A stretch of DNA of 64,000 bases. It comes from Ostreococcus lucimarinus. Its lineage: Eukaryota. Below, piece after piece: positions 1 to 64,000 of the stretch. The first letter of the stretch is position 1. Each line of letters starts with the position of its first letter. Position numbers and translations under genes: made by a program. Location of the stretch: assembly GCA_000092065.1 (NCBI GenBank), contig CP000585.1. The stretch is one strand, 5' to 3'. The notes below the pieces were generated by a model. That model worked only from the letters and a program-made list of their open reading frames with translations. It did no database searches and was not told where the DNA came from.

Positions 1-1129
1 CGGGACCGCGCGCGCGGTCGCGATGGACGGCGTCGACGTCGTCAACGTCGATCTGGGCGATCGATCGTACCCGATCTACGTCGGGACGGGGCTGCTGGAC
101 GACGGGGACGCGCTGCGCGCGCACGTCGCGGGGTCGACGGCGCTCGTGGTGACGAACGAAACCATCGCGGGGCTTGGATACCTCGATCGCACGGTGAAAG
201 CGCTCACGGCGAAGGATTCGAAACTGCGCGTGGAGACGGTGGTGCTGCCGGACGGAGAGGAGCATAAGAATTTGGAGGTGCTGAACGCGGTGTACACGAG
301 GGCGCTGGAGACGCGACTCGACCGCGGGACGACGTTCGTGGCGCTGGGGGGGGGCGTGATCGGTGATATGACGGGATACGCCGCGGCGTCGTATCAGCGC
401 GGGGTGAAGTTCGTGCAAATACCGACGACGGTGATGGCGATGGTGGATAGCTCGGTGGGGGGGAAGACCGGGGTGAACCACGCGCTCGGGAAGAATATGA
501 TCGGGGCGTTTTATCAGCCAGAGTGCGTTTTGATCGATATCGATTCGTTGAAGACGCTTCCCGATCGAGAGTTCGCGAGCGGGATCGCAGAGGTGGTGAA
601 ATACGGTCTCATTCGCGATGGGCCGTTTTTCGAATGGCTCGAGGCGAACGTCGATAAGCTTCTCGCGCGCGATACGCAAGCCATCGCGTACGCCGTCGAG
701 CGATCGTGCGTGAACAAGGCGGAAGTCGTCGCCGCGGATGAGAGGGAGGGCGGCGTTCGAGCGACGCTGAATCTTGGGCACACGTTCGGTCACGCGATAG
801 AAACCGGTCTCGGCTACGGCGAGTGGTTGCACGGCGAAGCGGTGAGCGCCGGTATGTGTATGGCGGCGGATATGTCTCTTCGACTCGGTTGGATCGACGC
901 CTCGCTCAAGGAGCGCACGATCGCCTTATTGAACAAGTGCAAAACCCCGATCGACGTCCCTGAAAAGATGACGGTTCAAATGTTCATGGACTTGATGGCG
1001 GTGGATAAGAAGGCTGCGAATGGGAAATTGCGCTTGATTTTGTTAAAGGGCGAGCTCGGCGAGTGCGTCTTCACTGGGGACTTCGACCAAAGCAAGCTCC
1101 AGGAAACCTTAGACGCGTACGTCAAGTAA
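1..1129 (+). CDS. aroB: 3-dehydroquinate synthase (shikimate pathway), 5' end probably truncated by the window edge. The first ATG is at 23, but the frame is open back to base 2 and no plastid transit peptide is present in the window.
   Basis: The ORF 23..1129 shows the hallmark DHQS motifs (GGGVIGDMTGYAAASYQRGVKFVQIPTTVMAMVDSSVGGKTGVNH and NLGHTFGHAIE). The Met at 23 lines up with the mature bacterial AroB N-terminus. Confidence 0.9.
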   Translation, partial: GTARAVAMDGVDVVNVDLGDRSYPIYVGTGLLDDGDALRAHVAGSTALVVTNETIAGLGYLDRTVKALTAKDSKLRVETVVLPDGEEHKNLEVLNAVYTRALETRLDRGTTFVALGGGVIGDMTGYAAASYQRGVKFVQIPTTVMAMVDSSVGGKTGVNHALGKNMIGAFYQPECVLIDIDSLKTLPDREFASGIAEVVKYGLIRDGPFFEWLEANVDKLLARDTQAIAYAVERSCVNKAEVVAADEREGGVRATLNLGHTFGHAIETGLGYGEWLHGEAVSAGMCMAADMSLRLGWIDASLKERTIALLNKCKTPIDVPEKMTVQMFMDLMAVDKKAANGKLRLILLKGELGECVFTGDFDQSKLQETLDAYVK

Positions 1130-1202
1130 ACACTTTGAAATAAATAAAACGACTGTACCGATCATATGAAATTCTTTTACAATGATGTTAACCTCGTGCG
1201 AG

Positions 1203-4200
1203 CTAAACCTCGTGCGAGTCTTGTGGAGGCCGCGGCGCGAACGGAGGAGGCGGGCCTCGGCTTCCTGGCGGCGGGCCTCGGCCTGGTGGTCCTCGGCCTC
1301 TTCCTCGGCCGGGCGGCGGTCCTCGACCTGGATATCCTCTACCAGGCGGAGGGCCTCGTCCGCGTCCACCGCTCATGTTCGGCGCGAGTGCATTTGACAT
1401 CGGTGGTGCGCTTGGTGGCGCCGAAAGTTGAGGCGGCGCGGCTGCCGGAGGCGCCCGTTGCCATTGCGGAACGATGGGCTTGTTCGTCGCTGGATTTCCC
1501 ATCATGACGAACGGTGCATTTGTCGCGGCAGCTTCACTATCAGGAGTATCATTCGCCATCTCTTCCATGGACTGGCCGCCATGATCCGTCAAACTCATCG
1601 ATCGCGGAATACCATTCGTCACGCCAGACTGGTGCGTTCCAAACGGTTCACCCGCGTGCGGCACTTGCGTAGGGAGGTCAGCCATGTGCGGCGGCGGATT
1701 ACTCATCGAAGCGTATGGATTACCGAAGGTAGGCGCGTACTGTGACACACCGTTAGCTCGGGGCGACTCGACCGGGGAGGGGATCCCGGTCGGCCCCGCG
1801 CCCATCGGCGGCGCCATCATGACTGGCGGCGCCAACGCGTTGCCCGTGTTGTAATGCGTCGCGGCATCCGCGTGCTGCAACGGTGGGACATCTCGGCGTC
1901 GCGGCGAGTCGGGTTGGTTTGGGTGTGACAAAGGAGCCGCAGAGCGCGGTGGTGGACCCTTCCATTTGCCTTGTGTTCCCGAATTCTTTGCGCCGCCACC
2001 CAGAAGTACGCTCACGACGCGCATCAAAATAAGCGTCAACACGATGGGCGGCCCGAAAATCGTTGCGTTGACGCCGAAAGTGATCAAATCTTTGTTGGAA
2101 GCGAGAGCGGTACCCATGATGGAGTCTACCTTCACTGCAACCGACGTGAACGTCTCGTCACACAGCTCCATGAACGAAAGCAACTTGTTTCCGTGCTTGG
2201 TTTTCCACGCTTGATGAAGAATGCCTTCCATGACACGAGTCACGAAATTGATGATGAACATGACAAAGGGAGAGACAAACGTCCAAGCTCGACCAAAGCT
2301 CGATCTTATCATGTCGAATCCAGACGGATTACCCCGTGTATCGTAAAACTGAGACGACTTAGACTCTTGCTCGTGTGTAATTTTCGCGTCTTCCTCATTC
2401 CAGTCCAAATCCTGTATCAATCCTGTATCAATCATTTGCTCATCGATGGACGAGTCCGTGGCGGCGGTTTCGTCCATAGAACCTTCGGGAACTGATATTT
2501 CGTCATCCGCGACTTCTTTCGTTTCTTCGACGGTCACTGGCTCTTCGATTTGTGGCTGTTCGCCCAGCTCCTCAGTGACTTGTTCTTCGTCATTTGATGT
2601 ATCGAAGACGCTCTCGTCTGTTGTCGTGTCCATGACGGGCGTATCATCGACCTTTGTATCGACTTCTACTTCGTCCGTGGTAGGATCTTCGACAACTGCT
2701 GTTGACTCGGCGTCTGACGACGTCTGTTCGGTCGACTCGACGTTCATAGCCTTCTCGTGTTGAAGCGAATCTTCTTCACTCGGTGCGGCGGTGCTCGCGC
2801 TTTCTTCACACTTTGGACACGTCTCCGGTTCAGGGCACTCTATAGGTTTCGGACATTTCTTTTCTCGGAGCTGGCGTTCCTCGTCCAACGTCTCTTTGGT
2901 TGCTTCGGTCAACTCTGTCTGCTCACGTAAAAGTCTCTTGGTCTCGCCGTGCTGTCGATCGATTTCGTCGCATCGATCTTTTTGCTCGTCGAGCTTGACT
3001 TCAGCGTCGAACGTGCGTTGACGAAGAGCATCGGCTTGTTTTTGCAGATTACTGCGAAGCTTTGCGCTCTGCGCCAAGCACGTATCCGTGCAATCACATT
3101 CGTTTTCAGTCGAAGCTTCTGTCGCCGCGAGTGCAAGTACTTTCTCGTTGTACTGAGTGAGCAAAGCGTCCAAATCAGCTTGCACTTTCTCATGTTGCTC
3201 CTTCATGGTGCGCAGTTTTGACTGACACTTGCCCAACTCATCGACAGCCTCTTTGCTCGATTCAACCTTCCCTTGAAGAGATTCTACCTGCTTCGTCGCC
3301 GCCGCGAGTTCCTCCGACAACTTCTCGATTTCTTCCTGCGCCAAGAGCAATTCTTCGCTCTGTTTGTCGTAGGCCTCCTTTGTCGTAACGGATCGAACTA
3401 ATTTGTCGTACTCGTCTCGTAAAAGGTCGTAATCTTCGCGCAGAGAGCTCTTGGTCTTTTCGGCTTCCGCGAGACTACGCGACATGTCAGCGGCAGACGC
3501 TACACCTGGAGGACACGCACTCGTATCGCGCAACGACTCGAGCTCTGCCGTGAGCTCATCGATGCGCGCCTGTGCGCTCATGTGCTCTTCCGAAACACCG
3601 CGAGCATCTCCAAGTTCACCCTCGAGCTCGGCCAACCTCGAAACAAGCGCTTGCTCGTCTTCGCCTCTTCGCGAAAAATCCTCTTCGAGCGCGTTAATCT
3701 TCTGTTTGAGTTCTTCGTTCTCGCTGATGATTTGCGCATTACTCGCGATTTGTTTTTCAAGATCGACCATAACGCGCCGATCATCAATCTCCGCCTCGTC
3801 GTGTGCGACCTTGCGTGCCATGAACTCTTCCAACTCGCGCTTCAAATCGTCACCATTTTTTTTCATCGCGCGCATCGCTTTGCTTGTCTTCAACAGCGTC
3901 GCTGAAACAGCCTCAACCGTCTCTCCCGCGGATGCGTCCACACTCACCGGAATCTTGTTCGCGGCCATCCACTCCCGAAGCGCGTGAAGCGACTCGTCCG
4001 CACTCAGTCCGACGGGCACATCAATCTTCTGCGCGGCTTTTTGCTTCGCACGCGGCGGTTCCGACATCACCGGCTCTGGCTCCATCACCGGCTCTGGCTC
4101 CATCACCGGCTCTGGCTCCATCTCTGGTTCGTCCTCAACCGCGGGCTCACGTTCCGGCTCCACATCCTCCAATTCAACCGCACGCTCCATCGCGTGCCCT

Positions 4201-4544
4201 AATTCACCGACCTCGGGCTCCGCCTCGACTCGCGTCTCGCGCCCCGCCGACGCCTCCCCCCCCCCGTCCTCGTCCTCTTCCTCCCATCCCTCCGGCTGAT
4301 CCCACTGCGACACCTTATCGATCCCATCGTACCAATACGCCCGCTTCGTCGTCGCGTCGACGTGTTTCGTCCACCGCGCGCGCGCGTCGACGCCGTTTCC
4401 CATCGAATCCATCGACTTCAGATCGTCATCGCTCGCGAACGCCGGTCGCACCGTCGCGCACGCGCCGCAGACGACCGCGCACGCCGCGATGAGCGATGCG
4501 AATCGCGCGCGTCTCCCTCGGGCGCGATCGCGCGCGCGCGCCAT
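1203..4544 (-). CDS. Large secretory or membrane protein. It has a signal peptide from the Met at 4544, a WW-like domain (RAYWYDGIDKVSQWDQPEGW), EPEPVM repeats and a long coiled coil. A Cys-rich CPxC segment follows, then hydrophobic TM-like segments and a Pro/Arg/Gly-rich (RGG/PGR) C-terminal tail. It may be two merged genes.
   Basis: This is the 1155-aa ORF 1203..4670. The internal Met at 4544 is followed by a hydrophobic signal-like stretch (FASLIAACAVVCGACATV). Coiled-coil heptad composition runs across ~3000-3900. I found no recognisable catalytic domain. Confidence 0.45.
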   Translation of the reverse strand: MARARDRARGRRARFASLIAACAVVCGACATVRPAFASDDDLKSMDSMGNGVDARARWTKHVDATTKRAYWYDGIDKVSQWDQPEGWEEEDEDGGGEASAGRETRVEAEPEVGELGHAMERAVELEDVEPEREPAVEDEPEMEPEPVMEPEPVMEPEPVMSEPPRAKQKAAQKIDVPVGLSADESLHALREWMAANKIPVSVDASAGETVEAVSATLLKTSKAMRAMKKNGDDLKRELEEFMARKVAHDEAEIDDRRVMVDLEKQIASNAQIISENEELKQKINALEEDFSRRGEDEQALVSRLAELEGELGDARGVSEEHMSAQARIDELTAELESLRDTSACPPGVASAADMSRSLAEAEKTKSSLREDYDLLRDEYDKLVRSVTTKEAYDKQSEELLLAQEEIEKLSEELAAATKQVESLQGKVESSKEAVDELGKCQSKLRTMKEQHEKVQADLDALLTQYNEKVLALAATEASTENECDCTDTCLAQSAKLRSNLQKQADALRQRTFDAEVKLDEQKDRCDEIDRQHGETKRLLREQTELTEATKETLDEERQLREKKCPKPIECPEPETCPKCEESASTAAPSEEDSLQHEKAMNVESTEQTSSDAESTAVVEDPTTDEVEVDTKVDDTPVMDTTTDESVFDTSNDEEQVTEELGEQPQIEEPVTVEETKEVADDEISVPEGSMDETAATDSSIDEQMIDTGLIQDLDWNEEDAKITHEQESKSSQFYDTRGNPSGFDMIRSSFGRAWTFVSPFVMFIINFVTRVMEGILHQAWKTKHGNKLLSFMELCDETFTSVAVKVDSIMGTALASNKDLITFGVNATIFGPPIVLTLILMRVVSVLLGGGAKNSGTQGKWKGPPPRSAAPLSHPNQPDSPRRRDVPPLQHADAATHYNTGNALAPPVMMAPPMGAGPTGIPSPVESPRANGVSQYAPTFGNPYASMSNPPPHMADLPTQVPHAGEPFGTHQSGVTNGIPRSMSLTDHGGQSMEEMANDTPDSEAAATNAPFVMMGNPATNKPIVPQWQRAPPAAAPPQLSAPPSAPPMSNALAPNMSGGRGRGPPPGRGYPGRGPPPGRGRGRGPPGRGPPPGSRGPPPPFAPRPPQDSHEV
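4065..4127. repeat. Tandem repeat of an 18-nt unit, catcaccggctctggctc, about 3.5 copies. It encodes (EPEPVM)n on the minus strand.
   Basis: Direct reading of 4061-4130. The same repeat produces the HHRLWL and ALAPSP periodicities seen in the other reading frames. Confidence 0.8.
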
Positions 4545-4633
4545 CGTCGCGTCGTCGAGTGCGCGAGCGACGGTCGTTACGTCGAGACTTTGAGACTTCG
4601 CGCGCGCCGCACACCGCGACGCGCGCGCGCGCG
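4545..4633. promoter_or_regulatory. 89-bp bidirectional promoter between the minus-strand gene starting at 4544 and SEC11 starting at 4634
   Basis: Two well-supported start codons in head-to-head orientation. Confidence 0.4.
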
Positions 4634-5263
4634 ATGTCGAGGACGCGCGAGATGACGCGCGGTCGCGCAAACGCGCGCGACGTCGCGACGACGCGCTCGC
4701 CGGTGCGCCGCGCGCGCGATGCGGTCGTCGACGCGATCGTTTCCCTCTCGCACGGCACCGGTCGACAAACCGCGCTGCAGTGGCTCTCCTTGGCGCTCAT
4801 CGTCGCCAGCGCGCTGATGGTGTGGAAATCGCTGATGTTGTTCACGCAGAGCGAGTCGCCGGTCGTGGTCGTGCTGAGCGGGAGCATGGAGCCCGGACTG
4901 CGACGAGGCGACTTGCTGCTGCTGGATAACTCGCGCGGGCCGAGCGAGATCGGCGACGTCGTCGTCTTCAACATACGCGGACGCGACGTGCCGATCGTGC
5001 ACAGAATACTACACGTACACGCGAATTCGCCCGCTGACGTCGGTTCGCGGTTGATGCTGACGAAGGGAGATAATAATTTCGCCGACGACGGCGCGCTGTA
5101 CGCGCCGGGACAGCGATGGTTGCGACAGGACGACGTCGTCGGACGCGCGGTGGTGTTCTTGCCGCACGTCGGGCGGCTGACGATATTGATGAACGATTAC
5201 CCGTGGTTCAAGTACGGGTTAATCTCGATTTTAGGGTTTTTCGTCGTCACTGGGAAGGACTAG
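4634..5263 (+). CDS. SEC11: Signal peptidase complex catalytic subunit SEC11 (S26B)
   Basis: VVVLSGSMEPGLRRGDLLLLDN, DVPIVHRILHVH and LTKGDNNFADD are collinear with yeast/human SEC11 across its full length. The ATG at 4634 precedes the N-terminal TM helix. The upstream Arg-rich ORF extension is not credible. Confidence 0.85.
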   Translation: MSRTREMTRGRANARDVATTRSPVRRARDAVVDAIVSLSHGTGRQTALQWLSLALIVASALMVWKSLMLFTQSESPVVVVLSGSMEPGLRRGDLLLLDNSRGPSEIGDVVVFNIRGRDVPIVHRILHVHANSPADVGSRLMLTKGDNNFADDGALYAPGQRWLRQDDVVGRAVVFLPHVGRLTILMNDYPWFKYGLISILGFFVVTGKD

Positions 5264-5527
5264 TCCGTAGCAGAAGAAGTCGCGTGGCGTTTCGTAGATT
5301 TGTTTGTAGCGTTGAGATTCACGTCACTCGCCCGCGCGCGCCGCGCGATCGCGCTCGAGTTCGGACTCGCGCGGTCGATTTCATCCATCGGACGCGCTCG
5401 CTCGCGCGTCTCCCGTCGCTCGACGCGCGGCGCTCGCGCGTCGGCACCGCGCACCAGTCGCCGGGGGAACTTTCGAAAGCGTCGACAGCTGACGGCTATT
5501 TCGCCACGCACGCGCGCGCTCGACGTC

Positions 5528-6100
5528 ATGGGCGAGAATCTCTCGCCCGAAACCGTCAATAGCATCATGCGTCAACTGAAAGATTTGATGCAGAGCCCCG
5601 CGGAGGGGATCAGGGTGCGAGTGAACGAGGAGAACGTGACGGATGTCTTCGCCGAGCTCGACGGTCCCGCGGACACGCCGTTCGAAGGCGGGACGTTTAA
5701 GATGAAGCTCGCGCTGCCGGCGGATTACCCGAACAATCCGCCGAAGGGATTCTTTACGACAAAAATATTTCATCCGAATATTCGTCAGCCGAGCGGGGAG
5801 ATTTGTGTGAACACGCTCAAGCGTGACTGGCAACCGACGCACGGACTGCGGCACATATTGATGGTGATTCGATGCTTGCTCATAGAACCGTTTCCGGAGA
5901 GCGCTCTGAACGAAGAGGCTGGAAAGCTTTTACTCGAGGATTACGAAGAGTATTTTAGGCGCGCGAAGATGTACACCAATATTCACGCCAAACCCGAAAC
6001 GGGCAAGGCGGAGGACGCGGCGAGCGCGTCGGCGGCGAGCGGCGGGGAGAAGAAGTTGGACAAAAAGAAGGACAAGAAGAAGAGCTTGCGCCGTCTTTAG
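5528..6100 (+). CDS. UBE2S: Ubiquitin-conjugating enzyme E2 S-like, with a UBC fold and a Lys-rich C-terminal tail
   Basis: FFTTKIFHPNIRQPSGEICVNTLKRDWQPTHGLRHILMVIRCLLIEPFPESALNEEAGKLLLEDYEEY closely matches UBE2S. The C-terminal KKLDKKKDKKKSLRRL tail is characteristic of that E2. ATG at 5528. Confidence 0.9.
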   Translation: MGENLSPETVNSIMRQLKDLMQSPAEGIRVRVNEENVTDVFAELDGPADTPFEGGTFKMKLALPADYPNNPPKGFFTTKIFHPNIRQPSGEICVNTLKRDWQPTHGLRHILMVIRCLLIEPFPESALNEEAGKLLLEDYEEYFRRAKMYTNIHAKPETGKAEDAASASAASGGEKKLDKKKDKKKSLRRL

Positions 6101-6236
6101 CAAAAGCGTATCGCGCGCGCGGTAGCAGATGAATGAACGTCGTTGTTGTGAGCGAAGCTTTGATTACAACGAATAAAAATTGCGTTCCGTCGCTCACCTT
6201 TCTTCTATCTGATGTATCGTTAAGTCATCCGTCGCG
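6101..6236. terminator. Convergent 3'-end region (E2 + / ClpP -), AT-richer than its surroundings, with AATAAA-like and TGTAA-like elements. It probably holds overlapping polyadenylation sites.
   Basis: gaataaaaattgcgttccgtcgctcacctttcttctatctgatgtatcgttaagtcatcc is unusually AT-rich for this window. Confidence 0.35.
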
Positions 6237-7196
6237 TTAGTTGAGCTTCGCATCCTGCGTGTCGCCGGTGAATCGCGCAGAAGACGAACCGTCGTTACCG
6301 TCGTTACCCCACGCCACGTAATCCTTCTTCGTCTTGAGCTTTTCCGTGAACGACCCCTCGATCTTCAAGCCGGCGTCGTCGCCGCCGATGACGATGTCGA
6401 TGACTCCGTACTGCTTCGCCTCGAGCGGCGACATGTAGCGATCGCGATCGGTGTCTTCGTCTATCGTCTTAACGTCTTGTCCGGTGTGGAACGCCATGAG
6501 TCTGTTCAAGTTGGCCTTGTGGTGCATGATTTCCTTCGCTTGGATTTCGATGTCCACGGCGCTCCCTTGCGCCCCGCCGAGCGGCTGGTGAATCATGATG
6601 CGCGCGTTCGGCATCGACATGCGGCGACCCTTCTCCCCGCTCGCGAGCAAGAACGCCCCCATGGACGCCGCGAGTCCAAGGCACACCGTGCTCACGGGCG
6701 CTCGGCAAAACTGCATCGCGTCGTAAATCCCCATCCCCGCCGTCACGCTCCCTCCCGGAGAGTTGATGAAGAGTTTAATCTCCTTCGTCGGATCTTGCTG
6801 ATCGAGCAGCAGCAACTGCGAGATCACCGCATCGGCGTTAAAATCATCGACCTGCGAGCCGAGAAACACGATTCGGTTCCTCAGCAAGCTATCGAACGGC
6901 GACCCGCTTTGGTCTCGCGGCACCACCGGCCCCGCGCGCGCGCCCGGCGCCCCGCTCGCGTTCACCGCGTCGTAAATCTCTCTCTGCGCCTCGTTCACGC
7001 CGTCGACGTGCGCGATTTCGTTCGGGTTCTCGTAGAACGCTCCTCCCGCGCGCGCGACGCGCGTCGCGCGTCCGCGCCCGTCCGCGCGCCGCGCGCGCGA
7101 TAAACCTAGCCTCGATCGCGTCGCCCGCGTCGTCGCGTCGCGTCGCGTCGCGCTTCCGCGCGGCGCCGTCGTCGTCGCGCGCGTCACGAGTCCCAT
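6237..7196 (-). CDS. CLPP: ATP-dependent Clp protease proteolytic subunit, nuclear-encoded and organelle-targeted. It looks active, with Ser/His/Asp present, and carries a plant-type C-terminal extension.
   Basis: [44 protein letters not shown], the [13 protein letters not shown] catalytic Ser, IMIHQPLGG His and the conserved Asp. There is an Arg/Thr-rich N-terminal presequence. ATG at 7196. Confidence 0.85.
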
Positions 7197-7366
7197 CGTG
7201 CGTTCGCTCGCGTCGTCGGTCGCGTCGCGCGCGTGTGCGGCGCGCGCGCGGTCGACGCGCCGCGCGCGCGGGCGCGCGCCTGGTCGGTCGGTATGCGCAA
7301 ACAGTGCGGGTGCGTTTTTCGACGCGTCCCGACGTCCCGACGGCCGCGCGGCGTCGGCACACCGCG

Positions 7367-9049
7367 ATGCGAAGCGTCGCGCGCGCGTTGAAGTGCGCGC
7401 GCGCGACGCGAGGCGCGACGACCGCGACGATCGCGACGACCGCGCGCGCGCCGGTCGACGGACGACGACGCGGGACGACGAGACGCGCGGGACGCGTCGA
7501 CGCGGGACGACGACGCGGGACGCGCGCGATGGCGGTGAGCGGACGCGCGCACGCGCCGGCGAACGCGGACCCGATGGCGGGCGTCGACGTCGCGGCGAAC
7601 GGGACGGCGTGGCGAGACGCGGCGGTGGACGTGGTGGTGTGGGCGGTGCGAGAGGAGGACGTCGGCGCGGAGACGGGGGCGCTGGAGTGCGACGCGCTGC
7701 GGGCGTTCGACGCGGCGTCGGGGGGGGCGGTGCGAGCGATGATCGAGGAGGGAGAGTTTAAGGGAAAGGTTGGGACGTCCGCGTTCTCGAGGGCGATCGC
7801 GGGGACGGCGAAACACGTCGGCGTGGTCGGCGTGGGGAAGAGGGGGGAGGCGACGACGAGCGCGATGTTGACGCTGGGATCCGCGGCGGCGGCGCAAGCG
7901 CAAAAGAGCAAGTGCAAGACGCTCGGGATTAAGGGTGCGGACGGATTCGAAAACGCGGTCGCGGCTGGGGCGTACTTGGGCGCGACGGAGGATCAGAGGT
8001 TTAAGTCCAAGCCGCAGGCGAAGACGCTCGAATCCGTGTCGTTGTTGGACGTCTCCGCGGATGTCTCCGAGGGTAAGGCGCGCGCGGTGGGCGTGCAGTT
8101 GACCAAAGATCTCGTCGCCGCACCGCCGAACGTGGTGACGCCGACCGCGATGGCGGAAGTCGCCAAGTCCATCGCCGCCGCGCATCCGGATTGCATGAGC
8201 GTGAAAATTTTGGAAAAGGCTGATTGCGAAAAGCTGGGCATGGGATCCTTCTTGGGCGTCTCCGAAGCCTCGGACGAACCGCCGAAGTTTATCCACCTCA
8301 CGTACAAGGGTGCTGGGAGCGACTTGAAGAAAGTGGCTGTCGTCGGTAAGGGGCTGACGTTTGACTCCGGCGGCTACAACTTGAAGGCGGGCGCGGGGTC
8401 GATGATTGAGATGATGAAGTTTGACATGGGCGGTTCCGGAGCCACGCTCGGCGCCGCGAAAATCATCGCGCAGACGAAGCCAGCGGGCGTCGAATGTCAC
8501 TTCATCATCGCGTCGTGCGAAAACATGATCGGTTCTCGCGGCTTGCGCCCTGGCGACATCTTAACCGCGTCCAACGGCAAGACCATCGAGGTGAACAACA
8601 CCGACGCTGAAGGTCGTCTGACGCTCGCCGACGCCTTGGTGTACGCCGACAAGACGTGCGGTGCGACCGCCATCGTTGACTGCGCCACTCTCACCGGCGC
8701 CATCATCGTCGCGCTCGGCAACGACATCGCCGGTCTCTTTTCCCCGAAGGACGCCGCCGCCAAGCGCGTCGAAGACGCCGCCAAGGCGGCGGGAGAAGAT
8801 CTCTGGCGTATGCCCATGCCCGATTCCATGTGGTCTATCATGAAATCTGAAATCGCCGACATGAAGAACACCGGCTCTCGCGGCGGCGGTTCCATCACCG
8901 CCGCGCTCTTCTTGAAGCAATTCGTCGACGAGAGCGTCGAGTGGAGCCACGTGGATTTGGCCGGACCGGTGTGGGACGACAAGAAGGGCGGTGCCACCGG
9001 TTACGGCGCAGCGCTTTTCGCCGCGTGGGTGTCGTCCTTTAAGAAGTAA
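7367..9049 (+). CDS. LAP: Leucyl aminopeptidase, M17 family
   Basis: The [18 protein letters not shown]17 signature, plus [15 protein letters not shown] and CATLTGA. The first in-frame ATG is at 7367; the ORF track start at 7235 is GTG. The N-terminus looks like a transit peptide. Confidence 0.85.
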
Positions 9050-9137
9050 GTGATTCCTTTAATTAAACTGTCCAACCATAAAAATTTAACGCGTCGCCGA
9101 ATAGTCTTTTCTGCATCAGAGCGCGACGTTCGCCGTC

Positions 9138-10571
9138 ATGCGTCGCGCGACGTCGACCGCGAGCGCGCGGCTGCTGGTTCTGACGTTCTTCGCGATCGCG
9201 TCGAGCGTCGCCGTCGCCGCCGCGGCGTCGTACGAGACGCGCTCGACGCGCGCGCCGCGACGCGCGTCCAGCTCGTCCCAGTCCGCCGCGCCGCGTTTCC
9301 GCGCCTACACGTGGGGAATCGGCGGCGAGCGCGTCGGGCGACCGTCCAACCCCTCGAGCTTGCCTCCCGCGCGCGTTGAATTGGACGAGAGCGCGGGAGA
9401 CGTCGTCGCGATCGCGGCGAGCGGACACACCGCCGTGGTCGTCGAGCGCGGGTGGTTGTACACCGCGGGGCGAAACGCGTCGAGCGGTGGTGGCGGTCGG
9501 GGATCGCCCCCGATCGAAGATAGCGGACAGCTCGGTCGCGGTGGTAGTTCGGGGGCGATGGAGCGCGTGATCGGGGCGCTGAGCGATGAGGTGGTCACGA
9601 GCGTGGCGTGCGGACGATATCACACCGTGGTGTCGACGGAGAGCGGCGCGGTGTATTCGTTCGGGTTGAACGACGCGGGGCAGCTCGGGACGGCTGGAGT
9701 GATGGGTAAATTACCGATAAATGGGGTGACGTGTGATAGCGGTGGGAACTGCGATGGGCTCGAGCGAGCGAGCAAGGTTGAGGCGAAGGAGGGCTCGTCG
9801 TGCTTCGGCGGCTCGTCGTGTAGAATCGGGACGCCGCGTCGCGTGCGGTTTTCGAGCCACACGGTGGAGGTTAGGAGCGTTGCCGCAGGCAGGTACTCGA
9901 GCGCGGCGATAGCGAGCGATGGGACTGTGTACGTGTGGGGATTGAATTCTTGCGGCGATAGCGAAATAGGCCGCGACGAGTTACTCGCCGACGCGAGCGT
10001 CGCGGCGGTTCCGCGAGTAGTCAACGGCATCACCGACGTGACGCAGGTAGATATCGGGTACACGAATATGATTTTTCTGACGAGCTCGGGACGAGTGGTG
10101 ACGTGCGACACCGGATTTACCGGGTATGCGCAAGTGCAAGCGAACGCGGATGTGAGCTTGCGGCAGCACATCACGTTTGCGGACGCGCCATCGACGCAGC
10201 GTGCCTTCGACGTCGCCGCTGGACGCTGTCACTACGTCGTTGCCACGGAAGGTGGCGGCCTGTACACGTGGGGCTGCGACGGTGCCTGGCTAGGCCGCGA
10301 CGGCGATCCACTCAAACCAGCTCAAGTCGGCGGCGACTTGGCGTCTCGCGCCGCCGTCTCAGTCGCCGCGGGCGAATACTTCACCCTCGTCGCCACCGTC
10401 GACGGCGAAGTGTATGGTATGGGTGCCGCCGGTAACGGTCAACTGGGCGTCCAAGCGTCGAACTCCGGGCACAACTCCCCCATCCGCGTGAACGTCGGCG
10501 ACGCCGTGGGCACCCTCGCCGTCGCCGCGGGATACCAACACTCGGTCGCCATCGTTCGGTCCTCCGACTAG
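9138..10571 (+). CDS. RCC1-repeat (beta-propeller) protein with an N-terminal signal-peptide-like segment
   Basis: There are at least six RCC1-type blades (YTWGIGGER..., GQLGRGGSSG, YSFGLNDAGQLGT, VYVWGLNSCGDSEIGRDE, LYTWGCDGAWLGRDGD, VYGMGAAGNGQLGVQ). The N-terminus is MRRATSTASARLLVLTFFAIASSVAVAAAAS. Confidence 0.8.
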   Translation: MRRATSTASARLLVLTFFAIASSVAVAAAASYETRSTRAPRRASSSSQSAAPRFRAYTWGIGGERVGRPSNPSSLPPARVELDESAGDVVAIAASGHTAVVVERGWLYTAGRNASSGGGGRGSPPIEDSGQLGRGGSSGAMERVIGALSDEVVTSVACGRYHTVVSTESGAVYSFGLNDAGQLGTAGVMGKLPINGVTCDSGGNCDGLERASKVEAKEGSSCFGGSSCRIGTPRRVRFSSHTVEVRSVAAGRYSSAAIASDGTVYVWGLNSCGDSEIGRDELLADASVAAVPRVVNGITDVTQVDIGYTNMIFLTSSGRVVTCDTGFTGYAQVQANADVSLRQHITFADAPSTQRAFDVAAGRCHYVVATEGGGLYTWGCDGAWLGRDGDPLKPAQVGGDLASRAAVSVAAGEYFTLVATVDGEVYGMGAAGNGQLGVQASNSGHNSPIRVNVGDAVGTLAVAAGYQHSVAIVRSSD

Positions 10572-10785
10572 CGGCGCTGTACATCACACTCCATTCATGA
10601 TTTCTTTACGTTTCCTCGCGTTTTACGCGTTTTCGCGCCCTTCGTCGCCCTTCGTCGTCGCCGTCGTTTCGGCGAACCACGACCGTTAATTAATTCCCGA
10701 GATACGCGCGCGCCATTCCGCGCCGCCCCGCGCGTGCGCGCCGCCTTCCCGCGCCCACGGGCGAAAACTGACGCACGCGGACGCG

Positions 10786-11100
10786 ATGAAGTCTCCGCCG
10801 AAGCTCCCGACGCTGCAGCGCGCGTCGACGAGCGCTAAAGTCCCGACTCTGGTCGTCTCGAATTCAAACGCCAAGCCGTTCGCGTATTACCTCTCCGAGG
10901 CGCAGACGATGCTGAAAACCCACGGCAAAGTGCGCCTGTCGGGCGTCGGGAACGCGACGCAGCACGCGCTGGTCGTGAGCGAGGTGCTGAGCGCGCGAGG
11001 GATCGGAAGGGTGACCGCGGTGCGCACGGGGACGGTGGCCAAGGAGGAACTCGCGGACGAGCACGCGGCCAAGATCGAAGTCACGATCAACGGCGCGTGA
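10786..11100 (+). CDS. Small Alba-like (Rpp25/Pop7-type) nucleic-acid-binding protein, 104 aa
   Basis: VVSNSNAKPFAYYLSEAQTMLKTHGKVRLSGVGNATQHALVVSEVLSARGIGRV follows the Alba-fold pattern. The assignment rests on motif resemblance only. Confidence 0.45.
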   Translation: MKSPPKLPTLQRASTSAKVPTLVVSNSNAKPFAYYLSEAQTMLKTHGKVRLSGVGNATQHALVVSEVLSARGIGRVTAVRTGTVAKEELADEHAAKIEVTINGA

Positions 11101-11172
11101 TCGCTCGCGCGGCACGCTGTACGCTAGCTAACTATTATGATGGTACAATACGATAAGATGTGGTGTATTCCG

Positions 11173-11739
11173 TCACGTCGACGCGCGCGGCGGAAACTCG
11201 CGAAGCGCGCGCCGCGGCGTCGGCGCCTTTGGATTCCCTCTGACGTAAAATTCCTGAAACATCTCGATCGCCTCGCGCTCGAACAACCCACCGCGAGCGT
11301 CGTACGGCTTCCCCACGCCTCCCGCCCCCCCGCACGCGCCGCATCCGCGCGCGTGCGCGTCGAGCACGGTGCCCGCGCCGCCGAATTTGTCGTTCGCGCA
11401 CCCGTACACCACCTCGCGCACGCCCAGCGCGCTCATCGCGCCCGCGCACATCACGCACGGCTCGCACGTCACGTACAGCGTGACGTCCTCGAATCGACAC
11501 GCCGCGCGATCGCCGCCGTGCGCGTCGAGGAGCGCGTCGACGGCCTCGAACTCCGCGTGTCGCGTTCCGTTGCGCGTTCGATTCGTCGCGTTGCGCCCGA
11601 CGGCGACGATCTCGCCGTCGCGCGCGAGCGCGCACCCGCACGGGACCTCCCACTCGTCCAGCGCGAGCCGCGCCTGCGCCAGGGCGACGCGCATGCGCGC
11701 GCGCTCGGCGTCGGTGAATTCGCGCGACGCGCGTCGCAT
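11173..11739 (-). CDS. TAD2: tRNA-specific adenosine deaminase (TadA/ADAT2-type CDA-fold zinc deaminase)
   Basis: The HAE...PCVMC zinc-binding signature (RHAEFEAVDALL...LYVTCEPCVMCAGAM). ATG at 11739. The longer 358-aa ORF upstream is a His/Arg-rich compositional extension. Confidence 0.75.
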   Translation of the reverse strand: MRRASREFTDAERARMRVALAQARLALDEWEVPCGCALARDGEIVAVGRNATNRTRNGTRHAEFEAVDALLDAHGGDRAACRFEDVTLYVTCEPCVMCAGAMSALGVREVVYGCANDKFGGAGTVLDAHARGCGACGGAGGVGKPYDARGGLFEREAIEMFQEFYVRGNPKAPTPRRALREFPPRAST

Positions 11740-11820
11740 CCGCGCGACGCGCGAAGTGGCGACACCGCGACGCGCGCGAGCCGACGCGCGCGCGCGAGCC
11801 GACGCGCGCGCGCGAGGACG

Positions 11821-12540
11821 ATGATGTATCACTACGTCGACCCGCAGGGGCGCGAGCAGGGGCCGTTCGCGTACGCGCACCTCGCGAAGTGGTTCAAGGC
11901 GGGGTACCTGCGACCAAACTTGGGATGTCGACGACAGGACGAGACGACGTACGCGCGCACGGTGACGCAGGCGCTGCTGGAGGACGGCGCGATGCACGGA
12001 GTGCCGGAACACATGCTCGGGGAGGTGGTGCGACCGACGACGGCGGCGCGGACGGGTGGGGGGGGGGCGACGACGGTGAACGTGCCGCCGCCGCCGGCGA
12101 CGACGGCGACGACGAGCGTCGGAAGGTCGGAGGAAGACGTCGCGGAGTGCATGGAACGTCTGATGATGGTGTTGGATCACGTGCTGGCGATCGTCCTCGA
12201 GGGAGGGCTGCGCGCGGAGTTCGGGGAGGTGTGGATGGATATGTTGCACACGCCGCCGCCGTGGACGCTGGAGACGACGCTGCGCGAGCTCAAGGCGAAT
12301 TGGGGGTCGTTGTTCTCCACGCAGCCGCGACGAATGCGAGAAATTGAGGTTTTGCTCGATGCGGCGATTCGACAGCGCAAGAATCAGCCCATCGCGGCCG
12401 GTGGGTTGGCAAGGGACGTTTCGAGCGCGGCGGTGGCGTTGTTAAACGCGTGCCCGAAGACGTTTCCGCCGGAAGTCATCGAACATCTCAGGGTGGCGTG
12501 GGAGGAGTGCGAGAAGATACGCGCGCACCTTCACGCGTGA
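11821..12540 (+). CDS. GYF-domain protein; the GYF domain sits at the extreme N-terminus
   Basis: MMYHYVDPQGREQGPFAYAHLAKWFKAGYLRPNL matches the GYF consensus. ATG at 11821. The upstream part of the 467-aa ORF is antisense to the deaminase gene and rejected. Confidence 0.6.
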   Translation: MMYHYVDPQGREQGPFAYAHLAKWFKAGYLRPNLGCRRQDETTYARTVTQALLEDGAMHGVPEHMLGEVVRPTTAARTGGGGATTVNVPPPPATTATTSVGRSEEDVAECMERLMMVLDHVLAIVLEGGLRAEFGEVWMDMLHTPPPWTLETTLRELKANWGSLFSTQPRRMREIEVLLDAAIRQRKNQPIAAGGLARDVSSAAVALLNACPKTFPPEVIEHLRVAWEECEKIRAHLHA

Positions 12541-12605
12541 GTCGCGACGCGCGTTCGATTCGTCGAGGACTAGATTGTGAAATACTCATTCGTTTCTAGA
12601 GAGTA

Positions 12606-13508
12606 CTACATCGTCGCGAGCTGCCGTCCTAGTCGCGCGCACCCTCGCTTGAGCGGAGACGCGATTCTATTTCTTCTAAAGCAAGCACCCCGCGTCGAGC
12701 GATGCATCGCCGTCGCTCTCGTCGCCGTCGCTGTGGTCGCTCCGCGCGCCGCCGAAGCTTGGACGTCGAGCGACGACGGTTTGTGAATACCGCAACGCTC
12801 GACGGTGATGCGCTGAAACGTCTCGCCCTCCTGCCTCGCGTCGCCGAGCTTTTGGAGAGCGTAAACGATATCGTACCCTTCGATGACCTGTCCGAACGCC
12901 ACGTGACGATTATCGAGCTGCGGCTTCGCGTCGAGCGTGAGCATGAACTGCGAGCCGTTGCGACCCGGCTCGCCGCCGCCGTCGTTGTGCATCGTCAACA
13001 CCCCTGGACCGCCGTGCTTGAGATTGAAATTTTCATCATCAAAGTACGCGCCGTAAATGCTCTGCCCCCCGGGCAACGCGTCCGGCAACAAGTTTGCGAA
13101 ATCGAAGAAATCCGGGTCCTCGGCGTTGTAAATCACCTCGTCCAGCTTCGTAAAGTCCCCGCCCACGATCCAATTCGACGGATACACCTTGAACATCGTC
13201 CCCGCGTAGCACCCATACTCGCACAATTGCGCGAAGTTCTTCGCCGTGATCGGGGCGACGTCTTCCTTGACCTCGAACACCACCCTCCCGAGGTAGTAGC
13301 CGCCCGCGCGCAGCTCGAGGAAGCACTGCGGATTGGCGTCGTTGATCGCGTACGGCGGCGCGTACGGCACGGGCACGATCTTCAGCGGTTCCGCGCGGCT
13401 CACTCGGGTCTCCCACTTCACCGCGTAGACGCCGCCGGGGGCGAGCGGGAGGATGGATGGGATGTCTTTCTTCTCGGCGTCGTCGGGGACGTCGTCGGGC
13501 GTCGACAT
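12606..13508 (-). CDS. Divergent cyclophilin-type peptidyl-prolyl cis-trans isomerase
   Basis: A cyclophilin-like domain (VFEVKEDVAPITAKNFAQLCE...GGDFTKLD...QFMLTLDAKPQLDNRHVAFGQVIEGYDIVYAL). ATG at 13508. The upstream 73 codons are Arg-rich and unlikely to be coding. Confidence 0.75.
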   Translation of the reverse strand: MSTPDDVPDDAEKKDIPSILPLAPGGVYAVKWETRVSRAEPLKIVPVPYAPPYAINDANPQCFLELRAGGYYLGRVVFEVKEDVAPITAKNFAQLCEYGCYAGTMFKVYPSNWIVGGDFTKLDEVIYNAEDPDFFDFANLLPDALPGGQSIYGAYFDDENFNLKHGGPGVLTMHNDGGGEPGRNGSQFMLTLDAKPQLDNRHVAFGQVIEGYDIVYALQKLGDARQEGETFQRITVERCGIHKPSSLDVQASAARGATTATATRATAMHRSTRGACFRRNRIASPLKRGCARLGRQLATM

Positions 13509-13781
13509 GGCGCGGGCGACGCGACGCGCGCGATCGGAGCGTCGCGAGGAAGGCGCTCGACGCGCGGGGTGGGCGCGCGTGGATGAACGCGGTGTGAGGA
13601 CGACGCGCGGGGCGGTGTGACGAGGAGTCGCAAAGATTACGTGGATAGCGCCGCCGGCGGACGGCGCCGAACGCGAAGGGCGCGAGAGGATCGTTGTTAT
13701 TTCGATGCAAAGAATTCGTTCAATCAATCGTGCTAGTCGATACTAATCATCATCGTCGTCTTTGAAGCGCTCGCCTCGCGC

Positions 13782-15434
13782 TCAGCGCAAGTCCACGCTC
13801 GACGCGTTCGGGATGCAGTGGGTGTGTAAAATTTCCTTCGTGGATTTTTTCGCCGCCTTGGTCTCGAGCACGATTTGTATCGATTGATCGAGCTCGATTT
13901 TCAAGTACTCGTGCTTGCAGCCTTCGACGATTTTCACGAGTTCGCGCAAGTTTCTCACGGATTTACCGTTCACGCCGCACACGACGACGTTGACGATGTC
14001 TTCATAGCCAATGTTGATGTCCGAGTTGAGCACTTGACTCACGACGACGACTTGATCGTCTGGCTTCTCCTTGTGCCCGTGCATCATCTTCGTCAGTAAA
14101 CGCAGCGGAGCGTCGTAATCGTAATCTTTACCGTATTCCGATCGCAAGTACGGCACACACACCACGGTGAAGACGATGCCCGCGCAAATGTAATACGACG
14201 GAGGCTTGCCCTCGATGTGCACCGGAACGAGGCGGTCGTGCGGCGTCAACGAAATGTCGAAATTCATCATCTTGCCATCGCGTAGGACGGTGACCGCAGC
14301 ACTATCGCCGACGTACTTGCGAGAGACTAAATAAGAAAAGTTAATGCGCTCGCCCGTTCTAAAAACCACGGTGCCGTCGGAAGCGACGTCGACGCCGTCG
14401 AATTTCATCAACACATCGCCGCGTTTCAACACCTTGGCAGCCGGCGCGAGAGGCGATAGACGTCGAAGCAAGACGCCGTTGTGCGCGGGTTTCATCCCGA
14501 GACTCTTCCGAAGCGATGGGTTCTCCAAGCGCTGGAACTCGCACTGCAGCGCCGGGAAACCGTTGTACACGCCCGTCCTCTTGAAGTCGCTAATAAAATG
14601 GTCGACGACGGGCGTCGGTATGATGTAGCCGATTCCTTCGGTGTCCGAGTCCTTGAGCGATTGAAACGCCACACCCACGCACTGCCCTTCGCGCCCGAAC
14701 GCCGGACCCCCGCTGTTGCCAGAATTGATAGCCGCGTCGATTTGCACCCCCAAAAGCTCCGTCGCGCCGTGCGAATACGACGTCACCTCTATCCGACTAA
14801 CCACCCCACTCGTGACGCTAATCGCGATCCCACCCACCGGATACCCAACCACAGTGACGCTGTCTTGCAAGCGAGGCAACACGCCGAACTTCACCGGCGC
14901 CACGCCCTCGAAAAACTCCTTCTCCTCCACCGTCAACAGCGCCAAGTCGCACTCCACGCCGATGGTCAACACCTTGGCCACGTACTTTTTATCGCTCCCG
15001 CGCTTCTTCAGCTTCACCTGCGTGTGATGTTCCACGCTGTGCGCGTTCGTCAGCACCATATTCCCCTCTATGACGAACCCCGTGCTCGTGCTCGAGCTCT
15101 GTCGCTTTCGCTGCCACGGCAGGCTCCAGTTCGGCTCGGTGTGCGTCGCGAACACCTTCACCACCGCGTCCAGCGGGTACTGCGGCGCGTCCTCGTCGTC
15201 GCTCGCCCATCCATCGACGTCCCCAAAGTAATCCACCGCGTCCTCCGACGACCGTCCGCTCGCCGGCGCCTCCGTCGCGTCCGTCTCGTCGTCCTCGTCC
15301 GCGTCTCGCGCGCCGCCTCGCCTTCGTCGCGTCGTCTCCTCCTTCACCGGCGTCTCCCCTCGCGCGCGCTTCGACGCGCGCGCCGGCGCCTTCGTCGCGC
15401 GCGTCTTTCCCGCGCGCTTCGTCGCGCGCGTCAT
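13782..15434 (-). CDS. DEG: DegP/HtrA-family serine protease (Deg9/Deg2-like) with a protease domain plus a PDZ-type C-terminal region
   Basis: [17 protein letters not shown]...DLALLTV...[15 protein letters not shown] gives the His/Asp/Ser triad context, with a long conserved C-terminal domain. The internal ATG at 15434 ([10 protein letters not shown]...) precedes a Lys-rich linker. The upstream 290 codons are Arg/Ser-rich and doubtful. Confidence 0.8.
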
Positions 15435-15578
15435 CGCGCGTCGCGTCGTGCGTCGCGCCGCGCCGGCGATCGTCGCGCGGCGTCGAGACGCCGCGCGCGA
15501 CGCACACACGGACCACACCACACCCGCGCCGCCCCGCCCGCGCGCCGCGCCCGCCCGCGCGCGTCGCACGACGCCGCG
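15435..15578. promoter_or_regulatory. 144-bp bidirectional promoter between the Deg protease (-) and the PAH-domain gene (+)
   Basis: Head-to-head ATGs at 15434 and 15579. Confidence 0.4.
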
Positions 15579-16272
15579 ATGGCGCTCGCGACGGCGCCGC
15601 CCGCGGGCAACGTCGCCGACGCGCTCGCGTACGTCCGCGAGGTCCGCGATCGGTTCGCGCGACAGACGGGAAAGTATCGCGAGTTCCTCGCCGCGATGCG
15701 CGACTTTAAGACTGGAACGTGCGTCGCGACGTCGCGCGACGCGACGCGACGCGACGCGACCGACGCGCGATGACGCGCGAGCGACGAACGACTGACGACG
15801 ACGACGACGGCGACGCAGGCTCACGCCCGAGGGCGTGATCGAGCGCGTGCGACGGTGCCTGCGAGGACACGACGATTTGCTCGACGGCTTTCGAGCGTTT
15901 CTGCCCGAGGTGCGGGACGCGCGAGACGAGACGGACGCGAGACGAGACGGAGACGGAGACGACGCGAAAACGACGACGATGGCGCGAGACGACGAAGGCG
16001 CGGTGACTGACGGTGACGCGCGACGCGCGGGTCGGGGCGCAGGGATACTCGACGGCGACGGCGACGGCGAGCGGGACGCGCGCGCGCGGACGACCGGCGA
16101 CGGCGAGCGGGCGCGGAAGACCGAGAAAGGCGCCGAGCGCGCGGGAGGTGGCGATGAAGCGCGAATGCGAGGTGCGCGGGCGACGGCGACGCGCGCGCGA
16201 CGCGCGCGCGGCGGCGAACGCGACGCCGATCGACGCGGGGAAAAGTCGGCTGGGGTCGGAGGGACTCTTTGA
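15579..16272 (+). CDS. PAH (paired amphipathic helix, Sin3-type) domain protein, two exons. Exon 1 is 15579..15718, intron 15719..15818, exon 2 15819..16272; an acidic/Gly-Arg low-complexity tail follows.
   Basis: Exon 1 gives [46 protein letters not shown] and exon 2 continues (T)[30 protein letters not shown]. Together they reconstruct one PAH domain collinear with Sin3 PAH1. The intron is bounded by GTGCGT...CAG, is 100 nt long, and is in phase 2. Confidence 0.65.
15719..15818 (+). other. Spliceosomal intron, 100 nt (GTGCGT...CAG), splitting the PAH domain
   Basis: Only this splice restores the conserved PAH half-motifs FKxG / TPEGVIxRVxxLxxGHxDLLxGFxxFLP in a single frame. Confidence 0.7.
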
Positions 16273-16348
16273 CGAGTCACGACCCGTCGATCGTTTGAAA
16301 CCACAGCCGTCCGACCGACCGACCTGATCCGACGGCGCGAACCGGCGG

Positions 16349-17563
16349 TTGGGGTCGCGCGGGCGACGCGCGCGGGACGGCGACGGTTTCGTTCGGTTCG
16401 CGAACGCGCGGAAGACGATCGAGCGCGTGACTGACTGTGTGCGCGAACGCGCGCGTGATAAGGCGACGCAGGAAACGGATGAGAATCGAAGCGCGACGTT
16501 ACTGAGCGGACAAGATTTGCTCAAGCGCATTCGCGCGCAGTACGCGTCGGACGACCGTCCGTATCAGGCGTTTTTACAGACGTTGATTAAGTTTAGGAAC
16601 AAGCAGTTCAGCGCGGAAGAGGTGGTGCAGAAGTGTGCGATATTGTTTTATGATCATCCGCAGTTATTGGAGGGTGAAAATGGGTTGGCCACCTTTGTGC
16701 CGAAGACGTGCAAGCCGCCGACGCGGTCGTCGTGGTTCGAGTGGAGTCCGGCGGTGCATCATCGCTTCAGCAGCGAGAGCTTTCGATTGTTCGTGCGCAC
16801 GTTGTTATTGTGTGAGTATAAAAGTCGCTTAACGCCGCCGGAGCCGAAGATGCGGCGTTGGCGTCTGACGGATGGCGACAGTAGCGAGTCGGATAGCGAC
16901 GACTACACGTCGTCGGACGAGAGCGAAAGCGAGAGTTCGACGGTGATAGAAAAAGAGTCTGGCACGCTTCGACCGGATCAAATTCCCGATCGATGGGTGG
17001 GTAAAATACACGACCGAACGTTGAGCGCGTTCGAGCGCCTGACTTTAGAGCTCAAACCGAAAGACGAAGAGTATTGCTGGGCCGACACCAAGGCGGCGCG
17101 CGAAGCCAAGGAGAGCAAGGACGCGATCGAACTTCGGGGCAAGCGCGGTCGCGGCGAAGAGCGAGATTTCACGACGACGCCTCGAGATTCACCATCACCG
17201 CCGCCGTCGTTTAATAAACGGCGCGCGAGCGCTCGCATCGTGGCCAAGGTGAACCGAGGCATCGTGTACAACCGCTATCGCAGCTTGGCGTCCCCCGACG
17301 GTCTCTCGCGCGGTCGCATGCGCATGACGCGATCGATGAGCACGGTGGACGACACCTTGCCCGCCAAACCAGATCGCAAGTTCTTGATCAATCGTGACGA
17401 AGGCAAGATGTCCCCGCTGTGCGCCGAGCGCATCGGATTACACTCCCTGCCCGCCGTCGCGCTCGAGAAAATCATCGCGTGCTACAGCGCGCAAGAGGGC
17501 GTCGCCGAGCTCAATCAAATTCGCGAGTCTCTGATCAAATCGCTCATAAAAAATAATAGGTAA
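16349..17563 (+). CDS. Second PAH-domain protein, possibly a downstream part of the same Sin3-like gene joined by an undetected intron. The PAH domain lies at ~16490-16720, with a Ser/acidic-rich C-terminal region.
   Basis: [63 protein letters not shown] fits the PAH consensus. I did not recognise the rest of the protein. Confidence 0.55.
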
Positions 17564-17780
17564 CGAAGCACGCGCGCGCGCCGCCGCACGGCGCGCGATC
17601 GATGTAAAGGCTATCATACATGTGGCATTAAACTCGTCCGAGCGCGTCAAGACCTACCTCCGCGATCCGCCCTCGCGCGCGCGATCCCCGCGCGCGCGTC
17701 TCCCCTTCCCCGCGTCTCGCCGCGCGCGCGCGCCTCGGCGCGAAAACGCGTCTCTACCGATCCTTCGCGCCGTCGCGCGC

Positions 17781-17951
17781 TCAGTGCCCGCCCGGATTCA
17801 CAAACTTGCTCGCCTTTTTGTCCGCCTCCGTGATTCCCATCGTCGCGTAGACCACCGCCACGCCGACGGCGCCGATGCCGGTGAAGAACGGCCACGCCTT
17901 GGGGATCTCGCGCGTGAGCGCCGACAGAAAGCTCGTGTTCGCGTGCGGCAT
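17781..17951 (-). CDS. Small single-TM protein (56 aa from the ATG at 17951); function unknown, possibly a small organellar membrane-complex subunit
   Basis: MPHANTSFLSALTREIPKAWPFFTGIGAVGVAVVYATMGITEADKKASKFVNPGGH. One hydrophobic helix, with AT-richer flanks. Confidence 0.3.
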   Translation of the reverse strand: MPHANTSFLSALTREIPKAWPFFTGIGAVGVAVVYATMGITEADKKASKFVNPGGH

Positions 17952-18055
17952 CGGTGCGGCGCGCGGATTCGTGAGGCGTGCGCGAGGTCGAGGACGCGCG
18001 ACGGTGTCTGCGGTCTTCACATCGCGACGCGACGCGAACGCGCGACGCCGACGCC

Positions 18056-18667
18056 ATGACGAGCGACGACGCGCGCGCGTACGATCACCTGGTGAAAATC
18101 CTCCTCGTCGGCGACTCCGGGGTCGGGAAGTCGTCGCTGCTCGCGCGATTCATCAGCGATTCGTTCGACGAGCAGGGCCCGACGGTGGGCGTGGACTTTA
18201 AACTGAAACACGTCGACGTCGACGGGACGAGGCTGAAGCTCACGGTGTGGGACACCGCGGGACAGGAACGGTTTCGAACGCTGACGAGCTCGTATTACAG
18301 AGGCGCGCACGGGGTCGTGTTCGTGTACGACGTGACGTCGAGGGAAAGCTTTGAGAACGCGCGCGAGACGTGGCGAAAGGAGGTGGAGATGTACGGAACG
18401 ATCGCGAATTCGGTGAAGATTGTGATTGGAAATAAGATCGATAGGGAAGATGAACGAACGGTGGCGCGGAAGGAGGGCGTGGCGTTCGCGAAGGAGTATG
18501 GGTGCTTGTTTCTGGAGTGCAGCGCGAAGACCAAGGTGCGCGTGGCGGAGGCGTTCGACGAGTTGGTCAAGGGGATTTTGGACGCGCCGGGGTTGTTGGT
18601 GGACGAAGTCGACGATGGGGTGAAACTCGGCGCGTATGCCGATCGCGCGGGCGGTGGGTGCTGCTGA
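18056..18667 (+). CDS. RAB18: Rab family small GTPase, Rab18-like
   Basis: P-loop GDSGVGKSS, effector/switch TVGVDF, WDTAGQERFRTLTSSYYRGAHGVVFVYDVT, GNKID, ECSAKT, and a C-terminal GGGCC prenylation motif. ATG at 18056. Confidence 0.9.
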   Translation: MTSDDARAYDHLVKILLVGDSGVGKSSLLARFISDSFDEQGPTVGVDFKLKHVDVDGTRLKLTVWDTAGQERFRTLTSSYYRGAHGVVFVYDVTSRESFENARETWRKEVEMYGTIANSVKIVIGNKIDREDERTVARKEGVAFAKEYGCLFLECSAKTKVRVAEAFDELVKGILDAPGLLVDEVDDGVKLGAYADRAGGGCC

Positions 18668-18859
18668 AGAACGCGAGCGGTACCGCGCCGTCGCGGGCGA
18701 GGAAGGAAATGAAACTCGCCGCGACGCATGTTGTAATCTAGAGATAGTATTGAAAGATCTTCAAAAAGCTACAGGCGCGCTCTCGGATCGGTCGAGACAT
18801 GGTTCGTCGCCTCGACGTGTCGCGAGCGCATTTTTACGTGTACAAACATCGACTCGCAT
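18668..18859. terminator. Convergent 3'-end region (Rab18 + / OSCP -) with TGTAA motifs at ~18731 and 18838
   Basis: An AT-richer island containing gcatgttgtaatctagagatagtattgaaagatcttcaaaaag and gtgtacaaacatcg. Confidence 0.35.
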
Positions 18860-19535
18860 CTAGAGTGGCGCGGCGATGACTGCCTCATACTTCTTAACCG
18901 TCGTCATCAACGAGAGATCGAAGAACTTTTCGCCGATGCTCGCCGTCAAACCACCGATCAATCGAGGGTCAACCACGGCCTCGATCTTCAGCGTCGAGCC
19001 CGATGGGGCGTGGCCCTTGATGGATTCCGTAACCTTGGTGAGCTGCGCCGGGGTGAGCGCCTGCGCCGTCGTGATGACGCACTTCACCTCGTTACGGGAA
19101 GCCATGCATTGCTCTTCGAAGCGAAGCGAAATCTTGTGCAACTCCTTCAGCCGTCCGTACTCCGCCATCGTGGCGACGAAGTTGCTCGTGATCGGCGTAA
19201 ACTTCGCGCCCGCGCAAAATTCCTTGACGCCCGCCAACTTCTTGCTCTTCGCCATCGACGGATCCATCAGAAACTGCTTAAACTTGAGATCTTTCTCGAC
19301 CAAAGCCGTGAGCTACATCGATGAAATCACGCGCGCGTCGATCGTCGTCAGTCACTCGTCCTCGTCTCGCCGTCGTCGTTCCGTCCCCTCTCTCTCGCGC
19401 GCGTCGCTCGTCTCGCGCTTTCAAACTCACCTGCGCCACTTCACTCTCAACCGCGGCCAAAGACCCAGCCTTCGTCGCCGCGACGTACAACGCCGTGGCG
19501 TACCGTCCGCTCGTCCCGAATTGTTGCAAAGGCGC
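18860..19535 (-). CDS. ATP5O: Mitochondrial ATP synthase OSCP (subunit O / delta-like), multi-exon. Exon 3 is 18860..19312 and exon 2 is 19431..19535. A tentative exon 1 (19847..19894) carries the Met and an MLRRLARCATARSTLE presequence.
   Basis: Exon 2 gives APLQQFGTSGRYATALYVAATKAGSLAAVESEVAQ and exon 3 gives LTALVEKDLKFKQFLMDP...LKIEAVVDPRLIGGLTASIGEKFFDLSLMTTVKK. Together they are collinear with OSCP (YGIEGRYATALYSAASK...LEQVEKEL...IGGM.VRIGEKYVDMS). The intron between them has a perfect CAG|GTGAGT donor and a TAG acceptor. Confidence 0.8.
19313..19430 (-). other. Spliceosomal intron, 118 nt, in the OSCP gene (GTGAGT...TAG)
   Basis: On the minus strand the donor reads cag|gtgagt at 19433-19425 and the acceptor reads gatgtag|CTCACG at 19319-19307. 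Both flanking exons are in phase 0. Confidence 0.75.
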
Positions 19536-19580
19536 CTGCGTCGTTCCGCCCGCGTCCCAAAGTCAGTCCCCGCGCCCGAT

Positions 19581-19592
19581 CCCCCCCCCCCC
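19581..19592. repeat. C12 homopolymer (G12 on the minus strand) inside the putative first intron of the OSCP gene
   Basis: Direct reading of 19571-19600. Confidence 0.7.
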
Positions 19593-20058
19593 GCGCCCAC
19601 GCCTCGCCGTCCCGTCCCTCGCCCTCGTCCATCGCGTCCTCGAATTTCCCACGCACCTTCACGTCCCCCCCGCTCGCCCCCTTCGCGCTCGCCGTCGCGT
19701 ACGTTCGCTGCGAAGCGTCGTCGTCCGTCAGTCCTCGCGCGTCCCGATCGAATCTTCGCGCGCGTCGTCGCGCGTCGCCGTCGCGCGTCGCCGCGCGATT
19801 CGCGTCGCGTCGCATCGCGCGAATTTCGTCTCGCGCGTTCGCGCACCTCGAGCGTCGATCGCGCGGTCGCGCATCGCGCGAGTCGTCGAAGCATCGCGTC
19901 GTCCGCGTGTGCGGGTCGCGCGCGCGCGGGTCGACCGCGCCGCGCGGAAATCGCACGCGCGCGCGGCGCCGAGCTCGTAACACCAAAGACCAAAGCCGGC
20001 GCGCGTCCATCGCGCGCGGCACACGCGCGCGCGACGGCGAGCGCGCGCGACGACGCGC

Positions 20059-23046
20059 ATGGCGCGACGACGCGAGCGCACGCGTCGACGCGCGCGCTCG
20101 CGCGCGCGATGGACGCTCGGCGTCGTCGGAAGCGCGGTCTGCGCCTGCGCGACCGCGATCCGAGGCGCGCGCGCGGGCAACGCCATCGGCGCGGCGCTGC
20201 GCGCGACGGGAGGCGCGACGCGCGATGGGCGCGATGGTGGACGGGAAAACGATGGCGCGCGCGGGACGACGCGAGCGAGCGCGAGGGCGAGCGATGGGGC
20301 GAACGCGGTGGGCGTGGAGGAGCTGGACGAGAACGCGCGCGAGAGCGAAACCGCGGCGGCGATTCGTTCGGGCGCGCGGGTTCGATTGACGGACGCGCGA
20401 GCGCGAGAGATGCTGAGTGGGACGATGATGGCGATGTACGGTGGCTTAGGGGAGACCGGGGAGACGACGAATTCGATGGACGTGCTCGTCGGGAGCGGGA
20501 GCGGGGATTATCTGGCGTGGTGTCGACGCGGCGAGCGCGCGAGCGCGGCGCCGGCGGTGGCGAGTGTGGGCGCGGCGGTGCACGCGGACGCGAACAAAGT
20601 CATGTTTCACGGCGGGTACAAGGTTTGGGACGCTGGCAGCGAGTTTGAGGACTTTGCCTCGACGCGCGCGTTTGATATGAAGACGGGTGAGTTTGAATGC
20701 CTCACCGCCGGAACCGCCGAAAACGAAAAGGCTGCGCTGGGCCAGACCCACGGCGCGTGCCCGAAACTCCACGGCGCGCACACTGGTAAGCGCGACGAAG
20801 AAGTGGCCGTCATTACCACTAAGCCGATTCGTTTGCCGAAAGCAGTGGCGAAGAAAGAGACGGCTCACGTCGAGGCCGCGCTCGGTAAACACTTGACTCG
20901 CCCAGAGCTTCCCGCGATCGACGTCGAAGACGAGGAAGACGACGCGACAACGAGCTCTGTTGAAGAAACTACCGATGGCGAAGGTGCGTCTGAGCTGGGC
21001 AGTGAGTCCAAGCAGCACGCCATGATCATCTTTGGTGGTCGCGACGAGAACGACCAACGCTTGGACACCGTCTACGCGCTCGGTCTCGAAGACAAGAAAT
21101 GGCGGAAGATTGAGTACGAACTTCCAGACGAGCGAGACGACATGGTGCCCCAAGGACCGTTTGAAATGCCACTCATCGTGAAGAACGAGCATAAAAACGG
21201 GAAACCGTTTCCGCTTGGGCGTTCGGGCGCCACCGCGGTGGTGACCAAGGACAATAAGATGATTATTTACGGCGGCTTTGTCGTCGAGGGCCGCCTCGGT
21301 TTCAACGTCGGTGAAACGCTCGTGCTTGATTTAGATAAGATGAAGTTCAGCTACCCGATGACGAGTGGCTCTATTCCAGTTCGTCGTAACAAACACTCTG
21401 CAGTTCTTGACAACGAGAATCGCATGTGGATGTGGGGCGGTTCGGTTTGGGATCACACCGGAGGTAGCTCGACGTATGCGTCCACGGCGACGTACTACGC
21501 CGACGTGAGCAACCCCAAGTCCATCGTATGGCATCGTGTGGAAACGAAAGGCAAACCGCCGAGTCAGCGTCGATTCCATTCAGCCATCATCGTGGACGGC
21601 GGCATGTACATCATCGGCGGTGAAGACTATCGCACTCGGACGTACCTGAACGACGTCCACAGGCTCGACTTGAAGACGTTCACTTGGACGCAGCCCGCTG
21701 TTCTAGGTGGTCTCGAAGGTGGTCGAATCCGTTCGAGCATGTTCCCGTGGGTAACGGATGCGTTCAAGAAGCTGGCGCATCCTGAGGCGAGTTTAGGCAA
21801 GTCTCACCACGAGCACACGCACGACGACAAACACGAAGAAGATTTGAAGCGGAAGGTCTCGATCAAGGACGCGGATGAGGAAAAGCCAAAGGATGAAAAA
21901 AAGGACGAAACTAATGCTTTTTCGATCGACATTTCTACGTGCGGCAAAGGTGAACAGGCGCGCGTGCGCACCGGCGAGAACCAGCCTGAAATTGAGAACT
22001 TGATCTCGGTGCTCGTCGATGGTTCAACTTTGGCTTCCAAAAACGGAGCTCTCGGCGCGGAAGACCCGACCGACGCCGCATCGTTGGCAGCTAGTCTCGC
22101 TAGCAATGGCTGGCTTGCAAACACTGCTCGTGGAGCCTCGATTATGTCTGAATCCAGCATGGTGTGGCGCAAGGCGCCGAGTGTCGGCGAAAGCGAAGGC
22201 GTCCCGGGTTGGATCACTGATGCCGGCGGGCGCGATAGTTCGATCTTGACTGAAACTCTCGACGCAGATCCGGATGCGGCGAGCATCGAGGAGCGATTAC
22301 TCGCCGCCGTCAAGGCAGTGTCTAGTGACACAAAACTTAAGTCGAGCGGCGGTAGCGCGCACGCGGTGAAGAAATCTGAAACCAAGGAACACGAGAAAGC
22401 ATCGCCGAAGAAGCGCGTCGACTCAGAAGATGAAGATGACGAAAAGAAGACAAAGAAGAGTTCGCATCACGAGTCTTCGCCTCATCACAAATCATCGCGC
22501 GACCACGACGACGAGGACGAAGATGCCGAGGAGCCTAAATCCTTGAAATCGTCGCATCATAAGTCGTCCAAAGAGGCCAACCACGAGGATGACGACGAGG
22601 AATCGGAACACAAGACACATCACGGTTCTCGCCACAAAGACGAAGACGAAGACGAAGACGAAGACGAATCACGACACTCGTCTCACTCTCACTCGGCGTC
22701 TCACAAGAAGGAAAAGGTTCACCTCTCTGGTGCGGCCAAGATGCTTCAGATGATTCAATCCCAAGGTGCCGATGAGGCGAGGCTGGGTCGGGTCGCGAAC
22801 ATTCGCGCCGGCGACTCGGCACGTCACTTTTACTTGTGGAGCGGCGTCGCTCTGGTGGCGATCGCTGCGGCGATTCTTATCAACCAAAAGAAGACCGAGA
22901 AGAAGCAAGAGAGTGACGTCGAGCGAATTCCCTTAGTTTTGAGTAGCTCGTCGATCTCTGACTCGCCAAACAAGAGCGCCACGTGGCAGCAAGAAGCGTT
23001 AGCTCGCAGAGGGGTCAGGTATGGCGACGATTTTGACGAGCCATAG
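20059..23046 (+). CDS. Kelch-repeat beta-propeller protein with a long acidic/His-rich tail and a C-terminal TM helix
   Basis: Kelch blades (MIIFGGRDENDQRLDTVYAL, MIIYGGFVVEGRLGFNV, MWMWGGSVWDH, RFHSAIIVDGGMYIIGGEDYRTRTYLNDVHRLDLKTFTWTQ). The tail has HHESSPHHKSS...DEDEDEDEDESRHSSHSHSASHKKEK. The C-terminus has LWSGVALVAIAAAILINQKK. ATG at 20059. Confidence 0.7.
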   Translation: MARRRERTRRRARSRARWTLGVVGSAVCACATAIRGARAGNAIGAALRATGGATRDGRDGGRENDGARGTTRASARASDGANAVGVEELDENARESETAAAIRSGARVRLTDARAREMLSGTMMAMYGGLGETGETTNSMDVLVGSGSGDYLAWCRRGERASAAPAVASVGAAVHADANKVMFHGGYKVWDAGSEFEDFASTRAFDMKTGEFECLTAGTAENEKAALGQTHGACPKLHGAHTGKRDEEVAVITTKPIRLPKAVAKKETAHVEAALGKHLTRPELPAIDVEDEEDDATTSSVEETTDGEGASELGSESKQHAMIIFGGRDENDQRLDTVYALGLEDKKWRKIEYELPDERDDMVPQGPFEMPLIVKNEHKNGKPFPLGRSGATAVVTKDNKMIIYGGFVVEGRLGFNVGETLVLDLDKMKFSYPMTSGSIPVRRNKHSAVLDNENRMWMWGGSVWDHTGGSSTYASTATYYADVSNPKSIVWHRVETKGKPPSQRRFHSAIIVDGGMYIIGGEDYRTRTYLNDVHRLDLKTFTWTQPAVLGGLEGGRIRSSMFPWVTDAFKKLAHPEASLGKSHHEHTHDDKHEEDLKRKVSIKDADEEKPKDEKKDETNAFSIDISTCGKGEQARVRTGENQPEIENLISVLVDGSTLASKNGALGAEDPTDAASLAASLASNGWLANTARGASIMSESSMVWRKAPSVGESEGVPGWITDAGGRDSSILTETLDADPDAASIEERLLAAVKAVSSDTKLKSSGGSAHAVKKSETKEHEKASPKKRVDSEDEDDEKKTKKSSHHESSPHHKSSRDHDDEDEDAEEPKSLKSSHHKSSKEANHEDDDEESEHKTHHGSRHKDEDEDEDEDESRHSSHSHSASHKKEKVHLSGAAKMLQMIQSQGADEARLGRVANIRAGDSARHFYLWSGVALVAIAAAILINQKKTEKKQESDVERIPLVLSSSSISDSPNKSATWQQEALARRGVRYGDDFDEP
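22639..22668. repeat. (GACGAA)5 hexanucleotide microsatellite encoding DEDEDEDEDE inside the Kelch-protein tail
   Basis: Direct reading of 22621-22680. Confidence 0.8.
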
Positions 23047-23081
23047 ACAGTTTGTGTAGTTCTAAGATAATCAAGTACAAA

Positions 23082-25583
23082 TCAAACGCTTTCGTCGTAT
23101 TTTGCGACTGTGGGCCCCCCGCTTACTAATGGTTCGCTATCTTCGTCGTTGCTCGTGAATTTCCCTTTCGCGATGGCGACCAAAACTACGCCGAAGGCGA
23201 TCGCAGTGGCGCCAAAGACAGCGTTGAACGCGACATACTTTCCCTCGTCAACCGCGATCAGTTGAACCTCCTCCACGCGACGACCAGGGATCTGGAGCCG
23301 CACGTACGACAAATCCTCACCGAGATCACCGTCGGAGTCATCACCGGTTTGTTCACTTTGCAAAATCCACCCCTCCGTCGGCATCTCCACGAGCACCTCG
23401 TTTTCGCCTTGTGCGATCGAGACGTTCGTCAGCGGCACTTGAGGATTGAACGCACACTCAGCATCGGGAGTGAATGTACACACCGAAAACCCAGTTGGCG
23501 CGCATCGAAGCGCGTAGACACCATCTCCGTGCTTTCCTTCCTTGTGATTCCAGAAATGACCGGGAGCGTCTTCACCGCATCCTTGCGTTACGCTACACGT
23601 GAAAACGCTGTTTTCGACGTCGTGAGCCGATTGACTAGCCGGATTGAGTTGCTTATTGGTCAGAGTCAATCCACCATGATCGTCAGCAATCATGTCAGAG
23701 ACGTTTTGCGACGAATATTTGTCTGAAGTCCCGTACTGAGCTGCAGTGACGGTGTTTGCGTCGCCACACGAGTTAACGATGCCGAGCTCTGGACAGAACT
23801 GTGTACCGTGCGATCGCAAGTTGAGATCATCGCAGTTTCGCGAGCGAGAGTTTCGCACATTGAAACATTGCCCGATTTCGAGGTTCGGCGCGCAAGAACA
23901 AGAGCATGTGCCACTGAAACGTTCCGGGTCATCCTCGGTCCAAGTCGCATCGTGCGTGATGGAGGCTGTTTGTACTTTTGACGCGGCGACTTGATCGTCG
24001 GGAACAGAATTCACGAGTGTTTCCATTTGGTCGTTGTACGCATTTTGATCGGAATCCCCGAGACGCGGTAAGACGACTTTTCTCTCTTTAAGCGGCTCAT
24101 TTTTGTGGTGCAAGCTCGCCCACACATTTTCGTAACTCGTGCCCGATCTAGAGAGCTTCGGGTAAGTCAATCGGTGATTTTGATCGCTCGATGGCTTCGG
24201 ATCGATGGCGTGCGCGATGATCTGCCAGGCGCGTTGTACGACAAACATATCATTACGTGGAAGAACTGTGCGTTCAGATTCTGCAAGATCTGCTTGTTGA
24301 ATAGCTGCACTGACGGCCGGACAAGTCGGCGACGAGCCCCACGTTGTACCGAGGCTGACGACGACTGTTCGCTGTTCCGGAACAGTGATCATCATCGAAC
24401 CCATCTCACCGGCGTTAAACAAGACATCGTAGCTCGGCTCGGCTCCCGGAAGCACCGGACCGTCGTGTACCGGGCAATCAGCGCCCAAACCGCTGACGGA
24501 ATTCGTCGGCGCCGACTCATTGCCAGCTTGCGCTTGTTCTTGATCGTTCATCTTTGATGCGGCGTGCACGTTGTACGTCCATCCCGCGAGACCAAAGTAC
24601 CTTGACGCGTCAGGATAGGACGGTCGCATCATCGCACGAAGAAATTTTTTGTCGACGAGTTGTCTGGAGCCGCCGTCTGGCATTTTCCATCTCCCTTCGT
24701 TGACGATGAGTTGTCCGAAGCGAGCCATATCGCGGCAGCTCGCGAGCTGTCCGCCGACGAATGACATCTCACCTTTCGAGCTACCCGTACCTTGCTCGAA
24801 GAAATCGCCCAGTCCAAGGGGATCAGCGATGCGCTTCTTCGCGAACGCCGTCGGGCGCTGTCCCGTGGCGCCTCTAAGGACGCCGTTCAAATATTTCAAA
24901 GGCGACTTTTGGACGTCGTTATACGCCGCGTCGTTACGGAACTCCTCTCCTGGTACGTGGCTTCCATCCGAGCTCACCTGCGCGAGCAACTCGCGCACCG
25001 TAAGCGACGCCCAGTACTCACTATTCCACTCCGGCGGCGTATCACCTCCGAATTGTTGCGCGCGGTCCAGCAACTCCTTCACCTTGTCGTCCAGCGTCAG
25101 GTCCTGTCTCAGAATCGCCGCGCCGATCGCGAGTGCCGTCGCCACTTTCCCGACGTATCCCACGTTGAACACGCTGTTCAGCGTCGCGCCGTTGTAATAC
25201 TCTTCGTGCACCACGACGCCGTCCTTCACCACCACCACGCAGTCGCGCGCCGGCAAGTCAAGCTTCAACTGCGTCGACCCCTCGATCAGCGCGTGACCGC
25301 GCAGACCGTGATCTTCGGGAAAGCTAGAGTACCACGACCCATTCGCCGGTCCGAGGACGTCGCGCGAGCCGAGCGCGAGGAGCTCGTCGCTGTTTTCGTA
25401 CGCGTACCACGCGCCGAGCGCCAACACCACGGCGATCGCGACGGCGACGACGCGGTGGCCGTGCGCGGACCAGAACGAGCGCCGACCGTGCGTGGCCCAC
25501 GCTCGAGTGTCTTCGTTCATCGCGAGCGTTCGCTCGCGCGACGGCGCGCGCGCGCGCGAGGATGTGTAGAGCTGATTCATCAT
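23082..25583 (-). CDS. Membrane-anchored beta-lactamase-like / serine-hydrolase-family domain protein. An N-terminal TM helix and beta-lactamase-like domain are followed by a Cys-rich region and a C-terminal TM helix.
   Basis: The N-terminal half resembles beta-lactamase / penicillin-binding-protein-like esterases (ALIEGSTQLKLDLPARDCVVVVKDGVVVHEEYYNG...FNVGYVGKVATALAIG...KKRIADPLGL). The TM helices are VVAVAIAVVLALGAWY and AIAFGVVLVAIAKG. There are many Cys in 23300-24000. Start is ATG-ATG at 25583. Confidence 0.6.
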   Translation of the reverse strand: MMNQLYTSSRARAPSRERTLAMNEDTRAWATHGRRSFWSAHGHRVVAVAIAVVLALGAWYAYENSDELLALGSRDVLGPANGSWYSSFPEDHGLRGHALIEGSTQLKLDLPARDCVVVVKDGVVVHEEYYNGATLNSVFNVGYVGKVATALAIGAAILRQDLTLDDKVKELLDRAQQFGGDTPPEWNSEYWASLTVRELLAQVSSDGSHVPGEEFRNDAAYNDVQKSPLKYLNGVLRGATGQRPTAFAKKRIADPLGLGDFFEQGTGSSKGEMSFVGGQLASCRDMARFGQLIVNEGRWKMPDGGSRQLVDKKFLRAMMRPSYPDASRYFGLAGWTYNVHAASKMNDQEQAQAGNESAPTNSVSGLGADCPVHDGPVLPGAEPSYDVLFNAGEMGSMMITVPEQRTVVVSLGTTWGSSPTCPAVSAAIQQADLAESERTVLPRNDMFVVQRAWQIIAHAIDPKPSSDQNHRLTYPKLSRSGTSYENVWASLHHKNEPLKERKVVLPRLGDSDQNAYNDQMETLVNSVPDDQVAASKVQTASITHDATWTEDDPERFSGTCSCSCAPNLEIGQCFNVRNSRSRNCDDLNLRSHGTQFCPELGIVNSCGDANTVTAAQYGTSDKYSSQNVSDMIADDHGGLTLTNKQLNPASQSAHDVENSVFTCSVTQGCGEDAPGHFWNHKEGKHGDGVYALRCAPTGFSVCTFTPDAECAFNPQVPLTNVSIAQGENEVLVEMPTEGWILQSEQTGDDSDGDLGEDLSYVRLQIPGRRVEEVQLIAVDEGKYVAFNAVFGATAIAFGVVLVAIAKGKFTSNDEDSEPLVSGGPTVAKYDESV

Positions 25584-25651
25584 AGGGTGTTGGCCCGCGC
25601 GCGGTGCGGCGGTGGTCGAAATACGCTGAATTACAACAAGAAAGCTATTAG

Positions 25652-27187
25652 TTAAAGCCAGGGGGTGCTGGATAAGTCGCCCGTCGCCGAACGATCGTCG
25701 AGAGGGTCGACCGAGCTCGTTCCCGCGACTTCCTTACCAGACTTGGCGCTCGAGGCTTCCCAACCGCCGAGCGGCTTGGACGTGTCGAGGAGCTCGGATA
25801 ACGACTCGCCGCTCGGGATGGAGCCGGCGATGGCGAATTTCACGCCGGTTTTGTCGAATATTCGCGATAAACCCAGAAAAATGTGGTGACGAAGGCGCAT
25901 TGTGGTAAACCCAGCCGCGCGGAAGACGCCGTAATCGTTATAACAGACGATTTCCAACACCGCGCCTCCCGCGAAAGAGTTCATGCCGGTGAGCGTGCAA
26001 CGCGGGGCCAAGCTCACGCCACGAACGACGTCCGCGCCCACGGTTGACCGGAGAAAGCTCTCCACTTGCGTTTGTAAGTGCGGGACTTTGGGCAAGTCGT
26101 CGAAAGAAATCGCAAACTGCTCTCGGAACTCGCGATACGGCGCTCGCGAGAGGTTCTCCACCTTGTACGCCACCATGGCGCTGTTCGGGATGTACGCCAC
26201 CTTGCCGGCGCGGTTGATTAACTTCGTGTACAAATAACCGATGCTTTCGACGCGACCGGAAATTTCGCGACGTCCTCCGATCAGGACTCGAATAACTTCT
26301 TTGGGAACGAACCATCCCGCCGCGATGACGATGAGGCCGCCGAAGTAGTTCGCAATCGTATCCCGCAAGACGACGGAGGCGAAAATTGCGAGCACGACCC
26401 CGGATGCGCCGAGCACTTGAAGCACCGCTCGCAACGGTAACCCTAACGAATCAAGCGCGGCCAGGCCCGTGATCCCCCAAATCAGCGCCGCACTCTCTCT
26501 GTCGTACACGTGCGCCGGTATTAAATCAGTCGGTTCCCTCGAACCGTACATTTTGCGCCGCAAGTCTCCCGCCGCTTTCGCGAGAAACTTTTTCCGAAAG
26601 CTCGTCACCACGCTTCCGTAATATACAATCTTCAGCATTCGCACCACGCGTTCGGGCGGTAACAGCGCGTGCGCGTCCGGGCTCGCGATCGGCACGATCA
26701 CCGCGTACACGAACGCCAACCCGACGTTGAACAGCGCGCCTCGCGCCAGCAGATAGACGAAGCCAAAAACACTCTCCGCGAACTCCTCGTCCTCGTCTCG
26801 CCGTCGCGCTCGCATCCACGCGTTGTGCACCACCACCAGCGCCGGCCGCAGCGCTCCGACGGCGAGCATGAGAGAGAAGGAGAAAATCGTCGCGTACGCC
26901 AGCACCTCCGCCACGTTGAGCCTCGCCGCGCTCTGCAGCACCTGCGGCAGGTACGTCGCCGACTGTCGCGCGACTTCGTCCGAGATCGTGCTCGCCGTCG
27001 CTCGCGCGCGCGTCGAGCGTCTCGCGTCGCCGCGCGCCGTCGCCGTCGCCGTCGCCGTCGCGTCGCGCGCCGCGCGTCGCGTCGACGCGTCGGCGCGGTG
27101 GTTGGCGTTCGCGCGCGTCGATTCGCGTCGCGCGGACGCGACGCGCGGCGCGAGCGACGCGCGGGGGGCGGGCGCGACGGCGCGCAT
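25652..27187 (-). CDS. MSL: MscS-like mechanosensitive ion channel (MSL family), likely organelle-targeted
   Basis: The MscS pore/beta-domain signature GGLIVIAAGWFVPKEVIRVLIGGRREISGRVESIGYLYTKLINRAGKVAYIPNSAMVAYKVENLSRAP, with upstream TM helices. The first ATG is at 27187; the track start at 27283 is TTG. Confidence 0.8.
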   Translation of the reverse strand: MRAVAPAPRASLAPRVASARRESTRANANHRADASTRRAARDATATATATARGDARRSTRARATASTISDEVARQSATYLPQVLQSAARLNVAEVLAYATIFSFSLMLAVGALRPALVVVHNAWMRARRRDEDEEFAESVFGFVYLLARGALFNVGLAFVYAVIVPIASPDAHALLPPERVVRMLKIVYYGSVVTSFRKKFLAKAAGDLRRKMYGSREPTDLIPAHVYDRESAALIWGITGLAALDSLGLPLRAVLQVLGASGVVLAIFASVVLRDTIANYFGGLIVIAAGWFVPKEVIRVLIGGRREISGRVESIGYLYTKLINRAGKVAYIPNSAMVAYKVENLSRAPYREFREQFAISFDDLPKVPHLQTQVESFLRSTVGADVVRGVSLAPRCTLTGMNSFAGGAVLEIVCYNDYGVFRAAGFTTMRLRHHIFLGLSRIFDKTGVKFAIAGSIPSGESLSELLDTSKPLGGWEASSAKSGKEVAGTSSVDPLDDRSATGDLSSTPWL

Positions 27188-27391
27188 CGATCCGGACGCG
27201 CGCGCGACGCCGCGAGCGGGACGCGCGCGATTCGGCGCGGCGGTGAGTGCGGTGGGAACGCAAACATCTCGCAAACATCTCAAACGCGAGCCTCGCGAGA
27301 CGATAGGGGGTCGTTACAGCGACTAATGCGGTCGGCGTGATGGTCGAAAAGCGCGCGCGCGAGCGTTGGGTGAGATGAGAGGGTCGAAGAA

Positions 27392-28549
27392 TCACGGACC
27401 GCGACCGCGACGCGAGGCGAGAACCAAGACGGCGAAACCGAGGACGCCGCCGCCGACGGCGGTGGGATTCTTCTCCGTCGCGCGCTCCACGCGCTTGATC
27501 ACGTTGTGCTTCGTGCGCTTGTACAATCGAACGGCCGCGCCTTGAAGTCTTCGAATGGGATGTTCCCGCACGCCAGCCTTCATGCGCTGCTTGAAGGGCG
27601 AGCGAAGCGGGCTGTCCGCGAGTTCGTCTTCGATTTCCTTCGCCTTCGCGCGCGCCGCGCTCAGCGCGTCGGAGAGTTTCACCTCCATCGCGCTCTTCGG
27701 TTTCGGCGTCGACGCCGGCGTCGACGCCGACGCCGACGCCGGCGTCGTCATCGATTTCGTCCTCGATCCCGCGGACTTGGGCGTTTTCAAAAACGAAAAC
27801 GCCTTCTTCGGTCCCTCGCCCGTCGACTTTTTCGGCGTTCGTTCGAAACGCGCGTTCGCGTTCGCCTTCACCACGCTCGCCACCGCCGTCTCCACGCACG
27901 CCCGCACCCCGCGTTCCCGTTCCGCGTCCTCGATCACGCGTTCCACGATTCCGCGCGTCACCGCTCGCACCGTTCGCGCCCCCACCTCTTCCTCGTCCTC
28001 CGCGTCGTGAAACTCCTCCTCCGACCCCTCCGCGCTCGCGAACCCGTTCGCGTCCACCCACGCCGCCCGTTCGCCGCCCCTCACCGCGCCGTTCGACGTC
28101 TTCGCCCGTTTCACCGGCGACGCGCGTGTCGCGTCCGCCGTCGCCGTCGTCCCCGTCGACGACGCGTGCGCGCCCTCGCGCTCGCGCCGCGCCGCGATCG
28201 TCGCGATCTTGTCATCCTTCGCGCGCACCTTGGCCGCGCGTCGCGCGCGGTCCTCCTCCGCGATCGCGCGCGCGCGCATTCGAACCGCCTCCGCGCGCTC
28301 CGACGCGGACGGTCGCGTCGTGTGCGTCGCCGTCGCGCCGCGCGGCGTCGTCGTCGTCGCGGAATTCGACCGCGCGTTCGAATTCCGCGTCGTCGTCGTC
28401 GTCGGCGCGTCGCGCGCGGCGGCGGACGACGCGTCGTCGAACGCGGGCATCGCGGGCGGTCCGCGTCGCGCGCCGCGGCGCGACGACGCGCGCGCGCGTG
28501 TGCGGCGCGTCGCGAACGCGTCGTCGAACGCGACATCGCGCGTCGACAT
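27392..28549 (-). CDS. Hypothetical tail-anchored protein: a low-complexity Ala/Arg/Thr-rich N-terminal half, a conserved-looking C-terminal region and one C-terminal TM helix
   Basis: The C-terminus reads ...KAKEIEDELADSPLRSPFKQRMKAGVREHPIRRLQGAAVRLYKRTKHNVIKRVERATEKNPTAVGGGVLGFAVLVLASRRGRGP. The start is chosen at the ATG at 28549 (MSTRDVAFDDAF...). Anything further upstream overlaps a better plus-strand gene. Confidence 0.4.
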   Translation of the reverse strand: MSTRDVAFDDAFATRRTRARASSRRGARRGPPAMPAFDDASSAAARDAPTTTTTRNSNARSNSATTTTPRGATATHTTRPSASERAEAVRMRARAIAEEDRARRAAKVRAKDDKIATIAARREREGAHASSTGTTATADATRASPVKRAKTSNGAVRGGERAAWVDANGFASAEGSEEEFHDAEDEEEVGARTVRAVTRGIVERVIEDAERERGVRACVETAVASVVKANANARFERTPKKSTGEGPKKAFSFLKTPKSAGSRTKSMTTPASASASTPASTPKPKSAMEVKLSDALSAARAKAKEIEDELADSPLRSPFKQRMKAGVREHPIRRLQGAAVRLYKRTKHNVIKRVERATEKNPTAVGGGVLGFAVLVLASRRGRGP

Positions 28550-28655
28550 CGATCGATCGCGCGCGCGCGCGCGCAGAGCGCGGCGGCGCGTCACCGGGCG
28601 CGCGACGAAGACGCCGCGCGACCCGCGTCGTCGGCGCGCCGCACGCGCGCGGCGC

Positions 28656-30083
28656 ATGGCGCGCGCGAGCGACGACGACGCGCGCGACCGGCGTCGCTCG
28701 TTTCGGTGTCGCGACGTCGTCGACGCCGTCGTCGACGGCGACGACGGCGCGCGCGCGCGCGTCGTCAACGTGAACGGCGTCGCGCGCGTCGAGGTGTCGT
28801 CGCGCGCGGGCGCGGGCGCGCGCGCGGGGCGGGTGGGACCGGTGGACGCGCTGCGCGCGGCGTGCGCGTGCGCGACGGCGGCGACGTTCGAGTCGAGGAA
28901 CGCGCGCGAGGCGGCGGAGGGCGCGCGCGCGGTGCGAGCGATGCTCGCGCTGGTGCGAATGGTGTGCGAACGGCGGGCGACGCGGGACGAGGCGATCGAG
29001 CGAGGGGTGATGCGACGGACGTCGACGGCGGCGCGGGGCGTCGGCGCGAGCCTGGCGGCGCACGCGCGGGCGAGGAGGGGAAGGGGGGTCGGCGCGGTGT
29101 TCGCGTCGTGGTGCGCGACGAGGGACATCGGGGACGTGACGGCGATCGTGCGATCGCTGGTGGAGGCGTACGGGAGCGCGACGGCGCCGATGCTGACGAT
29201 GTTCCCGAGCGAGGGCGACGACGGCGCGGGCGGTTTCGTCGAGGAGGATCCGGTGGGGGATTACCTGAGCGTCATCGCCGCGGCGTCGGATTGCACGGAG
29301 GACGTGGAGTATCGCATGGCGTGTTTGCGGTGGTTCGCGCGCGCGTGGTTCGACGAAGCGTCGACGAAGTCGTCGTCGAGACCCACGAGGCGAGACGCGT
29401 TGAACGCGGTGGCGGTGCTCGACGGAGCGACGCGCGCGCTGGAGAAGCACCTCGCGAGCGACGGCGATCGCAACGCCATGGATGGTTTGGAGAAACACGT
29501 CGTCGTCATCGCCGAGATGCTTCGCTTCATCGCCCTCGATGACGCTATCGATGATTATTTCGACAAAGACGTTCTGGGCGAGCGTTCGCTGCTCGGCGCG
29601 ATCGAGTCGATTTGCCGTATCACGCGCTCAGTTCTATCTCTGTACACGAAAAGCGCGTCGGGCGACGTCAATGAGTCGTTGGCGATCATGCTGGTGTACC
29701 TGTTGGAAATCGTCGAGCTGTTTACGGCGGACACCAATGCGTACGAAGACATCGGCACCCTTCTCAGAGCCGACATCGTCGCCATCTTTTCGATGCCGCG
29801 CGCCAAGTTCATCCAGTTGTGGTCCCCGCATGGCGACATCGGTTCTCGGGTGACTCGACACCTTCTCGTCGAGTCTCACGCGAACACACCGGCGCACACG
29901 CTGTCCTTGTTCCGCATCGTCGGCAACTTTCACGACGTCGATCTAGGACTGGTGGAAACGAGCGTCGCCCTAGAAAACTTGCTGACGCTTCGTACGACGC
30001 TCGAAGGAGAGGTCGGGGCAAAGGCGCCGACGCAGGAAGAGATGGATAATTTCGCGCTAGCCATTCAAGCGTGGACGCGTTAG
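28656..30083 (+). CDS. Hypothetical alpha-helical protein, no family recognised
   Basis: The non-low-complexity region runs from ~28900 to 30083 (MLALVRMVCERRATRDEAIERGVMRR...LRWFARAWFDEAS...HVVVIAEMLRFIALDDAIDDYFDKDVLGERSLLGAIESICRI...). Candidate ATG at 28656. Confidence 0.45.
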   Translation: MARASDDDARDRRRSFRCRDVVDAVVDGDDGARARVVNVNGVARVEVSSRAGAGARAGRVGPVDALRAACACATAATFESRNAREAAEGARAVRAMLALVRMVCERRATRDEAIERGVMRRTSTAARGVGASLAAHARARRGRGVGAVFASWCATRDIGDVTAIVRSLVEAYGSATAPMLTMFPSEGDDGAGGFVEEDPVGDYLSVIAAASDCTEDVEYRMACLRWFARAWFDEASTKSSSRPTRRDALNAVAVLDGATRALEKHLASDGDRNAMDGLEKHVVVIAEMLRFIALDDAIDDYFDKDVLGERSLLGAIESICRITRSVLSLYTKSASGDVNESLAIMLVYLLEIVELFTADTNAYEDIGTLLRADIVAIFSMPRAKFIQLWSPHGDIGSRVTRHLLVESHANTPAHTLSLFRIVGNFHDVDLGLVETSVALENLLTLRTTLEGEVGAKAPTQEEMDNFALAIQAWTR

Positions 30084-30124
30084 AGTTTAGTTACAAGTGT
30101 CCGAGTTTTAGTGTACAAACAGCA

Positions 30125-31936
30125 TCACCGCCCCTGTTGGCTTTGAACGGCGTCGCTTGTGGCGCCGCCCGGTGGCGCCGCCGTCACGCCCCAGACGCCG
30201 CGACGAGGCGCGGATGCGTCGAGCGTGCGTTTTGTGTCCCAGTCCTCAGTCGTCCACTCGCCCATGCGATCGCGATTCAGATGCGCCTCCCAACTCCCGC
30301 CGTCGGCGAAACCGTATTGATGGACGACGTCGCGCTCATCCGCGTTGGAATCGAGCTTATACTCGACCGGACCTTCACCGCGAAAGAAATCAGGAAACAA
30401 TGCGAGAAGTGACTTGTCCGTCGCCGTCACTTCATTCGAATCGGTGGCTGGAACTCGCTCGCTCCGCGCGCACTCTTTTTCGAAAAAGGCTCTGTACTCG
30501 TCTCGCCACGCGTCCGCCCCCTTCTCCTTCGCCTGCTCGTGAACGCGCGCGAAAGCCTTTTCGAGCTCTTCTAGTGCTAATCCCGGATGGTCGATCTCCC
30601 AAAATTCTTTGCGCGGCTCACCGGCGACGTCCATTTTCATCGCCTCAACCCCACGCATGGCTTCTTCGTTGAGCGAGTCCGTCGACGCCTTGATGGACTC
30701 CGTCGCAAGCGTGCTCGACGCGAAGTAGCGATGGGCGAGGATCTCCTCGCACGATGCCCGCATCGATGGATCGAACTGAAGCATGCGACGAAGTAAGTCA
30801 CGCGCGTCGGCGTCGACGCCGTGATGAAAAAGAGTGTCTAACGAGCCAGCTCGTCCCGGGAGCGATCGCAGATACTCGCGCCAATGTGACGGCTTGATGC
30901 GCTCTATTTCCGCCCAACCCGGAGTGCCGATGACGTTGAACAGAGTGTCGAGCTGCGACCTTCTCTGCTCGGCACTTTCATCGCAGTTGTTGTCATCGTA
31001 TTGCTCACCAGTCGGCGGCGACGCCAGTGCGGTGTCTTCAAACGAAAACAGCGGCTTCACCGTCAATTTTTGATTCAACGCTCCCAAATTCGATGACACT
31101 TGCCTCTGCAACAGCTCGGCGAAAATGCATCCCAACGCCCACACGTCGACCGCACCAGTGTAAGCTATACCTCCCATGATGACCTCAGGCGCGCGATAAC
31201 ACGGCGTCATCACGAACTTAGTGAGCGCCCCGTCGTCTACGCGTGCGCTCAAAGCGCTCGTCGCCATTCGCCGTCGCTTGGGCCCGCAGTTCGCCTCCGT
31301 CTCGTCCTCCAGCGCCCCTCCCATCGCCCCTCGCGCGCTGCCAAAGTCACACAGCTTGATCACTCGCCCCCCGTGTCGATGTTTTCCCAACAGCGTGTTC
31401 GCGCTCTTGATATCTCTATGCCAAATTCCAACCGAGTGCAAGTATCGCGTCGCCTCGCACGCTTGCTGCATCAATCCCACGACCTCCTTCGCGCTCAACT
31501 GCCCTCGCAGCGCGAATATATCCCCACCTTCCGCGTATTCAAAGCTCAAATACACATCTATAGACACCGCCTTGAGCTTCATCGTCGTCGCGTCCAACTT
31601 CTTCGCCCCCTCGTCGCTTTCCTCGTAAAACGCTCGTCGCAGCGTGCACACGTTGGGATGATTCGTCCTGCGCAGCGCGACGATTTCCCGCAGCACCTTC
31701 CTCGCGTCTCGTTCCGAGTGCAGCACGTTTGAAATGCGTTTCACCGCCGCCCTGACGCCGCCGTGCGTCGCGTCTCGCGCTTCGCACACCGCGCCAAAGC
31801 TCCCGACGCCCAACAACCGCGTCAACTCGTAACGGTGCCCGACGCGCCACGTCTCCGTCACCGCTCGCCCGCCGCCCGCGTCGACGTGGGTGACGTAATA
31901 CGTCCCATCGTCACCGCGCGCGATCGCGCCCGTCAT
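30125..31936 (-). CDS. CMGC-group Ser/Thr protein kinase (MAPK/CDK-like) with a long activation-loop insert and a ~300-aa C-terminal extension
   Basis: GVGSFGAVCEA...AVKRI, HRDIKSANTLL, KLCDFGSAR, then a ~40-aa insert before TKFVMTPCYRAPEV and DVWALGCIFAELL. ATG at 31936 (MTGAIARGDDG...). Confidence 0.8.
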   Translation of the reverse strand: MTGAIARGDDGTYYVTHVDAGGGRAVTETWRVGHRYELTRLLGVGSFGAVCEARDATHGGVRAAVKRISNVLHSERDARKVLREIVALRRTNHPNVCTLRRAFYEESDEGAKKLDATTMKLKAVSIDVYLSFEYAEGGDIFALRGQLSAKEVVGLMQQACEATRYLHSVGIWHRDIKSANTLLGKHRHGGRVIKLCDFGSARGAMGGALEDETEANCGPKRRRMATSALSARVDDGALTKFVMTPCYRAPEVIMGGIAYTGAVDVWALGCIFAELLQRQVSSNLGALNQKLTVKPLFSFEDTALASPPTGEQYDDNNCDESAEQRRSQLDTLFNVIGTPGWAEIERIKPSHWREYLRSLPGRAGSLDTLFHHGVDADARDLLRRMLQFDPSMRASCEEILAHRYFASSTLATESIKASTDSLNEEAMRGVEAMKMDVAGEPRKEFWEIDHPGLALEELEKAFARVHEQAKEKGADAWRDEYRAFFEKECARSERVPATDSNEVTATDKSLLALFPDFFRGEGPVEYKLDSNADERDVVHQYGFADGGSWEAHLNRDRMGEWTTEDWDTKRTLDASAPRRGVWGVTAAPPGGATSDAVQSQQGR

Positions 31937-32101
31937 CGCGCGCGCGGCGTCGCGGCGCGCGGCGTCGAATGAGAAGAGCGCTTCGGCCCGTTCGCGACAT
32001 CCGTCGAGCCCGTCGCCGATCGACGTCACACGCCGCCTCGCGCGCGCCGCGACGGCTCCGACGCGCGACGCGCGGCTCGAACGACGCGCGGTCGTCGCGC
32101 G
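31937..32101. promoter_or_regulatory. 165-bp bidirectional promoter between the kinase (-) and the nucleoporin (+)
   Basis: Head-to-head ATGs at 31936 and 32102. Confidence 0.4.
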
Positions 32102-35100
32102 ATGGCGCGCGCGCGACGCGGCGACGACGGCGAGCCGCGCGTCGGCGCGCTCGTGTTCGCGACGGTCGGGAGCGCGCGCGTCGGCGCGGACGACGATGAG
32201 ATCGCGCGCGCGGGACACGCGAACGCGCTGGCGGTGAGCGGAAAGTACGGATACCTGGTGCACGCGCGCGGAACGACGGCGCGCGTGCTCAGGACGAGCG
32301 AGGTGGCGCGCGAGGTTGAGGGTTGGCGCGCGAGAGAGGCGCCGGCGAGCGAACGGCGACTCGATGGTGATTGCGTCGACGCGTGCGCGCGATCGGACGG
32401 TGGAGACGTGATTGAAATCGTCAGCATGACGCCGGATGAACGCGCGTTCGCGACGTGCGATCGGCGCGGGCGCGTGGAGTTTTACGCGGCGAAGGATTCG
32501 AGCGACGGTAAGGCGAGAGGGGAAAAGTTTGGAGAGATGACGCTCGAGGCGCCGGTGCGGGCGGTGAAGTGGTGCGCGAATAGCGCGTCGTTTATCGCTT
32601 TGACGGGAGATGCGTTGATGTACGTTGAGGCGGTGGGGAAGGAGCCGAAGGAGATTGCGACGAACGTGACGTGCGTGAGCGCGCGAGCGAACGGGACGCT
32701 GGCGTGGGCGAGCGGTAACGTTATTTCAATCGCGTCGAGCGTTGATCCCGCGCAAACGGTGAAGGAAACGATCGAAATCAGTCCATTTCACGATCCCGAG
32801 GATTCGGTGGAAATTGACGGGGTGTACGTGCACAGCGCTGACAAGATTTTGTTCACCTCGAGAAGCGTCGAAGATCCCGCCGACTGCTCCTTGGCCGTGC
32901 TCAAGAAGGTCGATGGGAACTGGGTGTGCACGCGCCTCGAATCCGCATTCGACATCGATTCCGAAGTTGTTGATTTGACTGGTCCAGTACTTGATGCGAG
33001 CGCGTTCAGTCCGTGGAATGTGGTGTTCGCGACGCATCGAAAAGCTTGGGACAACCAGCTGTTGACTCTTCAAATAACGCGCGACGCGGATCCTTGCGTG
33101 CTCGAAGTCGAAGACGACAGATGCAGCGCTTCGGTGCCGATGACTGAGGACGACGAAAACAACTACGTCACGGGCTTAGGATTAGACTTGACTGGCGCGG
33201 GTGGAACCATGCTCAACCCGCAGGATAAAAGCGCGCCCGAGTTGGCGAAAGGACCAGCGATTGTTTTCAGCACCACAGATGGAAGAATTACGATTCTGAA
33301 ATGTGCGAACTTGGACACCGAGGAAGCGCGAATCGGAGCGCAGTCGATACAGACGCAGCTGACGCTACCGACGGATTCGCCGCCGGCGATGATTCAAGCA
33401 GGGTCGTCTCCAACGCTCACACCTGCAAAGCCTTCTTTCGGCTTCGGTTCGGCGCCACCGGCGACTCCAACGTTGGCTTTCACGGCCAGTTCGCCTGCCG
33501 CTACGGCGGCGAGCACGCCGGCGTTTAGCTTTAAGCCCACTGAAACGTCCGCGACACCGGTGGCTTCGACACCAACCTTTAGTTTCAAGCCGCCGGAAGC
33601 GACTGCAACGCCTCCTCCAGCGTCCACACCTGCGTTCAGCTTTAAGCCCGCCGAGGCGGCATCGACGCCGGCGTTCAGCTTTAAGCCCGCTGAGGCGGCA
33701 TCGACGCCGGCGTTCAGCTTTAAGCCCGCTGAGGCGGCATCGACGCCGGCGTTCAGCTTTAAGCCCGCTGAGGCGGCATCGACGCCACCCCCAGCTTCGA
33801 CGTCGGCGTTCAGCTTTAAGCCGCCAGAACCAGCGAAGACGCCACTTGCGTCGTCAACGCCAGCGTTCAGCTTCAAGTCGCCCGAACCTTTGGCTTTTCC
33901 GACCGCGTCTCCTGCGTCCGCGCCGGCGTTCAGCTTTAAGTCGCCCGAGCCAGCCAAACCACCGGTGTCTCCGACGCCAGTGGTGTCTCAGCCGACGTCT
34001 TCTCCCAAGCCTATCGAAACGGTAAAACCAATCGAGAGCGTGAGTTTACAGTCTGTCGCTCCGACGCCACCGCGAACGACACCACCGCCGAAACCGGCGA
34101 CGCAGTCCGCGGCCGCACCGCAATCGCCAGTCGAGAAAGGCATGGAACTTCTCAAGCGGTTGAGCATCGGGGAAATCGACGTAGACACGGCACAGCTCGA
34201 GCTTAAAGGATTGATTTTGGATAGCACACCGACAAAGAGCACAAAAAAAGACTGGAGCGTATCTATGGCTAAGTTTACGCCGATCGATACCACGCGTTCA
34301 CCTGGCGTAAACTTGCAAAGCTCTCCGCTTCCTTCCTGGGGCAAGAAATTAGAAGACATTAGGCGATCGAAGGAGCAAGCGAGCTCGGAGGCGGACGGCC
34401 TTAAGGCGATAGAAGACGATATGGCTTCTGTGATCGCCGAAGTAGGTGCCATGCTTGAGGATGTCACGAGCGTGACAAAATCTTTAAGCGGCGAAATCAG
34501 TGATGGTTTGATGCCAGGAAAAGCAGACATTGCCAAGATTGAACAGTCGTCGGCGTCTGCGAAGACGACCATCGAATCGTTGTTGGACGGGAGCAATCAG
34601 TTGCGCAGTCGACTCAATGAGTTGTGGGCCGCAAACGCTTCGGACGAAACATTGCGAAGCGAGCTAGAGAGCTTGATTTCGGCGGCGTGTGAAGAAATCG
34701 ATGAGAACTCAAACGTCGACGATACGCGGGAACTCAGTCCTGCATTGAAGGATGTCCAGGACAACATGCACAAAGACATGCGTACGGTGCTAGAGATGGC
34801 GGCGGATCTCGAGGCCTCAGTTGAAAGACTAGAAGCCGCCAAGAGAGAAGCCAATCGCCCTAAGCCGAAAACAATTATTCGTAGTGGATTGATAGCATCA
34901 AAGGTAGACACCTCCGCGAGTTTCACCGCGCAGATGAACGGCATTGTGAAAGCCATTAACACGCAAGCCGCGGTGATTGAGGCGCAAGCTGAAAAGTTGG
35001 ATACACTTCTGGCGCGCGTTCAAGAAGAGGACGCGCCGCGCGTATCGAAGATTAAGAGCACATTACCAAAGGAAAACACGCCGCCGATACCGGCGAAACC

Positions 35101-37513
35101 GCTGAACGTAACCGCGAAGAAAGCTGTTGAGCCCGAGCGCTCAGCGGAACCCTTGATGCTCAAAACTCCCGTGAGTAAGATAGTGGTTGCGGATGAGGGT
35201 TTGGGGGACGACTTGGAAACTGTCATCATGTCGAGAATCGCGTCGACAAGAATCACGACGGTGAAGAAAACGACTCCACCTAAACCGAAGCAAATTTCGC
35301 CGATCAAACCTGCTGCGATTGAAAAGAAACCAGCACCCCTAGCGGCGTCGCAACCGGAGTTAGCAAAACCGTCGGCACCGGCGATGAGCTTTGGCGCCGA
35401 TTTCTTGGCCAAATCTCAACAAGATTACGCCGCGGCTCAAAAGGCGTTGGATGAAGATTTGAAGAAAGCAACGACACCGACGGAGTCGAAACCGGCATTC
35501 AGTTTCGCCGCAACGCCCGCAACGAAGCCAGCCGAGACCGAGTCAAAGCCGGCGTTCACGTTCGCTCCGCCGGCGGCGAAACCGTCACCGTCTACCGAGT
35601 CTAAATCTGCATTCACGTTTGCTCCTCCATCAGCAAGCTCGAGCGCAACGGAATCGAAGTCGGCGAGTGCGGCAGCGCCGACGATGAGTTTCAGCGCTGA
35701 CTTTCTCGCCAAGGCGAACAGTGGGTATCAGAAAGCCCAAACTGCGCTTGAAGAAGAGCTCAAGGGTGAAAAAGTGGAGGAGAAGAAGTCAGAGGCAAAG
35801 TTTAGTTTCGGTATCCCTGCGAGCGCACCCACGTCGACTTCGACGTCTGCAGCGACACCGGTAAGCGGTGGATTTGGTTCGAGTGCTCCCGCGTCGAAGC
35901 CCGCTGGTGGATTTTCTTTCGGTACACCGGCGAAGGCCACGGCAGATTCAAAGTCTGAACTCGCGAGTGCGCCCGCGTTTAGCTTTGGTGCGAAGCCAGC
36001 CGAAATAAAACCGGCCGGCGACGTTAAATCAAAGGAAGTACCAGAAGAAGAATCAAAGAAGGAAGAATCAAAGGAGGCAACTACGCCCGTTGCGGCGCCA
36101 CCCATGAGTTTCAGTGCGGACTTTTTGGCCAAGGCAAACAAAGGGTATGCTGCGGCGCAAGCGGCGCTAGAGGACGACCTTGCAAAGGCGACACCCCCGC
36201 CTGGTACGCCGCCAGCGAGCGCGGCGAGTGCGTCGCCAGAGAAGCCGCTTAGCTTTACTGCCGCGACGCCGTCGCCAGCACCCAAATTCGGAATTACCGC
36301 AGCGTCGAGCTCGGCGAGCTTAGCCACGGAAGTCGCGCCTTCGAAACCTACATTTGGGTCGTCTGCGAGTTCAGCCGCGACTACAACGACTGGTATATCA
36401 TCTGGCTTTGGGAGTTTCGGTTTCGGCAGTTCTACGAATTCTGCTTCAAGTGGCGGAGCAGGCGCGTTTGGGTCTACCAGTCCAGCCGCAGCCGCGGCGT
36501 CCGCACCAGTGTTCGGTGCTTCGACCTCTACAAGCTCGCAAAGTGCGCCCGCATTCGGTGCTTCCAGTGCATTCGGTGCTGCAACCACGTCGAGCTTCGG
36601 TGCAGCGCCGGCGACGAGCGCGCCGGCGTTTGGAGCAGCGCCGGCGACGTCGGGCGGTTTTGGTAAATCTTCTGGTTTCGGTGCTGCGGCAACGACGAGT
36701 GCACCCGCATTTGGGGCACCTTCGGCATTTGGTGCCGCGACAACGACAAGTTCACCTGCATTCGGAGCACCTTCAGCGTTCGGTGCCGCGACAACGACGA
36801 GCACGCCTGCGTTTGGCGCACCCTCTGCGTTCGGTGCCGCGACAACGACTAGCGCCCCGGCTTTCGGTGCGCCTTCTGCCTTTGGTGCTGCGGCGGCGGC
36901 TTCCACGCCAACAGCATTCGGAGCTGCAGCCACAGGAGCGAGTGGCTTTGCGGCGGTGGCGAGCAGCCCATCTCCCTTCGGCGCCGCGGCAACCGCGAGT
37001 GGGGGATTCGGCGCCGCCGCGACGCAAGCGACGACTGGCTTCGGTGCGGCGGCGGCGCAAAACTCCAACGGATTCGGTGGTTTCGGTCAATCTACGGGAG
37101 GTTTCGGTGCGGCGGCGACGCAAGCGACGACTGGTTTCGGTGCGGCGGCGACGCAAGCGACGACTGGTTTCGGTGCGGCGGCGACGCAAGCGACGACTGG
37201 TTTCGGTGCGGCGGCGGCACAAAGCTCGAGTGGCTTTGGCGGTGGGTTCGGCCAGCCCACGGCGTCGAGTGGCTTTGGCCAGCCCGCGGCGTCGAGTGGC
37301 TTTGGCCAGCCCGCGGCGTCGAGTGGCTTTGGCCAGCCAGCGTCTCCCGGCTTCGGCGCGGCCGCTCAAACTTCCGCCTTCGGCGGCGGATTTGGTCAAC
37401 CTGCATCGGCCGGCGGTTTCGGCCAGCCATCATCTCCGAGCGGGTTCGGACAACCGCAACAACAATCCGGTTTCGGCGCTCAAAATCCAGCGTTCACTCA
37501 AATGCGACGTTAA
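32102..37513 (+). CDS. NUP214: FG-repeat nucleoporin, Nup214/Nup159-like: an N-terminal beta-propeller-like region, a central coiled coil and a C-terminal FG/GFG/FSF repeat region. 1803 aa.
   Basis: There are more than 40 FG-type motifs (PAFSFKP, SFGA, FGAxxxT, GFGQP, FGAAATQATTG). A coiled-coil segment spans ~34300-35050. The FG nucleoporin-type domain order (propeller - coil - FG) is clear. Confidence 0.8.
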   Translation: MARARRGDDGEPRVGALVFATVGSARVGADDDEIARAGHANALAVSGKYGYLVHARGTTARVLRTSEVAREVEGWRAREAPASERRLDGDCVDACARSDGGDVIEIVSMTPDERAFATCDRRGRVEFYAAKDSSDGKARGEKFGEMTLEAPVRAVKWCANSASFIALTGDALMYVEAVGKEPKEIATNVTCVSARANGTLAWASGNVISIASSVDPAQTVKETIEISPFHDPEDSVEIDGVYVHSADKILFTSRSVEDPADCSLAVLKKVDGNWVCTRLESAFDIDSEVVDLTGPVLDASAFSPWNVVFATHRKAWDNQLLTLQITRDADPCVLEVEDDRCSASVPMTEDDENNYVTGLGLDLTGAGGTMLNPQDKSAPELAKGPAIVFSTTDGRITILKCANLDTEEARIGAQSIQTQLTLPTDSPPAMIQAGSSPTLTPAKPSFGFGSAPPATPTLAFTASSPAATAASTPAFSFKPTETSATPVASTPTFSFKPPEATATPPPASTPAFSFKPAEAASTPAFSFKPAEAASTPAFSFKPAEAASTPAFSFKPAEAASTPPPASTSAFSFKPPEPAKTPLASSTPAFSFKSPEPLAFPTASPASAPAFSFKSPEPAKPPVSPTPVVSQPTSSPKPIETVKPIESVSLQSVAPTPPRTTPPPKPATQSAAAPQSPVEKGMELLKRLSIGEIDVDTAQLELKGLILDSTPTKSTKKDWSVSMAKFTPIDTTRSPGVNLQSSPLPSWGKKLEDIRRSKEQASSEADGLKAIEDDMASVIAEVGAMLEDVTSVTKSLSGEISDGLMPGKADIAKIEQSSASAKTTIESLLDGSNQLRSRLNELWAANASDETLRSELESLISAACEEIDENSNVDDTRELSPALKDVQDNMHKDMRTVLEMAADLEASVERLEAAKREANRPKPKTIIRSGLIASKVDTSASFTAQMNGIVKAINTQAAVIEAQAEKLDTLLARVQEEDAPRVSKIKSTLPKENTPPIPAKPLNVTAKKAVEPERSAEPLMLKTPVSKIVVADEGLGDDLETVIMSRIASTRITTVKKTTPPKPKQISPIKPAAIEKKPAPLAASQPELAKPSAPAMSFGADFLAKSQQDYAAAQKALDEDLKKATTPTESKPAFSFAATPATKPAETESKPAFTFAPPAAKPSPSTESKSAFTFAPPSASSSATESKSASAAAPTMSFSADFLAKANSGYQKAQTALEEELKGEKVEEKKSEAKFSFGIPASAPTSTSTSAATPVSGGFGSSAPASKPAGGFSFGTPAKATADSKSELASAPAFSFGAKPAEIKPAGDVKSKEVPEEESKKEESKEATTPVAAPPMSFSADFLAKANKGYAAAQAALEDDLAKATPPPGTPPASAASASPEKPLSFTAATPSPAPKFGITAASSSASLATEVAPSKPTFGSSASSAATTTTGISSGFGSFGFGSSTNSASSGGAGAFGSTSPAAAAASAPVFGASTSTSSQSAPAFGASSAFGAATTSSFGAAPATSAPAFGAAPATSGGFGKSSGFGAAATTSAPAFGAPSAFGAATTTSSPAFGAPSAFGAATTTSTPAFGAPSAFGAATTTSAPAFGAPSAFGAAAAASTPTAFGAAATGASGFAAVASSPSPFGAAATASGGFGAAATQATTGFGAAAAQNSNGFGGFGQSTGGFGAAATQATTGFGAAATQATTGFGAAATQATTGFGAAAAQSSSGFGGGFGQPTASSGFGQPAASSGFGQPAASSGFGQPASPGFGAAAQTSAFGGGFGQPASAGGFGQPSSPSGFGQPQQQSGFGAQNPAFTQMRR
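33632..33790 (+). repeat. Perfect tandem repeat of a 39-nt unit, gcgttcagctttaagcccgctgaggcggcatcgacgccg, ~4 copies. It encodes (PAFSFKPAEAAST)4 in the nucleoporin.
   Basis: Direct reading; copies 2-4 are identical at the nucleotide level. Confidence 0.85.
37102..37220 (+). repeat. Tandem repeat of a 33-nt unit, tttcggtgcggcggcgacgcaagcgacgactgg, 3 perfect copies plus a diverged one. It encodes (FGAAATQATTG)n.
   Basis: Direct reading of 37081-37230. Confidence 0.85.
37244..37345 (+). repeat. Tandem repeat of a 27-nt unit, ggctttggccagcccgcggcgtcgagt, ~3.7 copies. It encodes (GFGQPAASS)n.
   Basis: Direct reading of 37241-37350. Confidence 0.8.
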
Positions 37514-37632
37514 AAAGTTCTCACCGTAGAAGGAAAAAAAGTGACATCACATCGACGACACAAATCACGACCGCGTCTCGCGACACTCGCCCGCGCGCAC
37601 TCGCGTCGAATCGAAAGCGCGAAACGCCTCGC

Positions 37633-38391
37633 ATGCGCCCGTCTGCGCTCGCACGCCAAACCCTCCACGCGCCCGCGCGTCGCGTCTGTCGGCCGCGCGA
37701 CGGTCCCGCGTCGTCACCGCGCATGACGTCACGCATCGCGCGCGCCGTCGCGCCCGCGGACATCGATCTCCCCAACCCGGCGGCGATATACGACGTGTGC
37801 GACGAAGAATCCATGCTCTACGGCCCCGCGAACACGTTCGCCATCAAACCGGATGATCTCATCGTGCGATGCAAGACGGTGCTCAAGAATGGCTTCGCGA
37901 ACATCGCGGGTGATTTGGCGGAAGATTTTCAATTCATTGGCCCCGTGGTCGGACCGCTTCCGGCGAAGGCGTTCGTGAAAGCGGTCGGGGGATTCGATCT
38001 CACGCAAGGATTCCCGGACATGAAGAGTAATTATTACCATTTCCGAGTCGACCCGTACGAGACGAATCGGGTTTGGTTCACGAACCGAACGACGGGGACG
38101 CACACGGGAAAGCTCGCGGGACGATTCGAAGCGACGGGGACGCGGGTGGAATGCCCGCCGCAGGCGCTGTCGATGACGTTTAATGCGGAAGGGAAGGTGA
38201 CGAAGATCACGGTTGGAGTGGTGATGGACCGCACGCTCGGTAATACGGGCGGGCTCGGTGGCGTATTTGGGTTGTTCAACGCCATCGGCTCGCCTTTGCC
38301 GTTCCCGGAGGCGCGACCTTGGAAGATGAGCAAGCGTTACCGATTGTTCCAATGGATCGGGAGGCTCGCGAGTCGCGGGAACGACGATTAG
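37633..38391 (+). CDS. Hypothetical protein with an organelle-type presequence; function unknown
   Basis: ATG at 37633, with an alternative at 37723. The conserved-looking body is IYDVCDEESMLYGPANTFAIKPDDLIVRCKTVLKNGFANIAGDLAEDFQFIGPVVGPL...RVDPYETNRVWFTNRTTGTHTGKLAGRFEATGTRVECPPQALSMTFNAEGKVTKITVGVVMDR. I recognised no family. Confidence 0.45.
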   Translation: MRPSALARQTLHAPARRVCRPRDGPASSPRMTSRIARAVAPADIDLPNPAAIYDVCDEESMLYGPANTFAIKPDDLIVRCKTVLKNGFANIAGDLAEDFQFIGPVVGPLPAKAFVKAVGGFDLTQGFPDMKSNYYHFRVDPYETNRVWFTNRTTGTHTGKLAGRFEATGTRVECPPQALSMTFNAEGKVTKITVGVVMDRTLGNTGGLGGVFGLFNAIGSPLPFPEARPWKMSKRYRLFQWIGRLASRGNDD

Positions 38392-38444
38392 ACACAAAAT
38401 TGAATTATTTAAATACAACAACGCCGCAAAGAATTGATTTACTT

Positions 38445-41400
38445 TCACTGTGCCTTCTCGGCACGACACGCGTCAACTTCGCGCATAAGATTTTGATTTT
38501 CTCGCATGACGCGATGAAATTCGACTCGGCGCGAGTCCGCCTCCGCCTTGACTTGACGGCGTAGCGCCGCTATGGTCTTCTCTAAATGATCTCGCTGGCG
38601 CTTCGCTTCCATCTCGCAGGCTTCGTCTCTCCATGCTTCGAAGGCTTCATCGGTATTGATGTACTTGTGGTACATCGCCTTCACGCTTTCTTTGAGGAGT
38701 TTCGCGTCTTGAATGTTGTTCGCGCACTCGTGCAAATCGCGCTGGAACCTCTTTACGACGGCGGCCGAGTCAGCGCTTTGTTTGCGCGTCCGCAGAACGT
38801 CGCGCTGAAGAGCTTCACGTTGCGACTTGACATCGCGAACTTGCCTGACGAGCGCGGAATTTGAGTTGTAATACCTCAACAGTTCCTCATTCATGGCTTC
38901 AAAGTCCGATTCGCGAGCACGCACGCGCTCCTCCAAAGGACGCTGCTGCTCGCGCAAATCATCGGCTACTTTCGCGAGTTCGGCTACTTGTTTCTCGGCA
39001 CGAGCAAATTTCGCGTTTGCACGCACGAGGTTTTTATTCTTCGTCTCGATGGCTCGTTCGTGACTGTCGATGGTGTCATGTAAACTTCCCGCCTCTGCTT
39101 CGAGCGCCGCAATCGTCTCCGCCATCGTCGCCTTTTCCGCGCGCAAGGTTTCGATTTCTTGCAATCGTGCGTCTTCATTCTGCTTCACAACGGCATACTT
39201 GGTCTTTGTGACGCCGTTTTCTCCACGCAGAACCAAGCAACTATCGTGTTCACGCCTTACACGCGCCTCGTAGGTCGCCTTCAACTCTTCAATTTCGGCG
39301 TCGACTTCGGTGTCCATAACGCTTCTCGCGCGCTCGAAATCCTCGAGCATCAATTCGCGATCCTTCTGGAGACCGTCGATGTCTGACTTTAAGGTTGCTA
39401 TCCTCGCGTTAAACACTCCTTTCATGATTTCTATCTCCTTTTCGTGTTCATCGACAAGCTTCGTTTCCAGCTGTTCCCACTCAGCCTTCGCGGCGTCGCT
39501 TTGCATCTTGAGATCGTCGAATCGCCGCACTTCCGTGAACATTTTGCTCGTGTAATCATCTTCCGCCTCCGTGAGTCTTTTCTCGTGATCGTCTATCGTA
39601 CGCTCAAGTTCACGTTTCGTGTCTCGCACAATTGCATCACGCTCGCGCTCGAGCGCTGACACGCGTTGCTTCTCGTACTCAAGTAATCGTGTCGCCTCGT
39701 CCTCGGTCGACTTCACCTTTTCGTTCATCTCGGCTGTCTTTAACCGAAGTTGGTATTGCGACTGTAACGAAATTTCTTTCACCTGGTTTTGAAGCTCCAC
39801 TATACGTTGATTGAGTTCATCTAAGTCACATCGCGCAATGAGAACTTCGTCCGACGACAAGACATCGTCTTTTGACGCCATTCGCGGCGCGATTTCGCCA
39901 GCGCTTCGTTCTGCCGCGTCAGGTTTCACATCGTACGTGAACAAGCACCCATCGTCGCCAGCGCTGTGCAGCGTGGTCTCATCATAACTCAACTTCAACG
40001 ATGTGATGGGTTTGCCGTGTCCTGTGAATTCGACGTACTCACCCGTGAGTGGAATCTTGTACACGCGAACGCCGCCATTCGCCGTGGATGCGAACAATCG
40101 ATGCAAAGAGGCGCTGTACGCAACGTGCGTCAATGCGACGCCACCAGACGAGAACTCGCGCACGACTTTCAATTCATCGTCGAGCTCTTTCAATTTTGCG
40201 TCGCTGGAGCACGCGATGATTCCGCCTGTTTGTCGAACGACGGTGATGGAGGTGTACGCGCTGCCTTTGTGAACATGTTCGCGTCGGCGCGCTTTTTCAT
40301 CATCCTTGCTCGCGGCGCGCACGTCCCACTCGTAAATTGCGCCATCAGCGCCAGACGATATCAGTGTCGCGTCGTTATTATCCCACACAACCGATTTTAC
40401 TTTTCCACAATGACCTCGCAGCACCGCGATGGATTCAAACGTGAAGACGTGGTACACGTAAATAGTCGCGCCGACGGCGGATGCCACGAGATGTCCTCCC
40501 TTGGAAAACTCAACAACGCGACACGCCTTGAGCGCAAACTCTCTCACGACGCGGAAATCGCCGTTGAGAATATGCATAAGGCGCAACTTGTCGCTAAAAC
40601 CGACGCACGCGATCCAACCACTCGGATGAATAGACACGCAAAGCGGGTTGTCGAGAAATTCTTTCAACACCTCGCACTCGTTCGACGTCAAGTTCCATAA
40701 ACGCATCGATTTATCCGTCGCACTGACGCTGACCATGATGCGGCGTCGACGACAAATGTCCAACGACGAGACACCGTTGAGGTGTGCGTCCGGCAGCACG
40801 CGTTTGAACCGCATTTCGTTCGCTTGCATAATATCCGCATTCGTCAACGACAGCGCGAGCACGTGCTTGTTGTCCAGAGTACAGATTACGTTGTCACTAG
40901 AAGGAGAGATGCTCATCGCGACGACCGAGCGCGCTACCTGAGGCTCGAGCAAAGCCGGTTCATAGCCTTTAACTTGATCTCCATCCATGATCGACGGCAC
41001 TCCGCTGGTCGAGGTGTCGTACAAATCTTCATCTGCGCTCGCGCGCGCGGCGAGAGTCTTGACGCATTTGTACGCGCGTCCATTCTTGACCTGTTTTTTC
41101 GGTACTCGATCGACGATCACGACATCCCCTGAAGATCCTGCGGTTATAAAACCGTTTTTATACGACTCGACGCAGTTTACGCGCGTGCGTGCGTCGAGAT
41201 CCGACGCTGGGAGCGCGTTGCTCGTTTCGCCGCCGCCTCGATGCACGTTCAACTCATAAACGATTTCGTCGCCCTCCAAGACGATAACCTGTCCAGTGCT
41301 CGTACCGATGGCGACGTGCTTGTCGTCGCCCTTCAACCATAGGTGCGTCGTTGCATCACGACCTTCGTCTTTCACCAAAGTGTTCAATGCCTTCACCATC

Positions 41401-42128
41401 AGAGGTTTCACTGTCGTTTCATTTGCTCTGTACATCCTAAACACACCCCCGGCGCACACGGCGCTGATGACCCCCGGTTCGTGCGGGGAAAACGACGCGT
41501 GCTTTATTTGTAAAGTGGGATCGGAGACACGTTGCGCAGAAGAATGTTCACCTGCGACCGTGCTAACAACACGCCGAGGCGAGGGAAGTTCCACCGCCGA
41601 GCCGTCGACGACGTTCCAACAAACGAGAGCGTGCGAAGTCGTGCTGTATCCCAGTATCGAGCGCCCGTCTTCCGAAAAAGTCAAACCATCTAAAGACACA
41701 CGGTCGCCGACGCCACCGCTGGCGTTTACTCCCACGTGAGGCTTGGAGTCCATCGCACGCGTCAGCGTCCTTTTTTTCTTAAACGTCTGCGAATCGTACA
41801 TCGCGATGGAACACTCGCCGCCGTCGTCGAGCACCGCGACCGCGATCATCGACGACGATGCGTGCGCACACATAGCGCTCACCTCGCGCACATCCTTCGC
41901 GATCGGTAAGAATCGTTGCGTTCCGGTGGCAAAATCATACACCACCACCAACTTCCCCGCGACGTACGCCACCGACCCGTCGTCGATGAAGTGCGTTCGC
42001 CCTCGCGCACCGGCGTCGAGACCGAACGCCGCGCGCCGCCGCATCGCCATCCCACCTGTCCCCGCGCGTTTACTACCCGCTGGATTCGCTTCCATGACCC
42101 CACGCGCCGAGGTGTGCGCGCCCCGCAT
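38445..42128 (-). CDS. WD40-repeat plus long coiled-coil protein, cilia/flagella-associated-protein-like (CFAP57/WDR65-type architecture). 1227 aa.
   Basis: The N-terminal ~650 aa carry multiple WD repeats (VSATDKSMRLWNL, ISSGADGAIYEWDV, LHSAGDDGCLFTYDV). The C-terminal ~550 aa are continuous coiled coil. Size and domain order match CFAP57. ATG at 42128. Confidence 0.65.
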   Translation of the reverse strand: MRGAHTSARGVMEANPAGSKRAGTGGMAMRRRAAFGLDAGARGRTHFIDDGSVAYVAGKLVVVYDFATGTQRFLPIAKDVREVSAMCAHASSSMIAVAVLDDGGECSIAMYDSQTFKKKRTLTRAMDSKPHVGVNASGGVGDRVSLDGLTFSEDGRSILGYSTTSHALVCWNVVDGSAVELPSPRRVVSTVAGEHSSAQRVSDPTLQIKHASFSPHEPGVISAVCAGGVFRMYRANETTVKPLMVKALNTLVKDEGRDATTHLWLKGDDKHVAIGTSTGQVIVLEGDEIVYELNVHRGGGETSNALPASDLDARTRVNCVESYKNGFITAGSSGDVVIVDRVPKKQVKNGRAYKCVKTLAARASADEDLYDTSTSGVPSIMDGDQVKGYEPALLEPQVARSVVAMSISPSSDNVICTLDNKHVLALSLTNADIMQANEMRFKRVLPDAHLNGVSSLDICRRRRIMVSVSATDKSMRLWNLTSNECEVLKEFLDNPLCVSIHPSGWIACVGFSDKLRLMHILNGDFRVVREFALKACRVVEFSKGGHLVASAVGATIYVYHVFTFESIAVLRGHCGKVKSVVWDNNDATLISSGADGAIYEWDVRAASKDDEKARRREHVHKGSAYTSITVVRQTGGIIACSSDAKLKELDDELKVVREFSSGGVALTHVAYSASLHRLFASTANGGVRVYKIPLTGEYVEFTGHGKPITSLKLSYDETTLHSAGDDGCLFTYDVKPDAAERSAGEIAPRMASKDDVLSSDEVLIARCDLDELNQRIVELQNQVKEISLQSQYQLRLKTAEMNEKVKSTEDEATRLLEYEKQRVSALERERDAIVRDTKRELERTIDDHEKRLTEAEDDYTSKMFTEVRRFDDLKMQSDAAKAEWEQLETKLVDEHEKEIEIMKGVFNARIATLKSDIDGLQKDRELMLEDFERARSVMDTEVDAEIEELKATYEARVRREHDSCLVLRGENGVTKTKYAVVKQNEDARLQEIETLRAEKATMAETIAALEAEAGSLHDTIDSHERAIETKNKNLVRANAKFARAEKQVAELAKVADDLREQQRPLEERVRARESDFEAMNEELLRYYNSNSALVRQVRDVKSQREALQRDVLRTRKQSADSAAVVKRFQRDLHECANNIQDAKLLKESVKAMYHKYINTDEAFEAWRDEACEMEAKRQRDHLEKTIAALRRQVKAEADSRRVEFHRVMRENQNLMREVDACRAEKAQ

Positions 42129-42308
42129 CCCTTCGTCTAATTTTAGCCTCCGCGAGCGCGAGCGCTCGCGACGTCGTTAACAACGCCTCAACAAGCGCGC
42201 GCATCAACGCCCAGCATCATCGCTCTCGCGATGCCTCGACACGTCGCGCGTGATTCTCGCGCACCGACCATCGCGACTCCGCGCGGCCGTCATACATCCC
42301 ATCGCGCG

Positions 42309-42665
42309 CTAGTGGTCGTCGTGCGCCGAATCCATCATCTTCAGCTCGCCCCGCAACTGTTCCATCTTCAGCCCCATGCTCCGTCGCACGCGTCCTCTCG
42401 CGTCCTCGCTCGCCGCGCTCTCGAGTAATTTTTCATACGCCGCCATCGTCTTCTCCACGCACGCGCGCGCGTGCTCGGCGTCTTCGTTAAAGTACGTCGA
42501 CCCGACGCTCTCCATGGCGGCTTCGATTTCCTCTCGCGCCTCGGCGAACGCGTCGTTCACCTCGTCCTCGAGCGCTTTCCCGGACGCGAACGTCCGCGTC
42601 GCGCGCGCGACGTCGACGCGTCGTCGCGCGGCGGCGACCGTCGCGCGCGCGAGACGGCGCAACAT
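42309..42665 (-). CDS. Small (~118 aa) protein with a mitochondrial-type presequence; unknown function
   Basis: MLRRLARATVAAARRRVDVARATRTFASG... is an amphipathic Arg-rich presequence followed by a helical acidic domain. The ATG is at 42665; the ORF-track start at 42686 is GTG. Confidence 0.4.
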   Translation of the reverse strand: MLRRLARATVAAARRRVDVARATRTFASGKALEDEVNDAFAEAREEIEAAMESVGSTYFNEDAEHARACVEKTMAAYEKLLESAASEDARGRVRRSMGLKMEQLRGELKMMDSAHDDH

Positions 42666-42722
42666 GATGAATGAGCGAGTGAGCACGCGGGCGCGTCACA
42701 GAGTGCCGCGTCGCCGCGTCGT

Positions 42723-42726
<4 letters not shown>

Positions 42727-42758
<32 letters not shown>
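42727..42758. repeat. (GTC)~11 trinucleotide microsatellite in the 100-bp bidirectional promoter between the genes starting at 42665 (-) and 42768 (+)
   Basis: Direct reading of 42721-42760. Confidence 0.85.
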
Positions 42759-42760
<2 letters not shown>

Positions 42761-42767
42761 GCGCGAG

Positions 42768-43544
42768 ATGTCGATGGCGCGCGTCTTTCCGCGCGTCGCG
42801 TCGTCGCGCGCGCGGACGCCGCGCGACGGCGCGCGCGCGAGACGCGCTCGGCTGACGACGACGCGCGCGACGACCGAAAACGGCGGCGACGGCGACGCGG
42901 GCGCGAAGAAGGTCGGTCGGTTCGTGCGAAACGATGGCGCGACGCCGCGCGCGCCGCTGGGGAGCGGGCCGGGCGACGTCGGGCCCGCGGGCGTGGCGCC
43001 GCCGACGTCGACGATGAACGTCAAGGTGATTCCGCTGGAGGAGACGCGGTTCCAAGGCGTGGCGAACGCGGCGAAGGCGGAGACGGCGGCGGAGAGGAAT
43101 TATAGAATCGCGCAGTTGGTGGTGGGCGATTGCGCGGCGCTGCTGGCGTTCGCGGCGATCGGTCGGGGAAATCACGGGGAAGGGATGTACGCGGCGGATG
43201 TCGCGGCGACGGCGGCGCCGTTCGCGCTCGGGTGGTTCGGAGCGATGAAAATCGGGGATAGTTTCGGGAAAGACGCGCGGGGGAGCGATGGAATGAAAGC
43301 AGCGGTGAGCGCGGGAAAGACGTGGGCGGTCGCGGGACCCGTGGGTTTGGCTTTGCGCGCGCTCGGGAAAGGCGCGGCGCCGCCCGCGCCGTTCGTCGTC
43401 GTCTCGCTGACGTTCGCGGGTGCGTTTTTAATCGGTTGGCGCTACTGGTTCGCGAACTCGAAGAGCGACTCGGGGCGCGGAAACAAACAAGGCAACCCGC
43501 TCGAGTTCATGAACTTGCTCTTCGGCCTCGTCAAGCGCTGGTGA
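42768..43544 (+). CDS. Hypothetical organelle-targeted multi-pass membrane protein
   Basis: An Arg/Ala/Thr-rich transit-peptide-like N-terminus. It is followed by 3-4 hydrophobic helices (IAQLVVGDCAALLAFAAIG, AATAAPFALGWFGAMKIG, TWAVAGPVGLALRALG, FVVVSLTFAGAFLIGWRYWF). ATG at 42768. Confidence 0.5.
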   Translation: MSMARVFPRVASSRARTPRDGARARRARLTTTRATTENGGDGDAGAKKVGRFVRNDGATPRAPLGSGPGDVGPAGVAPPTSTMNVKVIPLEETRFQGVANAAKAETAAERNYRIAQLVVGDCAALLAFAAIGRGNHGEGMYAADVAATAAPFALGWFGAMKIGDSFGKDARGSDGMKAAVSAGKTWAVAGPVGLALRALGKGAAPPAPFVVVSLTFAGAFLIGWRYWFANSKSDSGRGNKQGNPLEFMNLLFGLVKRW

Positions 43545-44001
43545 ATCCGGGATCGTTCGTCGTCGTCGACATTCGACTCGGCGCGCGAGGATAAAGTCGC
43601 CGCCGCGAGCGAGCGATCGCCGCCGGCGGCATCGCTTTTGTAAGCACTATTCGTTTTAATCATTTTCACACGCTTTCTACATCGGTTCGTTCGCCCGCGC
43701 GATCGTCGCACCGCGCGCTGGATGCGCCGCGCCGCGTTCGGCGTTCGCGTTGACCCGCGCTCGACGCCGGGCAGCCAGTGGCAGCGAAGCCATGCATTCA
43801 CCGCAGAAGCGCTCGCTCGCGCGCGTGCGCCCGGTTTCGACGGCCGCACGACGCGCGCGCACTTGTGGCGTCGTCTTCGTCGCTCGTGTCGCGCCCGAGA
43901 CGCCTCGCACACGCGAGCGTCGACGTCAACGCGTCCGCTTCGTGAGATCGCCGGTCGCGGTGACGAGCGAATTCGCCTCGCCGTGATCGCGCGCGCGCGA
44001 G

Positions 44002-46521
44002 ATGGGGAGCCGTGGCAAGCGAATCGTCGAGATAGGTCCCGATGGAACGAGCGAAGGGAGCGAGGACGAGGCGTTCTGGGCGGAGCAGCCCGCGCACACG
44101 GCGAATCGAGCAGAGCGGAGGGCGGACGCCATGCGCGTGCTGGACGTGCAGTCGAACGATGACGCGAGCGCGGTGGCGCAAGCGTATCGAAAGTTAGCGC
44201 TGAGACATCATCCCGATAAACACCGAGGGGATCCGGACGCGGAACGGAAGTTTCGAGAGATCGTCAGAGCGTACGACACGCTGACGAGGGAGTACGGACT
44301 GTCGGGCGAAGCCGCAGCGACGGGATCGATGCAAGATAACTTTGCGAGCGCGGCAGACATGCGTGATTTTGCCGCGAGCTTTTTTGAGAGCTTTTTCTTC
44401 GGTGGAGGGTCGTTCGCGGGTGGTCGAGGCGGGGGCGGCGGTCGACGAGGGGAGTATGACGACGCGAGCAGTCGCGACTACGACGACGACAGCGAGGGCG
44501 ACTCTCTTCCTAGCTTGGATGACTACGACGACGACGACTACACCGACGACGAAGAGTATACGGATTTACACAACTTCTTCGGGAGCGATCCACCGCCAGG
44601 GTGGGCTTCGCGAGGGGCACCCGGCAAGTGGTTTGGACGTCCGGGGAGTAGTCAAGGGAGCGGGGGACGACCGTCCATGACGGATGATCAACTCTTTGAG
44701 CACTTGGAACAAATGCGTAAAGAAGCTGCGCGATACGCTGCGGAGCTGGCGAAGCAAGAGAACGAGGCTCGACGAGCGAATGAACCTCTGGAGAAGCTTC
44801 AACGCCCGACGCTGGTTTCGCGCACGGATGACTCCATTACGCTCAACTTGTACCGCACAAAATCTACCACGCAAACCTTACCGCAAGACAGGTGCTGGGA
44901 GCTTAGCTTAAAGAAAGAAAAGGAGCACAATTACACGGTGTTCACATCCGTCAAAGGCAAGACTGTAATTACGGTGGACGATTTATTACCGGGAACAAAG
45001 TACTGCTTCAAGGCTAGGGTAGGACGCGTAGACGAGTCCACCGGCGAGGTCACAGAATGGGGCCCGCATAGCGTAGAAAGTATGTACGTGACGTCTGGTC
45101 GAGCGCCGGTAGGAAATAGTGGGAAACAATCCGTCAGAGCAGAACACGAAGAAGTGGTGACTGAAGCCGGTATGGGGAAAAAGGCAAAAAAGCGCGCCGC
45201 GAAAGAGCAGGCCGAAAAGGAAGAGCGTGAGCGTCTTGCTGCTGCGGAGAAGGAAGGCAACACCACTGCAGCAGCAGTCGCAGATGAAGCTGCGGCTCGT
45301 CAGGCTGCGCTGCGTAAAGCTGCGGAGGAGGCCGCTGAGCGGGAGATGGCAGAGATGGAGGCTATTCGCAAGCGTGTCGAAGCATCGAAGAAACCGGACG
45401 TCAAAGCGGCAGCTTCTGCGGGTGAAGGTATCTCCAAGAAAGCAGCGCAGCGGAAAAAGAAGAAGGAACGCGCAAAGGCGGAGGAGTTAGCGAAAGAAGT
45501 CGAATCTAGTATGGGGTCAATGCCGACGGAGACGGATGAAGAGCTTGCCAGACGTTTGCAAGCCGAGGAGGATCGTTCTTCGATGTTAGGAAACAAGCAC
45601 ATGAGTGCACCTAAACCACCAGTACCGTCGGGACCCCCGCCGTCTTGGGCGGCAGCTCCTGCGATGCGAATGCCAGTGAAGAAACCTGAGCCAGTAGCGG
45701 TGCGTGGGCCACCCTCGGGCGTGCCTCTTCCGCCGCAGTCGGCGCCTCCGCTAGGTCAGAGTAGAATCCCCACACCACGAGCTGGTGAAGAAGGACACGC
45801 CCCTCCCCCTCTTCCACCAGGTCCTCGACCTCCGGCGTCGTATGGTGCGGCTGCTCCTGCGCCGCCTCCTCGGCATCGAGGTTCTCCGCCGCAAACCGGC
45901 GCTTGGGGCGTCGCGCAAAGCTCTGGAATTAGCTCCGCGAGCACCTGGGGCGAGACGAGGCCTGCAGTAGCGCCAGTGGTTGCGCCATCGCCGCAGCACG
46001 CTACGCCACCGCACCAGGCGCCGAGTCAACCCGCTTCTTGGAGTCCGGCGAACAGCAACTGGCAACCCATGGGCGCCGGCATGGGCGCTTTGCCCGTCGG
46101 CGATGTATTCGCAACGGACACGCAGCAAATGCCTCCACCATCCGCTGGTCTCTTCGTTGGCGGCTTGGAACAAAATTGGAATCCATCTGTGGCGCCCGCC
46201 GCGCACTGGGGCGGTCAATCATCGTGGAACGGAGGCAGCGGCGCTCCACCGCCGGCTCAAGGCGCGAGCGGCGCCGACTGGGGCCTGGGAGGTTTAGGCG
46301 TTAATGCCGATCTAAATGCTGGCACTCCGAGCTGGAGTGCGTTCGCCGGTACATCCCCCACCGCCGGGCCTGGTGTGTGGTCTACCCCGAACGATCTCTC
46401 CGTCGACGTCGGTCGCATGAACCTCGACGCCAGGCAGCAACAAGCCGCTCAGCGCAGTCCCGGCACCCCCGACGGCGACCCCAATCTCATCGATTCCAGT
46501 TTATTGAGTTTTCTAGGCTAG
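44002..46521 (+). CDS. DnaJ (J-domain) protein with an internal fibronectin type III-like domain and a Lys/Glu-rich then Pro-rich C-terminal half
   Basis: The J domain is SNDDASAVAQAYRKLALRHHPDKHRGDPDAERKFREIVRAYDTLT, with the HPD motif. The FN3-like beta-sandwich is YRTKSTTQTLPQDRCWELSLKKEKEHNYTVFTSVKGKTVITVDDLLPGTKYCFKARVGRVDESTGEVTEWGPHS. ATG at 44002. Confidence 0.8.
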   Translation: MGSRGKRIVEIGPDGTSEGSEDEAFWAEQPAHTANRAERRADAMRVLDVQSNDDASAVAQAYRKLALRHHPDKHRGDPDAERKFREIVRAYDTLTREYGLSGEAAATGSMQDNFASAADMRDFAASFFESFFFGGGSFAGGRGGGGGRRGEYDDASSRDYDDDSEGDSLPSLDDYDDDDYTDDEEYTDLHNFFGSDPPPGWASRGAPGKWFGRPGSSQGSGGRPSMTDDQLFEHLEQMRKEAARYAAELAKQENEARRANEPLEKLQRPTLVSRTDDSITLNLYRTKSTTQTLPQDRCWELSLKKEKEHNYTVFTSVKGKTVITVDDLLPGTKYCFKARVGRVDESTGEVTEWGPHSVESMYVTSGRAPVGNSGKQSVRAEHEEVVTEAGMGKKAKKRAAKEQAEKEERERLAAAEKEGNTTAAAVADEAAARQAALRKAAEEAAEREMAEMEAIRKRVEASKKPDVKAAASAGEGISKKAAQRKKKKERAKAEELAKEVESSMGSMPTETDEELARRLQAEEDRSSMLGNKHMSAPKPPVPSGPPPSWAAAPAMRMPVKKPEPVAVRGPPSGVPLPPQSAPPLGQSRIPTPRAGEEGHAPPPLPPGPRPPASYGAAAPAPPPRHRGSPPQTGAWGVAQSSGISSASTWGETRPAVAPVVAPSPQHATPPHQAPSQPASWSPANSNWQPMGAGMGALPVGDVFATDTQQMPPPSAGLFVGGLEQNWNPSVAPAAHWGGQSSWNGGSGAPPPAQGASGADWGLGGLGVNADLNAGTPSWSAFAGTSPTAGPGVWSTPNDLSVDVGRMNLDARQQQAAQRSPGTPDGDPNLIDSSLLSFLG

Positions 46522-46771
46522 CGATAGCGCTTCGCTTTCAATCGACTCTCTCTTTCTCGTCACCTCGCATCATTCGGACATCGCTCGCGTTCGACGCGCT
46601 CAAATCCGCGCAACCACCAACTCTGCAACTGTCGCAATAATCTGAGTATTCCAAACGCGCGCGCACTTCGACGCGCGCGCGTCGCCGGTTCCGCGCGCGC
46701 GCGAACGCGCCCACGCGAACGTTCGCGCGCGCACGACCGTCCGCGATCGCGAACGGCGTCGCCGCGCGGCG

Positions 46772-49700
46772 ATGACGCTGCGCTTTCGTCGTCCGCGCGT
46801 CGGCAAAGTTTGGGAACACGGCGCCGCGGTGGACGTCGTCGTCGAGCGCGCGGATGATTTCGATCGCGATCGCGCGCGCGAGTGTGAGATCTCGCTCGTC
46901 GGTCAAGGGGCGTGGATGCGAAGCTCGAAACACGCGACGCTTGGGAAGATTTCATTCCGCGAAGGCGAAGGCGAAGGCGAACGCGAGCTCGACGAAGGGA
47001 AACTGACGTGGCGCGTGCCGGAAGACGTGCCGAGCGGAGAGTACGAACTGAAGGCGAGCGTGCCGAACTCACGACCGGCGATCGAGACGACGACGCGGAT
47101 CGTGATCTCTGAAAGGATGAAGGCGCGACGGACGAGCGCGGGGACGTGCGAGGCGACGTGGGACGCGCGCGCGATTCCCGGAGATTACACGGCGGAAGAT
47201 GGATGGAAACTGGCGATTGATATCACGCCCGTGATTGAAGAAGGAGAGGATGTCAACGCAGTGGTGTCTCACGCGTTTATACTCGCCGCAGAGAGTGGAT
47301 TGAAGACGCACACGAAGGATGGGACGCGCATCTTGTGCGACATCTCAGAGGCTGAGCGAGAGAGTCGGCGCAAAACGTTGCGATTGCTTCCCAACCGCGC
47401 TTGTGATATCGCGCTTTGCGCTTTTGGGGACGAGTCAGATGCCATGGCGGATTACGTCACGTTGAGAGTTAGGGTGGACATGTCGCAGACGATGATGGAA
47501 GTGTGCGCGAGTGGGCATCCGTCGCAGACGATTTCGTCGCGGAGCGTGCATTCTGCAGACGGCTACTACTCCAGAAGTCCACCGATTAAATCGATAGAAA
47601 AGAAACCGGACGGCGAAGAGCTAAAAGATGTTACGAACATTGACGATAGGGAAGCGGTGCTGAAGGATGACTTGAGCTTGGGTCGCTGGGCCGCAGAGGA
47701 GAGCACCGACGGGTGGCGACAGGAGCCTGGTTTGAATGTTCTCGTCGTGCGCGCAGACGACTTCCAGCCAATCTATGAGTGTACATGGGACACCAGCGGT
47801 GGTGCGCGTCGCGCGAAAGAAATTGAGACGCAGTTACAGTCATTCATGAAGTCATTCTTTGACGGCGGCGCCGTCGACGTGGCTCGAAAAAGCGTGCCAG
47901 AACATTTTCTTTGCATCACCACCTGTGGTCAATGGAGCGGAGGGACGGCTAAAATTAGCGAAAAAATTTCAAAAGCGTTGCAACTCGTTCTCGTTGGAAT
48001 CCTAGGCTCGGACAAGGGCGACGATGGCGTGAGCGCGCGCATTCACAAAGCATTGGCAGTTCCAGACAAGCCTCTTGCCATCGCCGCTGTGTCTTATGGG
48101 AGCGCTCGAGACGAAGTGCACACGTGGGTTGACGTGAGCGAACCGAAAGGCAAAGCGATCATCAAAACGTCGTTGAGCAATTCCAACGGTGCGTGGTACC
48201 CTACGTTGATCCAGCGCGGCGAAGGCGAGCACGCGTCTGATTGGTACATTCCTTGGAGAAATTACGCGCGCGAAGGGTGGAGCGTATTAAGTGAAGACGC
48301 GCGAGTTCAACGATACTCACAACTGATAGGCGATATACGACACATGGTTTTCGATGCCGAAAGTGGTTCTCGAGTGAGCGTGTACAATTTGGTACGTGCA
48401 CTCGTCAAATACGCCTCACGGCGTAGTGGCGATAAATCGTTGGTACCGACGGTGGACATGCTTCTCGTTGAAATTATTCTTTCGCGTGGAGCGCTGGCGG
48501 TTGTCGAGTGCGTCAATGCTGGTGCGGTTGAGTATGTCGTTGATAGAGTGCTTTCGTGCGTGCGCGAAGATGCCACCCACGACAAGTTGGAGGTGCTAGA
48601 TAAGGCGTACATCAAATCGCTTCTCAAATTGCTCACCGTGGACGATTTTGCGATGTATGCGGAAGGCATTCGCAGAGGCGCCGCGGATGCTGCATTGCGC
48701 GTGATTCATGCGTTTTGGAACGGGAGTTCCACATTCTTTGATAGTAACTCGCGCGAGATGCTCTCACAGCTAGCGGAGCACATGGCGCTCACAGATTTAG
48801 CCACTGTGCGCATGGTTGCCAAAGACGAACACTCAATGACTGCTTTTACCGCCATTCGGTCGAGTTTAACTTGTGCGGCGCCTTACTCAGGAGAGATCTC
48901 TGGCAAAGTCCACATTCTAGACATCTTGCCAGCGAACGAACAAGACGGACTGATTGAGTTGCCGACATCGCCGAGGACAAATGATGACGTCTCACCAGTA
49001 ATGACGCCGGCGCAGAAAATATTGCAGGCGTACGACGAAATTTGGGAAGGCGGCGAGTCACCGGATAAAGATGGTGATAAGGAGTGGACAATGGTAGAAA
49101 CCGGCGCCGATCAAGTGAATCAACCTGACAACGCAGCGTCAAGCTCGCTTCAAATAGAGGAACCCGTCATGCACACCCCAGAACCGATCAAACGAACAAT
49201 GTCCGGACAGATCGAGTCAGCGCCTGAGCAACCTCTCGACGGTATAGTCATTCTTTGTGCAAAAGGCGGCGACTGGAACACGCATATTTCGATGATTCGA
49301 CAAGCTCCCAGACTCATGTGGCGCGCTCGTGAACGCGGCGCTCGCGCTGTCATTTTTACGTGGCCTCGACGCGGGTTGGCGTGTGTACCGGTTCAGCCGT
49401 TGTTATCGAGTCCAAACTTCGACAACGTGACGAACATTCCAAGCTTCGTCATGTGCGCGGAGTCACTGACACGGTTGCTTCAGTTTTCCGATGACTGCAC
49501 TCTAAAAATTGAGATCCCTCCGAATGGTCTGGTTGGCACCGCTGAAGCGCTCGCAAAGCGAATCGGGAACCAGCTCATGGCGGCGTGCGCAGATCGACCA
49601 CCGCCCATGACGCCGTCTGTTACACCGCCAATCGCCGGTCGTTTTCGCGGCCGATTTAAGCACACTGATGCGCAGACTCTTCTTCCACGTGAAGACGTCT

Positions 49701-51256
49701 CTTCACCGCGAACGCCTTCGGCGTCCACAGGAGAAGGCTTTGCTGCGGCTTTGATTCGCAGAGTCACGTTTACGCAGTCCGGTGAAAGCAAAGAAGAACC
49801 GAAGGATGAAGAAACCTACGTGCGCGATGCCGAGAAGGATGAACGTGACTTCGAATCGCTTCGCCATCTCAGTGAAAAAGTGGCGGCGCCCCCGATGGAC
49901 GAAAACTCGCATCTCGACGCTTGGCGGAGCGCAAATTTAGAAGGCGGCGTGTCGCGATGGACGCGTGCCATGCGACTCGTGAACGCGCTGGGGGATCACG
50001 GAGTGCCATTCATGAAAGGCGCGTATCCGGATAACACCGGTGCAGATGATGATGGACCGATTCGTATTCTGAGTTTGGATGGAGGCGGCATGCGTGGCAT
50101 CGGCACGCTCGTCATGTTGGAACGCATCCTAGAGGCTACGAATAGTTGGTGTGTCGGAGACTGCTTCGACCTCGTTGTAGGCACTTCCACGGGTGGTATC
50201 ATCGCTGTTGGTGCTGGTCTGCTTAGGATGACGACCGACGAGTTGCACGAGCTGTACGTCAAGATGGGCGATGAGATATTCCCTAGAAAAGCCGACTCAT
50301 CCTTGACTCACTGGTACAACCAAACGACAAAGTTCTACCACCGCGGTCGAGAAGAGGCAAGAAGTTTTGAGACTATGCTGCGCAAAGCGTTGCGAGAGGA
50401 AGCCGAAAAACCACTGTACAGTATCACGTCCCATCCACGTTGGTATTCCTCGACTTCTCCGCCGCCGCACGTCTGTCTAGTTTCACACCTCGTGAGTCGG
50501 TCACCTGCCACAACGTTTCTGATGCGTTCGTACAAACACGACGCGAGAGGCAAAAGCCATCTCGGCCACTTGCCAGGCGAACATCGTGCGAGCTTGTTGA
50601 ACTCAATTCGCGCGACGACTGCCGCGCCTTGGTTCTTGGAAGAGCTCAGGATGAAGAAAGAAATCGGGGGCGCTGGAGGTTTTGCACGAGAGCGTAAGTC
50701 TGAAGCCGATAACGCGAACTCTCGCGCGTCGCCCAACGACGTGGAAAAGAAGCAGACTACGGAAGACCATCGCCACGATCATCAAAGAGCACCGACAAAC
50801 GTCAATGCGGAGATCCGATTGATCGACGGCGCCATCGCGAGCAACAATCCCACCGCCGTCGCGGTCTTTGAAGCGCGTCGCTTGTTCTCAAAATCCCGAC
50901 CGCTCTGCGTCGTTTCTCTCGGCACCGGTGCCGCCGTTCCAAACTCTCGCGACGCGCGTCTATCCGGTTTCCCCGGTTGGCTCGACAATACCATCCACGC
51001 GTCGTGCGACGTCGCCCAAGTCGACGCCACCATCAGACACTTACTCGGCGCCGACGACGCGTATTACCGTTTCCAGCCAACCGCCGACGTCTTCAGCTGC
51101 GAGCTCAACGACGTCTCCCCCGAGACGTCGTCCAAGCTCAAGCACGCCGCCGCCGCGTACATGGACACCGTCGACGCCCAGGTTCGCGAGCTCGCCGAGA
51201 TTCTTCGCATCGCCGCCGCGCCCTCGCCATCGAACCGCCCAGACGGCGCGCGATGA
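46772..51256 (+). CDS. Large patatin-like phospholipase (iPLA2/PNPLA8-like catalytic domain at the C-terminus) with a ~1000-aa N-terminal region of unknown function
   Basis: The patatin motifs are ILSLDGGGMRGIG (oxyanion GGxR), VVGTSTGGII (GxSxG nucleophile) and IDGAIASNNPT (catalytic Asp). I recognised nothing in the N-terminal 3 kb. ATG at 46772. Confidence 0.8.
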   Translation: MTLRFRRPRVGKVWEHGAAVDVVVERADDFDRDRARECEISLVGQGAWMRSSKHATLGKISFREGEGEGERELDEGKLTWRVPEDVPSGEYELKASVPNSRPAIETTTRIVISERMKARRTSAGTCEATWDARAIPGDYTAEDGWKLAIDITPVIEEGEDVNAVVSHAFILAAESGLKTHTKDGTRILCDISEAERESRRKTLRLLPNRACDIALCAFGDESDAMADYVTLRVRVDMSQTMMEVCASGHPSQTISSRSVHSADGYYSRSPPIKSIEKKPDGEELKDVTNIDDREAVLKDDLSLGRWAAEESTDGWRQEPGLNVLVVRADDFQPIYECTWDTSGGARRAKEIETQLQSFMKSFFDGGAVDVARKSVPEHFLCITTCGQWSGGTAKISEKISKALQLVLVGILGSDKGDDGVSARIHKALAVPDKPLAIAAVSYGSARDEVHTWVDVSEPKGKAIIKTSLSNSNGAWYPTLIQRGEGEHASDWYIPWRNYAREGWSVLSEDARVQRYSQLIGDIRHMVFDAESGSRVSVYNLVRALVKYASRRSGDKSLVPTVDMLLVEIILSRGALAVVECVNAGAVEYVVDRVLSCVREDATHDKLEVLDKAYIKSLLKLLTVDDFAMYAEGIRRGAADAALRVIHAFWNGSSTFFDSNSREMLSQLAEHMALTDLATVRMVAKDEHSMTAFTAIRSSLTCAAPYSGEISGKVHILDILPANEQDGLIELPTSPRTNDDVSPVMTPAQKILQAYDEIWEGGESPDKDGDKEWTMVETGADQVNQPDNAASSSLQIEEPVMHTPEPIKRTMSGQIESAPEQPLDGIVILCAKGGDWNTHISMIRQAPRLMWRARERGARAVIFTWPRRGLACVPVQPLLSSPNFDNVTNIPSFVMCAESLTRLLQFSDDCTLKIEIPPNGLVGTAEALAKRIGNQLMAACADRPPPMTPSVTPPIAGRFRGRFKHTDAQTLLPREDVSSPRTPSASTGEGFAAALIRRVTFTQSGESKEEPKDEETYVRDAEKDERDFESLRHLSEKVAAPPMDENSHLDAWRSANLEGGVSRWTRAMRLVNALGDHGVPFMKGAYPDNTGADDDGPIRILSLDGGGMRGIGTLVMLERILEATNSWCVGDCFDLVVGTSTGGIIAVGAGLLRMTTDELHELYVKMGDEIFPRKADSSLTHWYNQTTKFYHRGREEARSFETMLRKALREEAEKPLYSITSHPRWYSSTSPPPHVCLVSHLVSRSPATTFLMRSYKHDARGKSHLGHLPGEHRASLLNSIRATTAAPWFLEELRMKKEIGGAGGFARERKSEADNANSRASPNDVEKKQTTEDHRHDHQRAPTNVNAEIRLIDGAIASNNPTAVAVFEARRLFSKSRPLCVVSLGTGAAVPNSRDARLSGFPGWLDNTIHASCDVAQVDATIRHLLGADDAYYRFQPTADVFSCELNDVSPETSSKLKHAAAAYMDTVDAQVRELAEILRIAAAPSPSNRPDGAR

Positions 51257-51347
51257 AATCCAAATTGAAAAGCCGTTAGCCAAGCATCGACTGACTAATC
51301 ATTCCACCCTCCGGCCCGCACACGTCGCCTCGCGCGCCGCGGGCGCC

Positions 51348-54300
51348 ATGCTGGCGCACATCGCGAAAACCGTGAGCGACACGGTGCAGAAAACCACGCG
51401 CGCGCGCGCGTGCGAGCGTTTAAAGCCGTCCGGGACGCTCGCGCTCGACAAACAGACGGGCGCGGTTCGCGCGCTCGGAGTCGTCGACGAACGCCTGCTC
51501 GGCGCGTGCGATGACGGCGGACTGCGTTGTTGGAGCACCACGTCGGGGGCGCTGACGTCGCAAGCGCGCGCGCACGCGGGCGCGGTGACGGCGATGGTGA
51601 CGTCGAAGGATGGGACGCGCGTGACGAGCGCCAGCGAGCGCGGCGACGCGGCGACGCGAGACGCGCGCACGGGCGTCGTGACGATGGAACTCGAAAATGG
51701 CGTCGATGCCGTTGCGCTGTGGTGCCTCGGGATGTTGACGAGCGGAGAGTTGGTGGGAGGGGACGACGTGGGGAGGATTTTCGTGTGGGAGGACGGCGAA
51801 CGGTTTCCAATTTGGCGATTCGCGTCGACGGCCGAGTCGGCGCCGATGCCTGGGAAGGCAAAACGTCTGAAGCCTTCGGAAGGGCCGCCTGATCGCGTGC
51901 ACGCGGTGTCGGGGTGGGTGCATCGTTCGACGGGGAAGGAGTTCGTGGTGAGCGGGAACGGGCATGGGATTCTGAGTCTGTGGACGGTTCGCGTGGGCAA
52001 GCCGGTAGCGGAGTTCGGTCCTGACGACGGCGGGCATCGGGGCGCGATTCACACCGTGTGCGATAACGAAGGCGTGATCGTTACCGGTGGGGCGGATGGG
52101 CGCGTGTTGGCGTGGTACGTCAACGAAGAAGGTCAGCTTCTCGGTCCACCGGAGGAACTCAGCGTCCACGGACATCACACGGGCGCCGTGTTATGCGCGG
52201 CGAGCATCCGTCCCGGCTTTGTGTGCACGGGAGGCGTCGATGGACGCGCGTTGGTGTGGGATATCAAGGCGCGAGCAGTATTATTTGAGTGTCCGGGCAC
52301 GAAATCGGCGGGAGCTGTGCGGTCGCTCGCCTTCGATGGAAATGGTGTGCTTTACGTCGGATGCGCTCTGTCACAAATTTCACGATGGGAATTGCCGAGC
52401 GACGAGTTTCTCAGCTCTCGCAGTCGCGACGAGCTCCCCTTACTAACGCGTAACATGAGCAGCGAAAACATTAGTCAAGCTGTGCCACACTCGGTGAGCG
52501 CGCCGACCCCGAAGCGAGACGTCGCCGCGGAAGAATTGAGTCTCGCAGATACAATCAAGACGCTGGACGCCGTTCGCAAAGAGTGTGAGCGTTTACGAGA
52601 GTCAGACAGGAGTCGCGCATCGAAGGTTATAGGCCTTGAAAAGGAGCTCGTGACCGTGAACAAGTCGCTTGCTAACGTCGGAGAGGAAAATCAGCGACTC
52701 AGGGCCAAGGTAGATTCGATGGCGCCAACGCCGAGCGTTGCGCCGAAGGACGACGAAATCGAGGCGCTGCGCAAGAAGTGCGACAAGATGGAGAACATCG
52801 CTCGTAAGCAAAAGACGAAAATCGAAGAGCTGAAGGGCGAGTTACAATCGGCGGAAAGCTCGCGTGCCGAGGACCAAAAGCGCGCGACAGACGAGCTCGA
52901 GGCGTCGAACGAGAAGCTGGCAGGCCTGCATAAAGAGCTTGAAGAAGCGCTCGCGGGCGCTCAGGGTGAAGGTTTGAGCGTGGAGGACATGATGGCTGCA
53001 GCCGAGAAAGCTTTGCTGAGTCCAGAGCCTGCGACGAGTGAAGCATCCCAGGAAATGATGCGCGAGCTGCATAGCGTGCGGGAAGAATTGCAACTGTCTA
53101 AACAAGACGTCGCGAGTGCGGAGCAGACCATCGCAAAATTGCGCACGCAGCACGATGTGCTCACCGCACGCGCAAAGGAAATAGAGGAACAGAGCCAATC
53201 CCTTTCACAATCACAAGACGCAAAAGTGGCGACGTTACGTGAGGATGTGACATCCCTTCGCGAAAAACTCGGGTCAAAGGATGCGGAATTAGACGATTTG
53301 CGCAAGCAACTCGGCGAAGCGAAGAAGCGAGCCGAAGCGCTCGATAGGGAACGTCTCGAACTCACGGCGCAATGCGAAGAAACATCAAGGCACCATAAAG
53401 ACGTTGACGCATCAAACGCTGAGGTTACAAGAATGCGCGAAAAATTTGAAAACGCAGTCACGAAAGGCAAAGGATTCCAAGAAGAAGGCAAAAAGCTCCG
53501 CGCAGAGCTTGAGGCGAAACACGTGGAGCTGGCCCAAGCTCAGGATGTTTCGACTTCGATGCGGGCTCGCGTGACAGAGCTTATGGCGAGTTTAGACGCC
53601 GCAAACGAGAAAGTCACCGATGGGCTTCGGCTTCTTGCGCAGAAGGAGGAAGAAGTAGCCAGGAGTGCGTCGACATTGAAAACCGTCGAGAATGCGGCGA
53701 AAGAACTCAACACAGCGAAAGCGGAGACAGCCAAACTGCAGCAAAAGTTTGATAACGCGGTCAAGAAAGGAAAAGGATATCAAAGCGAGTGCGGTGCGCT
53801 CACCGCTCGGCTGAAAGAACGCGAGAGCGCGTTGTCGGCATCAAATGCGTCAAAGGCTCAGGTTGAATCACAGCTTGCCGCTGCTGTCGCAGAAATTGAG
53901 CTCGTGCGTTCCGAGCTCGAGACAAGACTTGACGACGTGCAGCGCAATTCCACAAAAGATACCGAAGAACTTAATTCATTGCGCGAGCGCTTGCACGACG
54001 CCGAGGCGCGCCTTCGTGCTGCAGAAGATACGAAGGGCTCCGCCATTGCGGAGCGCGAAGGTAAAATCTCTGCGCTGGAGAAGCAAATTAACGAGTCAGA
54101 TGCGAACTTTGAGCGGATGCGCACCGAACTAGCAGCGCGTGATGAGGAACGCGATCGACTTATATCGCAGATCAAATCGAGCGAAGCGGCCCAGGAGGAG
54201 CTTCAAAAGCTTCGCTCGAGCATCGAGTCATACGAGACGGAAATGGTGTCTCTCAAGACTGCGATAGACACGGCGAAGACAAAATTTGCCAATGCGGTTA

Positions 54301-55322
54301 AGAAAGGGAAAGGATTTCAAGAAGACGCTAATAAACTTCGTGATGAATTAGCCGCGAAAGATGCCGAGCTTGCACATGCCCGCGGCGAGTCAGCTTCGGT
54401 AGACACTCACCGCGCTGAGCTCGCGGCGAGTTTAGATGCTGCGAACGCGAAGATCTCAGATGGCCTTCGCCTTCTTGCGCAGAAGGAAAACGAAATCTCG
54501 GGTCTGGCGGCGGAGTTGAAAGCAGTCCAAAGTCGATGTACTACGCTCGAAGAGGATATCAGCAAGAGAGACGCCAAGAAGAACGATGAAATCGAGCAAG
54601 ATGTGCGGGGACAGCGGTGGCTCGAGGAGCAAGCACGCGCTGCGGCGGAGTCTCAAGTGAGAGATTTGGCGGAGGAGAACGAACGACTGAAGCAAGAAGT
54701 TGCGGCAGCAGCGGCTGCAGCGCAGGACGCGTGGCAAGTTGCGGCGAGCCACGGCGTGCGTCCTGGAGATTCTCGGCCTGTGAGCGAAGTGGGGTCCCCC
54801 GTTCGCGAAGGCTATGGTCATCGAGCACGCTCGCTCTATCAACAACCAACGTATCGAGGTGCCATGTCGATGGTGCACGAAAGGAACGACATGGTTGTAC
54901 CCAGAGAAGACTACGACCGCGTCAAGGAGCGATGTGTAAAATTGAAGAGAGATTTAGAGGCGGCGAAGCAGGCGGCAAAGGAAGCTGTGCAGCAAGTCAT
55001 CAACCGTTTGGAGCTGGAAGTGATGGCCAAAATTCATGCTGAATCTTCCGCGAAAGCCGCAGAAGCGGAATGTGATCGCGCGTGGGCGCACGCAAAAGAC
55101 GCGCTAGCTACGGCGCGCGAGATGCAAAAGCAACCGGCTCGTCAGCTAGCTGTCGCCGAAGCGTCAAGCGTCAAGCCACAGCCACCCCCGGGTACGCGCG
55201 CGGCGGTTGCGATGGAGCGTCAAAACGGTAACGGCGTGGTCGTCATTCGACAAGAACACTTAGCATCGATCGTCGCCGCGCTCCTCTCATTCATCATCGG
55301 AACGTGGTTTGCGAAATTCTAG
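51348..55322 (+). CDS. WD40-repeat plus ~900-aa coiled-coil protein with a C-terminal tail-anchor TM helix; it contains a triplicated internal module
   Basis: The WD-like N-terminus runs from ~51350 to 52450 (GLRCWSTTSG, GRIFVWEDGE, GILSLWTVRVGKP, GRVLAWYVNEEGQ, GRALVWDIKARAV). A continuous coiled coil follows. The C-terminal TM is LASIVAALLSFIIGTWFAKF. The ATG at 51348 lies 92 bp after the patatin stop codon. Confidence 0.7.
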   Translation: MLAHIAKTVSDTVQKTTRARACERLKPSGTLALDKQTGAVRALGVVDERLLGACDDGGLRCWSTTSGALTSQARAHAGAVTAMVTSKDGTRVTSASERGDAATRDARTGVVTMELENGVDAVALWCLGMLTSGELVGGDDVGRIFVWEDGERFPIWRFASTAESAPMPGKAKRLKPSEGPPDRVHAVSGWVHRSTGKEFVVSGNGHGILSLWTVRVGKPVAEFGPDDGGHRGAIHTVCDNEGVIVTGGADGRVLAWYVNEEGQLLGPPEELSVHGHHTGAVLCAASIRPGFVCTGGVDGRALVWDIKARAVLFECPGTKSAGAVRSLAFDGNGVLYVGCALSQISRWELPSDEFLSSRSRDELPLLTRNMSSENISQAVPHSVSAPTPKRDVAAEELSLADTIKTLDAVRKECERLRESDRSRASKVIGLEKELVTVNKSLANVGEENQRLRAKVDSMAPTPSVAPKDDEIEALRKKCDKMENIARKQKTKIEELKGELQSAESSRAEDQKRATDELEASNEKLAGLHKELEEALAGAQGEGLSVEDMMAAAEKALLSPEPATSEASQEMMRELHSVREELQLSKQDVASAEQTIAKLRTQHDVLTARAKEIEEQSQSLSQSQDAKVATLREDVTSLREKLGSKDAELDDLRKQLGEAKKRAEALDRERLELTAQCEETSRHHKDVDASNAEVTRMREKFENAVTKGKGFQEEGKKLRAELEAKHVELAQAQDVSTSMRARVTELMASLDAANEKVTDGLRLLAQKEEEVARSASTLKTVENAAKELNTAKAETAKLQQKFDNAVKKGKGYQSECGALTARLKERESALSASNASKAQVESQLAAAVAEIELVRSELETRLDDVQRNSTKDTEELNSLRERLHDAEARLRAAEDTKGSAIAEREGKISALEKQINESDANFERMRTELAARDEERDRLISQIKSSEAAQEELQKLRSSIESYETEMVSLKTAIDTAKTKFANAVKKGKGFQEDANKLRDELAAKDAELAHARGESASVDTHRAELAASLDAANAKISDGLRLLAQKENEISGLAAELKAVQSRCTTLEEDISKRDAKKNDEIEQDVRGQRWLEEQARAAAESQVRDLAEENERLKQEVAAAAAAAQDAWQVAASHGVRPGDSRPVSEVGSPVREGYGHRARSLYQQPTYRGAMSMVHERNDMVVPREDYDRVKERCVKLKRDLEAAKQAAKEAVQQVINRLELEVMAKIHAESSAKAAEAECDRAWAHAKDALATAREMQKQPARQLAVAEASSVKPQPPPGTRAAVAMERQNGNGVVVIRQEHLASIVAALLSFIIGTWFAKF

Positions 55323-55338
55323 AAGTTGCCATTAAATT

Positions 55339-56142
55339 CTACTTGCTGAAAATGTCTTTGATACCATCGAGGAGCGATACACCGCGCTTCGGTCCGTTGA
55401 ACGCATCGAAAATCTTTCCAACTGCACTTTGCGGCTCGAAACGCGCCATTATTCTCTCGAATCTTGGATCCTGCCGCAGAATAGAGATGTCCTCGTCCTT
55501 GCGTATAGCCGGGTACTCGTCGTATCCGCGTTCGAGTGCCGCATTCAACGACGCCAGCCCTTCGCTCACATTACCGAGTTTTGCGTGACAGCACGCCGTG
55601 TTGTATCGAATCGCAATTTCTTCTCCAGCACTCAGCTCTCTTGGTTTGAACCCGGCGCTCGGCCCCGCTGGGGCGACTACGGATTTCCGATACCGTACCG
55701 GTCCGCTTCCCGCGAGCGTCGCCGCGCGCGCAAACGTGGCCAACGCCTTCTCGTAGTCCCCAGCCGCGTACTCTCTCTGTCCATCCGTGATGCACTCCCC
55801 CGCCGTATTCGCCATTCTTTCCTTCTCTTGCTCTTCTCGCAGCGATGCGAACGCGGCGTCGTCAATCATCTGCGGCACCGTCGCCCCAGCCGCGCCCACG
55901 AGCGCCGCCAAATCCGCGTCGCTCAGCTCCTGCAGGTTCGCCACGCCCACGTCCTCCGTGGAGTCGAAATCCATCCCAGCGTCATCATCAGCGTTCGCGT
56001 TCCACGTCAGCGGGTCGTTGGCGTCGAAAGCGCGTCCACGGGCGACGACGGCCGGTCGACGGCGAGGATGACGACGGTTCGCGAGCGAAGACTTCAACGG
56101 TGCCGCGGGCGCGCGCGCGTCGATCACGGACGCGGCGTGCAT
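55339..56142 (-). CDS. TPR-like repeat protein (start uncertain)
   Basis: TPR-like helical pairs (GDYEKALATFARAATLAG, IRYNTACCHAKLGNVSEGLASLNAALERGYDEY). The ORF-track start at 56250 is TTG; the first ATG is at 56142. Confidence 0.5.
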   Translation of the reverse strand: MHAASVIDARAPAAPLKSSLANRRHPRRRPAVVARGRAFDANDPLTWNANADDDAGMDFDSTEDVGVANLQELSDADLAALVGAAGATVPQMIDDAAFASLREEQEKERMANTAGECITDGQREYAAGDYEKALATFARAATLAGSGPVRYRKSVVAPAGPSAGFKPRELSAGEEIAIRYNTACCHAKLGNVSEGLASLNAALERGYDEYPAIRKDEDISILRQDPRFERIMARFEPQSAVGKIFDAFNGPKRGVSLLDGIKDIFSK

Positions 56143-56250
56143 ATCCGGAACGTCGAGGTGTGAGTTGGGATGATCGAGCGAGCGTGGCGCGCGGCGTCGG
56201 GCGGTCGTGGGGAAGTGGCGTCGTCCAGAGGGGACTGGCGCTATCCACAA

Positions 56251-56453
56251 CGTCGAGGTCGCCGACGGCTGGCGAGGTGCAACGTGCTTGATGCGTGATG
56301 TTGTTAGAGAAAAATTGCTGTTGTGTCAAATTGAAGCGCCAGTTCTATTCTAAACAATATATGAATGAATGGTTAACGTTGTGATTGGGTTGCAGTGAGC
56401 ACTTGTCCGGAGCTCGGTAAGATACACGGGAAGCTTTAGTTTTAAGCGATCCT
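56251..56453. terminator. AT-rich intergenic island that holds the 3' end of the DEAD-box helicase gene and the 5' region of the TPR gene (both on the minus strand)
   Basis: ttctaaacaatatatgaatgaatggttaacgttgtgattggg is the most AT-rich stretch in the window. Confidence 0.3.
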
Positions 56454-58823
56454 TTATTCGGACCAGCCGCCCCAGCTGGAGCCGCCGGATCGAGCGGGCG
56501 CACGATCGCGACCACCGCCACCGCCGCCGTAGCCATCACCGCCGTAATCGCGTCTTGGGGGACGATCGTTGTAATCGCGTCTCGGCGGACGATCGCCGAA
56601 GTCGCGCCGGGGGCGGTCGCCTCCTCCTCCGTCTCGACGTTCGTAGCCGCCCTCGCTTCGGCCGCGGTAGCCTCCCCCGCCATCACGATCGCGGCCACGG
56701 AAACCGCCGTCACGGTCACCTCCATAGCCCCGTCCGCCGCCACGGCCACGGCGCTCAAAGCCACCGCCGCCGCCCCGACCTCGGCCGCCGCCTCGGCCAT
56801 AGCCTCGGCCGCCGCCTCGGCCGCGTCGACCGCCGAACCCAGAGCGTTCTCGCGTTTGTTCAGCCATGAGATCAGGAAGTATCGTACAGACGCTCAGATC
56901 GAAACCATTCAAGTCCGTGACGGTTTCAAGATCCTTCATGTACGCGGCATCGATGTCGAAGCACAATCCGTTCTTGCTCTCCATGAAACGAATCTTGCCG
57001 CATCCATCCGCGAGCTTGCGGTCGATTTCAGTCAAAGCGCGAAGCAAGTCGCCCGCTCGGATCGCAGGCTCACTTCCTTCGCGGTCCAGAACCATATACG
57101 TGCACGAATTGGGCGCACCGGTGAGGAGCGATCGCGGAGGCGGCGCCTCCGTCTGCCCGCTGATGGCGGCCAGAGCGGCGGCCAGAAGCTTGGTGACTTC
57201 CTCGTCGGTGTCCGCCGGCAGCAGGCGAGCAGCGGCGGGAGAGAAATAAGGTAACAGTTCATCGTCCACTTTCGTGAGGACGTTAGAAGCGGTAACAGCG
57301 CAGGCGTCCATGACCTCCGTCGACGACGGAATGCCGATGGTGCGGAATTCGCATCCAGTTTCCTTTTTGATGCGACGAATCATGTAGGATTCGCGATCGG
57401 TGTGCATCGCGATCGCGGCACCGAGTTGTCCAGCGCGGCCGGTACGACCGCATCGATGCACGAACGATTCGACGTCGTTCGGGAGCTCGTAGTGAATGAC
57501 CAAGTCGACGTCGGAAATGTCCAAGCCGCGAGCGGCGACGTCGGTGGCAATGAGCACGCTGAAGCGGTTGTCACGGAATCGCTGGAGGGTGCGCTCGCGC
57601 TGCGCTTGAGCGATGTCGCCGTGGAGAACTTCAGATGCCACGCGACGACCGAGCGCGGCGGTGAGTTCATCGGCCGCGCGCTTGGTTTGCGTGAAGCAAA
57701 TAGCCTTCTTATCCTTGGCGTACACGGTGACGAGGTCCATGACGATGGAGGTTCGGTTCGCGTGCGACACGGCGCACGACATCAAATCAATCGTGTCCGC
57801 GACTTTTTGCTTGGAGTCACCGACCAAATCAACCACGACGTGCCCGGGTTTCAAGAACTTCTTCGTGATTTGCTTCACCCAGCTCGGCATCGTCGCCGAG
57901 AACAAAAACGTTTGGCGGCTCTCCGGGCAGTCTTGCAGAATCGCCTCCACGTCTTCCTCGAACCCGACGTTCAACATCTGATCCGCCTCGTCGAGCACCA
58001 CAAATTCGATTTCGCCCAAATCCAAGCTTCGTCTGTTCATCAAATCCTGCACCCGACCCGGGGTACCGACGACGATGTCGACCCCTCGACGAAGTTTACC
58101 CTCTTGCTGACCGATGGGCGTCCCCCCGTACACGCACACCGTCTCCAACGACGGCGCGGTGATGCAAATTTCGTTCTCAACCTGCTTCGCCAGCTCTCGC
58201 GTCGGCGCCAACACGATGCATTTCGGATTTCTCGACCGTCCGCTCGTTCCATCCGTCAACAATCGCTCAATCACCGGCAGCGCGAACGCTAGCGTCTTCC
58301 CCGTCCCCGTTCTCGCCCTTCCCACGACGTCCTCTCCCGACAGCGCCGGTTTCAGCACCGCCTGCTGTATCGGAAACAGCGTGTCCACGCCTCGTTTTCT
58401 CAGCGCCGCCACCGTGATCGCCGACATTCCGAAATTCCCCACGTCCATCGGGTCCGCGTCCGCCTTCACCTTTATCACGACCTCGTCCTCGTCCGCGACG
58501 TACCCCTCCTCCAGCGCGCTCTCGCGCTCGTCCGGCGCGTACCGCCCCGCGAACGCGTCGTCGTCGTCCGCATCGTCCTCGTCGTCGTCGCCGAACGCGC
58601 CGTCGATCTTCGCGAGCAATCGCGCGTCGTCGCCGTCGTCGTCGGCGGCGAATCCCGCCGCCGCCGCCGCCGCCGGTCGCGCCGTCGTCGACGCGCGATG
58701 GCGACGCGCGACGGCGGCGGGACGGCGCGCGAGCGCGTCGGCGCGCCGCGGGATCGCGCGCGCGTTCGCGGGGCGCGCGGCGGCGCGCGCGAGCGTCGCG
58801 AAGGCGACGGCAAAGGACGCCAT
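56454..58823 (-). CDS. DEAD-box ATP-dependent RNA helicase (plant RH3/RH7-like) with a C-terminal Gly/Arg-rich (RGG/GYGR) tail
   Basis: Q-motif region FPIQQAV, motif I GRARTGTGKTLAF, PTRELA, DEAD (VLDEADQML), SAT, and HRCGRTGRAG. The C-terminus reads GFGGRRGRGGGRGYGRGGGRGRGGGGGFERRGRGGGRGYGGDRDGGFRGRDRDGG. The ATG at 58823 gives a transit-peptide-like MASFAVAFATLARAAARP. The upstream 138 codons are Arg/Pro-rich and doubtful. Confidence 0.85.
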   Translation of the reverse strand: MASFAVAFATLARAAARPANARAIPRRADALARRPAAVARRHRASTTARPAAAAAAGFAADDDGDDARLLAKIDGAFGDDDEDDADDDDAFAGRYAPDERESALEEGYVADEDEVVIKVKADADPMDVGNFGMSAITVAALRKRGVDTLFPIQQAVLKPALSGEDVVGRARTGTGKTLAFALPVIERLLTDGTSGRSRNPKCIVLAPTRELAKQVENEICITAPSLETVCVYGGTPIGQQEGKLRRGVDIVVGTPGRVQDLMNRRSLDLGEIEFVVLDEADQMLNVGFEEDVEAILQDCPESRQTFLFSATMPSWVKQITKKFLKPGHVVVDLVGDSKQKVADTIDLMSCAVSHANRTSIVMDLVTVYAKDKKAICFTQTKRAADELTAALGRRVASEVLHGDIAQAQRERTLQRFRDNRFSVLIATDVAARGLDISDVDLVIHYELPNDVESFVHRCGRTGRAGQLGAAIAMHTDRESYMIRRIKKETGCEFRTIGIPSSTEVMDACAVTASNVLTKVDDELLPYFSPAAARLLPADTDEEVTKLLAAALAAISGQTEAPPPRSLLTGAPNSCTYMVLDREGSEPAIRAGDLLRALTEIDRKLADGCGKIRFMESKNGLCFDIDAAYMKDLETVTDLNGFDLSVCTILPDLMAEQTRERSGFGGRRGRGGGRGYGRGGGRGRGGGGGFERRGRGGGRGYGGDRDGGFRGRDRDGGGGYRGRSEGGYERRDGGGGDRPRRDFGDRPPRRDYNDRPPRRDYGGDGYGGGGGGRDRAPARSGGSSWGGWSE

Positions 58824-58903
58824 TCGCGCGAATGCGTCGGCGTGTGCGGCGAGGGGCTCTTGACATTTGACGCCGAGACGCGAGACGCGAAGAAGGAATA
58901 CAG

Positions 58904-60094
58904 TTACACGCCGAGACGGGCGCGAAGCTCGCGAAGGGCGGCGTCGACGTCGACGTCCATGGCGACGGAGACGCGCGGACGGTCGGACCAGGCGTTGCGG
59001 AAGAGCCAGGCGCGGCGAGCGTCGAGGAAGACGGCGCCGCGGGCGCAGTCGCGGGCGAGCGCGACGCGGACGGCGCCGCGGCGGAAAGTGAAGACGGCAT
59101 CGCGGACGTGAGGGAGGGCTAAGAGCAGAGCGGTGGGATCGTGGACGTAGATGCCGTCGAAGTCGGCGACGCGGAGGTGATACGCCTTGTAGAATTGGGT
59201 GGCGTCGTGAAGAAAGGCGCGGAGGAGGTTGGAGCATCGACGCGGCGGCGAGACGGCGTCGGCGTCGCGGAGAACGGTTTCCAAACGCTCGATCTCGGCG
59301 CCAGAAAGACGCACTCGAGTCGTCACGTCGAGACCTACGACGAAGGTGCGCTCGAACGCGCCGAAAACCTCATCCGCGGCCTCGGGGTCGCCTAAAATAT
59401 TCGCCTCCGCCGCCGGATTTACGTTGCCGTTTACCTCAAACGCGCCTCCGAGCACGACGAGCTCACCCATGGTTTCCGAGCACTCGGGATGCCGCCGAAA
59501 CGTCAGCGCTATGTTTGTCAACGGCGCGAGCGCCAGCACCGTCACCTCGCCCGGGTACTTGGCGCACATCTCCGCTATAAAATCCGCCGCCTCTCGCCCC
59601 GCTCGGTGTTCCACCGCGCTCTCCTCGGGCCGCGTCTCGTACGCGCCGCGCACGCCCCCGAACCCGTCTTCGCCGTGCACGAAATCCGCGACCAACACCG
59701 CGGAATCGTCCGCCGTGGACGCGCCCGCGCCCGATCGGTCGTCCTCGTCGAGCGCCGCCAGCGGCGCGCGCGCGCCGTCGACCACCGGCAACCGCGCGCC
59801 GGCTTCGCGCCTCCACGACCCGGCGAGCGCGCACATCTCGACGAGCGTGCGCGCGTTTCGCGTCGCGTCGTCGCGCCGAACGTTGCCGAAGACGGTGGTG
59901 AGGCCGAGGACTTCGACCTCGGTCGACATCGTTTCGAGCGCGAGCGCGATGGCGAAGGCGTCGTCGACGCCGGGATCGGTGTCGATGATGAGCTTGCGCG
60001 GCGGCGGCGACGCCGGCGTCGACGCGGGAGACGCCGTCCGCGTCGAGGAGGCGTCGACGGGCGCGTTAGTGTGTGTCGTCGCGGGAGACGACAT
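58904..60094 (-). CDS. URH: Inosine-uridine preferring nucleoside hydrolase family protein
   Basis: The N-terminal signature KLIIDTDPGVDDAFAIALAL (the DxDxxxDD Ca2+-binding motif), plus length and collinearity with IU-NH. ATG at 60094. Confidence 0.85.
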   Translation of the reverse strand: MSSPATTHTNAPVDASSTRTASPASTPASPPPRKLIIDTDPGVDDAFAIALALETMSTEVEVLGLTTVFGNVRRDDATRNARTLVEMCALAGSWRREAGARLPVVDGARAPLAALDEDDRSGAGASTADDSAVLVADFVHGEDGFGGVRGAYETRPEESAVEHRAGREAADFIAEMCAKYPGEVTVLALAPLTNIALTFRRHPECSETMGELVVLGGAFEVNGNVNPAAEANILGDPEAADEVFGAFERTFVVGLDVTTRVRLSGAEIERLETVLRDADAVSPPRRCSNLLRAFLHDATQFYKAYHLRVADFDGIYVHDPTALLLALPHVRDAVFTFRRGAVRVALARDCARGAVFLDARRAWLFRNAWSDRPRVSVAMDVDVDAALRELRARLGV

Positions 60095-60350
60095 CCGCGT
60101 CGAGGAGGCGTCGACGCGCGCGTCGATGAGTGTCGTCGCGCCTACGGCGAAGACAGTTGACCTCGAGCGCGCGCGCGAAGGAGAGAGGGAGACGCGCGCG
60201 CGTCGTTCGAGCCGAGCGCGGACGCGAGACGCGAATCGTTGAATGATGCGTGGCGCGTAGGCACGCGCTCACGCGCTAACGGTGCGATTTCGACGCGATT
60301 GTCGTTCTACTTGCGCTACGTTTGTTGCTCGGGACTGGGCAGCCTGGAAG

Positions 60351-61315
60351 TCATCGCTCGTCCTCGTCTTCGTCGTCTTCGTCCCAGAAATCCTTGATGG
60401 CGCGGATCGTGGATTGTAACTTGGGTTTGTTCACGAGTTTGCGTCGCAGACCGTAGCCACCGTCGGTCTCCATGACGAGATTAGGTCCGGTTAAGAAGGC
60501 CAACGCGGCGCCGCCGACGAGTCCGCCGGCGTGCCCCCAATTGTCTATTCGTCTACTCGTGAGACCGAAACCCATGTTCACCGCCAACGCCGTGCCGAGT
60601 TGTTGCAGCTGCATGTCCGCGCGCTCGCCTAAATATCGCTTGTGGCGCTGCAAGTACACCGCCAACGCGCCGGCCAAGCCGAAGACGGCGCCGCTCGCGC
60701 CGACGCTATTCGACGCGCAAAACCGATAACTCGCGTAATTTCCAGCCACGCCCGCGCCGAAATACACCGCTAAAAACTGTTCGCGCCCGAACGTCGCCTC
60801 CATGAGCGGTCCGATGCTGTTCAACGAGTACATATTCACCATCAAGTGCGGCAGCCCGCCGTGCAAAAAAATCGGCGTCGCCAACCGCCACAGCTGCCCC
60901 GCGGCGATCCGTTCGTTCACCTTCGCCCCGAGCGCGGTGATCGCCTGTCCGCTCAAAATCTGTAACGCGAACGCGCTCGCCGTGCCGATCATGATGGCGT
61001 TCGTGCACGCGCGATCGGGATCGTCGAACACGCCGCGCGCCGCCGCGCGGCGTCCGCCCTCGCGTCGTCGCCCCCCTCCTCGCGCCCCGTCCGCGCGCTC
61101 GCCCGGGCCCGCGAGCGCCGCGCCGAGCGCGACCGCGTTCGCCGCCTTCCCGACCATCGGCGCCGCGCGTCGCGCGCCGTCGCGCACCGCCCGCGCCGTC
61201 GCCGTCGCGTCCTCGCGCGCGCGTCGCCGTCGTCGTCGTCGCGCGTCGCGCGTCGCGTCGTCGCCGCGATCGAACGCGCCGAGCCCGCGACCGAGCGCGA
61301 CGAAGCGCGTCATCT

Positions 61316-61346
<31 letters not shown>

Positions 61347-61565
61347 TCCGCCGGCGCGGCGTCGGCGTGTGCGGCGGACGACGCGCGTCGTCAGAGCGAC
61401 GCGCGCGATGGCGACGGCGACGCGCGCGACGGCGTCGATCGCGTCGAGCGCGCGCGCGCGCGTTCGAGCGCGGCGGACGACGACGACGACGCGCGCGCGC
61501 GACGACGACGCGGACGCGGGACTGAAGGCGGCGTGGTACGGCGCGGAAGCGTTCGGCAATCTCAT
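60351..61565 (-). CDS. Rhomboid-family intramembrane serine protease. The true start is probably an internal Met near 61312 or 61157, which would make the N-terminal ~85-135 codons non-coding.
   Basis: WRLATPIFLHGGLPHLMVNMYSL, the GASGAVFGLAG catalytic Ser motif, and the downstream His in NWGHAGGLVGG. There are 6-7 hydrophobic helices. The upstream Arg-rich part overlaps the divergent DUF2358-like gene. Confidence 0.75.
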
Positions 61566-62262
61566 CGGCGCGACGCGCGCGACGACGACGCACGGGACGA
61601 CGACGACGACGACGGCGATGACGCGCGAGGGCGCGCTCGAGTCGATTCGCGCGGATTACGCCGAGGAGTACTTCGTGAGCGGGCGAGGCGAGATGGCGGC
61701 GTACGCGGGCGACTGCGAGTTCGCCGATCCGTTCGTGTCGTTCCGAGGTTTGGATAGATTTCGCGCGAACGTGGCGAACTTGGGAGGGATGATGCGGGAG
61801 GTTGATCTGCAGATTAAGTCGTTCGAGGAGACGGAGGACGGGGTGCAGACGGAGTGGAGGTTTTCTTGCGTTTTAGACTTACCCTGGAGGCCGATGCTCG
61901 CGGCGAGCGGGGGCACGACGCACGTGTTAAACGACGAGAATCGGGTGGTTCGGCACTACGAGCGGTGGGACGTCGATCCGAAGAAGGTGTTGGGGCAGCT
62001 CTTGAAGCCGGCGTCGAAGATTCCGGAGAACCAGGCGGAGGTGTTCATGGCGTCGGCGGGGTCGGGGGACGTCGTCGGCGCGTTGGGCGCCGTCGCGCCG
62101 GTGCTGCTTCGCGCGAGCGCGCCGCTGTGGTTGACGTCGGCGGCGCTGCGCGCGGGGACGCACACGGAATCGACTGGGATCGAGGGTTTCTTCGGTTGGC
62201 TTTTCGCGTTGGCTTGCGTGAGCCAAGTCGCCAAGTTCTTGCGCGGCATCGGAATTTCTTAA
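61408..62262 (+). CDS. Plastid-targeted DUF2358-like (NTF2-like fold) protein
   Basis: After an Ala/Thr/Arg-rich transit peptide comes SIRADYAEEYFVSGRGEMAAYAGDCEFADPFVSFRGLDRFRANVANLGG...WRFSCVLDLPWRPMLAASGGTTHVL. I recall this pattern from the cyanobacterial/plant DUF2358 family. ATG at 61408. Confidence 0.55.
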   Translation: MATATRATASIASSARARVRARRTTTTTRARDDDADAGLKAAWYGAEAFGNLIGATRATTTHGTTTTTTAMTREGALESIRADYAEEYFVSGRGEMAAYAGDCEFADPFVSFRGLDRFRANVANLGGMMREVDLQIKSFEETEDGVQTEWRFSCVLDLPWRPMLAASGGTTHVLNDENRVVRHYERWDVDPKKVLGQLLKPASKIPENQAEVFMASAGSGDVVGALGAVAPVLLRASAPLWLTSAALRAGTHTESTGIEGFFGWLFALACVSQVAKFLRGIGIS

Positions 62263-62329
62263 ACGCGTGAATCTATCCGTCTATTAGTTCTTACATGTGG
62301 ATTGTTTTGTAGTGCTACGTATCGCTGAC

Positions 62330-63739
62330 TCAGTTGCGCTTGTGACGCTGCACTTTTTGAATCCCTCGAGTGGGCGTCTCCACAGCCTTTCGCTTCATCG
62401 AAGCCGGCTTCGGTGGGATTGAATCTTCTCTCTTGATTTCGCCCGCCGACGCGACGCGCCTCGGGACGATTTTGTGTTCCAAGCCGCCGACCGCCTTCTT
62501 CGCCTCTACGTCCGCCATTCCCGGAATGTACCCCGGCGTCTTACCCTTCGCGACGAGCCGTTCGTACACGGTGACAAGTTTTTTACGCACGCGCAAGAGT
62601 TCAATCGTTTCCTCGCGCAGCTTTAGCCAACCAGCGCACACCGCGTGCGTGTTCATCGAGGGCGTCTTCACGCCGAGGTCTTCTAAGGACTGATCGATAC
62701 GTTTAGCGAATCGCGCGCCGCCTTGCGCCGCGTTAGCTTGTTCGTTCGCGACGGTGATGAAATGCTGCCCGCGCAAGTACGGCCCGGGCTTCAACGCCGC
62801 CGAGCCTCTGAGTGGCAACTCGGGCGCCAACGTCTCAAAGTCGGCGCGAACGTCGTCTATGGACACTGGATTCTGCACCATGTGCGTGCGTGAGGTGGAG
62901 AACACCGCCGTGGCCTTTTGCAACAAGGCTTGATTTTCCGTTCGTCGTCGCTTTTCAATCTCTCGCACGCGCTTTAAAATCTCAGCCTCTTCCTTCATCT
63001 CTCCGTTGGTACGATTCAGCAGCGTGTTCAGCGCCACCTTTCTGTCGAGCTCGTGTTGGGCGTTGAACGGCATTTTCACGATTTGATGCGCCGCCGCCTC
63101 CTCGGGCGATTCCGCGCGCGTCTCAATCAACGTCTTCGCAATGCTATAGTATCTCACCTTCAAATCTTCCACCGTACGCGTCTGTTGACTTGCGAAATCC
63201 CATCGATCGACGACGACGATGAATCGCAAGTCAAACCGCTCCAGTTGTTCAAACAAATAATCCGTCTCCTCCTTCGTCCACGAATCGTCCAAGTGTTTCA
63301 GCACTCTTTCGTACTCATCGCTCGTGTACTTCAACATCTCAATCTTTTTGTTATATTTCGCGAACGCGTAATCCCCGCCCACGTCTCCGCCGTTCGTCCC
63401 CATGAGCGTCGGCTGCGCGCCGCCGACGGCTTTCTTCACCCAGTGCTTCAGTTGCAATTGATCCGTTCGCGCGCTGTTCCGAAACGGCTGCCACTGCCAC
63501 GTCACCGTGCGCGCGGTGATTTTGCGTTTATCCTTCATTCCGTGCAGCGACAGCGCGCTCGGGACGATGGCGGCGCGCGCGTCGTCGCGTTCGTCGTCGC
63601 CCTCGCGTCCGCGCGTGATCTGCCACACCTCTCTGTGGACACCTTTCGGCGGTTTGAGCGACGGTTTCGCCTTGGCGCGCGATTTCGGGGCGCTCGCGCC
63701 GCCGCGCGGGATGCCTAGGATGTCTTTCGCGTCCGCCAT
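62330..63739 (-). CDS. DMAP1: DMAP1/SWC4 (SANT-domain subunit of NuA4/SWR1-type chromatin complexes)
   Basis: The N-terminus is MADAKDILGIP. A SANT/Myb-like domain follows (WTKEETDYLFEQLERFDLRFIVVVDRW...RTVEDLKVRYYSIAKTL), then a C-terminal coiled-coil DMAP1-type region. ATG at 63739. Confidence 0.8.
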   Translation of the reverse strand: MADAKDILGIPRGGASAPKSRAKAKPSLKPPKGVHREVWQITRGREGDDERDDARAAIVPSALSLHGMKDKRKITARTVTWQWQPFRNSARTDQLQLKHWVKKAVGGAQPTLMGTNGGDVGGDYAFAKYNKKIEMLKYTSDEYERVLKHLDDSWTKEETDYLFEQLERFDLRFIVVVDRWDFASQQTRTVEDLKVRYYSIAKTLIETRAESPEEAAAHQIVKMPFNAQHELDRKVALNTLLNRTNGEMKEEAEILKRVREIEKRRRTENQALLQKATAVFSTSRTHMVQNPVSIDDVRADFETLAPELPLRGSAALKPGPYLRGQHFITVANEQANAAQGGARFAKRIDQSLEDLGVKTPSMNTHAVCAGWLKLREETIELLRVRKKLVTVYERLVAKGKTPGYIPGMADVEAKKAVGGLEHKIVPRRVASAGEIKREDSIPPKPASMKRKAVETPTRGIQKVQRHKRN

Positions 63740-64000
63740 CGTGCGTCGAGGCGCGCGCGCGACGGAGAGTGGCGTCGCGGAGCGCGAATTCACGAGAACC
63801 TCGCCCCGACGACGATTCGCCGCACACGCCGACGCGCCGGCGCGCGCGCGCGCTCGAACGTCGGTGACGATGAGCGAAACGGCGACGGTGACGTACCTGG
63901 AGAAATTCGTGGACAGTGCGTGCGCGAGAGCGAGGCGAGAGCGAGGCGAAGGGTGAAATTTCGCTCGGACGACCGAGGACGATCGAGCTCGAACGCGAAG

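Follow-up and report, generated by a model that had tools for sequence, protein, structure and literature searches.

A single Ostreococcus lucimarinus gene most likely encodes a two-PAH protein that lacks the HDAC-interaction domain of Sin3

Plants encode many short proteins that consist of PAH domains only. The best-described PAH proteins are the large Sin3 scaffolds (yeast Sin3, mammalian SIN3A/B, Arabidopsis SNL1-6), with which the O. lucimarinus protein described here would share the PAH four-helix bundle. A natural PAH-only product is also known from a Sin3 gene: the mouse Sin3B short isoform carries the PAH domains without the HDAC-interaction domain (HID), is unable to recruit HDACs and may still engage transcription factors (PMC4914931). 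This isoform is the nearest functional analogy for a HID-less PAH protein, but it is an alternatively spliced product of a genuine Sin3 gene, whereas the protein considered here comes from a separate gene with its own conserved C-terminal region. As for gene structure in O. lucimarinus, EST-derived introns follow a consensus made of a GTGCGTG donor, an ACTGAC motif found in 87% of introns, a branch-point-to-AG distance of 20-35 nt and a terminal CGCAG (PMC2483917), and the mean intron length in this species is 187-188 bp (PMC2367439).

The window that we analysed is a stretch of 64,000 nucleotides (64 kb) of the O. lucimarinus genome, in which positions 15579-17563 correspond to the locus of GenBank XP_001417733.1 / ABO96026.1 / UniProt A4RXD9, a 440-aa "predicted protein" of strain CCE9901. 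This identity is supported by the neighbouring Rab-like protein, an exact match to XP_001417734.1. The deposited model of the PAH gene places both PAH domains in a single protein and has one 562-nt intron (15910-16471) between exon 2 and the last exon; it is identical to our spliced 483-aa model in its start codon, intron 1, exon 2 and last exon, and differs from it by the 43 residues of exon 3 (Table 1). Intron 1 and the existence of a two-PAH gene are hence known from the reference annotation, and what is new is limited to a small 129-nt exon that the reference model probably misses, giving 483 aa instead of 440 aa. The earliest homology searches had returned only metagenome ORF fragments, and an early reading of the gene as unannotated was dropped once a listing of cluster members gave XP_001417733.1. 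The exact 483-aa model is absent from a collection of 15 billion protein sequences, in which, apart from the GenBank prediction, no protein crosses any Ostreococcus exon junction; our searches found no O. lucimarinus transcript or peptide for the gene, and a literature search on PAH proteins in Ostreococcus gave nothing specific. Altogether, we are confident that 15579-17563 is one nuclear protein-coding gene, with both PAH domains in one product, most likely of 483 aa, that is not Sin3.

Table 1. Features of the PAH gene and of its upstream flank, in window coordinates.
Feature	Coordinates	Strand	Description
Divergent intergenic/promoter and 5'UTR region, short	15433..15578	.	Between the DegP-like protease gene and the PAH gene; from the ORF list and Pfam
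Exon 1	15579..15718	+	140 nt, phase 2 at its end; carries the start codon and the N-terminal half of PAH domain 1
Intron 1	15719..15818	+	100 nt; donor site GTGCGTC; branch motif GACTGACG at 15790-15797, 23 nt upstream of the 3' splice site (CGCAG)
Exon 2	15819..15909	+	91 nt, phase 0 at its end; C-terminal half of PAH domain 1, last residues GFRAFLPE
Intron 2	15910..16042	+	133 nt; donor site GTGCGGG; GACTGACG at 16005-16012, 32 nt upstream of the 3' splice site (CGCAG)
Probable exon 3	16043..16171	+	129 nt, 43 codons, phase 0/0; disordered linker, two AT-hook-like RGRP cores
Intron 3	16172..16471	+	300 nt; donor site GTGCGCG; GACTGACT at 16429-16436, 37 nt upstream of the 3' splice site (CGCAG)
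Exon 4	16472..17563	+	1092 nt with its TAA stop codon; encodes PAH domain 2 (about 16502-16705) and the conserved C-terminal region

The neighbouring gene on the upstream side encodes a DegP-like protease and lies on the minus strand, with its start at ~15432. The region that separates it from the PAH gene is highly variable among the six population haplotypes that we recovered from metagenome contigs (10 variable sites per 100 nt, with indels of 1-3 nt).

The reading frame that opens with the ATG at 15579-15581 runs to ...MRDFKTG and to the two first bases of a split codon ('AC', last base 15718); a phase-2 intron then extends from GTGCGT at 15719 to a CAG ending at 15818, and exon 2 resumes at 15819 with the T that completes the codon. 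If this intron was not removed, translation would stop at a TGA (15771-15773) and give a 64-aa product. A preliminary description of this DNA had proposed this intron, and all its coordinates were confirmed. It had also proposed that splicing restores a single canonical PAH domain, which was borne out by searches with the Pfam PAH profile (PF02671, cut-off 21.3 bits): the unspliced exon-1 product stays below the cut-off with 14.4 bits over profile positions 2-16 only, and the spliced product reaches 51.3 bits (E 9.4e-14) over positions 2-45 of 45. Exon 1 is identical to the N-terminus of XP_001417733.1 and measures 140 nt in 6/6 haplotypes. This codon is also split, again in phase 2, in Bathycoccus-like and Micromonas-like loci, two labels inferred from GC content, synteny and similarity, and in four species of Ostreococcus type. 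Since its position is shared with the Bathycoccus-like and Micromonas-like orthologues, intron 1 is ancient. The length of exon 2 is 91 nt in the Bathycoccus-like locus and in all but one of the four Ostreococcus-type species, the exception having 94 nt. What interrupts the first PAH domain over 100 nt is a standard spliceosomal intron, of the type usual for this species outside chromosome 2.

All three introns of our model fit the EST-derived consensus, with ACTGAC at 23, 32 and 37 nt from the 3' splice site. Compared with canonical O. lucimarinus introns outside chromosome 2 (Irimia & Roy 2008), they have the same GTGCG(T/G/C), ACTGAC or GACTGACG, and CGCAG elements and show no material difference, while three introns within 900 nt is more than the genome average. 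The + strand of the 64-kb window contains the composite pattern ACTGAC(12-40 nt)CGCAG at three places, all of them predicted 3' splice sites, when the random expectation is 0.64 per strand. An origin of these introns from introners or other repeat elements was considered and rejected: when the three introns were compared with the 64-kb window by blastn, the only matches were low-complexity ones to intergenic sequence, of GCGAC type, 30-110 nt long and 70-95% identical, and no full-length intron copy was present in it.

Comparisons among haplotypes and with a close relative separated exons from introns. Frame-breaking indels in the six haplotypes are confined to introns: intron 1 varies from 95 to 100 nt, with indels of 4, 5, 1, 1 and 1 nt and a density of 13 variable sites per 100 nt, next to indel-free flanking exons, and intron 2 has indels of 1 and 3 nt, while the exons stay constant at 140/91/129 nt. 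When the close relative L009 was aligned, intron 3 showed 85.9% identity and seven indels (2, 3, 2, 3, 4, 7 and 1 nt), against 98.8% identity and a single 3-nt indel in exon 4. In all ORF-type homologues, protein conservation starts directly past the CAG acceptor of intron 3. One long-read Micromonas-like contig (L020) has frameshifts in conserved exons that are probably assembly errors, and it was used for exon mapping only.

The region between the two PAH domains is most likely made of two more introns (15910-16042 and 16172-16471) around the 129-nt exon, and this small exon is probably real and would encode a disordered, basic linker. It is flanked by full species-type splice signals, and is free of indels both in the haplotypes and over the part of it that L009 covers. 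All six species have an open equivalent whose length is divisible by 3 (129/195/102/141/39/48 nt), and AlphaFold2 predicts disorder for the O. lucimarinus sequence. Two AT-hook-like cores (GRGRPRK and ARGRPA) are found in the O. lucimarinus exon and one (ERGRPRG) in the Ostreococcus-type species L001, with none in L005, L007, the Bathycoccus-like locus or the Micromonas-like proteins; such cores are limited to two Ostreococcus-type species, and an AT-hook conserved as a functional element is unlikely.

By its sequence, the predicted protein belongs to a small, uncharacterised family with a PAH - linker - PAH - conserved C-terminal region organisation that was found only in Mamiellales-type sequences. 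Its two PAH stretches total 85.5 bits (E 1.9e-24, PF02671); 19 of the 22 family members match this profile, and no other Pfam domain was found among the 22. AlphaFold2 predicted helices at 12-30, 33-44, 50-61 and 65-72 for PAH1 (pLDDT about 65-75), and at 131-143, 149-162 and 168-178 for PAH2 (pLDDT 77-89) with a poorly formed fourth helix; over the whole protein, helices include 131-178, 222-240, 324-343 and 448-478, and the mean pLDDT is low (54). Foldseek returned Sin3B/Sin3A PAH1 as best matches (probability 1.0, TM 0.65-0.71 on target), so that the PAH domains are predicted to have the four-helix bundle fold. The C-terminal part encoded by exon 4 contains a WFxWxP..H..F..FR..V..LLLCE motif, an acidic Ser/Asp/Glu tract, an SPPPP stretch and a C-terminal GLHSLP...EG..EL helix; mean column identity over exon 4 is 72% across Ostreococcus-type homologues, and the stop position is conserved in Bathycoccus-like and Micromonas-like proteins. 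When 1.84 billion representatives were searched exhaustively with a profile, no relative of this region outside the family was found, the other matches listed (best 150 of 187) covering PAH columns only. AlphaFold2 gave it no confident fold (pLDDT <50 for 246-417), and Foldseek found nothing significant besides PAH. An F-box at the C-terminus, suggested by a likeness by eye to 'GLHSLPxxxxExI', was discarded, as no F-box family matched at E<=1 in the 22 members.

Several other explanations of this locus were weighed against the single-gene model. The GC-rich, repetitive sequence (GCGAC repeats) is error-prone, and the interruption of the first PAH domain might then stem from an assembly error or a frameshift, or mark a decaying pseudogene; this idea has no specific support, and we give it next to no credence, since the structure recurs in six independent metagenome haplotypes and in five other species with open exons and retained splice signals, and since exon 4 is strongly constrained (mismatches with L009 at codon positions 1/2/3 number 3/2/8). 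The preliminary description had left a choice between one Sin3-like gene with further introns and two tandem minimal PAH-only proteins. Prokaryote-style ORF callers do give separate ORFs in many metagenome contigs, but two independent genes (15579-about 16272 and 16349-17563) are very improbable: the downstream ORF begins with a TTG that lies inside intron 3 and is a spurious start, its 41 N-terminal residues are unconserved even in relatives that are 96-97% identical, and frame-breaking indels fall there. The PAH match that had been assigned to this ORF is real (35.5 bits, E 8e-9), but its first 123 nt (16349-16471) are intronic and the exon starts at 16472. Conversely, both domains are joined in GenBank and in orthologous transcripts, and in-frame splice signals are kept across genera. 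Indeed, Micromonas-type transcript-derived proteins of 475-487 aa, including MMETSP transcripts, contain both PAH domains and span 97-99% of our model; the Micromonas-type transcripts lack the homologous introns, and a cDNA-like contig aligns with genomic DNA in separate exon blocks. The one-gene option with additional introns is therefore the one retained, and comparison with five related genomes, with the six haplotypes and with Micromonas-type transcripts supports this gene structure.

A more serious competitor is the deposited three-exon model itself, in which the 562-nt intron would be real or typical of the main mRNA, exon 3 would be intronic or a minor cassette, and the product would have 440 aa. 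Skipping exon 3 leaves the frame intact (both of its junctions are in phase 0), and this exon is of low complexity, predicted to be disordered and as divergent between species as introns, its nucleotide conservation being no higher than theirs. However, a 562-nt intron would be three times the O. lucimarinus mean, an internal acceptor (GACTGACG...CGCAG) with a GTGCGCG donor after it would arise by chance only ~0.006 times per 562 nt at the window rate, such signals are retained in all related species with open exons of a multiple of 3, and a Micromonas-type cDNA holds a homologous small exon; we thus regard the 440-aa model as rather unlikely to be the main form. The remaining alternative, a true Sin3 orthologue of which the HID and further exons were missed, could be defended by the fact that the profile and the predicted fold of the PAH domains are nearest to Sin3 PAH1/PAH2, with the canonical 'FLPxGY' end of PAH1, and by the automatic UniProt name of A4RXD9, 'Histone deacetylase interacting domain-containing protein'. 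Against it, Sin3_corepress (PF08295, the HID) and Sin3a_C gave no match at E<=5 in the protein, nor at E<=1 in the 22 members, Sin3_corepress also gave none at E<=5 in three orthologues, the profile search met Sin3-like proteins over PAH columns only, and the next genes downstream are a small minus-strand ORF and a Rab-like GTPase. The stop codon and the C-terminus are moreover conserved in all orthologues, including transcript-derived ones, and since this stop codon is conserved across genera, the protein is not a truncated or mis-modelled Sin3. We judge a missed Sin3 orthologue to be extremely improbable.

The protein is consequently a PAH-domain protein that is not Sin3 and has no HDAC-interaction domain. 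A Sin3 would have at least three PAH, a Sin3a_C and more than about 1000 aa, when the orthologues all have 440-503 aa and only two PAH stretches; in the O. lucimarinus protein (about 480 aa), PAH2 has a 3-residue insertion and the last 280 residues bear no relation to Sin3. The label 'Sin3-type/Sin3-like' of the preliminary description thus holds for the PAH domains and fails for a protein of about 440-483 aa. Its premise that a HID-less PAH protein 'would be unusual' is weak in view of the PAH-only short isoform of mouse Sin3B (PMC4914931).

As for its function, the protein is likely, by inference, a nuclear adaptor for partners that carry Sin3-interaction motifs, or a decoy for them, a model that draws wholly on the role of PAH domains in Sin3. 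The two four-helix PAH bundles would be docking sites for short amphipathic helices of SID type in DNA-binding regulators, and the conserved C-terminal region and the basic linker may tie these docked regulators to other partners or to chromatin. The protein could then act as an HDAC-independent adaptor or compete with Sin3 for shared partners, a role of the kind proposed for the short, HID-less isoform of mouse Sin3B. A more specific version, in which it is a lineage-specific, HDAC-independent transcriptional adaptor or Sin3-partner decoy and in which exon 3 of O. lucimarinus adds a genuine AT-hook that tethers it to AT-rich DNA, is put forward only tentatively.

These findings have little consequence for biology in general, as both the intron and the two-PAH gene were already annotated. 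They do point to a likely correction of the reference gene model, by the addition of 43 residues from 16043-16171, and to an automatic UniProt name for A4RXD9 that domain searches do not support. They also illustrate how sharply the species-specific signals GTGCG / GACTGACG / CGCAG mark introns in the O. lucimarinus genome. Finally, a family of PAH proteins with a common C-terminal region could be of interest for work on transcription regulation in these minimal green algae.

The end of exon 1 at 15718, a GTGCGT...CAG intron in phase 2 at 15719-15818 and the resumption of the first PAH domain at 15819 had all been proposed in the preliminary description, and each of these coordinates is exact: the ATG at 15579 opens the exon-1 frame, which finishes on the bases 'AC', and the second half of PAH domain 1 resumes in a different frame behind an intron of 100 nt. 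Unspliced read-through of exon 1 stops at a TGA (15771-15773). Using the Pfam PAH profile (PF02671, cut-off 21.3 bits), the spliced product scored 51.3 bits (E 9.4e-14, profile positions 2-45 of 45), while the unspliced exon-1 product only reached 14.4 bits, under the cut-off. Considering the exact coordinates and these scores, the split PAH domain restored by intron removal is a real feature that lies far above chance expectation.

The PAH gene corresponds to XP_001417733.1 (ABO96026.1, UniProt A4RXD9), a 440-aa 'predicted protein' found among the members of homologue clusters, and the product of the Rab-like gene (18056-18667) is identical to XP_001417734.1 of Ostreococcus lucimarinus CCE9901. 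Prokaryote-style metagenome ORF fragments had suggested that the PAH gene was unannotated, which XP_001417733.1 rules out. This protein shares its start codon, intron 1 and last exon with our four-exon model, which encodes 483 aa, and runs from ...GFRAFLPE straight into the last exon, without exon 3. Thus, the reference annotation already contains intron 1 and places both PAH domains in one protein. Intron 1 is an ordinary, ancient spliceosomal intron within an already-annotated gene.

Four-exon model of the PAH gene, with identity and indels relative to the close relative L009
Feature	Coordinates	Strand	Identity vs L009	Indels vs L009
Exon 1	15579-15718	+		
Exon 2	15819-15909	+		
Exon 3 (probable)	16043-16171	+		
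Intron 3	16172-16471		85.9%	seven (2, 3, 2, 3, 4, 7, 1 nt)
Exon 4	16472-17563	+	98.8%	one (3 nt)

Introns 1-3 start with GTGCG and end with CGCAG in 3/3 cases, with a (G)ACTGAC motif located 23, 32 or 37 nt from the 3' end. This is exactly the signature of the O. lucimarinus introns that ESTs confirm on chromosomes other than chromosome 2, which display a GTGCGTG 5' splice site, ACTGAC in 87% and GACTGACG in 66.5% of cases, a branch-point-to-AG distance of ~20-35 nt and a CGCAG acceptor (Irimia & Roy, PMC2483917). The + strand of the 64-kb window has exactly three instances of ACTGAC followed by 12-40 nt and CGCAG (chance expectation ~0.64 per strand), all of them at predicted 3' splice sites (15818, 16042 and 16471). 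The minus strand contains only two such composites (19536-19567 and 19708-19732), with GTGCG donors upstream (about 19656 and 19846-20081); located just upstream of an OSCP-type ATP-synthase ORF (18860-19303, minus), they probably belong to introns at the start of this gene or of a neighbour.

The second PAH domain had been assigned to a separate ORF (16349-17563), leaving a choice between one Sin3-like gene with further introns and two tandem minimal PAH proteins. The PAH match itself holds (35.5 bits with PF02671), but the separate ORF does not: intron 3 accumulated indels relative to L009, mismatches in exon 4 lie mostly at third codon positions, and protein conservation begins right behind the acceptor CAG in all ORF-type homologues, so that 16349-16471, the start of this ORF, is intron. 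In addition, a profile search found full-length Micromonas-like proteins (475-487 aa) with both PAH domains, aligned over 97-99% of the model, in a cluster including two MMETSP transcripts; in their C-terminal parts they do not differ from metagenomic genomic ORFs with intron-derived junk N-termini. A cDNA-like contig (L021) aligns in separate blocks to a Micromonas-like long-read genomic contig (L020). In the Micromonas type, a single spliced mRNA thus demonstrably encodes both PAH domains, with the PAH1 intron spliced out at the homologous codon (MRDFKNAR|SDTGEVV). Since XP_001417733.1 and these transcript-derived proteins join both domains, the locus is one gene with further introns rather than two tandem genes.

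Comparison with Ostreococcus-type, Bathycoccus-like and Micromonas-like loci, as the preliminary description had proposed, revealed the same gene structure. The four-exon model is intact in three further Ostreococcus-type species and likewise in the Bathycoccus-like locus (46% GC). Intron 1 splits the same codon in phase 2 in every related locus compared, exon 2 measures 91-94 nt and intron 2 directly follows FLP(E/D), or FLPNE in the Ostreococcus-type locus L005. The Micromonas-like genomic locus has the same layout plus one additional intron within PAH2 (FTTEQ|VIKNV; L020 3890-4270, orthologues P0056/P0238), which is absent from Ostreococcus and the Bathycoccus-like locus; frameshifts within conserved exons of L020 are probably homopolymer assembly errors. 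Among six haplotypes of O. lucimarinus itself, intron 1 varies from 95 to 100 nt and carries indels of 4, 5, 1, 1 and 1 nt as well as 13 variable sites per 100 nt, while exons 1/2/3 are constant at 140/91/129 nt and each contain one to three variable sites. The 4-5 nt indels fall in the intron-1 pentamer repeat. GCGAC/GACGCG-type low-complexity repeats dominate the non-coding DNA of the window (e.g., 15729-15760, 15418-15491, 42724-42898 and 61163-61629), give rise to false long ORFs on either strand and produce cross-matches between introns and intergenic regions.

The one difference from GenBank concerns exon 3. The reference model removes 15910-16471 as one 562-nt intron; introns of this species average 187-188 bp (PMC2367439), a third of that length. 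This interval contains a perfect GACTGACG...CGCAG acceptor (up to 16042) and a GTGCGCG donor (at 16172), and the 129 nt between them form an open frame in register with exon 2, starting with GY, which completes the canonical 'FLPxGY' end of a PAH domain. That the GenBank three-exon model is right would fit with an exon-3 sequence conserved no better than introns and with a frame that is kept when exon 3 is skipped. Yet, a 3' signal of this kind would arise by chance in 562 nt with a probability of roughly 0.006 (window-wide rate), and the equivalents in all other species (195, 102, 141, 39 and 48 nt) are open, multiples of three and flanked by splice signals; the 48-nt Micromonas-like exon (PYKFNATK...) is homologous to PYKFSAEQ... 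of cDNA-derived proteins. Judging from these sequence features, 16043-16171 is probably an exon missing from the reference model, and it could also be a cassette exon. Its RGRP AT-hook-like cores exist only in this species and one relative and are therefore not treated as a family feature.

Gene order (cyclophilin, DegP-like protease, PAH gene, small minus-strand ORF, Rab-like GTPase, OSCP) is conserved in related metagenomic genomes. The small ORF (17781-17951, minus), located between the PAH and Rab-like genes, encodes 56 aa from its second ATG (MPHANTSFLSALTREIPKAWPFFTGIGAVGVAVVYATMGITEADKKASKFVNPGGH) with one hydrophobic helix and gave no Pfam match; its syntenic counterparts measure 54-57 aa in Ostreococcus-type loci reaching that far and 43 aa in the Bathycoccus-like locus. 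On the minus strand, an 840-aa ORF (13782-16304) extends across the 5' half of the PAH gene, but only about 15432 to 13782 is real, encoding a 550-aa DegP-like protease (Trypsin_2 + PDZ_3) whose gene is divergently oriented to the PAH gene and only ~146 nt away; the remainder is an artefact, free of stops because the sequence is GC-rich. The cyclophilin (12606-13727, minus) clusters at at least 90% identity with MDA9766590.1, a 'peptidylprolyl isomerase [bacterium]' from a 563-kb contig, so that an Ostreococcus contig appears mis-binned in a GenBank 'bacterium' MAG.

Pfam detected two PAH stretches (85.5 bits) and no other domain in the protein; Sin3_corepress/HID, Sin3a_C and F-box were detected neither in it nor in any of 22 family members. 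The stop codon position is also conserved between genera. The protein is therefore a PAH-domain superfamily member and not a Sin3 orthologue, contrary to what had been implied. UniProt automatically names A4RXD9 and the Ostreococcus transcriptome orthologue A0A7S0PRN5 'Histone deacetylase interacting domain-containing protein'; for A4RXD9 this is not borne out, PF08295 being undetected in every family member. A low-confidence AlphaFold2 model (mean pLDDT 54) contains two helical bundles (residues 12-72 and 131-178), a disordered exon-3 linker and isolated helices in the C-terminal region; its best Foldseek matches in the PDB are Sin3B/Sin3A PAH1, and a sequence profile matches Sin3 PAH1/PAH2 weakly. 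The C-terminal region comprises an acidic Ser/Asp/Glu tract, a basic KRRASARI...KVNRG patch and a terminal amphipathic helix. When 1.84 billion representatives were searched exhaustively with a profile, the 280 conserved C-terminal residues were found, among the matches listed (best 150 of 187), in only about twenty Ostreococcus-, Bathycoccus- and Micromonas-like clusters; the other listed matches, to Sin3-like proteins, are confined to the PAH columns.

Sin3 uses its PAH domains to bind DNA-binding regulators through the short amphipathic SID helices that these carry, and PAH1 complex structures were present among the Foldseek results. Sin3 recruits HDACs, which a two-PAH protein lacking the HID cannot do in Sin3's way. 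Such a protein could instead bridge SID-bearing regulators to partners of its conserved C-terminal region. Alternatively, this protein and Sin3 could compete for the same partners, by analogy with the HID-less short isoform of mouse Sin3B, for which such competition was suggested (PMC4914931). Altogether, two things are new at this locus: the reference model probably lacks a 129-nt exon, and these PAH proteins form an uncharacterised family that is found only in Mamiellales-type sequences.

Follow-up and report, generated by a model that had tools for sequence, protein, structure and literature searches.

Three in-frame coding minisatellites in a Nup214-like FG nucleoporin gene of Ostreococcus lucimarinus, with probable variation in unit number between wild alleles

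Results

Gene and domain layout

The 64,000-nt stretch of O. lucimarinus CCE9901 DNA analysed here (the window), from a genome that we take to be a Sanger-finished assembly, contains a complete, intron-less open reading frame whose product runs from an N-terminal beta-propeller through FSFK repeats and a predicted coiled coil to an FG domain (Table 1). In total the protein carries 50 FG dipeptides, nine FSFK motifs and further FxF motifs, and charged residues are nearly absent from its C-terminal ~400 residues. Within the charged segment that precedes the FG domain lie three copies of a conserved motif, MSF[GS]ADFLAK..GY..AQ.ALE[DE][DE]L, at residues 1095, 1195 and 1335. The first-pass annotation had the gene begin at 33480, a position that instead marks the onset of its repeat-rich part; the actual start, at 32102, lies 1.4 kb further upstream. 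Colinear, full-length homologues were recovered by homologue search across all Ostreococcus clades.

Three open reading frames on the minus strand (33394-33957, 35728-37068 and 36773-37399) were considered and rejected as by-products of the GC-rich repeats, because the homology and structure evidence all falls on the plus strand. The products of two neighbouring reading frames are exact O. lucimarinus CCE9901 proteins (XP_001417727.1 and XP_001417989.1). The gene-call collection searched holds no record of the exact 1803-residue product and, likewise, none of the exact product of the neighbour XP_001417989.1.

Table 1. Features of the Nup214-like gene and its tandem arrays (positions in the window; aa, residues of the product)
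Feature	Coordinates	Strand	Basis
Complete intron-less ORF, 1803 aa + stop; assigned as Nup214/Nup159 orthologue of O. lucimarinus CCE9901	32102..37513	+	ORF listing
N-terminal beta-propeller, aa 1-~405	32102..33316	+	AF2 model, Foldseek, profile matches to plant NUP214 N-termini
Pro/Ala/Ser/Thr-rich segment with nine FSFK (FxF-type) motifs, aa ~440-625; contains A1	33419..33976	+	Motif positions, composition, DNA of all nine units
Array A1, 39 nt x4 (AFSFKPAEAASTP), 99% identical	33632..33787	+	TRF, direct reading, wild alleles
Charged central domain, predicted alpha-helical (coiled-coil), aa 670-1059	34109..35278	+	AF2 helices, conservation
Charged FxF/FG segment with three copies of a non-FG motif, aa ~1095-1400	35384..36193	+	Motif positions
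Uncharged C-terminal FG domain, aa 1400-1803, ~40 FG dipeptides; contains A2, A3 and the 51-nt array	36299..37510	+	Composition, FG positions
Older 51-nt/17-aa array (PAFGAPSAFGAATTTSx)	36704..36907	+	TRF, unit DNA, allele counts
Array A2, 33 nt x3 identical (GFGAAATQATT) + partial fourth	37102..37216	+	TRF, direct reading, wild alleles
Array A3, 27 nt x~3.7 (GFGQPAASS)	37244..37342	+	TRF, direct reading, wild alleles

Assignment to Nup214/Nup159

An AF2 model of residues 1-430, built on six Ostreococcus sequences, is all-beta and of moderate confidence (pLDDT 62.7, pTM 0.67), with residues 280-354 left unmodelled. The six PDB entries that Foldseek ranks highest for it, ahead of generic WD40 propellers, are the N-terminal domains of human Nup214 (3fmp_A at 1.9e-13, 2oit, 3fmo_A and 3fhc_A) and of yeast Nup159 (3rrm_C and 1xip), with E-values from 1.9e-13 to 1.1e-11 and TM values of 0.5-0.6. 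At the sequence level the relationship emerged from an exhaustive profile search, in which the N-terminal alignment was compared with 1.84 billion representatives and returned 95 matches, many of them aligning positions ~10-410 with residues ~16-430 of proteins of 1500-1900 residues. Among these matches are proteins named NUP214 from Amborella (XP_020517592.1, E 7.7e-13), Aristolochia and Impatiens, as well as a Papaver cluster in which a member bears that name, all with total lengths of 1555-1909 residues; others are a Riccia "Nup159/Nup146 N-terminal domain-containing protein" (E 1.4e-13) and unnamed proteins from Diphasiastrum, the streptophyte alga Chlorokybus and the chlorophyte alga Bryopsis. 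Both the Amborella and the Riccia protein exceed the curated cut-off of PF16755 (Beta-prop_NUP159_NUP214).

More conventional searches returned little. The whole window protein has no match in Pfam, PDB sequence searches with the N-terminal protein and with the N-terminal profile yielded nothing meaningful, and the coiled-coil profile matched none of the solved coiled coils among PDB sequences. A word-indexed homologue search with the N-terminal profile recovered three Ostreococcus fragments only; it was the exhaustive search that reached the plants. For the central domain, AF2 (pTM 0.18) predicts three or four long helices, at positions 96-129, 138-201, 211-248 and 269-307 of the modelled segment, and mean column identity across Ostreococcus clades is 70%.

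Among nucleoporins, a propeller combined with a coiled coil and a long FG domain is not known outside Nup214/Nup159, and the automated JGI/IMG name for near-identical metagenomic alleles is "nuclear pore complex protein Nup214". Fold, profile homology to PF16755-bearing NUP214 proteins, architecture and this name all agree with the description of the product as a Nup214-like FG nucleoporin, which the first-pass annotation had offered. A comparative nucleoporin screen published in 2010 has Ostreococcus candidates for Nup88 and Nup62 in its supplementary alignments, but no Ostreococcus row appears in the one for Nup214 (PMC2951903); the Ostreococcus Nup214 gene seems to have been missed there, and the gene's divergence is consistent with such an omission.

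Tandem arrays

Tandem Repeats Finder (TRF), combined with a reading of the units in register, identified three arrays of head-to-tail units of 39, 33 and 27 nt (A1, A2 and A3), each unit divisible by three and in frame, with 94-100% identity. TRF itself reports a 39-nt unit in 4.0 copies with 99% matches (33632-33786), a 33-nt family spanning 37007-37216, and a 27-nt unit in 3.7 copies with 94% matches (37242-37342). All three arrays announced by the first-pass annotation were thus found in place within one reading frame, although its description of them as nucleotide-perfect goes slightly too far for A1 and A3. In A2, three identical units (37102-37200) are followed by 16 nt of a fourth and preceded by diverged, older copies that start at 37007. 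In A1, units 2 and 3 are identical, while unit 1 carries one synonymous C/T change at 33652 and the last base of unit 4 differs. The 3.7 perfect copies claimed for A3 are overstated, because only two full units are identical (37271-37324), the flanks matching in part and identity being 94% overall.

The longest perfectly periodic runs extend over 95 nt in A1, 84 nt in A2 and 52 nt in A3; in codon shuffles (n=200) of the gene or of the FG domain alone, such runs do not exceed 14-15 nt. Independent metagenome contigs show the same unit sequences, which excludes an artefact of the reference assembly as the source of the arrays.

Variation among wild alleles

The wild alleles examined are marine-metagenome sequences, all of them short-read assemblies and several of them MEGAHIT k141 contigs. 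A homologue search returned 17 proteins of 1729 to 1814 residues at 94-98% identity, and one 90% cluster added 14 more. Among 32 near-identical metagenomic alleles, the number of A1 units ranges from one to five (four in the window), that of A2 tandem units from none to three (three in the window) and that of A3 units from one to four (three in the window). Altogether 17 distinct combinations of unit numbers occur in 33 alleles, and they are spread across both SNP haplotype groups.

In DNA alignments, five wild contigs (L001-L005) are free of substitutions relative to one another across at least 5241 aligned nt, each differing from the window by 31 substitutions (0.58-0.59%), and their unit counts nevertheless run 5/2/2 for A1, 2/3/1 for A2 and 4/4/2 for A3. 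A sixth contig (L006), produced by another assembler, differs from the window by 13 substitutions and, in unit number, by exactly one at A1 and one at A2. In all comparisons of the window with these six contigs, every indel falls exactly within A1, A2 or A3 and comprises whole interior units; the first and last units, which are marked by distinguishing bases, are kept in all alleles. Comparable differences occur in other Ostreococcus clades, where the pairs P0020/P0023, P0031/P0033 and P0021/P0024, each near-identical otherwise, contain lineage-specific arrays that are several-fold longer in one member than in the other. The first-pass annotation had predicted that copy number would vary between strains and had proposed a comparison with orthologues; the 17 combinations, the difference in counts among alleles of both haplotype groups and the confinement of DNA indels to the arrays all bear the prediction out, and we regard the polymorphism between wild alleles as very probably real.

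The older 51-nt array in the same FG domain serves as an internal control. Its copies are identical at 16 of 17 residues and differ from one another at 8-11 of 51 nt, nearly always synonymously, and three units are present in all 32 conspecific alleles; P0018, from a lineage at 89% identity, has five. With a diverged array that is stable and identical arrays that vary, instability follows DNA identity and not the repetitiveness of the protein, as is predicted by homology-dependent slippage or unequal exchange.

Discussion

We conclude, with a probability of roughly 0.85, that the window carries a Nup214 gene with three coding minisatellites whose unit number varies between wild alleles. By homology with Nup214/Nup159, the product would be an FG nucleoporin of the cytoplasmic filaments, with Nup159 as the yeast counterpart. 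The N-terminal propeller, predicted to be seven-bladed, would dock the mRNA-export helicase Dbp5/DDX19, the predicted central coiled coil would anchor the protein in the pore together with Nup88 and Nup62, partners that correspond to Nup82 and Nsp1 in the yeast trimer, and transport receptors would probably bind to the disordered FSFK and FG segments. As the units do not differ in their DNA, slippage or unequal exchange can add or remove whole units; interior units would be gained and lost in frame at a pace exceeding that of point substitution, so that wild alleles come to differ in unit number. The arrays and their alleles are most naturally read as products of recent expansion or contraction through slippage or unequal exchange.

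An alternative reading is that the arrays are real and the differences between wild alleles are assembly artefacts, produced by collapse or mis-traversal of repeats by de Bruijn assemblers in populations that would be essentially monomorphic. Collapse of such arrays in short-read assemblies, which the first-pass annotation expected, is possible. Assembler error would give just what is seen in L001-L005, where each aligned base is identical and unit number is the sole difference; moreover, the ENA contigs are MEGAHIT k141 products, and a minimal state of two, one and two units, which is dominant or frequent in the ENA MEGAHIT alleles, is absent among the JGI alleles. However, L002, which has two A1 units, also contains arrays of 116-142 nt that were resolved within the same MEGAHIT project, and the assembler therefore copes with such lengths, while arrays of two and three units (78-117 nt) are shorter than both k=141 and the read length. 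Collapse cannot be the source of counts above those of the reference, such as five A1 units against four or four A3 units against three, and intermediate counts are seen in alleles from other assemblers, among them L006, which carries SNPs of its own. Differences in unit number also divide lineages that are separated by fixed substitutions, as with P0018 and its five 51-nt units, and we consider assembly artefact an unlikely explanation of the variation. We think it quite unlikely, too, that the identity of the units reflects continuing homogenisation of old repeats, by gene conversion or concerted evolution, in place of recent expansion. All alleles retain the boundary units with their marker bases, the interior units show no such differences, and FSFK units are found in every Ostreococcus clade, both as homogenisation would have it; but alleles differ by gain and loss of whole units and not by exchange of unit sequence, and synonymous divergence has proceeded freely in the 51-nt array and in the neighbouring FSFK units, so that homogenisation is not general. 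The two processes overlap mechanistically, unequal exchange being capable of both.

That the reading frame encodes some other beta-propeller/FG protein, or a low-complexity protein unconnected with the pore, is extremely improbable. Such a view could appeal to the lack of Pfam and sequence-level PDB matches for the window protein, to the many WD40 propellers for which Foldseek likewise gives significant E-values against the model, and to the absence of an Ostreococcus Nup214 from the 2010 screen (PMC2951903). Against it, the best six structural matches are all Nup214 or Nup159, the profile matches are named NUP214 proteins that align at the same N-terminal position, have the same total length and carry PF16755, and the union of propeller, coiled coil and long FG domain is not known from nucleoporins other than Nup214/Nup159.

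The functional impact of the variation is probably small. Changes in copy number alter only ~10% of roughly 60 FG/FxF motifs, and in yeast the asymmetric FG domains, that of Nup159 included, can be deleted or swapped with no detectable defect in the Kap95, Kap121, Xpo1 or mRNA pathways (PMC2172579). An effect on the selectivity of the pore barrier, which the first-pass annotation had suggested, is thus unsupported, given this tolerance in bulk transport and the small share of motifs changed, and we infer that variation in unit number is near-neutral. A more adventurous scenario, to which we attach very little weight, is that the arrays are truly hypermutable while the flanking 5 kb stay unchanged, that the variation is perhaps non-neutral, and that the MSFxADFLAK motif is perhaps a lineage-specific binding site. 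A cytoplasmic-filament FG nucleoporin might be exposed to diversifying selection, for instance by prasinoviruses requiring access to the host nucleus, in which case repeat length would modulate docking or import; if hypermutability alone were true, the locus would at least be a natural marker by which strains in O. lucimarinus populations could be told apart at high resolution. The thrice-repeated MSFxADFLAKAxxGYxxAQxALEEDL could, similarly, be an undescribed lineage-specific binding site within the FG domain.

In-frame repeat-length polymorphism of FG nucleoporin genes is already documented in yeast (PMC8759820), and what is new here is such variation in a green picoalga, in a gene overlooked by standard domain searches. 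Our analysis provides a confident Nup214 assignment for Ostreococcus, where the gene goes undetected by Pfam and is absent from the 2010 screen. It also points to three loci whose length assemblers may get wrong and which, being sizable by PCR, could be used as strain markers in a picoalga of ecological importance. Within a single gene, furthermore, it illustrates that only DNA-identical repeats are unstable, while repeats that are identical in protein and synonymously diverged are stable. The understanding of nuclear-pore function is unchanged by these results, and their practical value is modest.

Comparison with known systems

Human NUP214/CAN and land-plant NUP214, represented by the Amborella protein XP_020517592.1, share with the algal protein a PF16755-type propeller, then a coiled coil, predicted in the alga, and finally an extended FG domain at the C-terminus, at a comparable total length of about 1700-2100 residues and with 3fmp, 2oit and 3fmo as the best fold matches. 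Arabidopsis LNO1 is another land-plant NUP214. The algal propeller is only 13-14% identical in sequence to the human one, and the algal protein lacks a direct Pfam match; it differs further from its human and plant counterparts in having an extra FSFK (FxF) block between propeller and coiled coil, and in the three copies of the Mamiellales-specific MSFxADFLAK motif in its FG region. S. cerevisiae Nup159, an FG nucleoporin of the cytoplasmic filaments, has the propeller fold in common (3rrm_C and 1xip being among the top six matches), and its FG repeats come immediately after the propeller, as does the algal FSFK block. In the yeast protein, however, the coiled coil is C-terminal, and no long FG domain extends beyond it.

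With respect to the variation itself, the yeast genes NUP100 and NSP1 show in-frame repeat indels from strain to strain, confirmed there with PCR and Sanger sequencing (PMC8759820). Both there and here, the changes are indels of repeat units inside the coding sequence of an FG nucleoporin, whereas the organism, the nucleoporin and the type of repeat differ (GLFG/FxFG there, FSFK/GFG here), and the present alleles come from metagenome assemblies in place of isolates. Intragenic tandem repeats, or coding minisatellites, are also said to have been described in yeast cell-wall genes by Verstrepen et al. in 2005. In the cell-wall genes the variation has a measured phenotype in adhesion, unlike the Nup214 arrays, for which a phenotype is not expected; the arrays nonetheless resemble those minisatellites in having units that are multiples of 3 nt and identical in DNA, and in a unit number that would change much faster than by point mutation, probably driven by recombination or slippage.

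Array stability and allele states

The Nup214 ORF also contains a 51-nt array (see table), whose units share 16 of 17 amino acids and yet differ from one another at 8-11 of 51 nucleotides, nearly all of these differences being synonymous. Copy number in this array is the same in every conspecific allele, which is the opposite of the behaviour of the three DNA-identical arrays A1, A2 and A3 (units of 39, 33 and 27 nt, respectively).

Repeat features within the Nup214 ORF
Feature	Coordinates	Strand	Location
51-nt array	36704-36907	+	within Nup214 ORF
Non-FG motif, copy 1	35384-35473	+	aa 1095
Non-FG motif, copy 2	35684-35773	+	aa 1195
Non-FG motif, copy 3	36104-36193	+	aa 1335

Four of the metagenomic relatives (P0010, P0012, P0013 and P0014) carry a 6-aa in-frame deletion that removes PPPAST just 3' of A1, at the equivalent of window ~33785-33805, and this loss marks a group of 1740-aa alleles. 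It represents a slippage event at the A1 edge, separate from changes in array unit number. Among alleles P0001-P0017 and P0115-P0128, the minimal state of two, one and two units at A1, A2 and A3 was found in none of the JGI-sourced alleles and in most ENA MEGAHIT contigs, a contrast that may reflect either assembler behaviour or differences in the populations sampled.

Gene record and neighbouring genes

The exact 1803-aa product of 32102-37513 was without a called-gene record in the collection searched, in which flanking CCE9901 proteins are present; the gene may be absent from the reference annotation or modelled differently. Ostreococcus Nup214 is not among the entries of a 2010 nucleoporin survey (PMC2951903). 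A protein-kinase gene (PF00069; 30125-32030, minus strand) is divergent from the Nup214 gene, which starts at 32102 on the plus strand, with only ~70 nt between the two start codons when the kinase start is taken from gene calls on metagenome contigs. The upstream region common to both genes is very compact.

Elsewhere in the window, a further perfect in-frame tandem repeat (18 nt x 3.2, 100% matches; 4065-4122) lies inside a long minus-strand ORF (1203-4670). Cluster members of two large ORFs (44002-46521 and 46772-51256) bear the IMG label 'collagen type III alpha', and their widely spread lengths (796-1498 aa) may indicate another length-variable repetitive gene.

A conserved non-FG motif

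A conserved motif of ~30 aa, M[SG]F[SG]ADFLAKAxxGYxxAQxALE[DE][DE]L, occurs three times within the charged FG/FxF region of the window Nup214. Each Ostreococcus clade possesses two to three copies, the final one being invariably followed by ATPPPGTPP. The motif was not found among land-plant NUP214 matches; a related form, GFGAAFLAKAxxGYAxAQKALEEEL, is present in three fragments that are more distantly related (P0129, P0133 and P0157).

Follow-up and report, generated by a model that had tools for sequence, protein, structure and literature searches.

The window, a stretch of 64,000 nucleotides from the tiny marine green alga Ostreococcus lucimarinus CCE9901, carries at 51348..55322 a complete intronless gene of 1324 codons followed by a TAG stop (plus strand, as for every feature below). 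The GenBank model for this gene, XP_001417741.1 ("predicted protein"), is N-terminally truncated and begins only at Met83. We place the start at 51348 because alignment of the orthologues reveals a conserved N-terminus, MLxxIKKTV, and invariant residues upstream of Met83. We rejected a longer, TTG-initiated reading frame extending to 50868: it overlaps a patatin-like gene that lies upstream, and in the orthologues the protein begins with the methionine encoded at 51348. Literature searches with the protein, its accession numbers, its motif strings and its architecture found no relevant paper. The first-pass annotation had described an N-terminal WD40 propeller followed by a long coiled coil and one C-terminal anchor, and this architecture is borne out by the structure model, fold matches, composition and hydropathy.

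The head, residues ~22-350 (51411..52397), is a canonical seven-bladed WD40 beta-propeller according to both model and fold matches: seven four-stranded blades close the ring, the sequence matches the repeat profile, and a single disordered insertion occupies residues 162-180. Identity to the canonical seven-bladed propellers WDR61, RACK1, G-beta and COP1 is only 11-21%. No single WD40 subfamily stands out, and in no top match is the propeller part of a tail-anchored rod protein.

The rod that follows comprises roughly 750 residues rich in Ala, Glu, Leu and Lys (15, 14, 10 and 9%, respectively), with few prolines and glycines, and its mean identity to six orthologues is 0.33. Several islands rise well above this average. 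The first, LRKKCDKMENIARKQKTKIEELKGEL (residues 474-499, 52767..52844; mean identity to the six orthologues 0.70), contains the invariant residues K477, K480, M481, E482, I484, A485, K487, Q488 and K489, and is kept as KAEKMEQVAVKQKAALEKL in L002, a distant, intron-rich homologue from a metagenome. The second, LSVEDMMAAAEKALLSPEP...MRELHSVREE (residues 543-580, 52974..53087; mean identity 0.72), likewise has invariant columns; it contains prolines at positions 559 and 561 and probably interrupts the coiled coil. A third island (residues 934-975) runs directly into one of the repeated motifs described below, the two together spanning 54147..54353 with identities of 0.59-0.68. In an AF2 model of the C-terminal 400 residues, run as a monomer (pTM 0.23; one long helix plus disorder), residues 926-1132 form one unbroken helix of 207 residues that passes through this motif, with pLDDT values of about 77-92 (87-92 for the island and motif).

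The most distinctive feature of the rod is a repeated motif, KFxNAVxKGKG[FY]Q, that occurs at nucleotides 53442, 53745 and 54282, exactly where the first-pass annotation had located three copies. The cores of copies 1, 2 and 3 are TRMREKFENAVTKGKGFQEEGKKLRAELE (residues 694-722, 53427..53513), AKLQQKFDNAVKKGKGYQSECGALTARLK (residues 795-823, 53730..53816) and DTAKTKFANAVKKGKGFQEDANKLRDELA (residues 974-1002, within 54147..54353), respectively. That annotation had also proposed a triplicated module of ~90 residues, with a DAANxKxxDGLRLLAQKE-like segment after each copy. Smith-Waterman comparison with shuffled sequences upholds three short cores and confines the long module to two of them. Thus, copies 1 and 3 align over ~92 residues (score 233, z 25), whereas copy 2 aligns with either of the others at a score of ~110 (z 8.7), the signal coming from the core; once the core is removed, copy 2 resembles copy 1 no better than shuffles do (z -0.3) and copy 3 only weakly (z 2.9). 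The DAAN segment is present after copies 1 and 3 and absent after copy 2.

The conserved unit is accordingly a core of ~27 residues, KxKFxNAVKKGKGFQEEAxxLRxEL. Hydrophobic residues of the core and its flanks fall at positions 3, 7, 10, 14, 17, 21, 24, 28, 31, 35, 42 and 45, an unbroken 3-4 spacing that keeps the motif in heptad register, with Phe(a)-Ala(d)-Gly(a)-Phe(d)-Ala(a) at the core positions and conserved, lysine-rich exposed positions. Among 27 copies, A17 and L31 never vary, and at least 90% retain K13, V18, K20, G21 and K22; within the copy 2 core, F801, A804, V805, G808, K809, L818 and L822 are invariant across 13 sequences. The motif cores stand out as islands of identity (0.54-0.68) against the rod average, copy 1 most plainly so, at 0.54 versus 0.12-0.22 in its flanks. 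A rod of biased composition, which generic coiled-coil profiles match weakly, might be expected to throw up such repeats by chance or as a low-complexity by-product of its lysine- and glutamate-rich coiled coil. We regard this explanation as refuted: about 1e-9 occurrences of the motif are expected by chance, the copies score far above shuffles, and the columns of the motif vary little or not at all between lineages whose rods otherwise share about 33% identity.

The two long modules have a history of their own. Module 1 (residues 696-790, 53433..53717; includes SLDAANEKVTDGLRLLAQKEEEV) is a long paralogue of module 3 (residues 976-1070, 54273..54557; includes SLDAANAKISDGLRLLAQKENEI), and the two are 54% identical in amino acids and 62% in nucleotides, with 42% identity at third codon positions. 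The extension of module 3 is moderately conserved in the orthologues (identity 0.38) and recognisable in Bathycoccus as DLADANEKLKDSLERVVRLE; that of module 1 is not conserved (0.16). The long similarity between copies 1 and 3 is found only in O. lucimarinus and one close relative, and we read it as the outcome of a duplication or homogenisation of the copy 3 module within this lineage, apparently an old one, as synonymous sites are nearly saturated.

Loss of the module from orthologues had been named in advance as the outcome that would count against a conserved repeat; instead, the core is present one to four times in every orthologue found, all of them from Mamiellophyceae, Bathycoccus included. 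Ostreococcus- and Micromonas-like orthologues have two to four copies, and Bathycoccus has one (KEKFAKAVSKGKGFQDQ). The distant homologue L002 has two, VQKAIKKGKGFEAEAKRL and RLQKAIKRGKAAEAKSAEL, and retains a WD40 exon and the C-terminal domain.

Neither the motif nor the C-terminal domain matches any family in Pfam or PDB sequences, and the motif strings occur in no paper, in agreement with the first reading of the repeat as one that resembles nothing recognised. A PDB sequence search with alignments A2 and A3 returned coiled-coil noise alone (E ≥ 0.01). A word-indexed search with the motif alignment A2 gave no match and is uninformative, as the index evidently fails on such lysine-rich words and missed even the family itself, which hmmsearch scores with the same profile at E 1e-25 to 1e-61; a 420-residue probe of 14 natural motif segments, also word-indexed, recovered only five fragments of the family itself and is uninformative about plant proteins. 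An exhaustive HMMER profile search with residues 925-1324 (copy 3 plus the C-terminal domain) found relatives in these algal lineages only. It is through the C-terminal domain that P0193 of Bathycoccus was recovered, as were two distant proteins, P0196 and P0201. At E ≤ 0.001, the only matches outside the algal family were generic coiled coils, and no plant protein was among them. Two further proteins, P0194 and P0195 (16 and 11 matched stretches), are repetitive coiled coils that lack the motif and were set aside as unrelated.

These searches bear on a possible kinship with land plants. The algal protein might be the prasinophyte counterpart of MAG3/TNO1 (AT1G24460; paralogue AT4G31570), its motif being homologous to a repeated KLxxAVxKGKxL motif that we take to be present in both plant proteins and that presumably resembles KFxNAVKKGKG. 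MAG3/TNO1 and the algal protein are both tail-anchored, very long, multi-segment coiled-coil proteins of the green lineage (PMC11880317). MAG3, however, was published as coiled coils plus a transmembrane domain (TMD), with no mention of WD40 and with homologues in land plants only (PMC11880317), and the lack of a plant match at E ≤ 0.001 argues against detectable MAG3/TNO1 homology of the C-terminal 400 residues. We consider this relationship unlikely, though worth keeping in view.

Profiles of known coiled-coil families fared no better. Golgin_A5 (PF09787), a profile of the C-terminal coiled coil and TMD, is absent from the complete list of eight families matching the C-terminal 238 residues at E ≤ 10, and is likewise missing among the 25 families listed for the protein as a whole and among those listed for each rod fragment; CASP_C (PF08172), which lies beside the TMD in CASP, does not match the C-terminal 238 residues at E ≤ 10; and no GRIP or GRAB domain, the Arl1- or Arf1-binding modules that replace a TMD in other golgins, is among the Pfam matches listed, the C-terminus being occupied by a TMD instead. 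The TMF profiles PF12325 (TMF_TATA_bd; 14.5 bits versus a cutoff of 29.1) and PF12329 (TMF_DNA_bd; 19.0 versus 35) remain at the level of coiled-coil noise. A Pfam match to ATG16 (PF08614) equalled its cutoff on an excised fragment only and was likewise rejected as coiled-coil noise. An autophagy scaffold that joins a coiled coil to WD40 repeats in the manner of ATG16 would share both elements with the algal protein, and we think it very improbable: ATG16 is not among the best 25 of 26 families for the whole protein (those listed all at E ≤ 0.089), the fragment match falls in generic coiled coil beside equally good matches to TACC, GAS and CCDC113, and ATG16 is a soluble protein, not membrane-anchored, with the reverse domain order: its ATG5-binding region and coiled coil are N-terminal and its WD40 domain C-terminal, whereas WD40 comes first here.

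The best conserved part of the protein is the C-terminal domain, residues 1087-1262 (54606..55133; overall identity 0.68). It consists of a helix, a conserved linker GVRPGDSRPVSEVGSP...RARSLYQQPTYRGAMSM that is predicted to be disordered (AF2 pLDDT <50) and is conserved even so, and a helix of 76 residues (1186-1261). Just upstream of the anchor lies a conserved proline motif, KPQPPPGTRA (residues 1276-1285, 55173..55202), with invariant P, Q, P, P, G and T, which takes the form PRPPPGTKA in Bathycoccus. The tail anchor itself (55260..55319) is the TMD LASIVAALLSFIIGTWFA (residues 1305-1322) plus a two-residue tail, KF; it is preceded by an invariant QEH and flanked by the basic residues R1301 and K1323. 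The TMD is the top Kyte-Doolittle window of the protein and the sole strongly hydrophobic one. A lone TMD in the last 30 or so residues and no signal peptide, the hallmarks of a tail-anchored protein, are seen here and in all orthologues. In the orthologues listed, as in the distant homologue, the TMD spans 17-20 residues with a GRAVY of 2.1-2.6, and the tail has 1-4 residues and a net charge of +1/+2; the Bathycoccus anchor is an outlier, with a hydrophobic segment of 15 residues and a longer, uncharged tail.

The predicted anchor leaves almost no luminal tail, and the whole protein would face the cytosol. On the basis of established knowledge of tail-anchor targeting, a TMD of 18 residues and a two-residue tail with one basic residue fit ER/Golgi-type anchors, and would also be compatible with organelle outer membranes. 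An anchor in the mitochondrial, chloroplast or peroxisomal outer membrane would make the protein a WD40/coiled-coil adaptor for division, positioning or inheritance of the organelles, of which these minimal cells have one each. Adaptors of this kind (Mdv1, Caf4 and Mda1) are known, as is a tail-anchored coiled-coil division factor, PMD1, and the basic residues on either side of the TMD are in keeping with such a location. Judged by the charge and length of its tail and the hydrophobicity of its TMD, the anchor is nevertheless nearer to the ER type than to a typical outer-membrane anchor. The searches detected no homology to organelle division factors, and the domain order is opposite to that of Mdv1; we give an outer-membrane adaptor a low probability.

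Somewhat less probable still is a tail-anchored protein of the nuclear envelope or one linked to the cytoskeleton, WIT-like or KASH-like, whose WD40 head would recruit motors or cytoskeletal elements. Plant WIT proteins combine a long coiled coil with a C-terminal anchor, as the algal protein does. In addition, the WPP proteins to which MAG3 binds also act on tail-anchored proteins of the nuclear envelope (PMC11880317). Against this, the protein lacks a KASH peptide, which has about 10-30 luminal residues ending in a conserved PPPX-type motif; its own luminal tail has two residues, and that of most orthologues 1-4. No homology to such families was detected.

The reading that we favour, tentatively and by analogy, is a golgin-like, tail-anchored tether or scaffold with repeated docking sites on an endomembrane. 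The first-pass annotation had spoken of a golgin or tethering factor, and the architecture does resemble one; among Pfam profiles, no golgin or tether family matches at significance. In such a tether or scaffold, a short hydrophobic transmembrane helix would anchor a rod-shaped, presumably dimeric protein whose bulk lies in the cytosol. From a conserved, membrane-adjacent domain of ~240 residues would project the rod of roughly 750 residues, about 100 nm long if fully extended (at a rise of 0.15 nm per residue), and the WD40 propeller at its far end could act as a distal capture platform. Each copy of the motif may be a docking site for one common partner, for which a small GTPase and an acidic surface, be it of a protein or of a membrane, are candidates, and the membrane that holds the anchor could be that of the ER, the Golgi or the nuclear envelope.

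The motif is genuine and matches no family described so far; the protein that carries it has the look of a known type of tether or scaffold in a form confined to one lineage, and not of a new type of system. A bolder and rather improbable extension would make KxKFxNAVKKGKGFQEE the signature of an unrecognised family of WD40-headed, tail-anchored tethers, shared by green algae of the picoplankton and one or more further lineages, whose copies dock the same partner (for example, a Rab/Arf-type GTPase or an acidic membrane) and which could be a deep-branching relative of MAG3/TNO1. No free-living eukaryotes are smaller than Ostreococcus, Micromonas and Bathycoccus, whose cells each contain one Golgi stack, one mitochondrion and one chloroplast. 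A conserved, membrane-anchored rod protein of 1300 residues is costly for such streamlined cells, and therefore probably organises something essential in their minimal endomembrane or organelle layout. The architecture and the motif provide a concrete experimental handle, and gene targeting is possible in these algae. Were the link to MAG3/TNO1 true, the "plant-specific" connection between ER exit sites and the Golgi would date to the base of the green lineage, which bears on the evolution of the plant ER-Golgi interface; without it, the protein is another lineage-restricted coiled-coil protein whose function is unassigned.

Each of the known systems that come closest to the protein also differs from it. 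No described family combines a WD40 head with such a rod and a tail anchor, and none contains the lysine-rich Phe-Ala-Gly-Phe repeat. Sec12/PREB has a cytosolic propeller followed immediately by a TMD near the C-terminus, an arrangement that the algal protein does not share. Mdv1/Caf4, ATG16L1, coronin and striatin also join a propeller to an oligomerising coiled coil; theirs is short and the proteins are soluble, whereas the algal rod is ~750 residues long and anchored in a membrane. Mdv1 and ATG16 also have their domains in a different order. [quoted passage not shown] The likeness lies in the green lineage, a long multi-segment coiled coil, a C-terminal TMD and the absence of reported fungal or animal homologues; the WD40 head is extra relative to the published description (PMC11880317). 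With the tail-anchored golgins (golgin-84/GOLGA5, CASP and giantin), the protein shares a rod in the cytosol with many hundreds of residues of coiled coil, one TMD at the very C-terminal end that leaves hardly any luminal tail, and a pattern in which the membrane-adjacent sequence is most conserved and islands of conservation lie along the rod. We know of no golgin with a WD40 head: known golgins capture vesicles by short N-terminal motifs, whereas the protein described here bears a folded propeller.

The gene occupies a single uninterrupted ORF of 1324 codons, from the first ATG at 51348 to a TAG at 55320-55322. An upstream extension of this ORF to a TTG at 50868 was rejected; we place the start at 51348 because the extended stretch overlaps the preceding patatin-like gene and every orthologue starts from the equivalent Met, with the sequence MLxxIKKTV. 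The identical protein is recorded from 84 contigs, and its cluster includes XP_001417741.1 ('predicted protein [Ostreococcus lucimarinus CCE9901]'), a 1242-aa GenBank/RefSeq model in which the ORF's Met83 is the start, leaving out residues 1-82. This public model appears to be N-terminally truncated, since the 82 absent codons (51348-51593, + strand, aa 1-82) are in frame and carry both the conserved MLxxIKKTV start and WD40 residues that are invariant in the orthologue alignment (D56, G57, R60, W62, G67 and S71). A literature search found no mention of the protein or of its O. tauri orthologue. The upstream neighbour (46772-51256, + strand) encodes a protein of 1494 aa in which a patatin-like phospholipase region (GGGMRG...GTSTGG) lies close to the C-terminus; in Bathycoccus prasinos, too, the WD40 coiled-coil gene lies directly downstream of a patatin-like gene (positions 1-4010 of that locus, L001, match PF01734). 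Downstream are genes for a 303-aa protein (55339-56250, - strand) and for a DEAD-box helicase of 927 aa that ends in a long Gly/Arg-rich tail (56454-59237, - strand); these ORFs nearly touch, with the very short spacers typical of the compact O. lucimarinus genome.

The first-pass annotation described a ~90-residue module present in triplicate. Its three motif peptides, numbered here as copies 1 to 3 from the N-terminus, are exact and begin at aa 699, 800 and 979 (nt 53442, 53745 and 54282). Given the composition of the rod, KFxNAVxKGKG would be expected by chance 1e-9 times, which effectively excludes a chance origin of the repeats. The long module, however, is present only twice: the segment DAANxKxxDGLRLLAQKE, said to follow each copy, occurs after copies 1 and 3 and not after copy 2. 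Copies 1 and 3 align over ~92 residues (Smith-Waterman score 233, z 25 versus shuffles), whereas copy 2 scores ~110 against either (z 8.7), and that score comes from the core. When the core is excluded, copy 1 versus copy 3 still gives z 21, while copy 2 scores no better than shuffled sequence against copy 1 (z -0.3) and is weakly similar to copy 3 (z 2.9). Thus, the three cores are real, but the claim of a triplicated long module was overstated.

As judged from the alignments, the ~90-residue similarity of copies 1 and 3 is a lineage-specific duplication or homogenisation, because the same downstream-only comparison of first and last copies yields z 0.2-4.7 in all orthologues except P0002, an 87% identical relative. 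The event is not recent, since the two copies share 54% identity in protein, 62% in DNA and only 42% at third codon positions. In the relatives P0103-P0105, an independent extension links copies 1 and 2 (z ~10). Two members of an Ostreococcus-like clade, P0003 and P0253, have a ~90-aa motif block (ELARLREKLQSTESAMSAL...KQMKQKFDNAVKKGKGFQEQT), aligning to aa ~690-800 of the O. lucimarinus protein, duplicated almost perfectly in tandem, and their 1271-aa relatives have one block copy fewer; motif copy number thus shifts by recent tandem duplication.

In the 27 distinct motif copies compared among the orthologues, conservation extends over ~27 residues, K-x-K-F-x-N-A-V-K-K-G-K-G-[FY]-Q-E-E-A-x-x-L-R-x-E-L, with Ala17 and Leu31 invariant and Lys13, Val18, Lys20, Gly21 and Lys22 present in at least 90% of copies. 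By mean hydropathy, positions 3, 7, 10, 14, 17, 21, 24, 28, 31, 35, 42 and 45 are hydrophobic or small. Because this 4-3-4-3 spacing is unbroken, the motif is an in-register stretch rather than a break in the coiled coil. The a/d core reads Phe-Ala-Gly-Phe-Ala, and the conserved Lys, Asn and Gln occupy exposed positions. Copy 3 lies within a single continuous helix (aa 926-1132, pLDDT ~77-92) in a monomeric AlphaFold2 model. Repeated along the rod, the exposed conserved residues would fit a recurring partner-binding site.

A word-indexed search returned full-length orthologues of like architecture (40-87% identity, 1270-1590 aa) and, past these, only unrelated WD40 proteins; the O. tauri 'WD40 repeat' protein XP_022838990.1 falls in the cluster of one orthologue match. 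An exhaustive HMMER search with a profile of aa 925-1324 against 1.84 billion representatives gave only 50 matches at E <= 0.001, of which the real ones are the family and two more distant groups. The remainder lack the motif and are repetitive coiled coils of no relation to the family; these include P0194 and P0195, in which many stretches matched. The first distant group is P0193 of Bathycoccus prasinos (E 6e-19). The WD40 head, C-terminal domain and anchor are all present in this protein, together with a single copy of the motif (KEKFAKAVSKGKGFQDQ) and a recognisable DLADANEKLKDSLERVV segment. Its gene is split into two ORFs in the assembly examined (L001 4236-7739 and 7977-9221; GCA_964199685.1, OZ117217.1), where the annotation (CAL6372376.1) covers only the last 406 aa. 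Since a metagenome fragment, P0236, reads continuously across the junction, the split points to a frameshift, a difference between strains or an error in the assembly. The second group, P0196 and P0201, comes from a gene broken by many introns (L002 1-11400) on a 52-kb, 63% GC contig (JGI metagenome 3300061567, Ga0589710_0000193). The gene has a WD40 exon ~30% identical to the O. lucimarinus protein and encodes both KAEKMEQVAVKQKAALEKL and the motif twice (the motif as VQKAIKKGKGFEAEAKRL and RLQKAIKRGKAAEAKSAEL); it also keeps the C-terminal domain, and a TMD ends the protein. Its many short introns are copies of one another, in repeat families of 70-142 nt that are 70-94% identical (677-818, 861-1002, 3686-3827, 6972-7113, 7440-7581 and 10435-10576), and look like introner-like elements. 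Thus, although the family appears narrowly distributed, the motif and architecture predate Mamiellales diversification, because both Bathycoccus and the metagenome homologue carry them.

The rod (aa ~386-1132) is rich in Ala, Glu, Leu and Lys, with few prolines. Its mean identity to six orthologues is only 33%, interrupted by sharp conserved islands: LRKKCDKMENIARKQKTKIEELK (aa 474-499, identity 0.70), LSVEDMMAAAEKALLSP...MRELHSVREE (aa 543-580, 0.72), the three motif cores (0.54-0.68) and the residues just ahead of copy 3 (aa 934-975). The best conserved part of the protein is its last 240 residues (identity 0.68), comprising a helix, a linker, a 76-residue helix, a KPQPPPGT motif, an invariant QEH, an 18-residue TMD (GRAVY 2.13) and a tail of Lys-Phe alone. 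The linker, GVRPGDSRPVSEIGSP.R.GY..RARSLYQQPTYRGAMSM (54744-54902, aa 1133-1185), is nearly invariant and is predicted to be disordered by AlphaFold (pLDDT <50). It carries sites of the Ser-Pro and RxRS types and could be a linear motif that is regulated by phosphorylation or bound by a partner. Among the orthologues listed, and in the distant homologue, TMD length is 17-20 residues (GRAVY 2.1-2.6) and the tail has 1-4 residues with a net charge of +1 or +2. The Bathycoccus anchor departs from this pattern: the segment is 15 residues long, and the tail is longer and uncharged.

The protein is cytosolic, with a predicted anchor at its extreme C-terminus. A conserved domain adjoins the anchor, and from it runs a long helical rod that keeps the heptad register and bears one to four copies of a conserved lysine-rich coiled-coil segment; a folded WD40 head caps the distal end. 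The rod would form an extended dimer or trimer of ~100 nm, with the motif copies as equivalent docking sites and the head as a capture or assembly platform. The short hydrophobic TMD and minimal, weakly basic tail would target the protein to the membrane system of ER, Golgi or nuclear envelope. We tentatively favor a golgin-like tether or scaffold, at somewhat less than an even chance. An adaptor on an organelle outer membrane, acting in division or positioning, is unlikely, and a linker to the nuclear envelope or cytoskeleton slightly more so. There is no sign of a new kind of system. The function of the protein would inform on minimal cell organisation in the host algae.

Neither the motif nor the C-terminal domain matches Pfam, and PDB sequence searches with profiles of both gave only coiled-coil noise. 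The complete Pfam list at E <= 10 for the last 238 aa holds eight chance-level entries, Golgin_A5 and CASP_C not among them, and TMF profiles score far under their cutoffs. With an excised fragment of the rod, ATG16 scores 33.7 bits, exactly its cutoff, beside equally good generic coiled-coil matches, and it is not among the Pfam families listed for the whole protein; an ATG16-like role is effectively excluded. The earlier suggestion of an uncharacterised family stands, with no Pfam or PDB family matching the motif and orthologues conserving it. The proposed resemblance to golgins and tethers survives as an analogy with tail-anchored golgins: because these comparisons gave no family match, the protein is golgin-like in design and a member of no tested golgin family. 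A more specific form of the tether or scaffold idea would make it a true relative of MAG3/TNO1 (AT1G24460), a tail-anchored coiled-coil protein of land plants. A 'KLxxAVxKGKxL' segment is presumably repeated in that protein and in its paralogue AT4G31570; its likeness to the KFxNAVKKGKG motif would offer a lead, but the exhaustive HMMER search with the last 400 aa matched no plant protein, and we consider such kinship improbable. As an analogue, Arabidopsis MAG3/TNO1, whose homologues are reported in land plants only (PMC11880317), is the closest characterised protein that we found.
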